A stretch of 43,562 bases of DNA from positions 1 through 43,562 of the forward strand of contig JANNJX010000001.1 of NCBI GenBank assembly GCA_031396005.1. Reading direction: 5' to 3'. How positions within the stretch are numbered: the first letter of the stretch is position 1; every line of letters starts with the position of its first letter. This document shows, piece by piece, positions 1 through 43,562 of this stretch. The notes below the pieces were generated by a model, which saw nothing but the letters and a program-made list of their open reading frames with translations, was not told the origin of the DNA and did no database searches. Source of the stretch: Burkholderiales bacterium (GTDB lineage Bacteria; Pseudomonadota; Gammaproteobacteria; Burkholderiales; Burkholderiaceae_C). The position numbers and the translations under genes are program-made.

Positions 1-144
1 ACGCCGGCCAACGCCTCGGGCGGGCGCACGCAGGGCGTCGGCGTGCGCTTCCCCAACGACGAAAAAACGCGGCTGCTCAAGCTGCGCATCGAAGAGATCC
101 TCGGCACGAGCATCCAGTCGGCCAAGCCGACACAGACGATCTAG
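1..144 (+). CDS. pilZ: PilZ (type IV pilus assembly) protein, C-terminal end; the gene starts upstream of the window
   Basis: Frame 1 is open from base 1 to TAG at 142-144. The translation ...GVGVRFPNDEKTRLLKLRIEEILGTSIQSAKPTQTI matches the remembered PilZ C-terminus (GIGVQF..D......IE..L). The position just before a TatD-family gene is the usual holB-pilZ-tatD synteny. Confidence 0.65.
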   Translation, partial: TPANASGGRTQGVGVRFPNDEKTRLLKLRIEEILGTSIQSAKPTQTI

Positions 145-190
145 GTTGCAGACGCACTAGACTCGCCGCGGCTGCTTGGCACCGCGCACG

Positions 191-967
191 ATGTACGTCG
201 ACTCCCACTGTCATCTCACCTTCGTAGGCTTGGCCGATCGCATCGGCGAGGTCCGCGCGGCGATGGCCGCGGCGCAGGTCGATCGGGCGCTGGTGATCTG
301 CACCACGCTCGAAGAGTTCGACCGCGTGCATGCGCTGGCCACGGCGTACGACAACTTCTGGTGCAGCGCCGGCGTGCACCCGGACAACGAAGGCGTGCGC
401 GAGCCGTCGCTGGAAGACCTGCTGCAACTGGCGGCGCTGCCGCGTGTCGTCGCCATCGGCGAAACCGGGCTCGACTACTACCGCCTGAACGGCCGCAGCA
501 TCGACGAAATGGACTGGCAGCGCGAGCGTTTTCGCACGCACATCCGCGCCGCACGCAGCACGGCCAAGCCGCTGGTGATCCACACCCGCAGTGCCAGCGC
601 GGACACGTTGGCGATCCTGCGCGAGGAGGGCAGTGCGAGCGGTGTCTTTCATTGCTTCACCGAGACGGCCGACGTGGCCCGGGCGGCGCTCGATCTCGGC
701 TTCTACATCTCGTTTTCCGGCATCGTCACTTTTCGCAACGCCGAAGACTTGCGCGAAGTAGCGCGCTTCGTGCCGCTCGACCGCCTGTTGATCGAGACCG
801 ACAGCCCGTACCTGGCCCCCGTGCCGTTTCGCGGCAAGACCAACCAGCCGGCGTACGTGGCGCATGTGGGAGCAGCCGTCGCGGTGCTGCGCGGCATCCC
901 GTCCGAGGCTCTGGCGAGTGCCACCAGCGCCAACTTCGAGCGCCTCTTTGAAGTTAAAGCTGCATGA
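191..967 (+). CDS. TatD-family metal-dependent hydrolase (YcfH-like DNase)
   Basis: The ORF 176..967 has an internal ATG at 191 that gives MYVDSHCHL, the canonical TatD N-terminal HxH metal motif. Further TatD blocks are present: GVHP, AIGETGLDYY, VIHTR, GFYISFSG, ETDSPYLAP. Confidence 0.9.
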   Translation: MYVDSHCHLTFVGLADRIGEVRAAMAAAQVDRALVICTTLEEFDRVHALATAYDNFWCSAGVHPDNEGVREPSLEDLLQLAALPRVVAIGETGLDYYRLNGRSIDEMDWQRERFRTHIRAARSTAKPLVIHTRSASADTLAILREEGSASGVFHCFTETADVARAALDLGFYISFSGIVTFRNAEDLREVARFVPLDRLLIETDSPYLAPVPFRGKTNQPAYVAHVGAAVAVLRGIPSEALASATSANFERLFEVKAA

Positions 968-1602
968 AGCACTACTTTAGATTTCTGGTTTATCTGCTTG
1001 TGGCGTTTTGCTTTTCCACCGTCAGAGCAGGCTCGTACGAAGACTTCTTCATGGCCATCAACCGTGACGACGATCGGAGCGTGGCGAAACTGCTCGAGCG
1101 TGGATTCGACCCGAATTCGCGCGACCCGAAGGGCCAGACCGGGCTCATCCTGGCCTTGCGCGACGGGTCGACGCGGGTGGCCGAGGCCCTTTGGAAGAGC
1201 CCGGCGCTCGACGTCGATGCGCAAAATGCCAGCGGTGAGACGGCGCTGATGATGGCCGCGCTGCGCGGCCAGGTGGTGTGGATGCAGCGCCTGCTCGACC
1301 GCGGCGCGGCGCCACACAAGCAGGGTTGGTCGCCGATCCACTACGCGGCCACGGGCCCGGAAACGAAAGCCGTGGCGTTGCTGCTGACGCGCGGCGCGCC
1401 GATCGAAGCGCTGAGCCCGGACAAGGACACGCCGCTGATGATGGCTGCGCGCTACGGCTCGGAGGGCAGCGTCGATCTGCTGCTGGCGCGCGGGGCATCG
1501 GCGTCGCTGAAGAACGTGCGCAACCTCGACGCCGCGGACCAGGCGCGCGCCGGTGGCCGCGATTTCCTGCTTGAACGTTTGCAGAAAAGCGTGAAGCGTT
1601 AG
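964..1602 (+). CDS. Secreted/periplasmic ankyrin-repeat protein
   Basis: The N-terminus has a signal peptide (MKHYFRFLVYLLVAFCFSTVRAGS). Repeated G.T.L..A...G......LL..GA ankyrin units follow. The ATGA start/stop overlap with the TatD gene suggests translational coupling. Confidence 0.85.
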   Translation: MKHYFRFLVYLLVAFCFSTVRAGSYEDFFMAINRDDDRSVAKLLERGFDPNSRDPKGQTGLILALRDGSTRVAEALWKSPALDVDAQNASGETALMMAALRGQVVWMQRLLDRGAAPHKQGWSPIHYAATGPETKAVALLLTRGAPIEALSPDKDTPLMMAARYGSEGSVDLLLARGASASLKNVRNLDAADQARAGGRDFLLERLQKSVKR

Positions 1603-1718
1603 CGTGTATTTCTGCGCCCGGCGAGCGCTGTCGCGGCGCGCTCCTGCTGTTCGGGCAGCCAAGCAATGCCTAGAGTGAAAGCGGGCCCGGTGGCCTCTTC
1701 ACTCAAGGAACTTTCGTC

Positions 1719-1943
1719 ATGAACGCTGTCCCTCAGATCGCCAATCCCTTTGCCTTGTTGACCGACCCGGAGGCGATCTTTCGCGCCCTCGAAGCGTCAC
1801 CGCGGCTCGAAGGCCTGAACCGCCGCATCTGCCGCCCGCTCGACCGCGCGCATCGCGAAGGCAACGCCGAAGGCCCGGATGCTGCCACGCACGATACGGT
1901 GATCGATTGCGAGCCGGACCGCATTGACCGCCTGTTTGGTTGA
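1719..1943 (+). CDS. Small hypothetical protein (74 aa)
   Basis: An isolated ORF with GC-rich third codon positions and a weak AAGGA upstream. No motif was recognised. An AT-rich spacer follows at 1944-2030. Confidence 0.4.
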   Translation: MNAVPQIANPFALLTDPEAIFRALEASPRLEGLNRRICRPLDRAHREGNAEGPDAATHDTVIDCEPDRIDRLFG

Positions 1944-2071
1944 TTGTTGGGTGTCCGTCATACTGACTACGATGTATATTATGTCAACTAACGTGCGGAC
2001 CTACATGCAGATGGGCTTCATGAGTTGATGCTTTGGCCGCTGCCCGCGGCACGCCGTGGCAGCATCAGCGC

Positions 2072-3136
2072 ATGCCAATACGACCGCCCGCCTCCGTTCA
2101 GGCTGATCTTTTCGAGGCCGAGGTCCGCCAGGACGACCTACTCACGGCGTGGGCGCCGACTGAAGGCCGCGTTGGCGCAGCGGCAGTCGATGAGACATGG
2201 CGTGAGCTGGCGGCGCAGCTCGAAGCGTCCTTCGGCAAGCGCCTGCACCTCGGCACGTCGTCTTGGTACTTCCCGGGCTGGGCCGGCTTGGTGTGGGACG
2301 AACGGCCGTACAGCGAATCCGATCTGTCACGCCATGGCTTGGCTGCGTATGCGCGCCATCCGCTGCTGCGCACCGTCAGCCTCGACCGCACGTTCTACCG
2401 CGCCATCGACACCGGCACCTACGCCAGGCTGGCCCGGCAAACGCCCGACGACTTCCGCTTCGTCGTCAAGGCGCCCGCCGAGATCACCGACGCGGTGCTG
2501 CGCGCCACCGACAGCGGCGCGCCGCTGCAGGACAACCCGTTTTTTCTCGACGCGCGGCGTGCGTTAGCCACGGCGGTGCAGCCGGCGGTGCAAGGGCTCG
2601 GCGACAAGCTCGGCGCGCTGGTCTTCCAGATCTCGCCGCTGCCTGCCGCGTGGCTGCGCAACGGCACCGCCCTGCTCGACCGCTTCAGTGCGCTGTGGCG
2701 CGCAGTCGTGCCCGCGATGCCGGCCAGCGCGCTGACAGCCCTCGAATTGCGTGACGCACGCATGTTGACGCCGCGCTTGATGGCACATCTGGCGCAGCAT
2801 GGTGTTCGCTATTGCGTCGGCCTGCACGACCGCATGCCAGCGGTCGCGGGGCAGGTGCAGGCGGCGCACGCCGCGGGGGCTGGCGACTTCATCTGCCGCT
2901 GGAACCTGCACCAGGGCCTGCGCTACAACCAGGCCAAGGCGCAGTGGGCGCCGTTCGATCGCTTGCAGGCGCCTGACGTGCAGACGCGCGAGGCCTTAGC
3001 GAGAGCCGTCGTTGCCGCGCTCGCCGACGGCCATCGGGCCTTCGTCACCATCAACAACAAGGCCGAAGGCTCGGCGCCGCTGTCGGTGGTCGAGCTGGCC
3101 AAGTCGATCCTGCGCGAAGCGGGCGTCACAAGATAG
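2072..3136 (+). CDS. DUF72 (UPF0759) family protein
   Basis: The block LHLGTSSWYFPGWAGLVWDE...LRTVSLDRTFY...FRFVVKAP is typical of DUF72. The start is taken at ATG 2072 inside ORF 2033..3136. Confidence 0.8.
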   Translation: MPIRPPASVQADLFEAEVRQDDLLTAWAPTEGRVGAAAVDETWRELAAQLEASFGKRLHLGTSSWYFPGWAGLVWDERPYSESDLSRHGLAAYARHPLLRTVSLDRTFYRAIDTGTYARLARQTPDDFRFVVKAPAEITDAVLRATDSGAPLQDNPFFLDARRALATAVQPAVQGLGDKLGALVFQISPLPAAWLRNGTALLDRFSALWRAVVPAMPASALTALELRDARMLTPRLMAHLAQHGVRYCVGLHDRMPAVAGQVQAAHAAGAGDFICRWNLHQGLRYNQAKAQWAPFDRLQAPDVQTREALARAVVAALADGHRAFVTINNKAEGSAPLSVVELAKSILREAGVTR

Positions 3137-3149
3137 GCGCCCTGCTCTG

Positions 3150-3545
3150 TCAGCCCTTCACCGCGCCGGCAGTCAAGCCCGTGATGATCTGCCGCGCGGC
3201 GACGAAGGTGAAGATCAGCGGTGGAATGGCGATCAGGCTGCCCATTGCCATCACGCGGCTCCAATCGACACCGATGTCGGTGATGAACAGCGACGCAGCG
3301 ACCGGTAGCGTGCGCGTGCCGCGGTCGGTGAGAACGAGCGCCAGGATGAATTCGTTCCACGCGATGCGGAAGGTGAAGATCGACGCCACCGCGAGGCCCG
3401 GCGCCATCAGCGGCAGCAGGACTTTCGTGAAGACACGCAGCGGCCCGCAGCCGTCGATCGCCGCGGCCTCCTCCAGCTCCACCGGCACCTGCAGCACGAA
3501 GCCGTAAAGCAGCCAGATCGTGAACGGCAAGTTCACCGCCACGTA
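3150..3545 (-). pseudogene. C-terminal remnant (~130 aa) of a carbohydrate ABC transporter permease (MalG/UgpE-like)
   Basis: Only the last ~131 residues of ORF 3150..3860 look like a permease: YVAVNLPFTIWLLYGF...ELEEAAAIDGCGPLRVFTKVLLPLMAPGL...WNEFILAL, which includes the EAA loop. Upstream residues in the same frame are Arg/Pro-rich nonsense. No partner ABC genes lie nearby. Confidence 0.7.
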
Positions 3546-3549
3546 CAGC

Positions 3550-3735
3550 ACTCGACGCGAGCCGCTCGCAGGCCTGGACGTCCTTGGCCAGGCGCTGTGA
3601 CTTAGCCGCAGTGGGTGTCGAAGTCTGATAAACGACAGGCGCCGTCGTGGCGCAGCCCGCGGCAGCGCAGGCCCACAGCAGCGCCGTGCAAAGCACCCAG
3701 CGCGGCTGTGCGTGGAGGGGTATCGAAGGTTGCAT
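3550..3735 (-). pseudogene. N-terminal remnant of a lipoprotein gene (signal peptide plus lipobox), truncated at the junction with the permease remnant
   Basis: ATG at 3735 (minus strand) is preceded by AGGAG. The translation MQPSIPLHAQPRWVLCTALLWACAAAGCATT has a lipobox (AAAGC). The frame then runs on without protein-like sequence through the permease remnant in a different frame. Confidence 0.5.
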
Positions 3736-3847
3736 GGCACGCTCCTGTGAGGTTGTGCAGCCACAGAGCGCGGCCGGCCCGCGCTGATACGGCAGCCGAC
3801 CTGCGAGGCGGCGGTGCGACGGAGCTTCCGCCACCTCAGGTCTTCGC

Positions 3848-4471
3848 ATGGTGGCATCATCGGTGCTCAGAAAACGCGAGCGCCCTTTGCAGTACGAAGA
3901 ACTGTCCGACGCCGAACTCATCGCGCGCTGCCGCGAAGGCCACCAGGCCGCATGGAGCACGCTGGTGCGGCGCTTTCAGCGCCTGATCTTCACCGTGCCG
4001 CGGCGCGCCGGCATGTCGCAAGAGCAGGCAGCCGATGTCTTTCAGACCTGCTTCGAGAAGCTCTACCAGCACATCGACCGCATTGACGACGCCGAGCGCG
4101 TGCGCGCCTGGCTGGTCACCACCGCCCGCCGCGAGACGCTCCGCGTGCTGGAGCAGGCGCGCCGCGTGGTCGATCTCTCGCCCAGCGCCGGTGATGGTGA
4201 TGGCGACTCTGGCGATCCGCTCGACCGCTTCGCCGACCCGCATCCGCTGCCCGAGGCGCTGCTAGCCGACTTGCAGGAGCACGACCGCGTGCGCCGAGCG
4301 ATGGAGCGGCTCGACCCGCGCTCGCGCCAGTTGCTCGAACTGCTGTTTTTGCAGGACGAGCCCTTGCCGTATGCCGACATCGCCGCCCGCCTGGGCATTG
4401 CCGAAGGCAGCATCGGCCCGCTGCGCGCGCGCGCGCTGGACAAAGTGCGCGAGTTGTCGAAAAACCTGTAA
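3848..4471 (+). CDS. ECF-type RNA polymerase sigma-70 family factor
   Basis: Region 2 (AWSTLVRRFQRLIFTVPRR...DVFQTCFEKLYQHI...RAWLVTTARRE) and region 4 (LDPRSRQLLELLFLQDEPLPYADIAARLGIAEGSIGPLRARALDKVRE) are both recognisable. Confidence 0.9.
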   Translation: MVASSVLRKRERPLQYEELSDAELIARCREGHQAAWSTLVRRFQRLIFTVPRRAGMSQEQAADVFQTCFEKLYQHIDRIDDAERVRAWLVTTARRETLRVLEQARRVVDLSPSAGDGDGDSGDPLDRFADPHPLPEALLADLQEHDRVRRAMERLDPRSRQLLELLFLQDEPLPYADIAARLGIAEGSIGPLRARALDKVRELSKNL

Positions 4472-4529
4472 CGCCTGTGTATTTTCGGCGCGTGACCCTT
4501 GTCTGTAGCGCATCACAGAGAGCCACATC

Positions 4530-5039
4530 ATGAACACCCCAGCCGATCCCGACGACGCCGCCATTGAGCACCACCTGCGCGCGGGCCGCCAGCTCGAAGA
4601 CGCGCCCGAGGCGGTGATCCAGCGCGTGACGGCGATCTGGCAGCGCCCGGCGCGCGCAGCCGCCGCGCCAGGCTTGCTGCCACGCCTGATTGCGGCACTC
4701 GGCTTCGACAGCAGCACCACGTCGGCGACGGCCCTGGGTGTGCGCACAACCGGCCCCACGACGCGGCAGTTGCTGTACACGGTCGAAGGTCACGGCATCG
4801 ATCTGCGCATCGGCGCGGCCGGTAGCCAATGGGCGTTCAGTGGCCAAGTGCTCGGCCCCGACAGCTATGGCAGCGCGGTCCTGGCTGACGTTAAAGGCCA
4901 GCTGGCTGGCGAAGCGCCGCTTGACGAACTCGGCGAATTCCGCCTGCCGGCTGTTGCGGCCGGCCACTACACGCTGACCTTGCGCCTGCGCAGCATCGAG
5001 ATCGTGTTGCCGCCGATCGACGTGCCGCAGAGCGCCTAG
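4530..5039 (+). CDS. Hypothetical soluble protein; candidate sigma-factor partner or anti-sigma with a C-terminal beta-sandwich-like domain
   Basis: The gene sits directly between the ECF sigma gene and the CHAT gene. I see no transmembrane segment and no HxxxCxxC zinc motif. The C-terminus (GEFRLPAVAAGHYTLTLRL) resembles carboxypeptidase-regulatory-like folds. The function is inferred from position only. Confidence 0.6.
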   Translation: MNTPADPDDAAIEHHLRAGRQLEDAPEAVIQRVTAIWQRPARAAAAPGLLPRLIAALGFDSSTTSATALGVRTTGPTTRQLLYTVEGHGIDLRIGAAGSQWAFSGQVLGPDSYGSAVLADVKGQLAGEAPLDELGEFRLPAVAAGHYTLTLRLRSIEIVLPPIDVPQSA

Positions 5040-5042
5040 GCC

Positions 5043-7859
5043 TTGGCCGACGAGTCGCCGCGCGAACTGGCCCAGCGCCTGACGGCCGCCGATGGCGCAC
5101 CGGCGCTGACGTCGCTAGCGCCGCGATCGGACGACGAGTGGGCGGCGCTGGCTTGGGCGTTGAAAGACGACTGCCAGGCCGCGTGGACCGAGGAGCCACC
5201 GCGAACGCAGCGTTGCGTTGACGTGATTGAAGCACTGCAACAGCGCGTCGAGCATTCTGAGATTGGAGCGGCTGCCGCATGGTGCAGAGGTCTGGCTCTG
5301 TTGGCACAAGGACAAATGGAAGCAACGCTAGCTTGTCTGGACCAGGCGCAACGTAAGTTGATCGCGCTAGGGCAGACGCAACGCGCCGCGCAATCACAGG
5401 TGCCGAGGGTGATTGCGCTGTCGATGTTGGGGCGGCATGACGAGGCGTTGGCGTCAGGGCAGCAAACGCTGGGCGCGCTGATCGCAGTCGCTGACGAATT
5501 CGGAGCCGGCAAAGTAGAACTGAACCTCGGTTGGATGTTGATGCGCCGCGATCGCTATGACCAAGCCATGCAGTGTTTCAAGGGCGCCGCCGTTCGCTTC
5601 GCTCGTGTGGGGGACGAGACGCATTCGATCATGGCCGACATTGGCCAAGCCAGCGCACGCACATGGCGTTTCGAGTTCGACGAAGCGTCGCGGTTGTATG
5701 ACCGTTGCGAAATGCGCGTGGGCTCCCGAGAGCTAGCGTCGTTGCGAGGCGGCATCGACACCAATCGCGGACGCATGGAACTGCATCGTGGCCGGTTCGA
5801 AGCAGCGCTGCGCGCGCTGACGTCGGCTCTGGATCTGGCGCAGACAAATCGCCGGCCGCATGACGTGGCCGAGTCGCGTCGCGATTTGGCCGACGCTTAC
5901 TTGGCTCTGAACCTACTGCCCGAGGCAATTGCGTTGTACGGCCAAACGATCGACGGCTGCATCGCTTTAGAGGCGCCGGTGGAGCGCGCTTGGGCGGAGG
6001 TCCAGCGCTCACTGGCATGGGTGCGATGCGGCGACGCGCAGCGCGCGGCCGACGGGCTGACGCAGGCCCGCGTCTTGTTCGAAGCCGACGACAACAGGGT
6101 GGGCATCGCACTGACGGACCTGTGCAGCGCAGCGCTGTCGTTGCAGATGGGCTTGGCCGGCATGGCGCTGCGCGATGCGCGTGCCGCCGCGCGCGCGCTG
6201 GAAGCCACCGGTGTTGACGGATGGCGGCGCGAGGCTGAATTGCTGGTGGCCGATGCGCTCGCAGCCTTGGGTCAGATCCCAGCAGCACGCGCGATGTACG
6301 AGCAGGTGCTCGACGCCGCAGCCGAGTTGCCGCAGTTGCTTGCGCCTTGCCACACCGCATTGGGGTTGCTGCTATATAGCGAAGGGCGGCGCGACGCTGC
6401 TCGCGAGCAGCTCAGAAGCGCGCTCGTTCACACCGAACTGCAACGCGACGCGCTGCCCAGCGACGAGTTCCGGACCGCCTTCGGCGCCGACAAGCAGCGC
6501 CCCTACGACGCGCTGATCGATCTCGCGTTCGACAGCCCCGCTACCGACGCCGGCTGGCGTTTGCTGGAAGCGATCGAGCAGGCGCGCGCGCCTGCTTTGC
6601 GCAGCGCTCTGCAGCGCCGAGACACTTCGGCGGCAATCGACGAAGCCAAGCGCGAACAGCTGCGTTGGCTGCAAGCCCAGTGGCAGCAGGCCATTGCCGA
6701 GCAGGATCTCGAGCGTGCGTCGCAACTGCAAGGTCGCACGCGTGCGCTCGAACACGAGTTTCTAGAGCAGGTGCGGCGCGCGCAGGCGGCCGCTGGCGCC
6801 ACGGTCGCGGCGCAGCCTTTGCGCTTGCCGGCGGACGAAGCGCAAGTGCGCGGTCTGGTGCCCGAGGGTACCGCGGTCGTCGTCTATGCGCGGGTCGGCC
6901 CACGCCTGGCCGCTTGTGTGGTTACGCGGGAGCGCATCGATTCTGTCGTCGTCTCGGCTGACGGCGTGGCCGACCGCATCGAGAAGCTACGCTTTCAAAT
7001 CGACTCGCTGCGTTTCGGCGCGCCAGCGTTGCGCGCGCATGCGTCGCAGATGGCACAGCGCTGCATTGCGCATCTGCAAGCGCTGCACGCCAGCGTGTGG
7101 CAACCGCTGGCCCGGTTCGTGTGCGGCTATGAGCGCATCGTCATCGTGCCGCACCGCGAGTTGCACTACCTGCCGTTCGCCGCCTTGCACGACGGGCAGA
7201 CCAGCTTGATCGAGCGTCACGAGATCAGCCTCGCGCCGGGGCTGGCGCTGTGGCTCGCCGAGACGGAAACAGTTCGCCCCTGGCGCCACGTTGCAGCGCT
7301 AGGCGCTGGCGGCGATGCTTTGCCGCATGTTGCGCGGGAGGTGCGCGCTGTCGCGGCGGCTTTTCAAGCCCAGCCTGGCGGCTCGGCGGTGATGCATCTC
7401 GAAGCGCAGGCCACGCAGGCGGCGCTGCGGGCGTCGCTGGCCGGTGCCGACGTGCTGCACCTGGCCTGTCACGGCCAGTTCCGCGCCGACAGCCCGTACT
7501 TCTCTGCGCTGCAGCTCGCCGATGGGCCGCTGACAGTGCGCGATGCCGCCGAGCTGCCGCTGGCCGCTCAACTCGTCACCTTGTCGGCCTGCGAGACTGG
7601 CCTGAGCAAGGTCGCGCCCGGCGACGAACTGCTCGGCCTGCTGCGCGGCTTTCTGATGGCCGGTGCACCACGGGTGTTGTGCACGCAGTGGACGGTCGAT
7701 GACGCGAGCACCGCCGTCCTGATGGCGCAGTTCTACCGCAGCGTGCTCGGCGGTGCGCGGCCGGCCATGGCGCTGCGCGCAGCGCAGCGGGCATTGGCCT
7801 GCGAGCAACCGCACCCACACCACTGGGCCGCATTCGCCTTGCACGAGCGGGGGCATTGA
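5043..7859 (+). CDS. TPR-repeat / CHAT-domain (caspase-like) protease, 938 aa
   Basis: The N-terminal ~650 aa are helical and TPR-like. The C-terminal CHAT domain carries the His/Cys dyad motifs HLACHG (His codon 7470-7472) and LSACETG (Cys codon 7590-7592), and ends ...HWAAFALH. The start is TTG, 4 nt after the upstream stop. Confidence 0.85.
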   Translation: MADESPRELAQRLTAADGAPALTSLAPRSDDEWAALAWALKDDCQAAWTEEPPRTQRCVDVIEALQQRVEHSEIGAAAAWCRGLALLAQGQMEATLACLDQAQRKLIALGQTQRAAQSQVPRVIALSMLGRHDEALASGQQTLGALIAVADEFGAGKVELNLGWMLMRRDRYDQAMQCFKGAAVRFARVGDETHSIMADIGQASARTWRFEFDEASRLYDRCEMRVGSRELASLRGGIDTNRGRMELHRGRFEAALRALTSALDLAQTNRRPHDVAESRRDLADAYLALNLLPEAIALYGQTIDGCIALEAPVERAWAEVQRSLAWVRCGDAQRAADGLTQARVLFEADDNRVGIALTDLCSAALSLQMGLAGMALRDARAAARALEATGVDGWRREAELLVADALAALGQIPAARAMYEQVLDAAAELPQLLAPCHTALGLLLYSEGRRDAAREQLRSALVHTELQRDALPSDEFRTAFGADKQRPYDALIDLAFDSPATDAGWRLLEAIEQARAPALRSALQRRDTSAAIDEAKREQLRWLQAQWQQAIAEQDLERASQLQGRTRALEHEFLEQVRRAQAAAGATVAAQPLRLPADEAQVRGLVPEGTAVVVYARVGPRLAACVVTRERIDSVVVSADGVADRIEKLRFQIDSLRFGAPALRAHASQMAQRCIAHLQALHASVWQPLARFVCGYERIVIVPHRELHYLPFAALHDGQTSLIERHEISLAPGLALWLAETETVRPWRHVAALGAGGDALPHVAREVRAVAAAFQAQPGGSAVMHLEAQATQAALRASLAGADVLHLACHGQFRADSPYFSALQLADGPLTVRDAAELPLAAQLVTLSACETGLSKVAPGDELLGLLRGFLMAGAPRVLCTQWTVDDASTAVLMAQFYRSVLGGARPAMALRAAQRALACEQPHPHHWAAFALHERGH

Positions 7860-7978
7860 CGCGCCGGTCCAATTGTTGTCGGCCGCGGGGGTGACCCTAC
7901 TCGTGACAAATCGTCACGCAGGTGTACGGCCAGCGGCAATCGCGGCTCTGTGCGGATCGACAAGAAGGAGAAGGCCCG

Positions 7979-9559
7979 ATGAAAACCCGCTGCACTGCCA
8001 TGCCCGCCCTTTGGCCGCTGCTCGCCGCTTTGCTGTTGGCGGCTTGCGGCGGTGGCGAAGACGGTACCGCGGCGATCGTGGCCCTCACGCCCGAGCCATC
8101 GCTTGCAACACGCATGCAGGCACTGGCCACCACGAACGAACGCGACGATGAGGACGACGATGCGTCCGGTTGCGGAGATACGCAAGGAGATGCGATGAAC
8201 CCGACCCGACTTTCTGCTTTGTCGATGGCTTTTGCCGCCACCCTGGCTGCCTGTGGCGGCGGTGGGGGTGGGGGTGACGGCGACAGCGTGGCACCGCCGC
8301 CGTCGGCTGCTACGCCAGCACCCCCCAACGCCAGCGTGGCAGGCGAGATCGTCGTGCAACTCAACACGGGCAACGACATCAACGCGCTCGCTGTGGCGTA
8401 TCAGCTGACCGTGGTCGATCAGTTCGGCAAGCGGCCAATCTGGCGTTTGCGCGTTGCAGTAGGCACTGTCGCCGACACGACGATCGCGTCGCTGCGCAAC
8501 GATCCGCGCGTGCGCTTCGCTGAAGCCAACGTCGAGAACGAAACGCCCGAAGGACGTCAACGCTCGGTCTGGGCCGTAGGCGGCGACGCCGGCGCCTACG
8601 CCAAGCAATGGGCCCCGGCCTCGCTGCGCCTGCCCGAAGCGCACGCGACGAGCCTCGGCGCCGGCATGCGCGTCGCCGTGCTCGACACCGGCCTCGATCT
8701 CGCGCATCCCGCTCTCGCCGATCGCCTGGCCCGCAACGGCGCCGGCGCATTGCTCGGCCGCGACTTCGTCGATGACGATGCCGACCCGAGCGAGGTCGGC
8801 GCCGGCACCGACCCCGGCTTTGGCCACGGCACGCATGTCGCCGGCCTGGTCAGCCTCATCGCGCCGCAGGCCACGCTGATGCCAGCGCGCGTGCTCGACC
8901 GCGCCGGCCGCGGCAACGTCTGGGTGCTGTCAGAAGCGCTGGCCTGGGCGGTGGACCCCGACGCCAACCCGGCCAGCGACGACGGCGCGCATGTCGTCAA
9001 CCTGAGCCTCGGCACGACGCAGACGACGAACCTGCTGCGCACCGCCGTGGCGCTCGCCAACTGCGACTTCGATGACGACGACGACGAGTTCGAAGACGCC
9101 GGCTTCGACGATGACAGGACACGCTGCGCCAACAAGTTCGGCGCCGTCGTGATCGCCGCCGCCGGCAACGACGGCAGCGACACGCAGCAGCAGTTCCCAG
9201 CCGCCGAAGCGGTGCCGGGATCGTTGTCGGTGACGGCGCACACCGAGCAGCGCACGTTGGCCCCGTTCGCCAACTTCGGCTCGTGGGTCGAAGTCGCCGC
9301 GCCCGGCGACAAGATCATCAGCACTTTCCCCGGCGGCGGCTACGCCACGTGGAGCGGCACCTCGATGGCCGCGCCGCTGGCTTCCGGCACCGCGGCGCTG
9401 GTGCTCGCCACCTATCCTGATCCGCGCGGTGTGCTGCCGTTGGACGTGGCGCAACGCCTGCTCACGCGCACCGCGCCGTTGTGCGGCACGTCGTTCCGCA
9501 AGATCGACGCCGCCGCCGCAGCCACCGACACGCAGGCGCCCGAGCCGCCGTGCCCGTAG
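7979..9559 (+). CDS. Subtilisin-like (S8) serine peptidase, lipoprotein
   Basis: The catalytic triad blocks are VAVLDTGLD, HGTHVAG and GTSMAAP, plus AAGNDG. AAGGAG precedes ATG 7979, followed by the lipobox LLLAACGG. A second in-frame SD+ATG+lipobox lies at 8195. Confidence 0.85.
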   Translation: MKTRCTAMPALWPLLAALLLAACGGGEDGTAAIVALTPEPSLATRMQALATTNERDDEDDDASGCGDTQGDAMNPTRLSALSMAFAATLAACGGGGGGGDGDSVAPPPSAATPAPPNASVAGEIVVQLNTGNDINALAVAYQLTVVDQFGKRPIWRLRVAVGTVADTTIASLRNDPRVRFAEANVENETPEGRQRSVWAVGGDAGAYAKQWAPASLRLPEAHATSLGAGMRVAVLDTGLDLAHPALADRLARNGAGALLGRDFVDDDADPSEVGAGTDPGFGHGTHVAGLVSLIAPQATLMPARVLDRAGRGNVWVLSEALAWAVDPDANPASDDGAHVVNLSLGTTQTTNLLRTAVALANCDFDDDDDEFEDAGFDDDRTRCANKFGAVVIAAAGNDGSDTQQQFPAAEAVPGSLSVTAHTEQRTLAPFANFGSWVEVAAPGDKIISTFPGGGYATWSGTSMAAPLASGTAALVLATYPDPRGVLPLDVAQRLLTRTAPLCGTSFRKIDAAAAATDTQAPEPPCP

Positions 9560-9581
9560 TCGCGCACGCAGCCACAAAACA

Positions 9582-9612
9582 AAGCGCGGGACGAGAGTCC
9601 CGCGCTTTTTTC
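9582..9612 (+). terminator. Rho-independent terminator after the S8 peptidase gene
   Basis: The sequence AAGCGCGGGA-cgagag-TCCCGCGCTT forms a GC-rich stem and is followed by TTTTTTCTT. Confidence 0.8.
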
Positions 9613-9766
9613 TTCTGCGGCGCACAGCCTTTCGAGGCGACACAAGCAAAGTGGATCGTCACCGAAACATCATCGTTGAAAGCAGGTGTTTGCGTCTTGT
9701 ACGAAAGGCGGTGCGCAGGTCTCTGTGGGGCGTGCGCAAAACGCGCCGCCATCCAAGGAGACCTTC

Positions 9767-10858
9767 ATGAACCCTGTTTCTATCGCCGCCGTCCAGTCGG
9801 CCAAGTGGGCTTTCACCACCCGCCATGTGCTGCGCGAGGACATCGCACGCGTTCTGCCCGCCTACGTGGCGGGCGAGGCGGGCCAGCTGCTGTTGGCGGA
9901 AGTCACGCAGCTGGGCCAGCACGACGGCGTGCAGCTCGAATCCGGCCGCCGCGCGCAGCTCTATGTAGGCGACCGCGTTGTCGTCTGCCTCGGCAACCGC
10001 TATGCACCGGACCAGTTCGAAGGCATTGCGCAGATCGAAGGCAGCGAGGGCAACCACGTCTGCGAGCTGCTGGCCGGCGGCGGCGTTGCCGGCGTCGTGC
10101 GCCATCGCCACGGCCGCATGCGCGCGGCCACTGCCTTGCGGGTCTTGGGTGTGCTGGGCGGCGCCGATGGGCAGCCGATCAACATCGCGAAGTACGCCTT
10201 GACGTTGCCTGATCCCACGCTCTTCGATACACCGTCGATTCCGGTCATGGTGGTGGTGGGCAGCTCGATGAACGCAGGCAAGACCACTGCCTGCGCCAGC
10301 CTGATTCACGGCCTGGCCCGCGACGGCTGGCGGGTCGGCGCGGTCAAGGTCACCGGCACTGGTTCGTTTGGCGATGTGCAGAGCTATGCCGACGCCGGCG
10401 CCGCCGAGGTGCTGGACTTCACCGATGCGGGCCTGGCGTCCACCTATCGCGTCGAGCCTTCGGTGCTGGAGCGCACGTCGCGACGTTTGATCGCCGAACT
10501 CCAAGCCCGCGGCTGCGACGTGGTCGTGGTCGAGGTCGCTGACGGGCTGTTCCAGCAAGAGACTGCGGCGCTGCTGGCCTCGCCGACCTTGCGCGGCACG
10601 CTGGGGCAGGTCGTCTTCGCGGCGGCCGATGCGATGGGCGCCGTGGCCGGCGTGCAGCGCTTACGGGGGCTGGGCTGGAAGGTGCGTGCCTTCACCGGGC
10701 TCGTCACGGCATCGCCGCTCGCCGCCTCAGAAGCAGGGGCCGCTTTGCGCTCGGTCGACACGGCGGTGCCTTGCTTCTCGCGCGACGAGCTGCGCAACCC
10801 GCTCGGTGCTCGTCGCCTGGTGGGCATGCCGCAACGCGCACTGCCGATGGCAGCCTGA
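9767..10858 (+). CDS. P-loop protein with DUF1611-like architecture (function unknown)
   Basis: AAGGAG lies 8 nt before ATG 9767. The Walker A-like block VVVGSSMNAGKTTACASLIHGLARDGWRVGAVKVTGTGSFGD follows an N-terminal ~190-aa domain. The layout recalls DUF1611/MobB-type NTP-binding proteins. Confidence 0.7.
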   Translation: MNPVSIAAVQSAKWAFTTRHVLREDIARVLPAYVAGEAGQLLLAEVTQLGQHDGVQLESGRRAQLYVGDRVVVCLGNRYAPDQFEGIAQIEGSEGNHVCELLAGGGVAGVVRHRHGRMRAATALRVLGVLGGADGQPINIAKYALTLPDPTLFDTPSIPVMVVVGSSMNAGKTTACASLIHGLARDGWRVGAVKVTGTGSFGDVQSYADAGAAEVLDFTDAGLASTYRVEPSVLERTSRRLIAELQARGCDVVVVEVADGLFQQETAALLASPTLRGTLGQVVFAAADAMGAVAGVQRLRGLGWKVRAFTGLVTASPLAASEAGAALRSVDTAVPCFSRDELRNPLGARRLVGMPQRALPMAA

Positions 10859-10864
10859 AGTCGC

Positions 10865-12601
10865 GTGTTTCGTCCTTCGCTGGAACAACCTGTGATGTCG
10901 ACCACGCCCGCCACGCCCAGCCTGCCACCCCTGTTCGAGCCGCCGCGGCGCCGCCTCCTGCTCACGCTGGTGGGCCTTGGTCTATTGCAGGCGGGCCTTG
11001 CGGCCGCGGCGGCATTGGGCGTGCGCGAGCTGTTCAATGCACTGGGCGGCGGCAGCGCGCTATCGACGCTGATCAACCGAGGGCCGCTGGCGCCCGTGAT
11101 GGCCCTGGGCGGCGTGGCCATGATCGCCGCGTTGGCGATGATCGCGCTGCGCCAGTGGGCGGGCCGGCTGGCCGAGTCGCTGGGTCAGCAGTACGTCGCA
11201 GCCGCGCGCCTGGTGCTGCTGGAGCACCTGTTCAAGCTGCCGCCACGACATCACCAGCGCATGCGTCACGGCCACTTGATGGCGCGCCTGACGGGCGACC
11301 TTGGCGCACTGCATCGGTGGGCGGGGCGCGCGGTGGCACCTGTGCTGGTCGGCACCGCGAGTTTTGTGTTGCTGGTGGCGACGCTGGCATGGATGGCACC
11401 TTGGGTGGCACTCGGCACGCTGCTCGCATGTCTGCCGCTGTTCGGCTGGGCGTGGTTGATCTCGGCGCGGCTGGAACGCGCATTGCGGGCTGAGCGGGCT
11501 CAACGCTGGGCGCTGGCCGGTCAGGTGGGAGAGCGGCTGGCAGAAGCTGCCGTCGTGCAGGCCAACGCGCAGGCCGGTCGAGAACTGCGCCGGCTTCGGC
11601 GCCGCCAGCAGCGGCTGCACGACGCCGCCGTGCTGCGCGCGCGCGAAGCGGCGCTGTTGAAGGCGCTGCCGCCGGCCGTGGGGACGCTGATGCTCGGTGT
11701 GCTGGCCGGTTGGGGCAGTTGGCAGGTGGCCACGGGTGCCTGGAGCAGCGGCTCGCTGGCAGGTTTGCTGACGCTGCTCAGTCTGGTGCTGGCGCCGCTG
11801 CGCGACTTCGCACTCGGACTCGGCGGGTGGCGCCATTGGCGCGTCAGCTGCGAGAAGCTGACGAGCTTTCTCCGCAACGCGCCGTTGCCCACCAGCGCGC
11901 CGCAGGCTGAAGCACAGCTGCCCGGCAACGGGCTGCTGCGTCTGGATGGGCTCGCCGTGTTCGGCGGCATGGCACCTGTCACGGCCGTGCTGAACCCTGG
12001 CGACACGCTGGCCGTGCAAGGCGCCAGTGGCAGTGGCAAGAGCGCACTGCTGGAGACCGTGGCGGGCTTGCTCGTTCCTGCGGCGGGCCGCGCGCTGCTG
12101 GATGGCGAGGACAGCATGACGCTCGGTCCCACCGTCCGCGAACGACGCATCGCCCTTGTCGCGAGCGATCTGCCCTTGCTGCGCGGCAGCGTGGCGGGCA
12201 ACCTGCGCTACCGTCGCAAGGCCGCTTCGCGCGAGGCGATGCACAGCTCGCTGCTGGCGGCCGGCTTGCGCGCACTTGCCGGCGGCGCCGCGCTCGACCT
12301 CGGCAGTCCAGTGGCTGAAGGTGGGCGCAATTTGCCGCGTTTGCTGCGGGCCCGTTTGACCTTGGCCAGGGCACTCGTGGACACGCCTGCGGTACTGCTG
12401 ATCGACGACTTCGACGATTTGCTCGAAGGCGAGGCCGCGGCCGACGCGCCCTTGGCTGGGCTGCTGCGCGAGCCGCCCTGCACGATCGTGATTGCCACGC
12501 GTCGGCCGGAGTGGGCGACGCGCTGCGCGCAGCGTGTGCTGCTCGAACCGGTGATCGTCGCGGCCAACCCGCACAAGCTGGAGTTGGCGCATGCAGCTTG
12601 A
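10865..12601 (+). CDS. ABC exporter-type fused permease/ATP-binding protein with a degenerate nucleotide-binding domain
   Basis: An N-terminal domain of about six transmembrane segments is followed by an NBD with Walker A GASGSGKS (12020-12043). The other catalytic motifs are altered (see findings). The start may be GTG 10865 or ATG 10895. Confidence 0.8.
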   Translation: MFRPSLEQPVMSTTPATPSLPPLFEPPRRRLLLTLVGLGLLQAGLAAAAALGVRELFNALGGGSALSTLINRGPLAPVMALGGVAMIAALAMIALRQWAGRLAESLGQQYVAAARLVLLEHLFKLPPRHHQRMRHGHLMARLTGDLGALHRWAGRAVAPVLVGTASFVLLVATLAWMAPWVALGTLLACLPLFGWAWLISARLERALRAERAQRWALAGQVGERLAEAAVVQANAQAGRELRRLRRRQQRLHDAAVLRAREAALLKALPPAVGTLMLGVLAGWGSWQVATGAWSSGSLAGLLTLLSLVLAPLRDFALGLGGWRHWRVSCEKLTSFLRNAPLPTSAPQAEAQLPGNGLLRLDGLAVFGGMAPVTAVLNPGDTLAVQGASGSGKSALLETVAGLLVPAAGRALLDGEDSMTLGPTVRERRIALVASDLPLLRGSVAGNLRYRRKAASREAMHSSLLAAGLRALAGGAALDLGSPVAEGGRNLPRLLRARLTLARALVDTPAVLLIDDFDDLLEGEAAADAPLAGLLREPPCTIVIATRRPEWATRCAQRVLLEPVIVAANPHKLELAHAA

Positions 12602-13466
12602 GTACGTGCAGCCAGAAGTGCGGACGGGCGGCAACGGCAACGACGCGCGGCCGCAACCCGAGCTGCGACGGCTGCACGAGGACCCGCACCAGCGCTACTG
12701 GATCTGCCGGCCGCGCTTGCGGCACGAGCCGCAAAGCACACCAGCCGGCGTGCTCGTTTCAGTGCATGGCATCTCGCGCAACGCGGGTGCGCACGCGCGG
12801 GTCTTGGCAGCGCTGGCCGATGAACTCGGCTTGGTGTTGGTTGCGCCGCACTTCTCGCGCAGCCGCTTTCCCGACTACCAGCGCATGGGCCGCCCCGAGC
12901 GCCTGGGGCCTGGCGGGCGGGCAGATCACATGCTGCTGCGCATCGTGCACGCGGTGCGCACCGAGCTCGGCCTGCCTGCGCAGCCGTTCCTGCTGGTGGG
13001 GCACTCCGGCGGCGCTCAATTTGCCTTGCGTTTCGCGCTCGTGCATGCAGCGCAGATCGCGGGGTATGCGCTGAGTGCGCCGGGCAGCTACTGTTGGCCC
13101 GATGGGGCGCGACGTTTTCCGCATGGAGCGGCGCCGAGCCGTGACTTCCCCGACCTGCGCCCGGACTTGGTGGCGCTGCTGCAGCGACCCAGCCTCGTGC
13201 TTGTCGGCGCGCGCGATGTGCAACGCGACGACGCACTGCGCCAAGGCGAACGCATCGACGCCCAGCAAGGCCGCACCCGCATTGAACGTGCCCAACGCTG
13301 GGTGGCCGCGATGCAGCAATGCGCTTCAGAACAGGGCATGGCCGCGCCGTTGACGCTGCAGGCCGTCGCTGGTTGTGGCCATGGCTTCAGTGAGCTGGCT
13401 CGTGCGCCAGCTTGGCGCGGCGCGCTGCGACAACACCTCGTGTCAAGCCTCGCACGACGGCCTTGA
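12591..13466 (+). CDS. Alpha/beta-fold hydrolase (esterase / PHB-depolymerase-like)
   Basis: The nucleophile elbow is GHSGG in FLLVGHSGGAQFAL, and a late GCGHGF block follows. The gene overlaps the ABC gene by 11 nt, consistent with an operon. Confidence 0.75.
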   Translation: MQLEYVQPEVRTGGNGNDARPQPELRRLHEDPHQRYWICRPRLRHEPQSTPAGVLVSVHGISRNAGAHARVLAALADELGLVLVAPHFSRSRFPDYQRMGRPERLGPGGRADHMLLRIVHAVRTELGLPAQPFLLVGHSGGAQFALRFALVHAAQIAGYALSAPGSYCWPDGARRFPHGAAPSRDFPDLRPDLVALLQRPSLVLVGARDVQRDDALRQGERIDAQQGRTRIERAQRWVAAMQQCASEQGMAAPLTLQAVAGCGHGFSELARAPAWRGALRQHLVSSLARRP

Positions 13467-13502
13467 TGCGGCGGTGGCGGTCCAGGAGGACGCCAAAACG
13501 AA

Positions 13503-13526
13503 GAGGGCTCCCGATGGGGAGCCCTC
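13503..13526. terminator. Bidirectional hairpin terminator between convergent genes
   Basis: GAGGGCTCCC-gatg-GGGAGCCCTC is a perfect 10-bp stem. It lies between the stops at 13466 (+) and 13581 (-). Confidence 0.65.
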
Positions 13527-13580
13527 ACGATTCAGCTGAACGCCTCGCGCCGCGGCGGGGCGTTTTGCTGTTCTATGCGC

Positions 13581-14135
13581 TCACAGCCGCGCGCACTGGT
13601 CTTCCTTGCTCGGCGAAGAGTTGCCGCTGCCGGTCGGCGCCGGGATGTTCTCCTTGCACTGCATGTTGCCGTTCATGCGATTGCCGTTGAATGTTGCGCC
13701 GGCCATGTTCTGAAAAGCCTGCAAGCTGCCGCCGATCGTGTTGCCCGCCGCCGCAATCGGCCCGGTGTTGGACTGGAACTGCAAGTCGCCCTTGATGCGC
13801 GAGTGATCGATTGAGCTGCCACCGCCTTGCACGATCTGCACCGAGCCGCCGACGATCGAGTAGCCGGCCACGCCGACGAAGGCGGCGCCTTCGGCCTGCA
13901 CGTTGCCGTTGACCGAGACACCACTGGCGCGCAGCGTGGCGCCGCGGCCGACGACCACGCTGCCGTTCAGGCGCGTGCGGTCGAGCACGCAGGTCGCGCC
14001 GTCTGGTACGAACAGGTTGTCGAGCGCCACCGCGCCGACGGCGCCGGTGCAGCGGAACTCTTCGGCCAACACGGGGGCGCTGGCCAGCGTCGCGGCCGCA
14101 GCCAACGCGCTCATCACCACAAACTTGGTCTTCAT
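13581..14135 (-). CDS. Secreted beta-helix-like repeat protein (hypothetical)
   Basis: AAGGAG precedes ATG 14135. The signal peptide is MKTKFVVMSALAAAATLASAPVLA. Repetitive G-x-V/I-x-G-N/S units (GSVVVGRGATL, VSVNGNVQAEG, IVGGSVQIVQG, IGGSLQAF) and paired cysteines at both ends follow. Confidence 0.75.
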   Translation of the reverse strand: MKTKFVVMSALAAAATLASAPVLAEEFRCTGAVGAVALDNLFVPDGATCVLDRTRLNGSVVVGRGATLRASGVSVNGNVQAEGAAFVGVAGYSIVGGSVQIVQGGGSSIDHSRIKGDLQFQSNTGPIAAAGNTIGGSLQAFQNMAGATFNGNRMNGNMQCKENIPAPTGSGNSSPSKEDQCARL

Positions 14136-14756
14136 CTCTTGCTCCTTGGTTGAAAACAAACTGATTTGGGGCTTGTTGCATCGAGCGCTCAACGCGATTC
14201 GCCCACTGCACAGACGGCGCATAGCCTTGCCGCGTACAGCGCACTTCGGCTACTTGTGTTTGTTTGTCAGCGCGGGGTACAGACTTGTCATGTGTCCGGT
14301 CTGTGAATTGAGCGACAACTCCAGGGACCCACCAGTAGCTCCGCAACGCCGCTCCACACGCCGAAAGTGCAAGAGTTTCGACCTGACGTCTGCCAACGGG
14401 TGGTCCACGAACCCCGATTGCCGCGGCGGGTGCACCCTGATGGCCGAGAACCGTAGTTCAACGTCGGCAATGCGGACACGCAGGCAGGTTGACATCGCCC
14501 CTCGGATCCAGCTGGAGTGGTCGCGTCTCATCACGTTGTCGCGGTAACTGGCCTGCATCGATAAGCACGGTCTGACTCTCCGTGCGAGCGGTGCCCGAAA
14601 GTCTTGTCAGCTTTCTTCAAGCACGTCACGAGCCTGACATCGCCAGGCCCTAGCTTGCGACGCGCGCAGCGTCGCCGGCATCCTGCCCGCGATCGGCTGG
14701 GACGCGCTTGGGAGTGCCTGCATATGTCTCATCGATGCCATCGCAGCGGAACGCCC

Positions 14757-17339
14757 ATGCGCCGCCTGCTCACCGCTCTGTTGACGTTTGGCGGCCTTGC
14801 GCTGTCCGCGCCTGCCGGCGCGGCAGTGATGATCAGCCAGGTGTATGGCGGCGGCGGCAACGCCGGCGCGCCGCTCAACAACGACTTCGTTGAGCTACAC
14901 AACAACGGCTCGACCGCGGTCAGCCTCACCGGCTGGTCGGTGCAGTACGCGTCCGCCGCCGGCACCACCTGGTCGGGCGCACAACTGACGGCCCTGTCCG
15001 CATCGATCCCGGCCGGCGGCTACTATTTGGTTCAGCTCGGCGCCGGTGCCAATGCGCCGGCACCGCTGCCCTCGCCCGATGCCGTCGGCACCACCGCGAT
15101 GAGCGCAACGGCCGGCAAGGTGGCGCTGGTCAACAGCACGACCGCGCTCGCCGGCGCCTGCCCGAGCAGCGACCCAAGCGCCTGCCCGAGCAGCGACCCA
15201 AGCGTGATCGACTTCGTCGGCTACGGCGCCACCGCCAGTTGCTCTGATGCCGCACCGGCCCCGGCACCGTCGAACACCACCGCACTGATCCGCGCCAGCG
15301 TCGGCAACAGTTGCGTGGACAGCGGCAACAACAGCGCCGACTTCGCCGCGCTGGCGCCCTTGCCGCGCAACACCGCCGCGCCGGCACAACCTTGCCGCGG
15401 TGGTGGTGGCGGGCCGACGCCACTCGACGCGAAGGTCTATGAGATCCAGGGCAGCGGCGCGCAGAGCGCGCTGGCCAGCCGTCTCGTCACCACCAGCGGC
15501 GTGGTCACGCGGATCAACAACAACGGCTTCTTCATGCAGGACCTCAGCGGCGACGGCAACCCGGCCACGTCCGACGGTATCTTTGTCTTCATCGGCACGA
15601 CGGCGTTTCCCGCGGTCGCCGTCGGCAACCTGGTCAGCGTGACGGCGAGAGTGACCGAGTTCAACACCGGAGTGCTGCCGAGCGCGGCCACGCCCACGCC
15701 GACGGTGACCGAGTTGACCTCCGTCAGCAGCGTGACCCAGGTCGGCAGCGGCTACACGATCGCGCCCACCTCTGTGAGCCTGCCCGAGCCGGTCGAGGGC
15801 GATCTAGAGCGCTACGAAGGCATGCTGGTCACGTTGATCGGGCCGTTCACGATCGGCCAGAACTTCTTCCAGGGCCGCTATGGCCAACTGACGCTGGGCT
15901 TCAACGGCCGGCTCGAGACTCCGACCAACCGCTATCGCCCGGGCAGCACGCAGGCGCTGGCGCTGGCTGACGAGAACGCCCGCCGCCGCATCCTGCTCGA
16001 CGACGGCAGCAGCCTGCAAAACCCCAACCCCACGCCCTATCTCGACTTGGCGAGCGCGCTGCCGCGCGCCGGCGACACGGTCGGCTCGATCACCGGCGTG
16101 ATCGACTTCGGCCTGGCCACCAACATCAACCCCGGCCTGGGCGACTACAAGATCCATCCCACGGTGATGCCCACGTTCACGATTGCCAACCCGCGCGCGA
16201 GCGCGTCGGCGCCGGTCGGCGGCAGCATCAAGGTGGCCAGCTTCAACGTGCTGAACTTCTTCACCACGTTCACGGACGGCAGCACAGCCGACGGCCAGAC
16301 CAACCAGGGCTGCGCGCTCGGCAGCACGGTCGCCGCGGCCAACTGCCGCGGCGCCGACAACCTGGCCGAGTTCAACCGCCAGCGCGCCAAGATCGTCGAG
16401 GCCATGGCCGCGCTCGATGCCGACGCGCTGGGCCTGATGGAGATCCAGAACAACGGCAATGTGGCGGCGCAGAACCTGGTCGATGCCCTGAACGCGCGCG
16501 TCGGCTCATCGACCTATGCGGTGACGGCGTTGCCGGCGCAGAGCACGGGGACGGATGCAATCCGGGTGGCGATCATCTACAAGCCGGCGCGGCTGGCTCC
16601 CGTGGGCGCGCCGGTCAGCGACCCCGACCCGATCAACAATCGGCCCACCCTGGCACAGACCTTCGTCGCCAAGGGCGAGCGCTTCACGCTGGTTGTGAAC
16701 CACCTCAAGTCGAAGGGCAGTTGTCCGGCGCCCACGGACGCCGATGCCGCCGGCAATCTCGACAGTGGCGACGGCCAGGGTTGCTGGAACGCGCAGCGGC
16801 TGGCGCAGGCGCAGCGGCTGCGCACCTTCGTGGCCAGCCTGCAGGCCCTGTCGGGCAGCAGCAGCGCGCTGCTGATCGGCGACTTCAACGCTTATGCGCA
16901 GGAAGACCCGATCTACAACCTGACCAGCAGCGGCTATGTCGATCAGGTCGGGCGCTTCAACCCCTTCGGCTACTCCTACGTCTTCGACGGCGCGGCCGGC
17001 CGGCTCGATCACGCCATCACCACCGGTGCGCTCTCGACCAAGGTGACGGGGGTCGCACACTGGCACATCAATGCCGACGAAACCTCGCTGGCCGACTACA
17101 ACCTGGAATTCAAGGCGCCGGCCACCAACTGCGGCGGCCTGTGCCCGCCGGATCCCTACAGGGCCACGCCGTATCGCTCTTCGGATCACGATCCGGTGGT
17201 CGTGGGCTTGACTTTGCTGGCGGTGGCGACTGACAAGGAATCGTGCAAGGCGGACGGCTGGACGTCGCTCTACCGTGCCGATGGTTCAGGGTTCAAGAAC
17301 CAGGGCGATTGCGTTCAGTACGTGAACACGGGGAAGTAG
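14757..17339 (+). CDS. ExeM/NucH-family extracellular nuclease (lamin-tail domain plus endonuclease/exonuclease/phosphatase domain)
   Basis: The signal peptide is MRRLLTALLTFGGLALSAPAGA. The LTD-like block is ISQVYGGGGNAGAPLNNDFVELHNNG...GWSVQYASAAG. The EEP blocks are VASFNVLNFF, LGLMEIQNN, VVNHLKSKG, LIGDFNAY and SSDHDPVV. Confidence 0.85.
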   Translation: MRRLLTALLTFGGLALSAPAGAAVMISQVYGGGGNAGAPLNNDFVELHNNGSTAVSLTGWSVQYASAAGTTWSGAQLTALSASIPAGGYYLVQLGAGANAPAPLPSPDAVGTTAMSATAGKVALVNSTTALAGACPSSDPSACPSSDPSVIDFVGYGATASCSDAAPAPAPSNTTALIRASVGNSCVDSGNNSADFAALAPLPRNTAAPAQPCRGGGGGPTPLDAKVYEIQGSGAQSALASRLVTTSGVVTRINNNGFFMQDLSGDGNPATSDGIFVFIGTTAFPAVAVGNLVSVTARVTEFNTGVLPSAATPTPTVTELTSVSSVTQVGSGYTIAPTSVSLPEPVEGDLERYEGMLVTLIGPFTIGQNFFQGRYGQLTLGFNGRLETPTNRYRPGSTQALALADENARRRILLDDGSSLQNPNPTPYLDLASALPRAGDTVGSITGVIDFGLATNINPGLGDYKIHPTVMPTFTIANPRASASAPVGGSIKVASFNVLNFFTTFTDGSTADGQTNQGCALGSTVAAANCRGADNLAEFNRQRAKIVEAMAALDADALGLMEIQNNGNVAAQNLVDALNARVGSSTYAVTALPAQSTGTDAIRVAIIYKPARLAPVGAPVSDPDPINNRPTLAQTFVAKGERFTLVVNHLKSKGSCPAPTDADAAGNLDSGDGQGCWNAQRLAQAQRLRTFVASLQALSGSSSALLIGDFNAYAQEDPIYNLTSSGYVDQVGRFNPFGYSYVFDGAAGRLDHAITTGALSTKVTGVAHWHINADETSLADYNLEFKAPATNCGGLCPPDPYRATPYRSSDHDPVVVGLTLLAVATDKESCKADGWTSLYRADGSGFKNQGDCVQYVNTGK
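15156..15203 (+). repeat. Perfect 24-bp tandem duplication inside the nuclease gene
   Basis: GCCTGCCCGAGCAGCGACCCAAGC occurs twice back to back (15156-15179 and 15180-15203). It encodes ACPSSDPS-ACPSSDPS. Confidence 0.9.
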
Positions 17340-17344
17340 GCTGA

Positions 17345-17866
17345 TTGCGGGACGGCATGGCCTCTGCTCGGCACGCCGGACCTCACTTGCTGCGAAGCGG
17401 ATCAGGCCGCGTCTTTCCACTCATTGAGCGCGATCGGACTACGCATGCGAGCGTCGGGAACTCGACCGCAGGCTCGTTTCTTGGGCGGCCCGCGCCACAG
17501 GTTAACTTGCTCAGCTCGCGCGCTTCAGATCGCTCGCCGCCGGAGGCGCCAGCAGTTCTCCGCTTGCGACCGTGTGACATGTCCGCGCAGTGTGAGTTGG
17601 ATCTCCGATTCCGACCCACAGCACGCGTTCGCATCAGAGGGCTCCAACGTAGGCAATCTAGCGGTCACCCGACCATGAGGTGTCACTGCTGTTGTGCTGC
17701 ACGCGGCCAGGAGCGTCAGTTCGTCCAATGGCCAGAAAGCTGAAAAATCTGACGTTAACGCCGCGCCCAACGAAGATCGTAGCTACCAAACCTGCGCTGC
17801 GTCTTAGGACGCGGTCCGTGCGAAACATCGATCGAAGCGCCCAACCGTCTACCCCCAACGCCCCTG
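17345..17866 (-). mobile_element. Relic R1: decayed 3' portion of an IS91/ISCR-family transposase gene
   Basis: The minus-strand translation contains GLVATIFVGRGVNVRFFSFLAIGRTDAPGRV. It has the same spacing as the remembered block RLAALVPRPRLHLIRFHGVLAPNAKLRAQV (L2, A4, R10, R15-F16, L20-A21). A further stretch, SEIQLTLRGH, matches the tail of R8. Several frameshifts are present. Confidence 0.55.
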
Positions 17867-18667
17867 TCAAGGCCACTCGCCCCGCTCAAGGCGACCTTCG
17901 ATCCGGTCGATGACGGGCAGCAGGTCTGCCACGCTGTCGATTACCTCGTGTGCCCCGGCGCGCTCCAACTTACCGACGGCCCGCCAGCGGCGTTCAGCGC
18001 GCTCGTCGGGACTCAGCGCTTCGAGTTCGGCAAGCGACAGGCCCAACGCGTTGCCCGACATGGCCACGCCCACCGTCCAGCAGCCGGCGTGCAAGCCTTC
18101 AGCGATGCCCACGTCGGTGTCGTCGATCTTCACCACTGCCGAGGCGGGCCAGACGCCGAGGTCGAGGAAACACTTGTAGATCATCGCCGGCGTCGGCCGG
18201 CCCAGCGTCAGATCGCCAGCACAGACCAGGTTGTCCGGGGCCAGGCCCTGCGCCGCCGCAGCAGGCAGCAGCCGCTCCATGATCTCGCGCGTGTAGCCGG
18301 TCGTGGAGCCGATGCGCAGGCCCCGCGCCCGCAGCGCGCCGTGGGTTTCGATCACGCCCGGAATCACGTCGGCGAAGTCGGTCACCACCGACGCGTTGAG
18401 TGGCACGAACACCTCGTAGATTCGGTCCACATCGGCCTGGCTCGGTGCCGCGCCGTGGGCCGCCTGCCAGCGCGAGGCGATGGCCGGGTTGTCGAGCAAG
18501 GTCTTGATGTGATCCCACTTGGGCAGACCCATTGGGCCGCGCGCTTCGTCAATCGAGATCGTCACCTTGAAGTCGGCAAAGACCTTGACGAAAGCGCCCA
18601 TCGGCGCGCGCGAGCCGTGGTCGACCATCGTTCCGGCCCAGTCGAAGACAGCGGCTTTGAGTTTCAT
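17867..18667 (-). CDS. phnX: Phosphonoacetaldehyde hydrolase (phosphonatase)
   Basis: The HAD motif I context MKLKAAVFDWAGTMVDHGSRAPMGAFVKVF...EARGPMGLPKWDHI is highly characteristic of PhnX. Confidence 0.9.
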   Translation of the reverse strand: MKLKAAVFDWAGTMVDHGSRAPMGAFVKVFADFKVTISIDEARGPMGLPKWDHIKTLLDNPAIASRWQAAHGAAPSQADVDRIYEVFVPLNASVVTDFADVIPGVIETHGALRARGLRIGSTTGYTREIMERLLPAAAAQGLAPDNLVCAGDLTLGRPTPAMIYKCFLDLGVWPASAVVKIDDTDVGIAEGLHAGCWTVGVAMSGNALGLSLAELEALSPDERAERRWRAVGKLERAGAHEVIDSVADLLPVIDRIEGRLERGEWP

Positions 18668-19821
18668 ACAGGGGCTCCTTGAGAGCTGCCAAACAGTTCG
18701 TTGATCACTTCTTCACCAATGGCGAAGGCGGTGGACGCGCCGGTGCCGCTGGTGACCACGGCAATGCGCACGCTGTCCGATGGCCGATCGATCAGCATCA
18801 GCCGCTCGTTGGCCGAAGCATAGATGCCGATCCATCGCTGCACGACGCGGCGTTCGGGTGCAGCCAACACCGCATCGAACTCGTCGAGGATGATCTGGTC
18901 GACCGCCTCCGGTGCGAACGGATCCGGGGTCTGGCCGTAGTGGTGGCTGTCGCCCACCACCAGCGAGCCGTCGGCCGACTGCACGACGATCAGGTGAACG
19001 CCGTTGGCCAGGGCCGGCGCTTCCTCGGCCTCGAGCTGGCCACGCAGTGCCTGCGCCTGCGGCAGTTCGGCATAACCCAGGTAGCGCACCAAACCCAGAT
19101 CGGACATCACCGCAGAGCCCAGACGCGGCCGAGCGCGATCGACCTGAACGCGCAGCATGTGCAGCTTGCAGCGCGTCAGGCCATAGGCGGCCAGGCGGTC
19201 GGGGAACAGGGTCAGAAAGTCGTCGCCGGGGCACACGACCGCAGCCTCAGCATGCACCACGCCGCGGTTGGTCTGCAGGCGCGGCGGTGCCACGTCATGA
19301 ACCAGCGTCGAACGCAGGAAGCTGACGCCATGCGCCTCTTGCAGCCAAGCCGCCAGACGTGGGATGGCGTCGCGGCTTTCGACGCGCAGTTCGTGCGGCG
19401 ACCACAGCGCGACACGCAGCGCGTCGTCGCGCAGCAGCGGCGCTCGCGCCTTGGCTTGCGATGGTGTCAGCAGCTCGCAAGCGCGGCCCATTTCGGTGGC
19501 GGCAAAGGCTTCCAGTACGTCAACTGCAGCGTCGCGGCGCACCGCAACGCACAGCCCGGCGTGTTCGACGGTGATGCCGGCCTGGGGCGCCACTTCGGCC
19601 CAGACGTCGCGCGAACGCATGGCACGCTGCCAGCAGGCACCGGCCTGCTGGCCGGTGACGGTGACGAAGCCGAAGTTGCGGATGGACGCGCCGTTGGCTT
19701 GCGCGTCGCGGTCGATGACGACCACCTTCTTGCCAAGGCGCGCGGCGGCCAGCGCATGGGCCAGGCCGACGATACCGGCGCCGACGACGGCCAGGTCGAA
19801 GTGGGTGTCGGTTGTGCTCAT
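18664..19821 (-). CDS. FAD-dependent oxidoreductase of the type recurrent in aminoethylphosphonate clusters (TIGR03364-like)
   Basis: The N-terminal dinucleotide fold is FDLAVVGAGIVGLAHALAAARLGKKVVVIDRD. A 4-nt overlap with phnX places it inside the phosphonate operon. Confidence 0.8.
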   Translation of the reverse strand: MSTTDTHFDLAVVGAGIVGLAHALAAARLGKKVVVIDRDAQANGASIRNFGFVTVTGQQAGACWQRAMRSRDVWAEVAPQAGITVEHAGLCVAVRRDAAVDVLEAFAATEMGRACELLTPSQAKARAPLLRDDALRVALWSPHELRVESRDAIPRLAAWLQEAHGVSFLRSTLVHDVAPPRLQTNRGVVHAEAAVVCPGDDFLTLFPDRLAAYGLTRCKLHMLRVQVDRARPRLGSAVMSDLGLVRYLGYAELPQAQALRGQLEAEEAPALANGVHLIVVQSADGSLVVGDSHHYGQTPDPFAPEAVDQIILDEFDAVLAAPERRVVQRWIGIYASANERLMLIDRPSDSVRIAVVTSGTGASTAFAIGEEVINELFGSSQGAPV

Positions 19822-19839
19822 ACGTGTGTCCGGACAACG

Positions 19840-21540
19840 TCAGCGCGTGCGCCAGGCCTGCGTGCGAAAGAGCAGGCCGCGAATCACCTTGCTGTAGACC
19901 ACGCGCACGGTCAACGCGGCGAAAAAGATCGTCATCGCCATCGCGGCAGAAGGTGCCGTGTCGCCCGCGTCATCCATATTGAGCACGGCGATCGATGCCA
20001 GCGTGGTGTCGGGCGAGTACAAGAAGACCACGGCCGAGACCGTGGTCAGCGCATTGACGAACAGATAGATCGCGATGTCCAGCACGGCTGGCAGGCACAC
20101 CGGCAGCGTGACACGCAGAAAGGTCGACGCCAGTGGCACGCGCAGCGAGGCCGAGACGGTTTCCACCTCCTGGTCGATCTGCTTTAGGGCAGTGATGGCG
20201 GTCAGGTGCGCCACCGAATAGAAGTGCGCCATCGTGCAGACGACCAGGATGGTCATGGTGCCGTAGATGAAATTCACCGGGTTGCCGGGCAGATTGAAAA
20301 AGAAGATGTAGCCCAGGCCGAGCACGATGCCCGGCACGGCCAGCGGCAGCAGTGCCAGGAACTGGAACAGCACGCGAGCGCTGCGAAAGCCCTTTGTCTT
20401 CTCGACGAGGTAGGCGCCGACAAAGACCACCGCAGTGCCGAACACCGCCACCAGGCCGGCCAGGCGCAGGGAGTTGAAGAAACTGCCCCAGCCGCCGCCG
20501 TCCATGTTGCCGAAGTCGTAGTTCTTCAACGAAGGCATCAGGTTGTAGGGCCAGAGCGTGGCCAGCGAGGCGAAGAAGGCCACACCGATCATCACCAGAA
20601 TCGCCGCAGCGATCAGCACGCAGATCACGAAGAAGGCACGGTCGACGGCGCGATCGGGCTTGGGCGCAAAGGCCACGGCGCGCGATGACATCGCGGTGCT
20701 CTGCCGCGACTGCACCCATTGGTCGACGAAGAAAGACAACACCGCTGGCAACAGCAGGATCAAGCCGACCACCGCACCCATGCGGAAGTTCTGCTGCCCG
20801 ATGACCTGTTTGTAGATGTCGGTGGCCAGCACGTTGAACTGGCCGCCGATGACCTTGGGCACGCCGAAATCCGTGATCACCAGCGTGAAGACCACGAACG
20901 TCGCGCTGATGAGCCCGTAGCGCGCGCCAGGCAGGGTGACGGTCCAGAAGGTGCGCCAGGCGCCAGCCTTGAGCGACTCGGCCGCTTCATAGAGCCGAGC
21001 ATCCGAGGTGGCCAGCGCGGTGCTGATGATGATCAGCGCATGCGGGAAGGTCCAGAACACCTCGCCCATCACGACGCCGGTCGGGCCGTAGATGGAGTGC
21101 CCGAACATCAGGCCCTTGGCGATGCCCTGGTTGCCGAACAGGTAGACGAGGCTGATCGCCGGCAGCAGCGACGGTGCGAGCAACGGCACCTGCGAGATCA
21201 GCTTGAACGCAGTACGCCCCGGCATGCAGGTGCGGTGGATGCCGTACGCAAACACGAATGCCAGCAGAACGCACAGGGCGGTGCTGAGCAGCGACATCCA
21301 GACGCTGTTCCAGATCGACTGCGTCAGCGCCGGGTTGGCGAAGTACTGCGCGAAGTTGGCCAGGCCGACGAACGAGCCGTCGGCAGCCTGCACGCTCTTG
21401 ACCAGCAGCGCGCCCAGCGGCAGCAGCACGGTGACGAGCAACCACAGCGTGATGAGCACCAGCACCGAACGCATCGCGATGTCGTCGCTGCTCGTGCGCT
21501 GGCGCACGGGCGCGCCGCGTGACTGCAGCGGCGCAGCCAT
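19840..21540 (-). CDS. Fused two-domain ABC transporter permease (putative 2-aminoethylphosphonate importer)
   Basis: This ~566-aa polytopic protein has two permease halves, each with an EAA-type loop (YEAAESLKAGAWRTFWTVTLP and VETVSASLRVPLASTFLRVTLP). The start is taken at ATG 21540, 23 nt after the ATPase stop. The longer ORF extension to 21810 is Arg-rich nonsense. Confidence 0.85.
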   Translation of the reverse strand: MAAPLQSRGAPVRQRTSSDDIAMRSVLVLITLWLLVTVLLPLGALLVKSVQAADGSFVGLANFAQYFANPALTQSIWNSVWMSLLSTALCVLLAFVFAYGIHRTCMPGRTAFKLISQVPLLAPSLLPAISLVYLFGNQGIAKGLMFGHSIYGPTGVVMGEVFWTFPHALIIISTALATSDARLYEAAESLKAGAWRTFWTVTLPGARYGLISATFVVFTLVITDFGVPKVIGGQFNVLATDIYKQVIGQQNFRMGAVVGLILLLPAVLSFFVDQWVQSRQSTAMSSRAVAFAPKPDRAVDRAFFVICVLIAAAILVMIGVAFFASLATLWPYNLMPSLKNYDFGNMDGGGWGSFFNSLRLAGLVAVFGTAVVFVGAYLVEKTKGFRSARVLFQFLALLPLAVPGIVLGLGYIFFFNLPGNPVNFIYGTMTILVVCTMAHFYSVAHLTAITALKQIDQEVETVSASLRVPLASTFLRVTLPVCLPAVLDIAIYLFVNALTTVSAVVFLYSPDTTLASIAVLNMDDAGDTAPSAAMAMTIFFAALTVRVVYSKVIRGLLFRTQAWRTR

Positions 21541-21563
21541 CGGTGCGTTCTGCGTGGCGGTGT

Positions 21564-22649
21564 TCAAGAGGCGGCAAAAACGTGCAGCCGATCGGGCGGC
21601 AGGGCGGCCGCGATGCGGGCGCCGGTGCGGATGCCCAGGTCGCGAACGTCGTTCATCGACAGGTCGGCGCTGACGCTCAGCCGGGAACCCGGCAGGTGCA
21701 GCGTGGTCGCAAAGTGGTTGCCCATGAACTCCATCGCACCGACGTCGGCTTCGAAGGTGTTGGCACCACCGTCGGTGTTGCGCACGACGATGTCTTCGGG
21801 CCGCAGGCACAGGGTGATGGCCGTACCGTGAGCGCGATCCAGTGCGGCGTCGAAGGACAGCACCGTCCCCTGGCAGTCCGCCTTCGAGTCCGCGAGCAGC
21901 CGGCCCTCCATGAAATTCATGCGGCCGATGAAGTCGGCAATAAACGGCGAGGCCGGCTTGCGGTAAACCTCGTCGGGCGTGCCAACCTGCTCGACGCGGC
22001 CTTTGCTCATCACGACGATGCGGTCGGACATCGTCAGCGCTTCTTCCTGGTCGTGCGTCACCATCACGGTGGTGATGCCCAAGCGCTGCTGCAGCGCCCG
22101 AATCTCGCCGCGCAGATGTGCGCGCACGCGCGCGTCCAGAGCCGACAGCGGCTCGTCCAGCAACAGCAGTCCCGGCGAGAGCGCCAGTGCACGCGCCAGC
22201 GAGACACGCTGCTGCTGTCCGCCCGACAGCTGGGCCGGGTACTTGTCGGATTGGTCGGCCAGGCCGACCATGGCAAGCAAGTCCTTGACGCGGACGTCGA
22301 TCTGTGCCCGCTCCTTCTTGGCCGCCACCAGGCCGTAGCCCACGTTGTCCTTGATGCGCAGGTTAGGAAACAGCGCGTAGGACTGGAACACGATGCCGAA
22401 ATCGCGCTGGTTGACCGGCAGATTGGAAATGTCTCGCCCGTCCTGGTGCACGCTGCCGGTGGTCTGCACATCGAGGCCCGAGATCGCGCGCAGTAGCGTC
22501 GTCTTGCCGCAGCCCGACGGGCCGAGGAAGGAGATGAACTCGCCGCGCCGGATATCGAGGTCGACATCGTGCAGCGCGGTGAAGTCACCGAAGCGCTTGC
22601 TGAGGCCGCGGATCGTGAGGTAGGTGTCCGGTTCGACGTTCGGCGTCAT
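21564..22649 (-). CDS. ABC transporter ATP-binding protein (putative 2-aminoethylphosphonate importer)
   Basis: All canonical motifs are present: Walker A GPSGCGKTT, Q-loop VFQSYALF, signature LSGGQQQR, Walker B LLLLDEPLSALD and H-loop VTHD. The start is ATG 22649. Confidence 0.9.
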   Translation of the reverse strand: MTPNVEPDTYLTIRGLSKRFGDFTALHDVDLDIRRGEFISFLGPSGCGKTTLLRAISGLDVQTTGSVHQDGRDISNLPVNQRDFGIVFQSYALFPNLRIKDNVGYGLVAAKKERAQIDVRVKDLLAMVGLADQSDKYPAQLSGGQQQRVSLARALALSPGLLLLDEPLSALDARVRAHLRGEIRALQQRLGITTVMVTHDQEEALTMSDRIVVMSKGRVEQVGTPDEVYRKPASPFIADFIGRMNFMEGRLLADSKADCQGTVLSFDAALDRAHGTAITLCLRPEDIVVRNTDGGANTFEADVGAMEFMGNHFATTLHLPGSRLSVSADLSMNDVRDLGIRTGARIAAALPPDRLHVFAAS

Positions 22650-22666
22650 GGCAGGTCCTCTGCGTC

Positions 22667-23674
22667 CTACTTGGCTTCGGTCTTGCCGTCGTAGCGCTTC
22701 TTCCACTCCGCGAGGACGCGCTCGCGGTTGGCCGCCGACCAGGCGAAGTCGTTCTTCGCCAGCATCTTCTCCACATCGCCCGTGATGTGTTCGAGCTTGC
22801 TCTGCACGCCGGGCATCGCAACAATCGCGAAGTTCTCGGCATAGAGCTTGTTGGCATCGGCCGTGACCGCCCAGTCGAGCAGTTTTTTCGCCGCATCGAC
22901 CTGCTTGGTGGTGCCCATGATCGAGGCGGCCTCCATGTCCCAGCCCAGGCCCTCCTTGGGCAGGATGGCGTCGATCGGAGCGCCGTCTTTCTTCGTCTTG
23001 TTGGCGCGGTACTCGAATGAGAAGCCCACCGCATACTCGCCGGCGGCCGCCTGGCGGCAGGGCTTGGAGCCCGAGTGCGTGTAAGAGGCGACGTTCTGGT
23101 GCAGGCCGTCCATGTACTTCCAAGCCGCGTCTTCGCCCATCATCTGAATCCAGCCGGTGACCATCAGGTAGCCCGTGCCCGACGACGCTGGGTTGGGCAT
23201 CGTGATCTGGCCTTTGTACGCCGGCTTGACCAGGTCGGCCCAGGAGGTCGGTGCCGGGATGGATTTCTTGCCGGCCTCCACGGTGTTGAAGCAGATCGCC
23301 GAGGCCCAGATGTCCATGCCGACCCACTTTGGTGGGTTGGCCTTGTCGCGCATCATCGGCTTGAGCTGGTCCATGCCCTTGGGCGCGTAAGCCATCAGCA
23401 TGCCTTCCTTGTCGAGAAGCATCAGCGAGGTGGCGGCCAGCCCGAAGACCACGTCGGCCTGCGGATTGGCCTTCTCGGCCAACAGCTTCGCAGTTACCAC
23501 GCCCGTGGAGTCACGCACCCAGCGGATCTTCACGTCGGGGTATGCCTTAGCGAAGCCGGCCTGGTAGGCCTTGATCTGGTCCGCTTCGAGCGCCGTGTAG
23601 ACAGTCAGTTCTTGCGCGTGCGCCGAAACTGCCGCCGCGCCCAGCAGGGCGGCGGCAATGGTTTTGCTGAACAT
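22667..23674 (-). CDS. Periplasmic substrate-binding protein (putative 2-aminoethylphosphonate / iron(III)-type SBP family)
   Basis: AGGAG precedes ATG 23674. The signal peptide is MFSKTIAAALLGAAAVSAHA. The mature protein (ELTVYTALEADQIKAYQAGF...SSGTGYL) is typical of this SBP class. It is the first gene of the operon. Confidence 0.85.
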   Translation of the reverse strand: MFSKTIAAALLGAAAVSAHAQELTVYTALEADQIKAYQAGFAKAYPDVKIRWVRDSTGVVTAKLLAEKANPQADVVFGLAATSLMLLDKEGMLMAYAPKGMDQLKPMMRDKANPPKWVGMDIWASAICFNTVEAGKKSIPAPTSWADLVKPAYKGQITMPNPASSGTGYLMVTGWIQMMGEDAAWKYMDGLHQNVASYTHSGSKPCRQAAAGEYAVGFSFEYRANKTKKDGAPIDAILPKEGLGWDMEAASIMGTTKQVDAAKKLLDWAVTADANKLYAENFAIVAMPGVQSKLEHITGDVEKMLAKNDFAWSAANRERVLAEWKKRYDGKTEAK

Positions 23675-23740
23675 GAAGACTCCTCGTGGCGCTACGAAGG
23701 CACCTATGTTGAAGACAGCCAGTGAACCTATCGGTGGACT

Positions 23741-23758
23741 GCGACGGTTTGGTGACAG
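23741..23758 (-). promoter_or_regulatory. Candidate Pho box upstream of the phosphonate transporter operon
   Basis: The minus strand reads CTGTCAC-CAAA-CCGTCGC, a 7-4-7 direct-repeat layout resembling CTGTCAT-N4-CTGTCAT. It lies about 67-84 nt upstream of the SBP start codon. Confidence 0.25.
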
Positions 23759-23788
23759 AACTCGCTGGTCGAGGGTAGACCCCGGGGC

Positions 23789-24397
23789 ATGCGCCGCCGA
23801 CGTTCCATCACCGTGACTGCGTGGCAAACTGAGGCGGTGCAAACGCCATCCGACTTAGTTTCTCTGTGGAGTGCCAGGGGCCACATCGCCTACCAAGGCG
23901 AAGGTGTGAGCCAGCTCGAGCATGCCTGGCAGAGCGGCCGGCTGGCACTGCAGGCGCGCACGTCGCCGTAGCTGCAACTGGCGGCCTGGCTGCACGATGT
24001 GGGGCACCTGATGACGGTACTTGAGGGATCACCGACGGTGCAGGGCATCGACGACATGCACGAGCACATCGGAGCGGCCGGATTGACCGCCCTCTTCGGC
24101 CCAGCGGTGGCGCGCCCGGTGGCGCTGCACGTGGCGGCCAAGCGCTGCCTGGTGAGTACGCAACCCGGTTACGCCGCGTCGCTTTCGCCCGATTCAGTGC
24201 GCAGCTTGGCGCTGCAGGGTGGCCCGATGACAAACGATGAGTGCGCGGCGTTCACGCGTCAAGCCCACGCCCGAGACGCGCTGCGTTTGCGAGTTTGGGA
24301 CGATGTGGCCAAGCGGCGCGACCTGAAGCCGCCCGACACCCCATCGATGCTTGCCGAGCTCTCAGCACTGATGGCCGTGGTCGTGGCTGCGCGCTGA
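23789..24397 (+). pseudogene. HD-domain phosphohydrolase/oxygenase of the phosphonate-cluster-associated (PhnZ-like) type, interrupted by an in-frame TAG
   Basis: ORFs 23789..23971 and 23999..24397 are in the same frame. Joined, they read ...GEGVSQLEHAWQSGRLALQARTSP*LQLAAWLHDVGHLMT..., so the HD motif follows the stop at 23969-23971. Confidence 0.7.
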
Positions 24398-24778
24398 GAA
24401 GCCTTGCGGCCCCGGCGACGCCCGTGATCACGCGACATCCCGGCTGTCGACGCGAACGTGAACCGGCGTTCGGTTGGCAACTCCTTGCGCGGACAACTGT
24501 GCGCGACTACTCGCGTGGGACGACGCTCTGAAGGTCTGCTCTAGTCGGCGTCGATGGGCGACAACGGGTCGTGGGCCGTCGGCCAGTTCGGCGACATCAA
24601 TGACCGGTTCAGCGCGCGTTGCTGACATTGACCGAGCGGCGCTCCACAGTTCCCTGATGGCCGAGACCTGCTGTAGACCGTATCGTTTGCGGCGCGGCGA
24701 GGCGATCAGCTAACAGGCGCGTGCGCGTCAATACTCCTTCACGCCAGGCCTGCGTCGGCGCACTGAGCGGCACCAGAC

Positions 24779-25294
24779 CTAGGCTCGCAAATCCTCGAGC
24801 GTCTTGCCGCCGGCCAGGGCTTGCTTGAGCCAGTTCGGTTTCGGGCCACGGCCACTCCAGCTGTTGCCTGTGCGGTCCTTGTACTTGGCAGGCCCAGGCT
24901 TCTTCGCGCTTTTCGATGCGGTCTTCTTGATGGCAGTCTTGTTCGACCCCTCATTCGCCGTGGCCTTGATCGTGTCGCCGCCAACGGCAAAGTCCGCGAG
25001 CTTCTTGCCAGCATCCAGCGCGTCTCTCACCCACTGGGGGTATGGGCCACGGCCAATCCATGTGTTTCCCATGCCGTCAGAGAACCTTGGTCCGCCGGCG
25101 ATGGCCTTCTTCTGATTGGGCTTCACCTTCACAGGTGGGGAACTGTAGAGCTCTCGCGGCGCGATGCCGTAGACCTTGATAGCCTCTTTGATTCTGGCGA
25201 TGACGCCGGCCTTCTCCGCCTCGCGCAGCTTTGCCGCCTTCGCCTCGAGTGCCGCAATCTGCTTTTGGACCTGAGCGAGAGTCTGATTGGCCAT
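24779..25294 (-). CDS. H-NS-like nucleoid-associated protein with two tandem C-terminal DNA-binding domains
   Basis: The N-terminal coiled coil is LAQVQKQIAALEAKAAKLREAEKAGVIARIKEAI. Two copies of the H-NS signature follow: GNTWIGRGPYPQWVRDALDAGKKLADF and GNSWSGRGPKPNWLKQALAGGKTLEDL. Confidence 0.85.
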   Translation of the reverse strand: MANQTLAQVQKQIAALEAKAAKLREAEKAGVIARIKEAIKVYGIAPRELYSSPPVKVKPNQKKAIAGGPRFSDGMGNTWIGRGPYPQWVRDALDAGKKLADFAVGGDTIKATANEGSNKTAIKKTASKSAKKPGPAKYKDRTGNSWSGRGPKPNWLKQALAGGKTLEDLRA

Positions 25295-25339
25295 TTACGT
25301 CGGTCTCCAGGAGTGATTCGACCCGGAGTCTAAGTGCTC

Positions 25340-25698
25340 GCGCGCGCGGGGTCGCGCGAACTTGGACTCATTGCCGTGCGTCGTTGACTCACCCCGTAGG
25401 ACGCGAGCGCCCGCTCATGAGCGCGAACGTCGGCCCGATGTGCGAGCTGAGTCGCGCGCCCGTGCCGCAACGGGTACGGCGTGCAGGCCCCTTCGACCCT
25501 TTGCAGTCCTTCGCCCCTTGTGAAACCCGTCACTCACGTGTCGAAGGCTCGCCGCCGGCCGAGTGGGTGGCCCTGAACAAAGCCCGCAACTCGCATGAAC
25601 ACACGCCTCTTCCAACATCGGCCGAGCGCAGTCGGACAAGCTGCTCAATCGCTGAGCTCCCGTCAGCAAGTGAAGTCGGAGCGCCGCGGCAACGGCCG
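25340..25698 (-). mobile_element. Relic R2: decayed IS91/ISCR-family transposase fragment
   Basis: Minus-strand frames give SLADGSSAIEQLVRLRSAD (compare ADDRQALEQLCRYITRP) and PLRHGRATQLAHRADVRAHERALASYG (compare PLEF.QRLAAL.PRPRLHLIRFHGVLAPN). The plus-strand sequence aligns with R5, R7 and R8. Confidence 0.55.
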
Positions 25699-26730
25699 CT
25701 AAGCACTGGCCCGTTCGACCACCGCAAAGCCCAGATCGACGATGCGGCCATGTGAGTCGGCGCCCTCGAGGTGGGCCAGCAGCATTTCGCCGGCTCGCAG
25801 GCCCATCGCTTCGGCGCGCACCTGCATCGAAGTCAGCCGCGGCTCGGTGACGGCTGCGATCGGCAGGTCGGCGAAGCCCATGATCGCCAGATCCTGCGGC
25901 ACGCGGACGCGGCGGCGCGCGCACTCGAACAAGGCCGCGGCAGCGACCATGTCGTTGCTGCAGAAAATGGCCCGCGGCGGGGCCCTGGCCATCACTTCGA
26001 CCAGCGCAGCGCTCGCGTCGGCGGGTGTCGCAGGGAACGGCAGCAGCACACTGACCACCTCGGGCGCGCCGGCCGCGAGCGCGGCCTCGCGAAAGCCCTG
26101 CAGTCGCGCCACCGAACGGTCGTCGCCACCGCCGATGTACCCCAGCCGCGCGTGGCCCTTGCCGAGCAGGTAGCGCGCAGCGGCATGGCCGGCGGCGCGG
26201 TTGGAAAAACCGACCAGCAGGTGGATTGGGCGTTCGGCCAGGTCCCAGGTCTCCACTACCGGCACGCCGGCGCGCAGCACGCTGCTGCGCACGCCGCGGG
26301 CGTGGTGCACGCCGGTTAGCACCAGCCCGTCGACGCGACGGCCGAGAAAGGCCTGCACCAGCGCGACCTCATCGTCCTGCCGGTAGTGGGTTTGGCCGAG
26401 CAGCAACTGGTAGCGCTGCGGCGACAGCGCCTGGGCCAGGCCATCGATGGTGTCGGAAAAGATCGAGTTGGCGACCGTGGGCACGATCACCGCCACGGTC
26501 CGCGAACGCTTGGAGGCCAGGCTGCCTGCAGTCAGGTTGGGCACGTAGCGCAGGCGGTCGACGGCAGCGCGCACCGCCCTCAAGGTCTGCGGCGAAAGCT
26601 TGTCCGGCGTGTTCAGCGCCCGCGAGACCGTGATCGGGGCCACCCCGGCTTCGCGCGCCACGTCTTCCATGCGCACCCTGTCGGGCGATGCCCTGCGTTT
26701 GGCGGGCGGCGTTGCAGAAGGCATCGGCAA
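25699..26730 (-). CDS. LacI-family transcriptional regulator
   Basis: The HTH is MEDVAREAGVAPITVSRALN...AVDRLRYVPNLTAGSLA, followed by a periplasmic-binding-protein-like sugar-binding core. The true start may be an internal Met. Confidence 0.85.
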   Translation of the reverse strand: MPMPSATPPAKRRASPDRVRMEDVAREAGVAPITVSRALNTPDKLSPQTLRAVRAAVDRLRYVPNLTAGSLASKRSRTVAVIVPTVANSIFSDTIDGLAQALSPQRYQLLLGQTHYRQDDEVALVQAFLGRRVDGLVLTGVHHARGVRSSVLRAGVPVVETWDLAERPIHLLVGFSNRAAGHAAARYLLGKGHARLGYIGGGDDRSVARLQGFREAALAAGAPEVVSVLLPFPATPADASAALVEVMARAPPRAIFCSNDMVAAAALFECARRRVRVPQDLAIMGFADLPIAAVTEPRLTSMQVRAEAMGLRAGEMLLAHLEGADSHGRIVDLGFAVVERASA

Positions 26731-26785
26731 AGGGCCGTGAGGGTATGGCCTGAATTGACAGCGATCCTAACATCCGCAAGCATCG

Positions 26786-26801
26786 ATGGTAGCGCAACCA
26801 T
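26786..26801. promoter_or_regulatory. Candidate LacI-type operator palindrome
   Basis: ATGGTAGCGCAACCAT is palindromic at 14 of 16 positions around a central GC. It lies in the divergent LacI/PhyH intergenic region, 37 nt upstream of the PhyH ATG. Confidence 0.4.
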
Positions 26802-26837
26802 TGTTCGGGCTCAATTCGCCCAAAAGGAAACCGAGGC

Positions 26838-27731
26838 ATGGCCGACATCGACGCAGGTGTTGTGGAGCAGTACCGCCGCGACGGCTTCATCGTCGTCGAG
26901 GGGCTGCTCGACGACGTGACCCGTCGCCGCATGAAGCATGTGCTCGCCCAGCTGATCGAAAGCGCGCGCGCGGTGAGCTCGCACGACGATGTCTACGATC
27001 TCGAGCCCAGCCACAGCGCACAGCAGCCGCGGGTGCGACGCATCAAGAAGCCGCACCTGGTGGACCCGGTGTTCGCCGAGTTCATGCGCTCGCCGCGGCT
27101 GCTCGCGGTGCTCGGCGCGCTGCTCGGCCCGAGCGGCGTGCGCCTGCACGGATCGAAGCTCAACCTGAAGGCGCCCGAGGTCGGCTCGCCGGTGGAATGG
27201 CACCAGGACTGGGCCTTCTATCCGCACACCAACGACGATCTGCTGGCGGTCGGTGTGCTGCTCGACGACGCCACGGAGCAGAACGGGCCACTGATGGTCC
27301 TGCCCGGCAGCCACCGCGGCCCCACCTACGATCATCACGGCGCCGACGGCCGTTTCTGCGGCGCCATGGAGCCGACGCGCGACGGGCTCGACTTTGCTCG
27401 CGCCAAGCCCTTGATCGCGCCGGCCGGCGCCTGCTCGTTCCACCATGTTCGCGCCGTGCACGGCTCGGCGCAGAACCGCTCGGCGCAGTCGCGCAACCTG
27501 CTGCTCTACGAGTTCGCCGCGGCCGATGCGTTTCCGTTGATGGGCGTGGCCGAATGGAACGATTTCAACGCGCGGCTGCTGGTCGGCGAGCCGACCGTCG
27601 AGCCGCGCACGGTCGCCTGCCCGGTGCGCATGCCCTTGCCGCCGGCCGCGAACCAGGGCTCGATCTACGAGAACCAGACGGCGCTGCAGCGCCGTTACTT
27701 CGACCCTGCGCCGGCGCGGCAGTCCACCTGA
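26838..27731 (+). CDS. Phytanoyl-CoA dioxygenase (PhyH) family Fe(II)/2-oxoglutarate oxygenase
   Basis: The blocks YRRDGFIVVEGLL, WHQDWAFYPH (the His-x-Asp facial-triad context), NGPLMVLPGSH and FHHVRAVHGSAQN are typical of PhyH. Confidence 0.8.
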   Translation: MADIDAGVVEQYRRDGFIVVEGLLDDVTRRRMKHVLAQLIESARAVSSHDDVYDLEPSHSAQQPRVRRIKKPHLVDPVFAEFMRSPRLLAVLGALLGPSGVRLHGSKLNLKAPEVGSPVEWHQDWAFYPHTNDDLLAVGVLLDDATEQNGPLMVLPGSHRGPTYDHHGADGRFCGAMEPTRDGLDFARAKPLIAPAGACSFHHVRAVHGSAQNRSAQSRNLLLYEFAAADAFPLMGVAEWNDFNARLLVGEPTVEPRTVACPVRMPLPPAANQGSIYENQTALQRRYFDPAPARQST

Positions 27732-27751
27732 ACACACCCCAAGGAGACAAC

Positions 27752-28726
27752 ATGCTTGCCTTGCACACGCGATCCGCCCTCATGGCCGCCTTGATGACGC
27801 TCGCGGGCGGCGTATCGGCGCAGACGACGCTCACCTTCGGCGGCTCGGACGCCATCGGCTCGATCCTCGACCGGCAGAACCTGCGCTTCACCGCCTGCGT
27901 CAACGACAAGGCGAGCGCCAAGCTGAAAGTCAACTTCATCCAAGGCGAACAGCTCGGCAGCGACGTGCAGGTGATCGAGCAGACGATGCAGGGCTCGGTG
28001 CACATTTACGGCGACGTGCTCGACTGGTACGCCAACTGGGTCAAGGACTACGCCATCCTCGCCTGGGGCTTCACCTTCCGCGACGGCGACCACATGCAGA
28101 AGTTCCTCGACAGCCCGACCTACGCCGCGATGGCTGAGAAGTTGCGCAAGGAGCAGGGCCTGCGCATCCTGGCCGCGGCGCCGACGCAGCCGCGCATCCT
28201 GTTCTCGAAGAAACCGGTAGCCGCGCTCGCCGACCTCAACGGCGTGAAGATGCGCGTGCCCGAGATCAAGACCTACCTGACGCTGTGGGAAACGCTGGGC
28301 ACGCGCCCGTCGCGCCTTGCCTGGGGCGAGATCTACCTGGGGCTGAAGACCGGCGTGGTCGAAGCCGCCGAGGGGCCCATCTCGTCGGCCTACTCCGCCA
28401 AGTTCCACGAAGCCGCGAACCACGTGATCCGCACCGACCACCTGATGTCCTCTGCCCACATCACGATCAACGAAAAGTCCTTCACCGCGCTGGCGCCCGA
28501 CGTGCAGAAGGTGGTGACCGACTGCGCGGCCGACGCGGTGCAGAACACCCGCAAGACCGCGCAGGCCGAGACCGAGGACGTGGTGCGCAAGATGGCGGCC
28601 GAGGGCGCCAAGGTCACGCCGATCGACAAGGCGCCGATCCAGCAGCGCGCCAAGGAAGGCGTGGCCAAGATGGAGAAGGACGGCGCCTGGTCCACCGGGC
28701 TGTGGGACCAGATCCAGAAGCTGTAG
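27752..28726 (+). CDS. TRAP transporter substrate-binding protein (DctP family)
   Basis: AAGGAG precedes ATG 27752. A signal peptide and DctP-like blocks (GVKMRVPE, WETLGTRP, EIYLGLKTGVVEAAEGP) are present. The long N-terminal extension of ORF 26786.. is an out-of-frame overlay on the PhyH gene. Confidence 0.85.
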   Translation: MLALHTRSALMAALMTLAGGVSAQTTLTFGGSDAIGSILDRQNLRFTACVNDKASAKLKVNFIQGEQLGSDVQVIEQTMQGSVHIYGDVLDWYANWVKDYAILAWGFTFRDGDHMQKFLDSPTYAAMAEKLRKEQGLRILAAAPTQPRILFSKKPVAALADLNGVKMRVPEIKTYLTLWETLGTRPSRLAWGEIYLGLKTGVVEAAEGPISSAYSAKFHEAANHVIRTDHLMSSAHITINEKSFTALAPDVQKVVTDCAADAVQNTRKTAQAETEDVVRKMAAEGAKVTPIDKAPIQQRAKEGVAKMEKDGAWSTGLWDQIQKL

Positions 28727-28730
28727 CCGC

Positions 28731-29246
28731 ATGCTCGCCGCGTACAAGCGCCTGCTCGACCGCATCGGCGCGCTTGAGCTCGGCCTCGGCGTGGCGCTGA
28801 TCGTGCTCATCGTCAGCGCCATCACTGTGCAGGTGTTCACCCGCTATGCGCTGGGCCGGCCGATCGCGTGGGTCGAGGAGTCGGCGACCTATGCGTTCAT
28901 CTGGATGGTCTTCGTCGGCGCCAGCCTCGGCCTGAAGCACGGGCGGCATATCTTCATCGCCACCGTCGGCAGCCGCCTGCCGCCGCGCGCCGGCGCCGCG
29001 CTGCGCGCGCTGGTGTGGCTGCTGATGCTGGTCACGCTCGGCGTGCTGGTGGTGCAGGGCATCAAGGTGATGGGCGTCGAGTCGCGATCGAGCACCATCT
29101 CGCTGCCGATCGAGCTGCCGCGCAGCTGGTTCTATTCGTTGCCGCTCACCGTGTCGGCAGCGTCGATGGCGTTGACCACGCTGTGGCTGCTGCTGCGCGA
29201 CCTCGCGCTGATGGGTGGCCGCCGCGAGCCCTCGACCGCCGCATGA
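28731..29246 (+). CDS. TRAP transporter small permease (DctQ family)
   Basis: This 171-aa protein has four transmembrane segments. It lies between DctP and DctM and overlaps dctM by ATGA. Confidence 0.8.
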   Translation: MLAAYKRLLDRIGALELGLGVALIVLIVSAITVQVFTRYALGRPIAWVEESATYAFIWMVFVGASLGLKHGRHIFIATVGSRLPPRAGAALRALVWLLMLVTLGVLVVQGIKVMGVESRSSTISLPIELPRSWFYSLPLTVSAASMALTTLWLLLRDLALMGGRREPSTAA

Positions 29247-30532
29247 CTTTGCTGCTGCTGTTCGGCATGCTGGCCGTGCTGATCGCGCTCGAGATGCCGG
29301 TGGCCTTCGCGATGGGGCTGTCGGCCATCGTCACGATCGTGCTCACGCAGCCGATCCCGCTGTCGATCGTCGTGCAGCGCATGGGCACCGGGCTGGACAG
29401 CTTCGTGCTGATCGCGATTCCGCTGTTCGTGCTGGCCGGGCACCTGCTCAACCGCGCCGGCATCGCCGACCGCATCTTCGCCTTCGCCGCCGCGCTGGTC
29501 GGCCATATCCGCGGCGGGCTGGCGCACGTCAACGTCGTCGCCAGCATGATCTTCGCCGGCATGAGCGGCGTGGCGCAGGCCGACGCGGCCGGGCTCGGCG
29601 TGGTCGAGGTCAACGCGATGCGCAAGGAGGGGTTCGACCCGGCGTTCGCCGCCGCGGTCAGCGCCGCCTCGTCGATCATCGGCCCGATCATCCCGCCGTC
29701 GGTGATCATGGTCGTGTACGCGGTGATGGTGCAGGTGTCGGTGGCCGAGATGTTCCTCGCCGGGTTCCTTCCGGGCCTGCTGATGGGCGGCAGCCTGATG
29801 GTGGCGATCTACTGGATGGTGCGCACCGGCCGCATCGCCTCGCCGCAGACACAACCGCTGTCGTATCCGCGCCTGGGCCGCACCTTCGTGCGCGCCCTGC
29901 CCGCGCTGGCCGCGCCGGTGCTGCTGACCGTGGGCCTGCTGGCCGGCGTGGCCACGCCCACCGAACTGGGCGCGCTGACGGTCGTCTACGCGGCGGCGCT
30001 GGGCTTCCTGCAGCGCGAGCTGCGCTGGCGCGACGTGTTCGAGGCGCTGCGCGAAACGCTGGTCACCTGCGGCGTGCTGGTCTTCATCATCGCCTGCGCG
30101 GTGCCATTCGGCTGGATCGTCGCCACCTCGCAGGCGCCGATGAAGCTGGCGCAATTCATGATGTCGATCTCCGACAACAAGTACGTGATTCTCGCGGTCA
30201 TCAACATCGCGCTGCTGATGATCGGTTGTGTGATGGAGACCACGGCGATTCTGCTGATCGCCACGCCGACCCTGTTCCCGCTGATCGTCGCACTCGGCAT
30301 CGACCCTGTGCACTTCGGCATCGTGCTGATCGTCAACCTGCTGATCGGCACGCTGACGCCGCCCTTCGGCGTGATTTTGTTCATCATGATGGACATCGCC
30401 AAGATCAGCTTGGCGCAGATGACGCGCGCAGTGCTGCCGTTCTACGTGCCGCTGCTGGCGACGCTGATCATCATCACCTACTGGGCCGACTTCGTGCTGG
30501 CGGTGCCGCGCTTGTTCGGCAAGGCGAATTGA
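29243..30532 (+). CDS. TRAP transporter large permease (DctM family)
   Basis: The protein starts MTLLLLFGMLAVLIALEMPVAFAMGLSAIV and is a ~430-aa polytopic protein with typical DctM blocks (FAGMSGVAQADAA, TPPFGVILF). Confidence 0.85.
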   Translation: MTLLLLFGMLAVLIALEMPVAFAMGLSAIVTIVLTQPIPLSIVVQRMGTGLDSFVLIAIPLFVLAGHLLNRAGIADRIFAFAAALVGHIRGGLAHVNVVASMIFAGMSGVAQADAAGLGVVEVNAMRKEGFDPAFAAAVSAASSIIGPIIPPSVIMVVYAVMVQVSVAEMFLAGFLPGLLMGGSLMVAIYWMVRTGRIASPQTQPLSYPRLGRTFVRALPALAAPVLLTVGLLAGVATPTELGALTVVYAAALGFLQRELRWRDVFEALRETLVTCGVLVFIIACAVPFGWIVATSQAPMKLAQFMMSISDNKYVILAVINIALLMIGCVMETTAILLIATPTLFPLIVALGIDPVHFGIVLIVNLLIGTLTPPFGVILFIMMDIAKISLAQMTRAVLPFYVPLLATLIIITYWADFVLAVPRLFGKAN

Positions 30533-30779
30533 CTGGTAGGCCATGCTCGGATCGAACCAACGAACAAAGGAATATGAGACCGGCGGGCACGGTCGCTCAC
30601 GTGATCGAACAGCGTAGTGCGGGCTTCATGATCAGGCCGCGGGCGAAGTTCGGCGCGTGAGCAGCGGGGTGCAGGAATGACGTGTTTGGCGGCTGGCGCT
30701 CCAGCGCAACCACCGACCCAAAAGGTTTGACTCCCGTCGTCGCCGCGACCCGCCGAAACTTCTTTTGCAGCACATCGTC

Positions 30780-31030
30780 AACATCAATCGACCGTCATGT
30801 GAAGCTGACGGTCGTTTCTGCTACACCGGGAGCGGCCGCAACCAGTCTGAAGGGAGCGCTTGACCGGCGGCGATGACGGTTTCTTCCTGGCCGGGAGCTC
30901 GGGTAGACGGTTCGCATTCTGCCCACGCCCACTCGCCATCCTCCGCAAGTAGGCCCGCCGCCCGCCCTCCGAACTGCCGCCGTGCATGAATCCGCCGTTC
31001 AGGGGATGACTACCTGCCAACGCAGTTCGG
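30780..31030 (-). mobile_element. Relic R3: tail-only fragment of the same repeat family
   Basis: The plus strand aligns at roughly 70 percent by eye with R4 and R8 tails (e.g. CTGAAGGGAGCGCTTGACC and TTCGCATTCTGCCCACGCCCACTCGCCATCCTCCGCAAG versus R4 TTCGCTTTCTTCCCACGCCCACTGACCCTCGTCCGCAAG). A 9-bp perfect hairpin lies at 30789-30814. Confidence 0.45.
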
Positions 31031-31200
31031 CAACGCGGTTGCCACCTATGACCGCTCCGGGGGTCCAGCAGTGTTTGTGGACGAGCCGCCCCGAGATGCT
31101 CTTGCCATCAACTTCGGGGACGATCGCAGGTACGTGCTGACCCCTGCGGCCTTCCTCCACGTAGGCAATCATGGTGTGTCGCACAGGCTGCCCCTCGACG

Positions 31201-31360
31201 AGAAGGCGCTTGGCCTGGTCAATCATGGGCGCCGGCCAGGTGAAGGTGATCAACGTAAGCCTCGGGGTCTTTCTTTCGGCGGTGGTCGACGAGCTCAACG
31301 ACGGGTGAACGAGGCCCTACGAGGCGGGCGTCATCCTGGTGTGCGCCGCGGGCAACATCG
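31201..31360 (+). pseudogene. Fragment of an S8 (subtilisin-like) peptidase gene with an in-frame TGA
   Basis: One frame reads RRRLAWSIMGAGQVKVINVSLGVFLSAVVDELNDG*TRPYEAGVILVCAAGN. It contains two S8 blocks (VINxSLG and AAGN) but no Asp or Ser blocks and no plausible start. Confidence 0.5.
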
Positions 31361-31646
31361 TGAACCCGGTGGTGGCGCGGGCACGGCTGCGCGCGACCAC
31401 AAGCTCCGAGGGGCGCGTCCTTGTTGAGGGGTCGTTCGGCGCGCCCTTGAAGATTCAGGGCGTCTCCGGGGTCGGCAGCGATGGACTCTTGCACAGGGAG
31501 TCGGCCGGCACCGCTCCACCCCTAGGACGATGCCGATCGTCAGAGGTTCTTGGGGAGGCGGGACGCCGGGCCGCCGCCTACATTGAGTTGAACAGTGGCT
31601 CGCGCAACTCCGCTCAGCCGCTCAGCCAGACGCAGGGAGACAGCAC

Positions 31647-34600
31647 ATGCGCTACGAGATCAGGGGCAAGGTCATCGACTCCTTCACCGGCGACCCGATC
31701 GGCGGCGTGCGCGTCGAGGCCTGGGACAAGGACTTTCTGTTCGTGGACGACCACCTCGGTTCGGCCAGCACGCGCAGCGACGGTTCGTTCACGATCACCT
31801 TCGACGAGGCTGCGTTCCGCGACATCTTCCTCGACCGCTGGCCGGACCTGTACTTCAAGGTGTGGTGCAGCAACGAACTGCTCGCATCGACCGAGGACTC
31901 GGTGCTGTGGAACGTGCGTCAGCCGCAGGTCGGCGTCGAGATCAAGGCGCAGCACCCGAAGCCGCCGGTGTGCGACGAGCGGCACATCTACCTGAAGATC
32001 GAGCGCATCGACCCGTACAGCCCCGTCAAGCCGCAGGACAAGGTGGTGCCGCCGGTGCAGTACGGACGCGATTGCATGCGCAACCACGGCCACGAGAACG
32101 CGCTGATCCCGCAGGCCGAGATCGACGCGCGCTCGCTCACCGCGGTCGTCTATCGCGAGTACCTCGACTCCGGCTACTTGATCCCGAAGCCCGACAAGCT
32201 GATCGCGGCCGACATCAACGAGCCCGCCTACGACCACCGCGTGCCGGGCACCGTGATCTACACGCGGCCCTGCCAGCGGCTGAAGATCCACGTCTGGAAC
32301 ACCGACGACGTGTCGCACTCGCTGCATGCGCATGGCGTGCGCTACGGCATCGATTCCGACGGCTCGTGGCCATTCGGCACCCAGGCAGCGCACCACGGCG
32401 GGCGCTCCGACGCCATCTGTCCCGGCGACACCTGGACCTATACCTTCGACGTGCCCGACAACGCGCTCGGCGCCTGGCCGTTTCACGACCACACGCACCA
32501 CACCGACATGAAGATCGAGCAGGGGCTGTTCGGCGGCATCGTCGTGCTCGGCCCCTGCGACCGCCCACCGCGGCGCTTCCGCTTCCCGTGGCGGCTGTTG
32601 CGGCCGATCTACCTCGACATCGAGCGGCTCGAGAAGCTGCCGGTGTTGCGCGACAAGCGCCTGCCGGAGAAGTTCGAGTTCGACGAAGAGACGATCCTCA
32701 CGCTGGCGCCGCACATCCATCTGCGCCGGCTGAAGGCCGAGACGCGACAGTTGCTGAAGCAGCATCTCGAGTTCCTCGAAGAGTTCGCGGTGAGGGAGCT
32801 GGCGCTGCCGCGCCGCTTCGTCGATACCGACCACGTGCCGGTGTTCTTCCACCTGATGAGCAACCCCACCGGCAAGCCGGTGTTCGACACTGGCGACATC
32901 GAAGAGCTCGGCGGCGAGGCCGAACTGGTGTTCGACACCGCCGGCGACTTCGAGTACTTCTGCCGCATCCATCCGGAGATGACCGGCGTCGTGCACGTCG
33001 TGCCCGGCGGCCCCGATCCGGTGACGGTGACGATCGTCGGCGGGCCGCCGATGGCCTTCAGCCCGGCAGAGGTGACGGTCGGCGTCGGCGGCACGGTGCG
33101 CTGGATCAACGACAGCATCTTCCACCACACGGCCACGTCGAAGCAGGGCGCGACGATGCCCACGCACTGCATCAACGGCCGCGGCTTCGTCGGCAACACG
33201 CCGACCATCGTCGGGCGCAGCGGCCAGCGCATCCGCTGGTACGTGTTCAACCTCGACACCAGCGAAACCTGGCACAACTTCCATCCGCATGCGATGCGCT
33301 GGAAGTTCGGCGGAGAGTCGGTCGACATCCGCAGCATGGGACCAGCCGAATCGTTCGTCGTCGAGGCCGAAATCCCGCCGGTGTTGCTGCTCAGCGCCGA
33401 CGAAGAGAAGGCGCAAGACCCGGCGCACCGCCCGCGCGGCGCGACGCTGCGCCGCTTGAAGGGCGATTTCGTCTTCCATTGCCACGTGCATCACCACATG
33501 GCCAACGGTATGGTCGGCCTGGTGCGCGCGCGGCAGAGCATCTGGCTCACCGACGCAATGGCGCACGAGATCAGCCACCGCACCGGCTTGCCGCTCGACG
33601 ACGGCAGCAACGCCTGCCCGGACGTCGATCCGCATCCCTGCCACGGCCACGGCGGCGGGCGATGGGAAGAAGTCGCTGGCGCGCCCGAGGTGGCGTTCAT
33701 GCACTCGGTGCTGCTGCCGAACACGCAGCGCGTGCTGTACTGGGGCTACACACGAGCGGACCAGTCGCGCGTGTGGGACTACTCGACGCCGGCGGGCAGC
33801 TACCTGCTGCCGGCGAACCAGCCTGCGGACTCGCCGGGCCTGAATCCGAGCACATCTGACATGTGGTCCGCGGAACACACGGTGCTCGACACCGCGCCCG
33901 GCACCGTGCTCATCCACGGCGGCTTCTCGCCCGACAAGGCGTTCAACTTCGACCCCGCCGCATTGACCTGGACGCGCGTCGGCGACACCGCCGAGAACCG
34001 TTTCTACTCGACCACCTTGACGCTCGCCGACAGCACCGCGGTCACGCTGTACGGGCCGAGCGCAAAGAACTTCGAGCGCTACACGCACGGCGTCGGCTGG
34101 GCCGCGCCGGTGGGATTCGCGGCCTCGATGAACCACCACCAGTTCTACCCGTGGACCTACCTGCTGCCCGACGGCCGCCTGTTCATCGCCGGGCCGCACG
34201 ACCCGACGCATCGGCTCGACCTGGCAACGCCGCTGGCGCCGGAGTCATTCGCCACGATTGCCGGCAACCGCAGCACCGGCGGCGAGAAAGGCACGTCGGT
34301 GCTGTTCATACTGCGACCGCCGAACTACGAGCCGGTGGCCTGCATTGCGGGCGGCAACCCGGCGCCGGCGCAGAGCACCGCCGAGACGATCGACCTGTCG
34401 GCCGCGACGCCGGCGTGGACCGCGCTGCCGAACCTGAACGTGCCGCGCCCCGAGCAATTCACCGCAACCCTGCTGCCCGATGGCCGTGTCTTCATCGCCG
34501 GCGGCGTCAGCGGCGGCGCCGACGGCGGCGTGTGCGAGATCTTCGATCCGCGCAATCCGGGCGACGGCTGGGTGACCGGCCCGCCGATGAAATACGTGCG

Positions 34601-35018
34601 CAGCTATCACTCGTCGTTCATCCTGCTCGCCGACGGCAGCATCCTCGGCGGCGGTGACCCGCAGTCCGGCGGTGCGCCGACGCCGCACGAGCGCTTCTTC
34701 CCTGGCTACTTCGATCTGCCGCGGCCAGTGATCGCGAACGCGCCGGCGACGATCAACTACGGCGCCGCCTTCGTCATCGATACGCCCAACGCGGCCGACA
34801 TCACCGAGGTCGTGCTGCTGCGCTCGGGTGCGGTGACGCACGGCTTCAACATGTCGCAGCGCGGGCTCGAGGTGGTCGTCAGCGGCGTCGCAGCCGCGGC
34901 GCTGACGGTGGACATGCCGGCGAACGCGAACCTTGCGCCGCCCGGCTGGTACCTGCTGTTCATCCTGAACGCGACCCGCGTGCCGTCGCTCGGGCGCTGG
35001 GTCAGAGTGACGGCGTGA
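31647..35018 (+). CDS. 1123-aa multi-copper fusion protein: transthyretin-like N-domain, two-domain multicopper oxidase with an inserted cupredoxin-like site, and a galactose/glyoxal-oxidase-like propeller with a DUF1929 C-terminal domain
   Basis: The MCO ligand motifs are LHAHG (aa 226-230), WPFHDH (277-282), HNFHPH (543-548) and HCHVHHHMANGM (611-622). An extra type-1-like loop is YFCRIHPEM (437-445). The galactose-oxidase-like blocks are DMWSAEH, NRFYST, RSYHSS, THGFNMSQR and the terminal WYLLFILN...RVPS. No signal peptide is present. Confidence 0.85.
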   Translation: MRYEIRGKVIDSFTGDPIGGVRVEAWDKDFLFVDDHLGSASTRSDGSFTITFDEAAFRDIFLDRWPDLYFKVWCSNELLASTEDSVLWNVRQPQVGVEIKAQHPKPPVCDERHIYLKIERIDPYSPVKPQDKVVPPVQYGRDCMRNHGHENALIPQAEIDARSLTAVVYREYLDSGYLIPKPDKLIAADINEPAYDHRVPGTVIYTRPCQRLKIHVWNTDDVSHSLHAHGVRYGIDSDGSWPFGTQAAHHGGRSDAICPGDTWTYTFDVPDNALGAWPFHDHTHHTDMKIEQGLFGGIVVLGPCDRPPRRFRFPWRLLRPIYLDIERLEKLPVLRDKRLPEKFEFDEETILTLAPHIHLRRLKAETRQLLKQHLEFLEEFAVRELALPRRFVDTDHVPVFFHLMSNPTGKPVFDTGDIEELGGEAELVFDTAGDFEYFCRIHPEMTGVVHVVPGGPDPVTVTIVGGPPMAFSPAEVTVGVGGTVRWINDSIFHHTATSKQGATMPTHCINGRGFVGNTPTIVGRSGQRIRWYVFNLDTSETWHNFHPHAMRWKFGGESVDIRSMGPAESFVVEAEIPPVLLLSADEEKAQDPAHRPRGATLRRLKGDFVFHCHVHHHMANGMVGLVRARQSIWLTDAMAHEISHRTGLPLDDGSNACPDVDPHPCHGHGGGRWEEVAGAPEVAFMHSVLLPNTQRVLYWGYTRADQSRVWDYSTPAGSYLLPANQPADSPGLNPSTSDMWSAEHTVLDTAPGTVLIHGGFSPDKAFNFDPAALTWTRVGDTAENRFYSTTLTLADSTAVTLYGPSAKNFERYTHGVGWAAPVGFAASMNHHQFYPWTYLLPDGRLFIAGPHDPTHRLDLATPLAPESFATIAGNRSTGGEKGTSVLFILRPPNYEPVACIAGGNPAPAQSTAETIDLSAATPAWTALPNLNVPRPEQFTATLLPDGRVFIAGGVSGGADGGVCEIFDPRNPGDGWVTGPPMKYVRSYHSSFILLADGSILGGGDPQSGGAPTPHERFFPGYFDLPRPVIANAPATINYGAAFVIDTPNAADITEVVLLRSGAVTHGFNMSQRGLEVVVSGVAAAALTVDMPANANLAPPGWYLLFILNATRVPSLGRWVRVTA

Positions 35019-35039
35019 GAACTGCGAGGTCGGCGCGCA

Positions 35040-35505
35040 CCGGCCTCAGTCGGTCGCTGCTGCCGAATCAATGCCAGCGATCCGCCGTAAGAGAGCGTTC
35101 GCTTGGCGGCTGGCGGTGGATTCTTTGTGGCCGGAAGTGAAGGTCGAGCGTTCGCTTTCTTCCCACGCCCACTGACCCTCGTCCGCAAGCACGGCTGCCA
35201 GCCGACCTGTGGACTGATCGTTCGCACTACCTGCACGGTCCTTGATCTCCACTGCCTCAACGGACTCGGATGGTCGCTATCGAGCGGCGCCAAAGTGATT
35301 TGCACCGAGCGAGGCCGCAAGACGTGTCCGCGGAGCCGACGTTCAAGGTGTCAATTCGACCCCAAGCAGAACTTGGCTGCCATGCTCGGCCCGCCTGACA
35401 GCGGGCCTTGGCGCTCTCCTGCGTTCGTAGCCATGTTCGGTGGCCACAGAACAGGCCGCAAGGCGAAGTGCCCTTCACCCAACAACGCAGGCTCGCGCAG
35501 CGAGA
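35040..35505 (-). mobile_element. Relic R4: decayed IS91/ISCR-family transposase tail
   Basis: The plus strand contains GTCCGCGGAGCCGACGTTCAAGGTG (compare R8 GTCCGCGCAGCCGACGCTCAAGCTC). The minus-strand translation gives ...SAWGRIDTLNVGSADTSCGLARCKSLWRRSIATI..., consistent with the zinc-finger/IAxI tail of the family. The tail stretch aligns with R3. Confidence 0.5.
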
Positions 35506-35512
35506 GGAACCT

Positions 35513-36505
35513 TCAACCCTTGGCCTTGCGCCGCCACTCTGCCGGCGGCTGGCCCACCTGGCGCTTGAAGGCCCGCGCAAACGCCGCCTCTGACTCGTAG
35601 CCCACTTCCTGGGCCACGGCGGCCACCGTGCTGGCCGTATCGCGCAGCAGCGTGGCCCCCACCTGCATGCGCCAGTTGGCGAGATACTGCATCGGCGCCT
35701 GCCCGATCAGCGCGGCAAAGCGCTCGTGCAAGGCCGAGCGGGAGAGCCCCACTCGCTGGCTCAGCTCCTCCACGGTCCATGGATCGCCAGGCGCCGCATG
35801 CAGCAGCGTGAGGGCGCGGCCCACGAAGCGGTCACGCAGCCCTGCCAGCCAGCCCTGGCTGTCCTCGGGCAGGGCGGCGAGGTAGCGTCCGATGGCGTCG
35901 ATGAACATCATCTCGCTTAGCCGCTCGAGCATGGCGCCGCCACCCGGCCTGCGCCTGGCTGATTCCGCCGCGGCCTGGCGCATGCATTGCACGGCCCAGT
36001 CCTGGGCGCCGGTCGATCTCAAGTGCAGCAGGCGAGGCAGCGACGCGATCAGCGGATTGAAGGGCCGCAGATCGCAACCGAGGAAGCCACATACCAGCAC
36101 CGTCTCGCCCGCACCAGCCGGGGCCGAGCCTGTAGGAACCTCCGCCACATCGAGGTGCAGCGTGAACGGCAGGGGTTGCTGCTGGCGCTCGAAATAACCC
36201 TGGGCGTTCGGTGGTGCGCGCATGCCGGGCGCACTGGAGACCACATGAGGGTCGCCCTGCGGAAAGATCACGAGGTCGCCCACCGCCAGAGGCACCGGAT
36301 CGCCGCCCACCACCGCCGCCCAGCAGGCACCCGAAAGCACCACGTGGAACTCCATGACGTGCTCGCAACCCGGCATCACGGCGGCCGCAATGTCGCGGGA
36401 AGGCGGCGCCTCGGCCGCCCAGTCACGCGTGCCGCTGACGTGAAAGTACAGCGCGCCGCGCAGCCGCACGCTGCGCAAGAGGTCCGAGAGCGTGTCCTGG
36501 TTCAT
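35513..36505 (-). CDS. AraC-family transcriptional regulator with an N-terminal cupin domain
   Basis: The C-terminal double HTH is WTVEELSQRVGLSRSALHERF...ANWRMQVGATLL...VAAVAQEVGYESEAAFARAFKR. The N-terminal cupin-like part is MNQDTLSDLLRSVRLRGALYFHV. The start is ATG 36505, with 36523 as an alternative. Confidence 0.85.
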   Translation of the reverse strand: MNQDTLSDLLRSVRLRGALYFHVSGTRDWAAEAPPSRDIAAAVMPGCEHVMEFHVVLSGACWAAVVGGDPVPLAVGDLVIFPQGDPHVVSSAPGMRAPPNAQGYFERQQQPLPFTLHLDVAEVPTGSAPAGAGETVLVCGFLGCDLRPFNPLIASLPRLLHLRSTGAQDWAVQCMRQAAAESARRRPGGGAMLERLSEMMFIDAIGRYLAALPEDSQGWLAGLRDRFVGRALTLLHAAPGDPWTVEELSQRVGLSRSALHERFAALIGQAPMQYLANWRMQVGATLLRDTASTVAAVAQEVGYESEAAFARAFKRQVGQPPAEWRRKAKG

Positions 36506-36669
36506 CGTGGAGCCGAGGTTCATTCTGCGCGACGTACGGCAGGCCTGACATCGGTTCCGGGCCGATGACGGATTCGCGATCAAACGCCGGCGACGCGCGG
36601 TAGGGCATGCCGCGGGCACTTGCGCCACGATGCCTCGACACCAACCGCTCACCCTGGAGAACATTCCCC

Positions 36670-37032
36670 ATGAACCCACGCTCCGGCGACACCGAAAGTG
36701 TCGTGCGCCATCACCTGAAATCCTTTCTCGAGCAGCAGGGCCTGGACGCGATCTTGAGCGACTACGCCGATGACGCCTGCTTCCTCTGCGAAGGCCGCGC
36801 GTACTGCGGCAAGCCGGCGATCCGCGGGTTCTTCGACGAGTTCATCGCCGCGCTGCCGCCGCAGGCCATCGGCCAATTCACGCTGCGCAGCATGCGTGTG
36901 CAAGGCGAGGTGGCGCACATCACCTGGAGTGCCGGCCCCGAACTGCCTCTGGGCACCGACACCTTCGTCGTGCGCAAGGGCAGGATCGTCTCGCAGACGT
37001 TCGCGATGTACGCGCAACCGCTGAACCCGTAG
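36670..37032 (+). CDS. SnoaL-like / NTF2-fold family protein
   Basis: This 120-aa protein (VVRHHLKSFLEQQGLDAILSDYADDACF...GKPAIRGFFDEFIAAL...AHITWSA) has the typical NTF2-like pattern. It is divergent from the AraC gene. Confidence 0.7.
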   Translation: MNPRSGDTESVVRHHLKSFLEQQGLDAILSDYADDACFLCEGRAYCGKPAIRGFFDEFIAALPPQAIGQFTLRSMRVQGEVAHITWSAGPELPLGTDTFVVRKGRIVSQTFAMYAQPLNP

Positions 37033-37088
37033 TCGGCGCCGGACGCTCCTCAAGCAATTCAACCTCGGCTCATTCCCTGGAGGTCGCG

Positions 37089-37823
37089 ATGCGCGGACTC
37101 ATTTCGTTTCTCTACGGCGGGACCGCCTACGCGGCCTGCCTCGTCGCCTTGCTGTACTTCATCGGTTTCAGCGGCAACCTGCTCGTGCCCAAATCGGTCG
37201 ACGTCGGCGCCGGCGCACCCTGGGCCGTGGCCCTGGGCATCGACCTGCTGCTGCTGGCCCTGTTCGGCATTCAGCACAGCGTGATGGCGCGGAGCGGCTT
37301 CAAGCGCTGGTGGACTTGTGTCGTGCCCCCAGCCGTGGAGCGCAGCACCTACGTGGCGGCCACGAGCCTCGTGCTGGCGCTGCTGTTCTGGTTCTGGGTG
37401 CCGATCGGGGCACCGGTCGTGTGGCAGGTCGACAACCGCTTCGGCGCGGCGCTGCTGTGGGGCCTGTTCGGGCTCGGCTGGGTGCTGGTGCTGGTCAGCA
37501 CCTTCCTCATCAACCATTTCGAGCTGTTCGGGCTGCAGCAGGTCTTCGCGCGTCTCACACAGCGCGCCATGCCCGAGGTCCAGTTCAAGACGCCGCTGCT
37601 GTACCGCTACGTGCGCCACCCGCTGTACTTCGGCCTGCTGCTGAGTTTCTGGGCGGTGCCGGTCATGACGGCCGGGCGGCTGCTGTTCGCCTTCGGGTGC
37701 AGTGCCTACATCCTGATCGGCATCGCGTTCGAAGAGCGCGATCTGATCGCACAGTTCGGCGAACGCTACCGCCGCTACCGCGTCGAGGTGGGCATGTTGC
37801 TGCCGCGGCGAAGCCGATCCTGA
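37089..37823 (+). CDS. Membrane methyltransferase of the isoprenylcysteine carboxyl methyltransferase family (MddA-like)
   Basis: The protein is polytopic, with the blocks FGIQHSVMARSGFKRWW, INHFELFGLQQ and TPLLYRYVRHPLYFGLLL. These are typical of ICMT/MddA-type enzymes. Confidence 0.75.
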   Translation: MRGLISFLYGGTAYAACLVALLYFIGFSGNLLVPKSVDVGAGAPWAVALGIDLLLLALFGIQHSVMARSGFKRWWTCVVPPAVERSTYVAATSLVLALLFWFWVPIGAPVVWQVDNRFGAALLWGLFGLGWVLVLVSTFLINHFELFGLQQVFARLTQRAMPEVQFKTPLLYRYVRHPLYFGLLLSFWAVPVMTAGRLLFAFGCSAYILIGIAFEERDLIAQFGERYRRYRVEVGMLLPRRSRS

Positions 37824-37879
37824 GAGTGGCTGTGGCCAGTTCCGCATGCGGACGGCACGAGGCCATCGCGCCTCGGCAG

Positions 37880-38150
37880 TAGCGTGGGCGCCGCCACTCA
37901 ACACCCGCCGTTCACGTTCGCGCGGAGCGAGTTCAGCGAGTTGCGTTGAGCAGGAACGACCACTGATGGGTGCAAACGTCGGCTCGATCGCCGAGCGTGC
38001 CACCCGCGGGGCGCCGCAAAGGCAATGGCGTGTAGACCTCTTCGACCCTGAGTGGACGTTCGCATCGAGGCAGCCCGCCTCAAAGGCGGCGTTCGGCGGG
38101 CTTCCGGACGGAATCGAACGAAGGCAACTCGGCGCCCGACTCCGGTCTTG
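37880..38150 (-). mobile_element. Relic R5: internal fragment of the same transposase-derived repeat
   Basis: The plus strand aligns with R8 at 43095-43290. It shares a 16-mer (CCTCTTCGACCCTGAG) with R7. Minus-strand frames give DVCTHQWSFLL and QLAELAPRERE (compare FHG.LAPN..LR). Confidence 0.55.
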
Positions 38151-38153
38151 GCA

Positions 38154-39035
38154 TCACGCCGTTCCCACGCCGACCAGCATCTCGCACGGACCGACGAAAC
38201 CTTCCTTCGTCTCGAACGTGAGCAGCGCCGCCTCAATGTCATGCCAGACCTGCGCACGTTGATGCTCATCGAGCGCGGACATCATCTGGTGCAGCGCGCC
38301 GAAGGACTCGCGCTCGAAGCGCACACACTCTGCCGCACTCGGCAGCTTTACCGGCGAGGGTACGCGCCGGATTGCAATGTCCTTGAATCCCGCTTCTGAG
38401 AGCGCGGCCTCGAGCCCATCGCCGCTGAGGGAGAACGGCCCCGGCTGACCAGGAAGCGGTGCCGGCAGCTGGGCACGCTCGCGGATGATCTTCACGGGGA
38501 TCGAGAAGAAAGCATTGCGGTCGGGCGTCGAGTAGACGATAGCCGCGACGCGTCCGCCAGCCTTGAGCGCGTGCTTCATGCCAGCCATTGCGCACTGCAG
38601 ATCCGGAAAGTAGATGAGTCCGACGCGGCTGATCGCGATGTCGAACGAAGCCGCCGGCAAGCTCGTGAGCGCTTCGCCATCGATCTCCCACGTCGCGATG
38701 ATGCCGCCCAGGCCGGCAGCCTGCGCGTCGCGTTCGGCATAGGCCAGCAGCGCCGGTGCGATGTCAGTGGCGAGCACGTGGCCGCCAGCTCCGACGCGGC
38801 GCGCCGCCGCGAGGGACTGCTCGCCAGCCCCTGCCGCGACATCAAGGACGCGGCATCCGGGGCCGACCCGCGCCATCTCGAACATCGCCTCGGTGGCATC
38901 GCCCAGCCAACTGCCGATGAACGGGCCCCATCGGTGCCATGCCTCGGCCGCACTCTGCCACTGTGCGCGGGTCGTGGTCTTGAATTTAGTCGCGTCGAAG
39001 GTGGCCGGCGCCAAGGGTTGCAACACGGTGTTCAT
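38154..39035 (-). CDS. Class I SAM-dependent methyltransferase
   Basis: AGGAGA precedes ATG 39035. Motif I is RVLDVAAGAGEQS and the post-I acidic residue is HVLATDIA. The N-terminal extension of ORF 38154..39212 is implausible. Confidence 0.85.
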   Translation of the reverse strand: MNTVLQPLAPATFDATKFKTTTRAQWQSAAEAWHRWGPFIGSWLGDATEAMFEMARVGPGCRVLDVAAGAGEQSLAAARRVGAGGHVLATDIAPALLAYAERDAQAAGLGGIIATWEIDGEALTSLPAASFDIAISRVGLIYFPDLQCAMAGMKHALKAGGRVAAIVYSTPDRNAFFSIPVKIIRERAQLPAPLPGQPGPFSLSGDGLEAALSEAGFKDIAIRRVPSPVKLPSAAECVRFERESFGALHQMMSALDEHQRAQVWHDIEAALLTFETKEGFVGPCEMLVGVGTA

Positions 39036-39210
39036 TCGCCTGTCTCCTGTCATCAAAGTCCGCCGGGTATCGGCGGTTGGAGAAACTTTCGTTCCAAACG
39101 GGTGGCGGCACCAGTCCAGAAATTGCACCTGCCGCGGCGCACGCCCTCTGTCGGATGCCAGTCCAGAATTTGGACTCGCCCGCGAGCCTCGCATCCTGTA
39201 GTCTTGATTC

Positions 39211-39909
39211 ATGATCGACTACGGCCAGTTCTGCACGGTCGCCCGCGGCGCGGAGGTGTTCGGTGAACGTTGGACGCCATTGGTCGTGCGCGAGCTGCTC
39301 TGTGGCAGCACGCGCTTCAACGACATTCGCCGCGGCGTGCCGCGCATGTCGGCATCGCTGCTGGTGCAGCGGCTGCGCAAGCTCGAGGAGATCGGCGTCG
39401 TCAAGCGAGTTGTCGTTGCGGCCGGCGGGCCCGCTGAATACCATCTGACCGGCGCCGGCGAGGAGCTGCGTCCCATCGTCATGGCGCTCGGCGAGTGGGG
39501 CGCGCGCTGGATCGGCAGCCGCCTCAAGCGCGGTCAACTCGACGTCGGCTTCTTGATGTGGGACATCCGCCGCTTCGTGCGCCTCGCCGAGTTCCCGCGC
39601 GACCGTTCGGTGCTCATTCAGTTCCGCTTCCCCGACGCGCACGCCGGCGAGCGCCGCTGGTGGCTGGTGGTCGAGGGTGGCAGTGCCGACCTGTGTCGCG
39701 ACGACCCGGGGCCAGAGCCCACCTTGGTGGTCGAGTCGACGGTGCTGGCGTTGACAGAGATCTGGACCGGCGACCGCGATGCCCTCGAAGCCGTAGAAAG
39801 CCGTGCAATCCGCGTGCGCGGCGGCGCGCGTGATGCATGCGACCTGTGGCGCTGGCTCGGGCGCAGTGCATTCGCCGATACGCGGGAAGCGTGCCGCAAG
39901 GAAAGGTAG
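39211..39909 (+). CDS. HxlR-family winged-helix transcriptional regulator with a C-terminal extension
   Basis: The block CTVARGAEVFGERWTPLVVRELLCGSTRFNDIRRGVPRMSASLLVQRLRKLEEIGVV is the HxlR signature. The gene is divergent from the methyltransferase gene. Confidence 0.85.
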   Translation: MIDYGQFCTVARGAEVFGERWTPLVVRELLCGSTRFNDIRRGVPRMSASLLVQRLRKLEEIGVVKRVVVAAGGPAEYHLTGAGEELRPIVMALGEWGARWIGSRLKRGQLDVGFLMWDIRRFVRLAEFPRDRSVLIQFRFPDAHAGERRWWLVVEGGSADLCRDDPGPEPTLVVESTVLALTEIWTGDRDALEAVESRAIRVRGGARDACDLWRWLGRSAFADTREACRKER

Positions 39910-40084
39910 GACGGCGCACGCGTGCGCAGTGCCCAATGCGGCGCCGGCACCGGCGGTCGGATGTTGCTGCCCGAACCTGCAAAGTTTTTTCCGGCCGCGT
40001 GCCTGGGCCGGGTCTGAGCGACAGCGGGTTTCGCTCACGCGAGATGGCGCCAGCTGAGATGTCGCACTGATGAGCGGCCGGTGG

Positions 40085-40720
40085 CGGAAGTCAGCTCGTG
40101 GCCGACAGCTCACTTTGACGGATCGCTGTAGGGACATGCCTGCCGAGTTCCCTCGGTAGACGGGCATGGCGCGCCACTCTGAAGGGAGTGTTGAGCGGCC
40201 TCTGGCACCTCGAGACGGCGGCAAGGCTCGGCCCGAACGATCGGTTCTAGCGTTCGGCGATCAGCCGACTTCCCGAAGCAGCGCTGCCGAGGTGTCCGCA
40301 CAGCCGACGCTCTACCTGCGCTTTCGTGCCCTCTGCTGTGACATTCACCGCCCCAGGTTGGTCGCCGTAAGCTGTCGCTCGCGCGGTGCGCCGTGCGCAT
40401 CGCTCATCGATGGTCAGGCGCGGCCGCGGCATCAGTGCAGCCAGCCGCTGCGTGAACTCCAGCGGCGGCATTGCCGGGTGCGTTGCGCCGTCGTGCCGAC
40501 ATGTCTTCAGCTTCAGCACGACATGGCGGGCGCTGCACTGCACGCGCTCGTCAGTCCTGCACCGAACGGGTGATGGAGCAGCAAAGTCCTTCCAACCCCT
40601 GACGATCGTCGGCTTCGCTGTGCATGGCGACGTGTACGCTGAATAGCTGCATGCCCGCGCAACGCTCCTGGCGGTCTGACGCTAGACAATGCCGGTGGCC
40701 AGTCCATGAGCTCGGTCGAA
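40085..40720 (-). pseudogene. Relic R6: best-preserved IS91/ISCR-family (HUH Y2, rolling-circle) transposase pseudogene, about the last 200 codons with frameshifts and stops
   Basis: Minus-strand frames read FSVHVAMHSEADDRQGLEGLCCSITRSV, then RTDERVQCSARHVVLKLKTCRHDGATHPAMPPLEFTQRLAALMPRPRL, then (frameshifted) SDAHGAPRERQL, then VERRLCGH...RLIAER. These follow the remembered order FSLHA..ADDR.ALE.LCRYITRP, ERV...G.VVLKLKTPWRDGTTH...PLEF.QRLAALVPRPRL, IRFHGVLAPN, C..CGG...IA.I. Confidence 0.7.
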
Positions 40721-40830
40721 CAGGTGACCGCCATCCTCAACGGATCGACGCCACCTCAATCGGTCAACGCAGCACACGCCCATCGGCTTCGGGCCTGGTG
40801 GAGCACCCCCGACCTTCCCTCGGAGCACCC

Positions 40831-41601
40831 ATGACCATGTATGCCACCTATCCGTCCCTCGCCGGCCGCGGCGTGTTCATCACCGGAGGCGCCGCCGGCA
40901 TCGGCGCTGCGTTGGTCGAGCAGTTCGCCGCGCAGGGCAGCAGGGTGGCCTTCGTCGACCGAAGCGCCGCAGAGGCGAAGGCCACCGTCCAGCGGTGCGT
41001 GCAGGCGGGCACTGCGCATGTGCCGTTGTTCTACGAGCTCGATCTCGTGGATATCGCGGCCTTGCGGCAGGCGTGCGCCGCGGCCGTCACCGCGTTGGGC
41101 CCGGTTTCGGTGCTGGTGAACAACGCGGCCAACGACGATCGTCACGACTGGCGAGACGTCACGCCCGAGTATTTCGACGATCGCATCAACGTGAACCTAC
41201 GCCACTACTTCTTCGCGATCCAGGCACTGGCGCCGCAGATGATCGAGGCCGGGCACGGCTCTATCGTGAACATCGGGTCGAGCAGCTACCTCATGCAGGA
41301 GGACATGTTCCCCGGGTACGCCATCGCCAAATCCGCGGTGGAGGGCATCACCCGGACCATGGCGCGCACGTTCGGGCCTCACGGCGTGCGTGTCAACACA
41401 GTGCTTCCAGGATGGGTGCCCACCGAACGTCAGCTCACCAAGTGGTGGTCGCCCGAGGCTGAGGCGGGCACCATGCGCGACCAGGCGATCAAACGTCGGA
41501 TCACGCCCGATGAGTTCTCGCAGATGGTGCTGTTCCTGGCGGCCGACGACGGTGCAGCCTGCACGGCGCAGCACTTCCTCGTCGACGGCGGCCGCTTCTG
41601 A
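40831..41601 (+). CDS. Short-chain dehydrogenase/reductase (SDR) family oxidoreductase
   Basis: GGAG precedes ATG 40831. The motifs are TGGAAGIG (cofactor), NNAA and YAIAK (YxxxK catalytic). Confidence 0.9.
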   Translation: MTMYATYPSLAGRGVFITGGAAGIGAALVEQFAAQGSRVAFVDRSAAEAKATVQRCVQAGTAHVPLFYELDLVDIAALRQACAAAVTALGPVSVLVNNAANDDRHDWRDVTPEYFDDRINVNLRHYFFAIQALAPQMIEAGHGSIVNIGSSSYLMQEDMFPGYAIAKSAVEGITRTMARTFGPHGVRVNTVLPGWVPTERQLTKWWSPEAEAGTMRDQAIKRRITPDEFSQMVLFLAADDGAACTAQHFLVDGGRF

Positions 41602-41604
41602 CCC

Positions 41605-41795
41605 TTCTCTCGTTTTGAACGACCGATGACGGGTGCCAGCACCGAGAAGTCCGGCGGACGCGCGCCAAGAAGCGAACCTTCAGCGCTCCTCTTCGACCCT
41701 GAGCCACCGTTCAGATCACTCGCCGAAGGTTTCAGAAGCAGGCGGTGGACTGCTCATCGTCCGAGATACAAGGCGGCACTGCCTCAATCACCGAC
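41605..41795 (-). mobile_element. Relic R7: short internal fragment of the same repeat
   Basis: The plus strand GAACGACCGATGACGGGTGCCAGC...CCTCTTCGACCCTGAG aligns with R5 and R8. It fills the whole gap between the SDR stop and the GFA stop. Confidence 0.45.
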
Positions 41796-41802
41796 CGCGG
41801 CG

Positions 41803-42165
41803 CTACTCGTCGAGGAACGTCCATGTGTCGGCCCCGTCGAACCGACGGACAGGCACTGAGGCAATGAGCTCGGGATCGAAGTTGCCGAGATTCACACCGT
41901 GCTTGGCACCAGGCTCGACCGTCAGCGGCTCCCAATGCGTGACGCAACCGCATGTCTTGCAGCGGATGTTGCGCAGCGTTCGGTCACCCCAGATGTACTC
42001 AGTTGTCGATTCCGGGTGACCGGTGATCTTGACGGTGCCAAACTCAAAGTACACCCATGGGCCACCGCTGCGCCGGCACAGCGAGCAGTTGCACTTCGTG
42101 GCCACGGTGGGCGTAGATGGGAGCGTGAGGCGCACAGCGCCACAGTGACATGAGCCCTCATGCAT
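41803..42165 (-). CDS. GFA (glutathione-dependent formaldehyde-activating / CENP-V) family protein
   Basis: The pattern MHEGSCHCGAV...CNCSLCRR...CKTCGC is the diagnostic Cys-rich zinc-binding pattern of the family. Confidence 0.85.
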   Translation of the reverse strand: MHEGSCHCGAVRLTLPSTPTVATKCNCSLCRRSGGPWVYFEFGTVKITGHPESTTEYIWGDRTLRNIRCKTCGCVTHWEPLTVEPGAKHGVNLGNFDPELIASVPVRRFDGADTWTFLDE

Positions 42166-42336
42166 GGCTATCTCCGTAACGCGAATGCGGCGTGGAGCAG
42201 GACTTTGCCGTGCCGCCTAGACAAGATGGCTTCGTAGCAATGGCAGCCCACACCCGGCAACGCCGCAGGTTGCAGGCAAACTTGCTTGGCGACGGATTCA
42301 TAGGCGACGCTGGCGCGACACGTCATGACGCTGGCG

Positions 42337-42798
42337 TCAAGCGCGTCGTCCAGCATCGTGAACCTTGAGGCGCGCGCAGCGGCGATGCCCAAGCGCGACA
42401 TCGTCGAGGGCCTGCGCGACTGACTTCGAGGGGGTCCATGTGCCGCCCTGCGCGATGAACCGCGCGTCGGCTTCGACAATCTTGTCTTTTCCGCTGGGGC
42501 TCCCAAGCACTGGCGCCAGCACGGTCTCGATGCGCGCCATCTGCTGAGTGCGAAGCCTGCTGGTGTCCAGGTGGCCGGCCGCGTCGAATGCCAGCACACT
42601 GAACGACGTGCGAACCACGGCGACAGGTTGTCGGCACACAAGCTCGACCACAGCTTCGGCGCTGCGCACGCGCTGGCCTGCGAGTTCAGGCACCCGAAGG
42701 TGACCCGGATCTCGGAGCATGCGATCGAACGCGACACCGGCCATGCGGTGGATCGTGTCGTCCCTGGCGACCAGGTACCTGTGGGTTGAATAGGCCAT
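42337..42798 (-). CDS. Hypothetical protein (153-aa ORF; the C-terminus may be frameshifted)
   Basis: The first ~130 codons have protein-like composition (MAYSTHRYLVARDDTIHRMAGVAFDRMLRD...). The last ~20 are Arg-rich. A protein-like continuation exists in another frame down to 42168. Confidence 0.45.
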   Translation of the reverse strand: MAYSTHRYLVARDDTIHRMAGVAFDRMLRDPGHLRVPELAGQRVRSAEAVVELVCRQPVAVVRTSFSVLAFDAAGHLDTSRLRTQQMARIETVLAPVLGSPSGKDKIVEADARFIAQGGTWTPSKSVAQALDDVALGHRRCARLKVHDAGRRA

Positions 42799-42879
42799 GG
42801 GATTTGCCGGCGATGGCCGCTGCGCTGAGTCTGGCGACTCTAGCTGGTGATGGGCTCGTTGGCAGACAGACGGGCAACC

Positions 42880-43400
42880 TGGCCGGGAGCTCGCGGTGAC
42901 TGCTCACTGCAAGGACATGCCTGCCAAGCTCCCTCGGTAGACGGGCATGGTGCGCAGCTCCGAAGGGAACGTTGATCGTGCTCCGACGCCGCGGGACAGT
43001 GGCGCGGACAGGCTCGAACGATCGCTTCAGCGTTCGGCTATCGAACTGTTTTCCGAGGCAGTGCTGGCGAGATGTCCGCGCAGCCGACGCTCAAGCTCGA
43101 CAGCAGCGTGCGCGCCGTCGCTCAACACCGGCTGTTCGCGGTAGTGCGGAGCAAGCTCAGCGAGTTGCGGTCAGCACGAACGACCGCTGATGAGTGCGAA
43201 CGTCAGCCCCATCTCCGAGCGCGCCACGCGCAGGGCGCCGCAAAGGGTGCGGCGTTGGTACCTGATCGACCCTCAAGGAACGTTCGCGGGAACACTGGAA
43301 TCAATGCTGCGGCGCCCGGAAAACGGTTACGAAGGCGAGGTTGACCGCGCGTGGCTGACCGACCGCCTTTTTGCCGCAATTCGAACTCTCGATTGAGCGC
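42880..43400 (-). mobile_element. Relic R8: decayed IS91/ISCR-family transposase 3' portion including the tail hairpin
   Basis: Minus-strand frames give DVRTHQRSFVL and QLAELAPHYREQPV (compare FHGVLAPN..LR.QVV), then AAVELERRLRGH...SSIAER (compare VF.IDLE.C..CGG...IA.I). Bases 42905-43130 align with R6 40127-40330. The tail hairpin is at 42916-42949. Confidence 0.55.
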
Positions 43401-43426
43401 GTCATCCAGAGGGCGTTTGGTCTTCC

Positions 43427-43562
43427 ATGCCCCTCGCCGCGCTACTGGCGCCGATCGTCAAGACCGAGCGCATGCGCTATGGCATGCAGTGGCTGCTGCC
43501 GCAGGGGGCGATGCATTGGTCGCGCGTCGTCGCGGCGCGCGACCTGGTGCTGCCGGCGTTGC
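43427..43562 (+). CDS. Start of an unidentified gene (partial, runs off the window)
   Basis: ATG at 43427 opens a frame to the window end (MPLAALLAPIVKTERMRYGMQWLLPQGAMHWSRVVAARDLVLPAL) with GC-rich third positions. No motif was recognised. Confidence 0.3.
   Translation, partial: MPLAALLAPIVKTERMRYGMQWLLPQGAMHWSRVVAARDLVLPAL

Follow-up and report, generated by a model that had tools for sequence, protein, structure and literature searches.

A conserved cassette of an ECF sigma factor, a shortened anti-sigma homologue, a TPR-CHAT protease and an S8 lipoprotein in a Burkholderiales bacterium

The anti-sigma factors RsiW and RseA, which control SigW and SigmaE, are membrane proteins cut by site-1 and site-2 proteases. 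Separase is a protease of the eukaryotic cell cycle and has no sigma factor as partner, and proteases of this type are restrained by pseudosubstrate inhibitors, e.g. securin. In Craspase of the type III-E CRISPR systems, Cas7-11-Csx29 cleaves Csx30, the inhibitor of the ECF-like CASP-sigma, and the proteolysis lifts the inhibition. In Myxococcus xanthus, DdvA, the anti-sigma factor of the ECF sigma factor DdvS, joins a ZAS-type domain to a separase/craspase-like TPR-CHAT region with the canonical His-Cys dyad. DdvA is a single transmembrane polypeptide, having a cytoplasmic ZAS domain, a transmembrane helix and a periplasmic TPR-CHAT part, and self-cleavage preceding the action of RseP has been proposed for it. 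The DdvS promoters are of the form GTAA-N16-CGT and the autoregulated ddvS promoter is among them.

For the ECF54 sigma factors, conserved neighbours with carboxypeptidase (carboxypeptidase-regulatory-like), subtilase and CHAT domains have been described and proteolytic control has been proposed (Huang et al. 2015, as reported in the review PMC8999054), and the CHAT/subtilase/carboxypeptidase neighbourhood of this group was thus already noted in that review. ECF54 is defined in Actinobacteria and described without an anti-sigma factor (PMC8999054; Casas-Pastor et al. 2021), and the neighbour given for it in the reclassification is a 4Fe-4S protein (Casas-Pastor et al. 2021).

The conserved cassette

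The window analysed here is the whole stretch of 43,562 nucleotides of a Burkholderiales contig. Four co-oriented ORFs were located on its plus strand at 3848-9559, coding for an ECF sigma factor, a 169-aa partner, a TPR-CHAT protease and an S8 lipoprotein, with intergenic gaps of 58, 3 and 119 nt. The operon is closed by a predicted bidirectional intrinsic terminator at 9581-9608, a strong hairpin whose 12-bp stem includes 8 GC pairs, with T tracts on either strand. A previous sequence-only reading had described these genes as a tightly spaced module, and both the positions of the ORFs and the conservation of the neighbourhood bore this out. The sigma-partner-CHAT order was the same in all 57 GTDB loci, which had been found with the 169-aa family, and the S8 gene was present in 47 of the 47 loci where the contig reached far enough, at identities as low as 35-45%. 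On these sequence comparisons the four-gene arrangement lies far beyond chance. The same four genes in the same order were found in distant cassettes, from Acidobacteriota and in the locus L058 (CHAT protein 39% and sigma factor 48% identical, the latter value being that of the L058 sigma), and there too the fourth gene codes for an S8 protein with the same prodomain. The anti-sigma and CHAT genes are adjacent, often overlapping, across phyla, while other members of the putative regulon described below vary. Thus the locus is a real regulatory cassette conserved across bacterial phyla in gene content and order.

The first gene (3848-4471, plus strand) codes for an ECF (group IV) sigma factor of 207 aa. 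Sigma70_r2 and r4 were detected by Pfam and r3 was not, the size fits the approx. 200 aa of ECF (group IV) proteins, and the TIGR02937 (sigma70-ECF) score of 86.5 bits exceeded the cut-off of 42.9 bits. The protein is 42-77% identical to the sigma factors encoded in the corresponding place of 56 loci. No transmembrane segment or signal peptide was predicted in the sigma factor, the partner or the CHAT protein. The three neighbour domains of the ECF54 sigma factors are all found here and are kept in 47 loci, so that the likeness to ECF54 is one of neighbourhood.

The partner and the TPR-CHAT protease

The second gene (4530-5039, plus strand) codes for a soluble protein of 169 aa, in which the best 19-residue hydropathy window reached only 1.16 and which is therefore taken to have no transmembrane segment. 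The HxxxCxxC zinc motif is absent from it, so that both features ascribed to this protein by the sequence-only reading were found again. The sole Pfam match was a weak one to CarboxypepD_reg. The family comprises 85 close clusters, and a profile search started from it collected 4653 representatives (E<=1e-3). Among them are long forms (~203 aa) which are collinear with the partner at ~40% identity, carry HxxxCxxC (17 of 20 long-form relatives), match the Pfam family zf-HC2 and bear the source names 'anti-sigma factor RsiW' (JGI) and 'zf-HC2'. When the long-form profile was compared with the PDB, it matched the anti-sigma domains of RsiW (2.5e-4) and DdvA (1.4e-3). The proposal that the small partner is of a sigma-restraining type is thus upheld in so far as it belongs to an anti-sigma family.

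The partner starts inside helix 3 of the anti-sigma domain, and an in-frame stop codon is located 21 nt upstream of its ATG. At its N-terminus are two helices, equivalent to the last part of helix 3 and to helix 4 of the class-I domain, and after them come a variable linker and a beta-sandwich (residues ~50-169). The mean pLDDT of the AF2 model was 82.8, the N-terminal helices being of low confidence (pLDDT 54-67). The sandwich contains an invariant loop (D60, A68, G70, R72, R79), an exposed and less confidently modelled region. In the helical region the segment DAPExVIQRA, retained at the N-terminus, is the best conserved part in short and long forms alike. In terms of the class-I (ZAS) group, the partner shows anti-sigma domain homology and its gene starts 58 nt after that of an ECF sigma factor, but the complete four-helix domain with HxxxCxxC is missing. 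Judged by its homologues, it combines a class-I (ZAS-type) anti-sigma domain, truncated at the N-terminus, with an Ig-like beta-sandwich, and the zinc motif appears as a family trait lost in the Burkholderiales branch. As in the case of RsiW and RseA, an anti-sigma domain homologue is encoded directly after the ECF sigma factor, and release by a dedicated protease would be the general logic in common; however, the partner is soluble, its C-terminal part is an Ig-like sandwich, and helices 1-2 and the zinc ligands are missing in this lineage. The comparison with ECF54 also has its limit here, since the 'carboxypeptidase-like' protein of this cassette is an anti-sigma homologue, whereas ECF54 is described without one.

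Helices 1-2 and helix 3 of a class-I anti-sigma domain bind sigma region 4. Of these, the short form lacks the first two and half of the third, and its binding to the sigma factor may be weak or may require the CHAT protein. With most of the anti-sigma domain gone, the partner could also be seen as having given up the anti-sigma role to serve the CHAT protein as adaptor or regulator, the sigma factor being degraded or processed by CHAT, or freed from a ternary complex by a conformational change with no cleavage of the partner. The match of the CHAT model to separase (see below), a protease type held by pseudosubstrate inhibitors, would agree with this, but the strong conservation of DAPExVIQRA, which aligns with helix 4 of RsiW, speaks for a retained anti-sigma function, and sequence comparison revealed no unusual extension or conserved linker in the sigma factor that would mark it as the substrate. 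We regard this explanation as unlikely and retain the view that the partner holds the sigma factor.

The third gene (5043-7859, plus strand, TTG start) codes for a 938-aa TPR-CHAT cysteine protease which is predicted to be cytoplasmic (Pfam CHAT, E=1.5e-56). It starts 4 nt after the partner stop (position 5043 compared with 5039), in agreement with the earlier description; the junction between anti-sigma stop and CHAT start is tight in most loci, and the 4-nt spacing suggests translational coupling. The protein consists of about 14 helical repeat pairs, forming a helical part of ~600 residues, and a CHAT domain after them. The catalytic dyad, which the sequence-only reading had called intact and numbered correctly as His810 and Cys850, was invariant in 48 of 48 CHAT homologues. 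The AF2 model (pLDDT 93.5, pTM 0.92) was matched by Foldseek to separase (1.6e-17), Csx29 (6e-17) and DdvA (2.5e-15). Separase gave the best structural match and shares the layout, in which a caspase-like domain comes after a long domain of helical repeats; it is, however, eukaryotic and works with no sigma factor, and its resemblance to the CHAT protein is one of fold only, at about 14% identity. The NCBIfam Csx29 model NF041237 scored 48.5 bits against its cut-off of 300, in the catalytic region only, and the sequence search of the PDB gave weak matches in the catalytic region. According to the structural model, the protein is of the separase/Csx29/DdvA type of TPR-CHAT proteins and is about as near to separase and DdvA as to Csx29.

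The cassette had been likened to the Craspase output arm, and as a functional analogy the comparison is reasonable: a TPR-CHAT protease of similar CHAT fold, a small soluble sigma inhibitor homologue and an ECF-type sigma factor are encoded together. The parts of the comparison which implied a Csx30-like partner and a CHAT protein closest to Csx29 did not hold, given the parity of the Foldseek matches and the 48.5 bits obtained against 300. The partner fold gave no match to Csx30; it is a generic Ig-like sandwich with ZAS anti-sigma factors as homologues, and an analogy to Csx30 by descent or by fold is to be rejected. No cas gene and no CRISPR array were found in the window by Pfam and PADLOC searches of the ORFs and by repeat scans, as had been stated before, and PADLOC gave no defence match for the sigma factor, the partner or the CHAT protein. 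The hallmarks of type III-E, Cas7-11 (gRAMP), an array and csx30/csx31, were not found in the locus, and no CRISPR array was seen in about 1 Mb around the 57 related cassettes, apart from a single 3-copy tandem repeat flagged by the scan (L023).

These results bear on the idea that the cassette descends from a type III-E Craspase or is a scattered piece of one, with the CHAT protein as Csx29 orthologue, the partner as Csx30 equivalent and the rest of the system elsewhere in the genome. The matching roles of protease, small partner and ECF sigma factor and the weak Csx29 and PDB matches of the catalytic region are what such a descent would predict, but the score far below the cut-off, the ranking of separase and DdvA alongside Csx29, the ZAS relatives of the partner and the lack of cas genes in the window and of CRISPR-type arrays there and around the related loci make it highly improbable. 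The differences are of a functional kind as well: with no Cas7-11, crRNA, csx31 or array here, and a protease failing the Csx29 model, target RNA bound by Cas7-11 cannot be the activator, and the inhibitor is a ZAS-derived protein with a beta-sandwich instead of Csx30.

DdvS-DdvA shares more with the locus than the fold of the protease. In both an ECF sigma factor goes with a ZAS-type anti-sigma domain and a TPR-CHAT part with its dyad, a further peptidase gene is present in the operon, the long-form profile matches the N-terminal domain of DdvA, and the CHAT model matches DdvA as well. However, the anti-sigma and CHAT proteins are here the products of two genes, soluble and predicted to be cytoplasmic, and no natural fusion of the two was found among 120 CHAT homologues.

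The promoter-like motif and the S8 lipoprotein

In most loci a bipartite motif, TGTAY-N17-(C/G)TCTGT, precedes the anti-sigma/CHAT genes and the S8 gene. Six copies occur in the window, where 0.04 would be expected, and indicate a local regulon, mostly of secreted proteins; all of them lie between genes and have the correct orientation. The copy P1 (TGTATT-N17-GTCTGT; 4478-4506, plus strand) lies 24 nt upstream of the anti-sigma start and scored 22.1 with the PWM, the maximum in shuffled windows being 13.5. The motif is present at the sigma/anti-sigma junction in 54 of 56 loci, as well as in 3 of the 5 distant loci with that intergenic region on which the PWM had not been trained (L058, L060/L061, L064); in the corresponding region of L062/L063 no motif was detected at a PWM score of at least 12. 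Upstream of the sigma gene itself no cassette motif was found in any locus scanned, the window included, and this, together with the sequence of the motif, is a difference from the DdvS promoters. Based on motif position and conservation only, the cassette sigma factor would be the one to read TGTAY-N17-(C/G)TCTGT, and putative sigma-dependent motifs inside the locus, so assigned, are a further likeness to type III-E Craspase.

The copy P2 (TGTACG-N17-CTCTGT; 7922-7951, plus strand), upstream of the S8 gene, was found with the pattern GTAY-N18-STCTGT and a flexible scan; its -35 half is degenerate compared with the family consensus and its PWM score is poor. The canonical motif occupies this position in 36 loci, and the S8-upstream motif was seen in all of the distant loci left out of training, among them the cassettes of Acidobacteriota and of L058. 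In the window, GTAC replaces the consensus GTAT in four copies, one of which is that of the S8 gene.

The S8 gene (7979-9559, plus strand) codes for an exported subtilisin-like lipoprotein of 526 aa (Peptidase_S8, 1e-35; fervidolysin-like prodomain, 1.7e-9), in which the Asp/His/Ser triad is intact, the triad motifs being present in 48 of 48 orthologues. The ATG at 7979 is preceded by an AAGGAG ribosome-binding site and followed by the lipobox LAAC, and it is almost certainly the start; the GTG at 7922 is an improbable one because the promoter-like motif covers 7924-7951. The sequence-only reading had left a choice between an output and a second protease of the cascade. Since the protein carries a predicted signal peptide and a lipobox and has its own motif copy, the former stands, and a role as second protease on a cytoplasmic anti-sigma factor does not.

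The remaining copies point to further candidate members. A divergent copy (GTATC-N17-CTCTGT; 3763-3790, minus strand; PWM 17.8 and pattern search) faces the ATG at 3735 of a small lipoprotein gene (3544-3735, minus strand), and a divergent motif upstream of the sigma gene is present in seven related loci as well. What is left of this gene is a 5' remnant of ~64 codons, which code for a signal peptide and a lipobox; past about residue 65 the translation resembles out-of-frame junk, and the alignment with the L003 homologue is confined to residues 28-59 of the latter. Intact lipoproteins of 145-170 aa are encoded at the divergent position in L003 and L004, and the remnant is a candidate regulon member truncated in the genome of the window.

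Pattern search revealed three more candidate copies. The first (GTACG-N17-CTCTGT; 9699-9726, plus strand) is followed by an AAGGAG site with its ATG at 9767 and by the genes at 9767-13466, which code for a MobB-like P-loop protein, an ABC exporter and an alpha-beta hydrolase according to Pfam; a homologous P-loop/exporter/hydrolase operon lies likewise behind the motif in L053. The second (14210-14237, minus strand) is upstream of the gene of a 184-aa protein with a predicted signal peptide (13581-14135, minus strand), homologues of which are motif targets in L010, L016 and L020. The third (14277-14304, plus strand) faces the gene of a secreted protein with LTD and endonuclease/exonuclease/phosphatase domains (about 14757-17339, signal peptide at the likely start) and lies about 450 nt upstream of that start.

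A motif ahead of the CHAT gene makes this gene a likely target of the sigma factor itself, and the regulon is rich in secreted proteins with no assigned function. It is conceivable on these grounds that CHAT and S8 are both effectors, e.g. in stress, predation or cell death, of an ordinary sigma/anti-sigma pair, and that CHAT has no role in sigma control. But some route of inactivation is needed where the anti-sigma factor is soluble and itself lacks a sensor domain, the anti-sigma/CHAT adjacency is the part kept across phyla, and CHAT proteins act on sigma control in Craspase, where this was shown, and in DdvA, where it was proposed. We consider the effector role alone to be quite improbable, and a role of CHAT in sigma control is assumed below.

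The proposed proteolytic switch

Because the module is conserved, the partner is of an anti-sigma family and the CHAT dyad is intact, a proteolysis-gated sigma switch is the best reading of the locus. With moderate confidence we propose a self-contained ECF cassette, cytoplasmic except for its output, in which the CHAT protein inactivates the anti-sigma factor and so frees the sigma factor. The sigma factor would be made from its own, motif-less promoter and held inactive by the 169-aa protein, while the beta-sandwich of the latter would dock it onto the TPR-CHAT protease. We infer that the short form binds the sigma factor, that the anti-sigma and CHAT proteins touch physically, and that the anti-sigma factor is cleaved by CHAT. 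A cue read by the helical-repeat part of the CHAT protein would activate the His810/Cys850 site, and the cut would fall in the variable linker (residues ~38-47) or in the invariant loop (A68-G70-R72), these being the candidate sites. The released sigma factor would then start transcription at the TGTAY-N17-(C/G)TCTGT promoters. Among its targets, the anti-sigma and CHAT genes would provide negative feedback and a reset; the others would be the gene of the S8 protease, which is exported, and a changing set of neighbouring genes coding mostly for secreted or envelope proteins.

More tentatively, and as a possibility which we would not yet call probable, the cassette could represent a widespread, CRISPR-independent pathway in which a cytoplasmic separase/Craspase-like TPR-CHAT protein is the dedicated sensor and also the protease that acts on a soluble anti-sigma factor of ZAS origin. 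The Burkholderiales form of this anti-sigma factor has lost the region-4-binding helices; the sigma factor would then be held only in a ternary complex with it and the CHAT protein, and a single cut in the invariant loop would switch on the regulon of secreted proteins, S8 included. If true, this would be the first stand-alone bacterial pathway from a CHAT protease to a sigma factor, and it would offer a simple model for the switching on of CHAT proteases without Cas7-11.

The four-gene unit and its conservation

The four open reading frames claimed by the sequence-only reading are present on the + strand at 3848-9559, and the four-gene feature is real. The first gene (3848-4471, +) encodes an ECF sigma factor with Sigma70_r2 and r4 domains (TIGR02937, 86.5 bits), and the sole Pfam match of the second (4530-5039, +), which encodes the 169-aa partner, is a weak C-terminal CarboxypepD_reg. 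The 938-aa TPR-CHAT protein (5043-7859, +) matched several TPR families and carries a CHAT domain (E=1.5e-56), and the S8 lipoprotein (7979-9559, +) has a Peptidase_S8 domain and a fervidolysin-like prodomain. A terminator with a 12-bp stem (9581-9608) closes the unit. The CHAT gene starts 4 nt past the partner stop, and hydropathy gave neither a transmembrane segment nor a signal peptide in the sigma factor, the partner and the CHAT protein, so that the earlier statements on this spacing and on the absence of a transmembrane segment in the partner held. The signal peptide of the S8 protein was clear; the most probable start of its gene is the ATG at position 7979, with an AAGGAG site, a lipobox LAAC and a product of 526 aa, and the GTG at 7922 is an unlikely start.

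Two tandem lipoprotein-type signal sequences could be observed in the S8 protein (7979-8270), MKTRC...LLLAAC and, 72 residues on, MNPTR...ATLAAC, with an acidic stretch between them and an own AAGGAG site before each. The arrangement is kept in the two closest relatives, L001 and L002; two isoforms could be made from alternative starts, or a hydrophobic segment could have been retained internally. The partner and CHAT genes of the window, L001, L002 and L005 are in the same frame, with only a TAG stop and one codon between them (window 5037-5045). Read-through would yield a fusion protein; since the frames differ in other loci, the shared frame may be due to chance.

In the rest of the window the genes are ones usual for a chromosome (TatD, ankyrin, DUF72, transporters, oxidoreductases, regulators). 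The scans of the 43.5-kb window found no cas genes or CRISPR array, in agreement with the sequence-only reading, and no Rfam match. PADLOC gave zero matches for the sigma, partner or CHAT proteins, and a sigma-70 promoter scan of 3000-11000 found none. Elsewhere in the window, a perfect 24-bp tandem duplication within the LTD/EEP gene (15154-15204) encodes a repeated ACPSSDPS, and a 1123-aa protein (31647-35018) joins multicopper-oxidase/cupredoxin domains to a glyoxal/galactose-oxidase-like C-terminal half, an unusual fusion with no relation to the cassette.

The 169-aa protein has 85 close clusters, and when one genome of each GTDB species was scanned with a pattern, 57 loci were obtained, almost all of them in the Rubrivivax/Ideonella/Roseateles group of Burkholderiales. 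In all 57 the partner gene has the sigma gene some 0.65 kb upstream and the CHAT gene directly downstream, the partner stop and the CHAT start being a few bases apart in most. The S8 gene comes next in 47 of the 47 loci with a long enough contig, at identities down to 35-45%; the other 10 end at a contig edge before its position. Conservation of the neighbourhood in Burkholderiales, chiefly in this group, was confirmed. No CRISPR array was found in approx. 1 Mb of related loci, where the sole flag, raised by the automated scan alone, was a 3-copy tandem repeat in L023.

The same arrangement was found around genes for longer partner relatives in Acidobacteriota metagenomes and genomes and in one unassigned assembly. 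The upstream sigma of L058, the one compared, is 48% identical to that of the window. A TPR-CHAT gene (925-948 aa) lies downstream in these distant cassettes; the one CHAT protein compared, from L058, shares 39% identity along its entire length, and the partial CHAT gene after P0216 37%. A direct scan identified the next gene product (700-870 aa) as an S8 subtilase with a fervidolysin-like prodomain and a signal peptide. Since the gene order is the same in Acidobacteriota, the unit is ancient and spans phyla. The partner had no match on annotated plasmids, and the CHAT matches there were non-orthologous, the best adjoining a two-partner secretion system and T6SS genes and not a sigma gene.

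Further arrangements were seen in single loci. L009 and L020 carry an additional partner/CHAT/S8 copy immediately before the cassette, approx. 5 kb ahead of the sigma gene, which has no sigma gene of its own but has the promoter-like motif described below before its partner and S8 genes; thus, one sigma may serve two inhibitor/protease sets. In L056, a MAG contig, the CHAT gene is cut to a fragment of approx. 270 aa and the S8 gene lies just 1.4 kb past the partner gene (2776-5000); the cassette could have decayed here, or the assembly could be at fault. A DUF72 gene lies a few kb from the cassette in the window (2033-3136) and in the Acidobacteriota loci L060 (16076-16810) and L062 (16999-17733), probably by coincidence.

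The 169-aa partner and the CHAT protein

An exhaustive profile search collected 4653 representatives of the partner family at E<=1e-3, of which 333 reach E<=1e-30. Many of them have a length of about 203 aa, with 35-40 additional N-terminal residues that contain HxxxCxxC in 17 of the 20 long forms sampled. The long forms match Pfam zf-HC2, come mostly from Pyrinomonadaceae (Acidobacteriota) and are named 'anti-sigma factor RsiW' or 'zf-HC2 domain-containing protein' in their sources; when their profile was compared with solved anti-sigma domains, RsiW (E=2.5e-4) and DdvA (E=1.4e-3) were matched. The partner of the window is collinear with them at approx. 40% identity, starting within helix 3 and retaining helix 4 (LEDAPEAVIQRV). 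Since an in-frame stop lies 21 nt ahead of its ATG, the short N-terminus is genuine, and it is common to all Burkholderiales members.

The AlphaFold2 model of the partner (mean pLDDT 82.8) has two low-confidence N-terminal helices, a variable linker and a confident beta-sandwich (residues 50-169). A long loop of the sandwich (residues 64-78) bears A68, G70 and R72 and is flanked by D60 and R79; these five residues are invariant across the short and long forms. The sequence-only reading had regarded this protein as the counterpart of Csx30, which was not borne out in the fold. A Foldseek comparison of the model with the PDB gave generic Ig-like sandwiches only (E at least 0.02), and the sequence profile had no relevant match in the PDB. 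Since its long homologues have an RsiW/DdvA-type anti-sigma domain and no Csx30 fold was matched, the partner is, as judged by homology, a soluble, N-terminally reduced class-I anti-sigma homologue and not a Csx30-like protein.

The His/Cys dyad of the CHAT protein is intact as reported: the numbering His810/Cys850 is correct and both residues are invariant in 48 homologues with identity down to 38%. In the confident AlphaFold2 model (pLDDT 93.5, pTM 0.92) the CHAT fold comes after approx. 14 helical hairpins, and its top structural matches were human separase (E=1.6e-17), Csx29 in Craspase (6e-17) and DdvA (2.5e-15). In sequence only a weak match to Csx29-type chains could be obtained, in the catalytic region, and the score of 48.5 bits is below the NCBIfam Csx29 cut-off of 300. 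The protein is thus within the separase/Craspase/DdvA structural class and a member of none of those families. Among 120 CHAT homologues no natural anti-sigma/CHAT fusion was present.

A promoter-like motif and its putative regulon

A search for shared bipartite words revealed TGTAT[CT]-N17-CTCTGT in the CHAT-S8 spacer, far exceeding shuffled controls. The motif was mapped between the sigma and anti-sigma genes in nearly every locus and again ahead of S8. With a weight matrix derived from 75 sites, hits were obtained at the sigma/anti-sigma junction in 54 of 56 loci and in the CHAT-S8 spacer in 36, with many extra sites just past S8 and seven divergent ones upstream of sigma. Among the cassettes left out of the training the motif precedes S8 in all five loci with an S8 gene. 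Of the anti-sigma genes, those of L058, L060/L061 and L064 are preceded by it and those of L062/L063 are not; its downstream half is CACTGT in the Acidobacteriota loci. An autoregulatory promoter ahead of sigma was rejected, since no bipartite motif there exceeded shuffled controls and the matrix gave no hits in related or distant loci. The motif is also unlike the DdvS-type promoter GTAA-N16-CGT.

In the window the matrix hits were 4473-4518 (+, score 22.1) and 3751-3796 (-, 17.8), against a shuffled maximum of 13.5. The looser pattern GTAY-N18-STCTGT gave six matches against 0.04 expected, all six intergenic and each aimed at a gene: 3763-3790 (-) toward a lipoprotein remnant, 4479-4506 (+, P1) toward the anti-sigma gene, 7924-7951 (+) toward S8, 9699-9726 (+) toward MobB-like P-loop, ABC exporter and hydrolase genes, 14210-14237 (-) toward a secreted 184-aa protein and 14277-14304 (+) toward a secreted LTD/EEP protein. 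Behind extra sites elsewhere recurring families were found, mostly secreted or envelope proteins, including the 184-aa family, GT28-like glycosyltransferases, DUF4956, DUF5648/DUF5666 proteins and S8 paralogues.

With its fixed 17-nt spacing, two-block shape and positions, the motif fits an ECF-type promoter, and position and co-conservation suggest that the cassette sigma reads it. We infer that this sigma is not autoregulated and drives its own inhibitor together with the CHAT protease, S8 and a variable local regulon; driving both inhibitor and protease would amount to negative feedback.

Some of these sites have particular surroundings. The MobB-like P-loop (9767-10858), ABC exporter (10865-12601) and alpha/beta hydrolase (12591-13466) genes follow a GTAC variant of the motif, and the trio is close to the cassette in five related loci (L003, L009, L020, L022, L053); in L053 it lies behind the motif with an additional 356-aa first gene. 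The two copies at 14210-14304 stand back to back, outward-facing, in one intergenic region. Approx. 450 nt separate the + strand copy from the position (14757) where the LTD/EEP nuclease-like protein probably starts, and the long leader (14304-14757) is without an Rfam match or a convincing small ORF. At 3150-3735 (-) the 3' third of a MalG/UgpE-type ABC permease gene (approx. 3150-3555, 72 bits) abuts the start of a lipoprotein gene (approx. 64 codons, ATG 3735), which looks like a rearrangement scar; the fragment retains its motif copy, and an intact lipoprotein of 145-170 aa is at the same position in L003 and L004.

Proposed mechanism and relation to known systems

The sequence-only reading had described the unit as a CRISPR-less analogue of the Craspase-RpoE output arm. 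The functional idea, a proteolysis-gated sigma switch predicted from sequence, models and analogy, is the best available, but the Craspase framing is analogy only. Release of the sigma by CHAT proteolysis of its anti-sigma is the most economical reading and has two precedents: Csx29 cleaves the sigma inhibitor Csx30, the N-terminal fragment of which seems to require further degradation, and DdvA is a ZAS anti-sigma fused to TPR-CHAT, for which a self-cut in its own linker has been proposed. Here the anti-sigma homologue would hold the sigma, while its beta-sandwich and invariant loop would tether it to the co-translated TPR-CHAT protein. A cue read by the repeat domain would switch on the His/Cys dyad, and the anti-sigma would be cut and then degraded, so that the sigma could fire its regulon. 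Since separase and metacaspases cut after Arg, G70-x-R72 is, speculatively, a candidate cleavage site.

The main weakness of this release reading is that the helices by which sigma region 4 is normally bound are missing from the short form. Sigma binding by the short form may require the CHAT protein, or regulation may work in another way. The S8 peptidase had been considered either an output of the switch or a second protease in the cascade. Since it is exported, it cannot act on a cytoplasmic anti-sigma, and it is read as an output.

The ECF literature already records a CHAT/subtilase/carboxypeptidase neighbourhood. According to a review (PMC8999054), carboxypeptidase-, subtilase- and CHAT-domain neighbours are conserved around sigmas of group ECF54, which was defined in Actinobacteria, and a proteolytic control has been suggested for that group. 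This is the same set as in the window cassette, the likeness being one of neighbour domains as described. In a later ECF reclassification (Casas-Pastor et al. 2021) ECF54 has a 4Fe-4S neighbour, with no clear regulator. Among the papers searched, none describes a stand-alone CHAT/anti-sigma system. New here are the assignment, by homology, of the 'carboxypeptidase-like' partner as an anti-sigma homologue, the Burkholderiales short form and the cross-phylum cassette, as well as the promoter motif, a sigma apparently without autoregulation and the putative local regulon.

To our knowledge, CHAT proteases are plentiful in bacteria and a substrate or trigger is known for just a few. The cassette has thousands of relatives, and a CHAT protease beside a recognisable anti-sigma, its sigma and a readable promoter motif makes a complete circuit that is easy to rebuild, with a sensor, a substrate, a transcription factor and a reporter promoter, in which the trigger of a stand-alone TPR-CHAT protein can be probed. 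The published view of ECF54-type systems could be refined as well: if the ECF54 neighbours share the 169-aa family, the anti-sigma factor missing there would be the 'carboxypeptidase-like' neighbour. The output, an exported subtilisin and other secreted proteins, may serve to remodel the envelope, to scavenge nutrients or to interact with other organisms.
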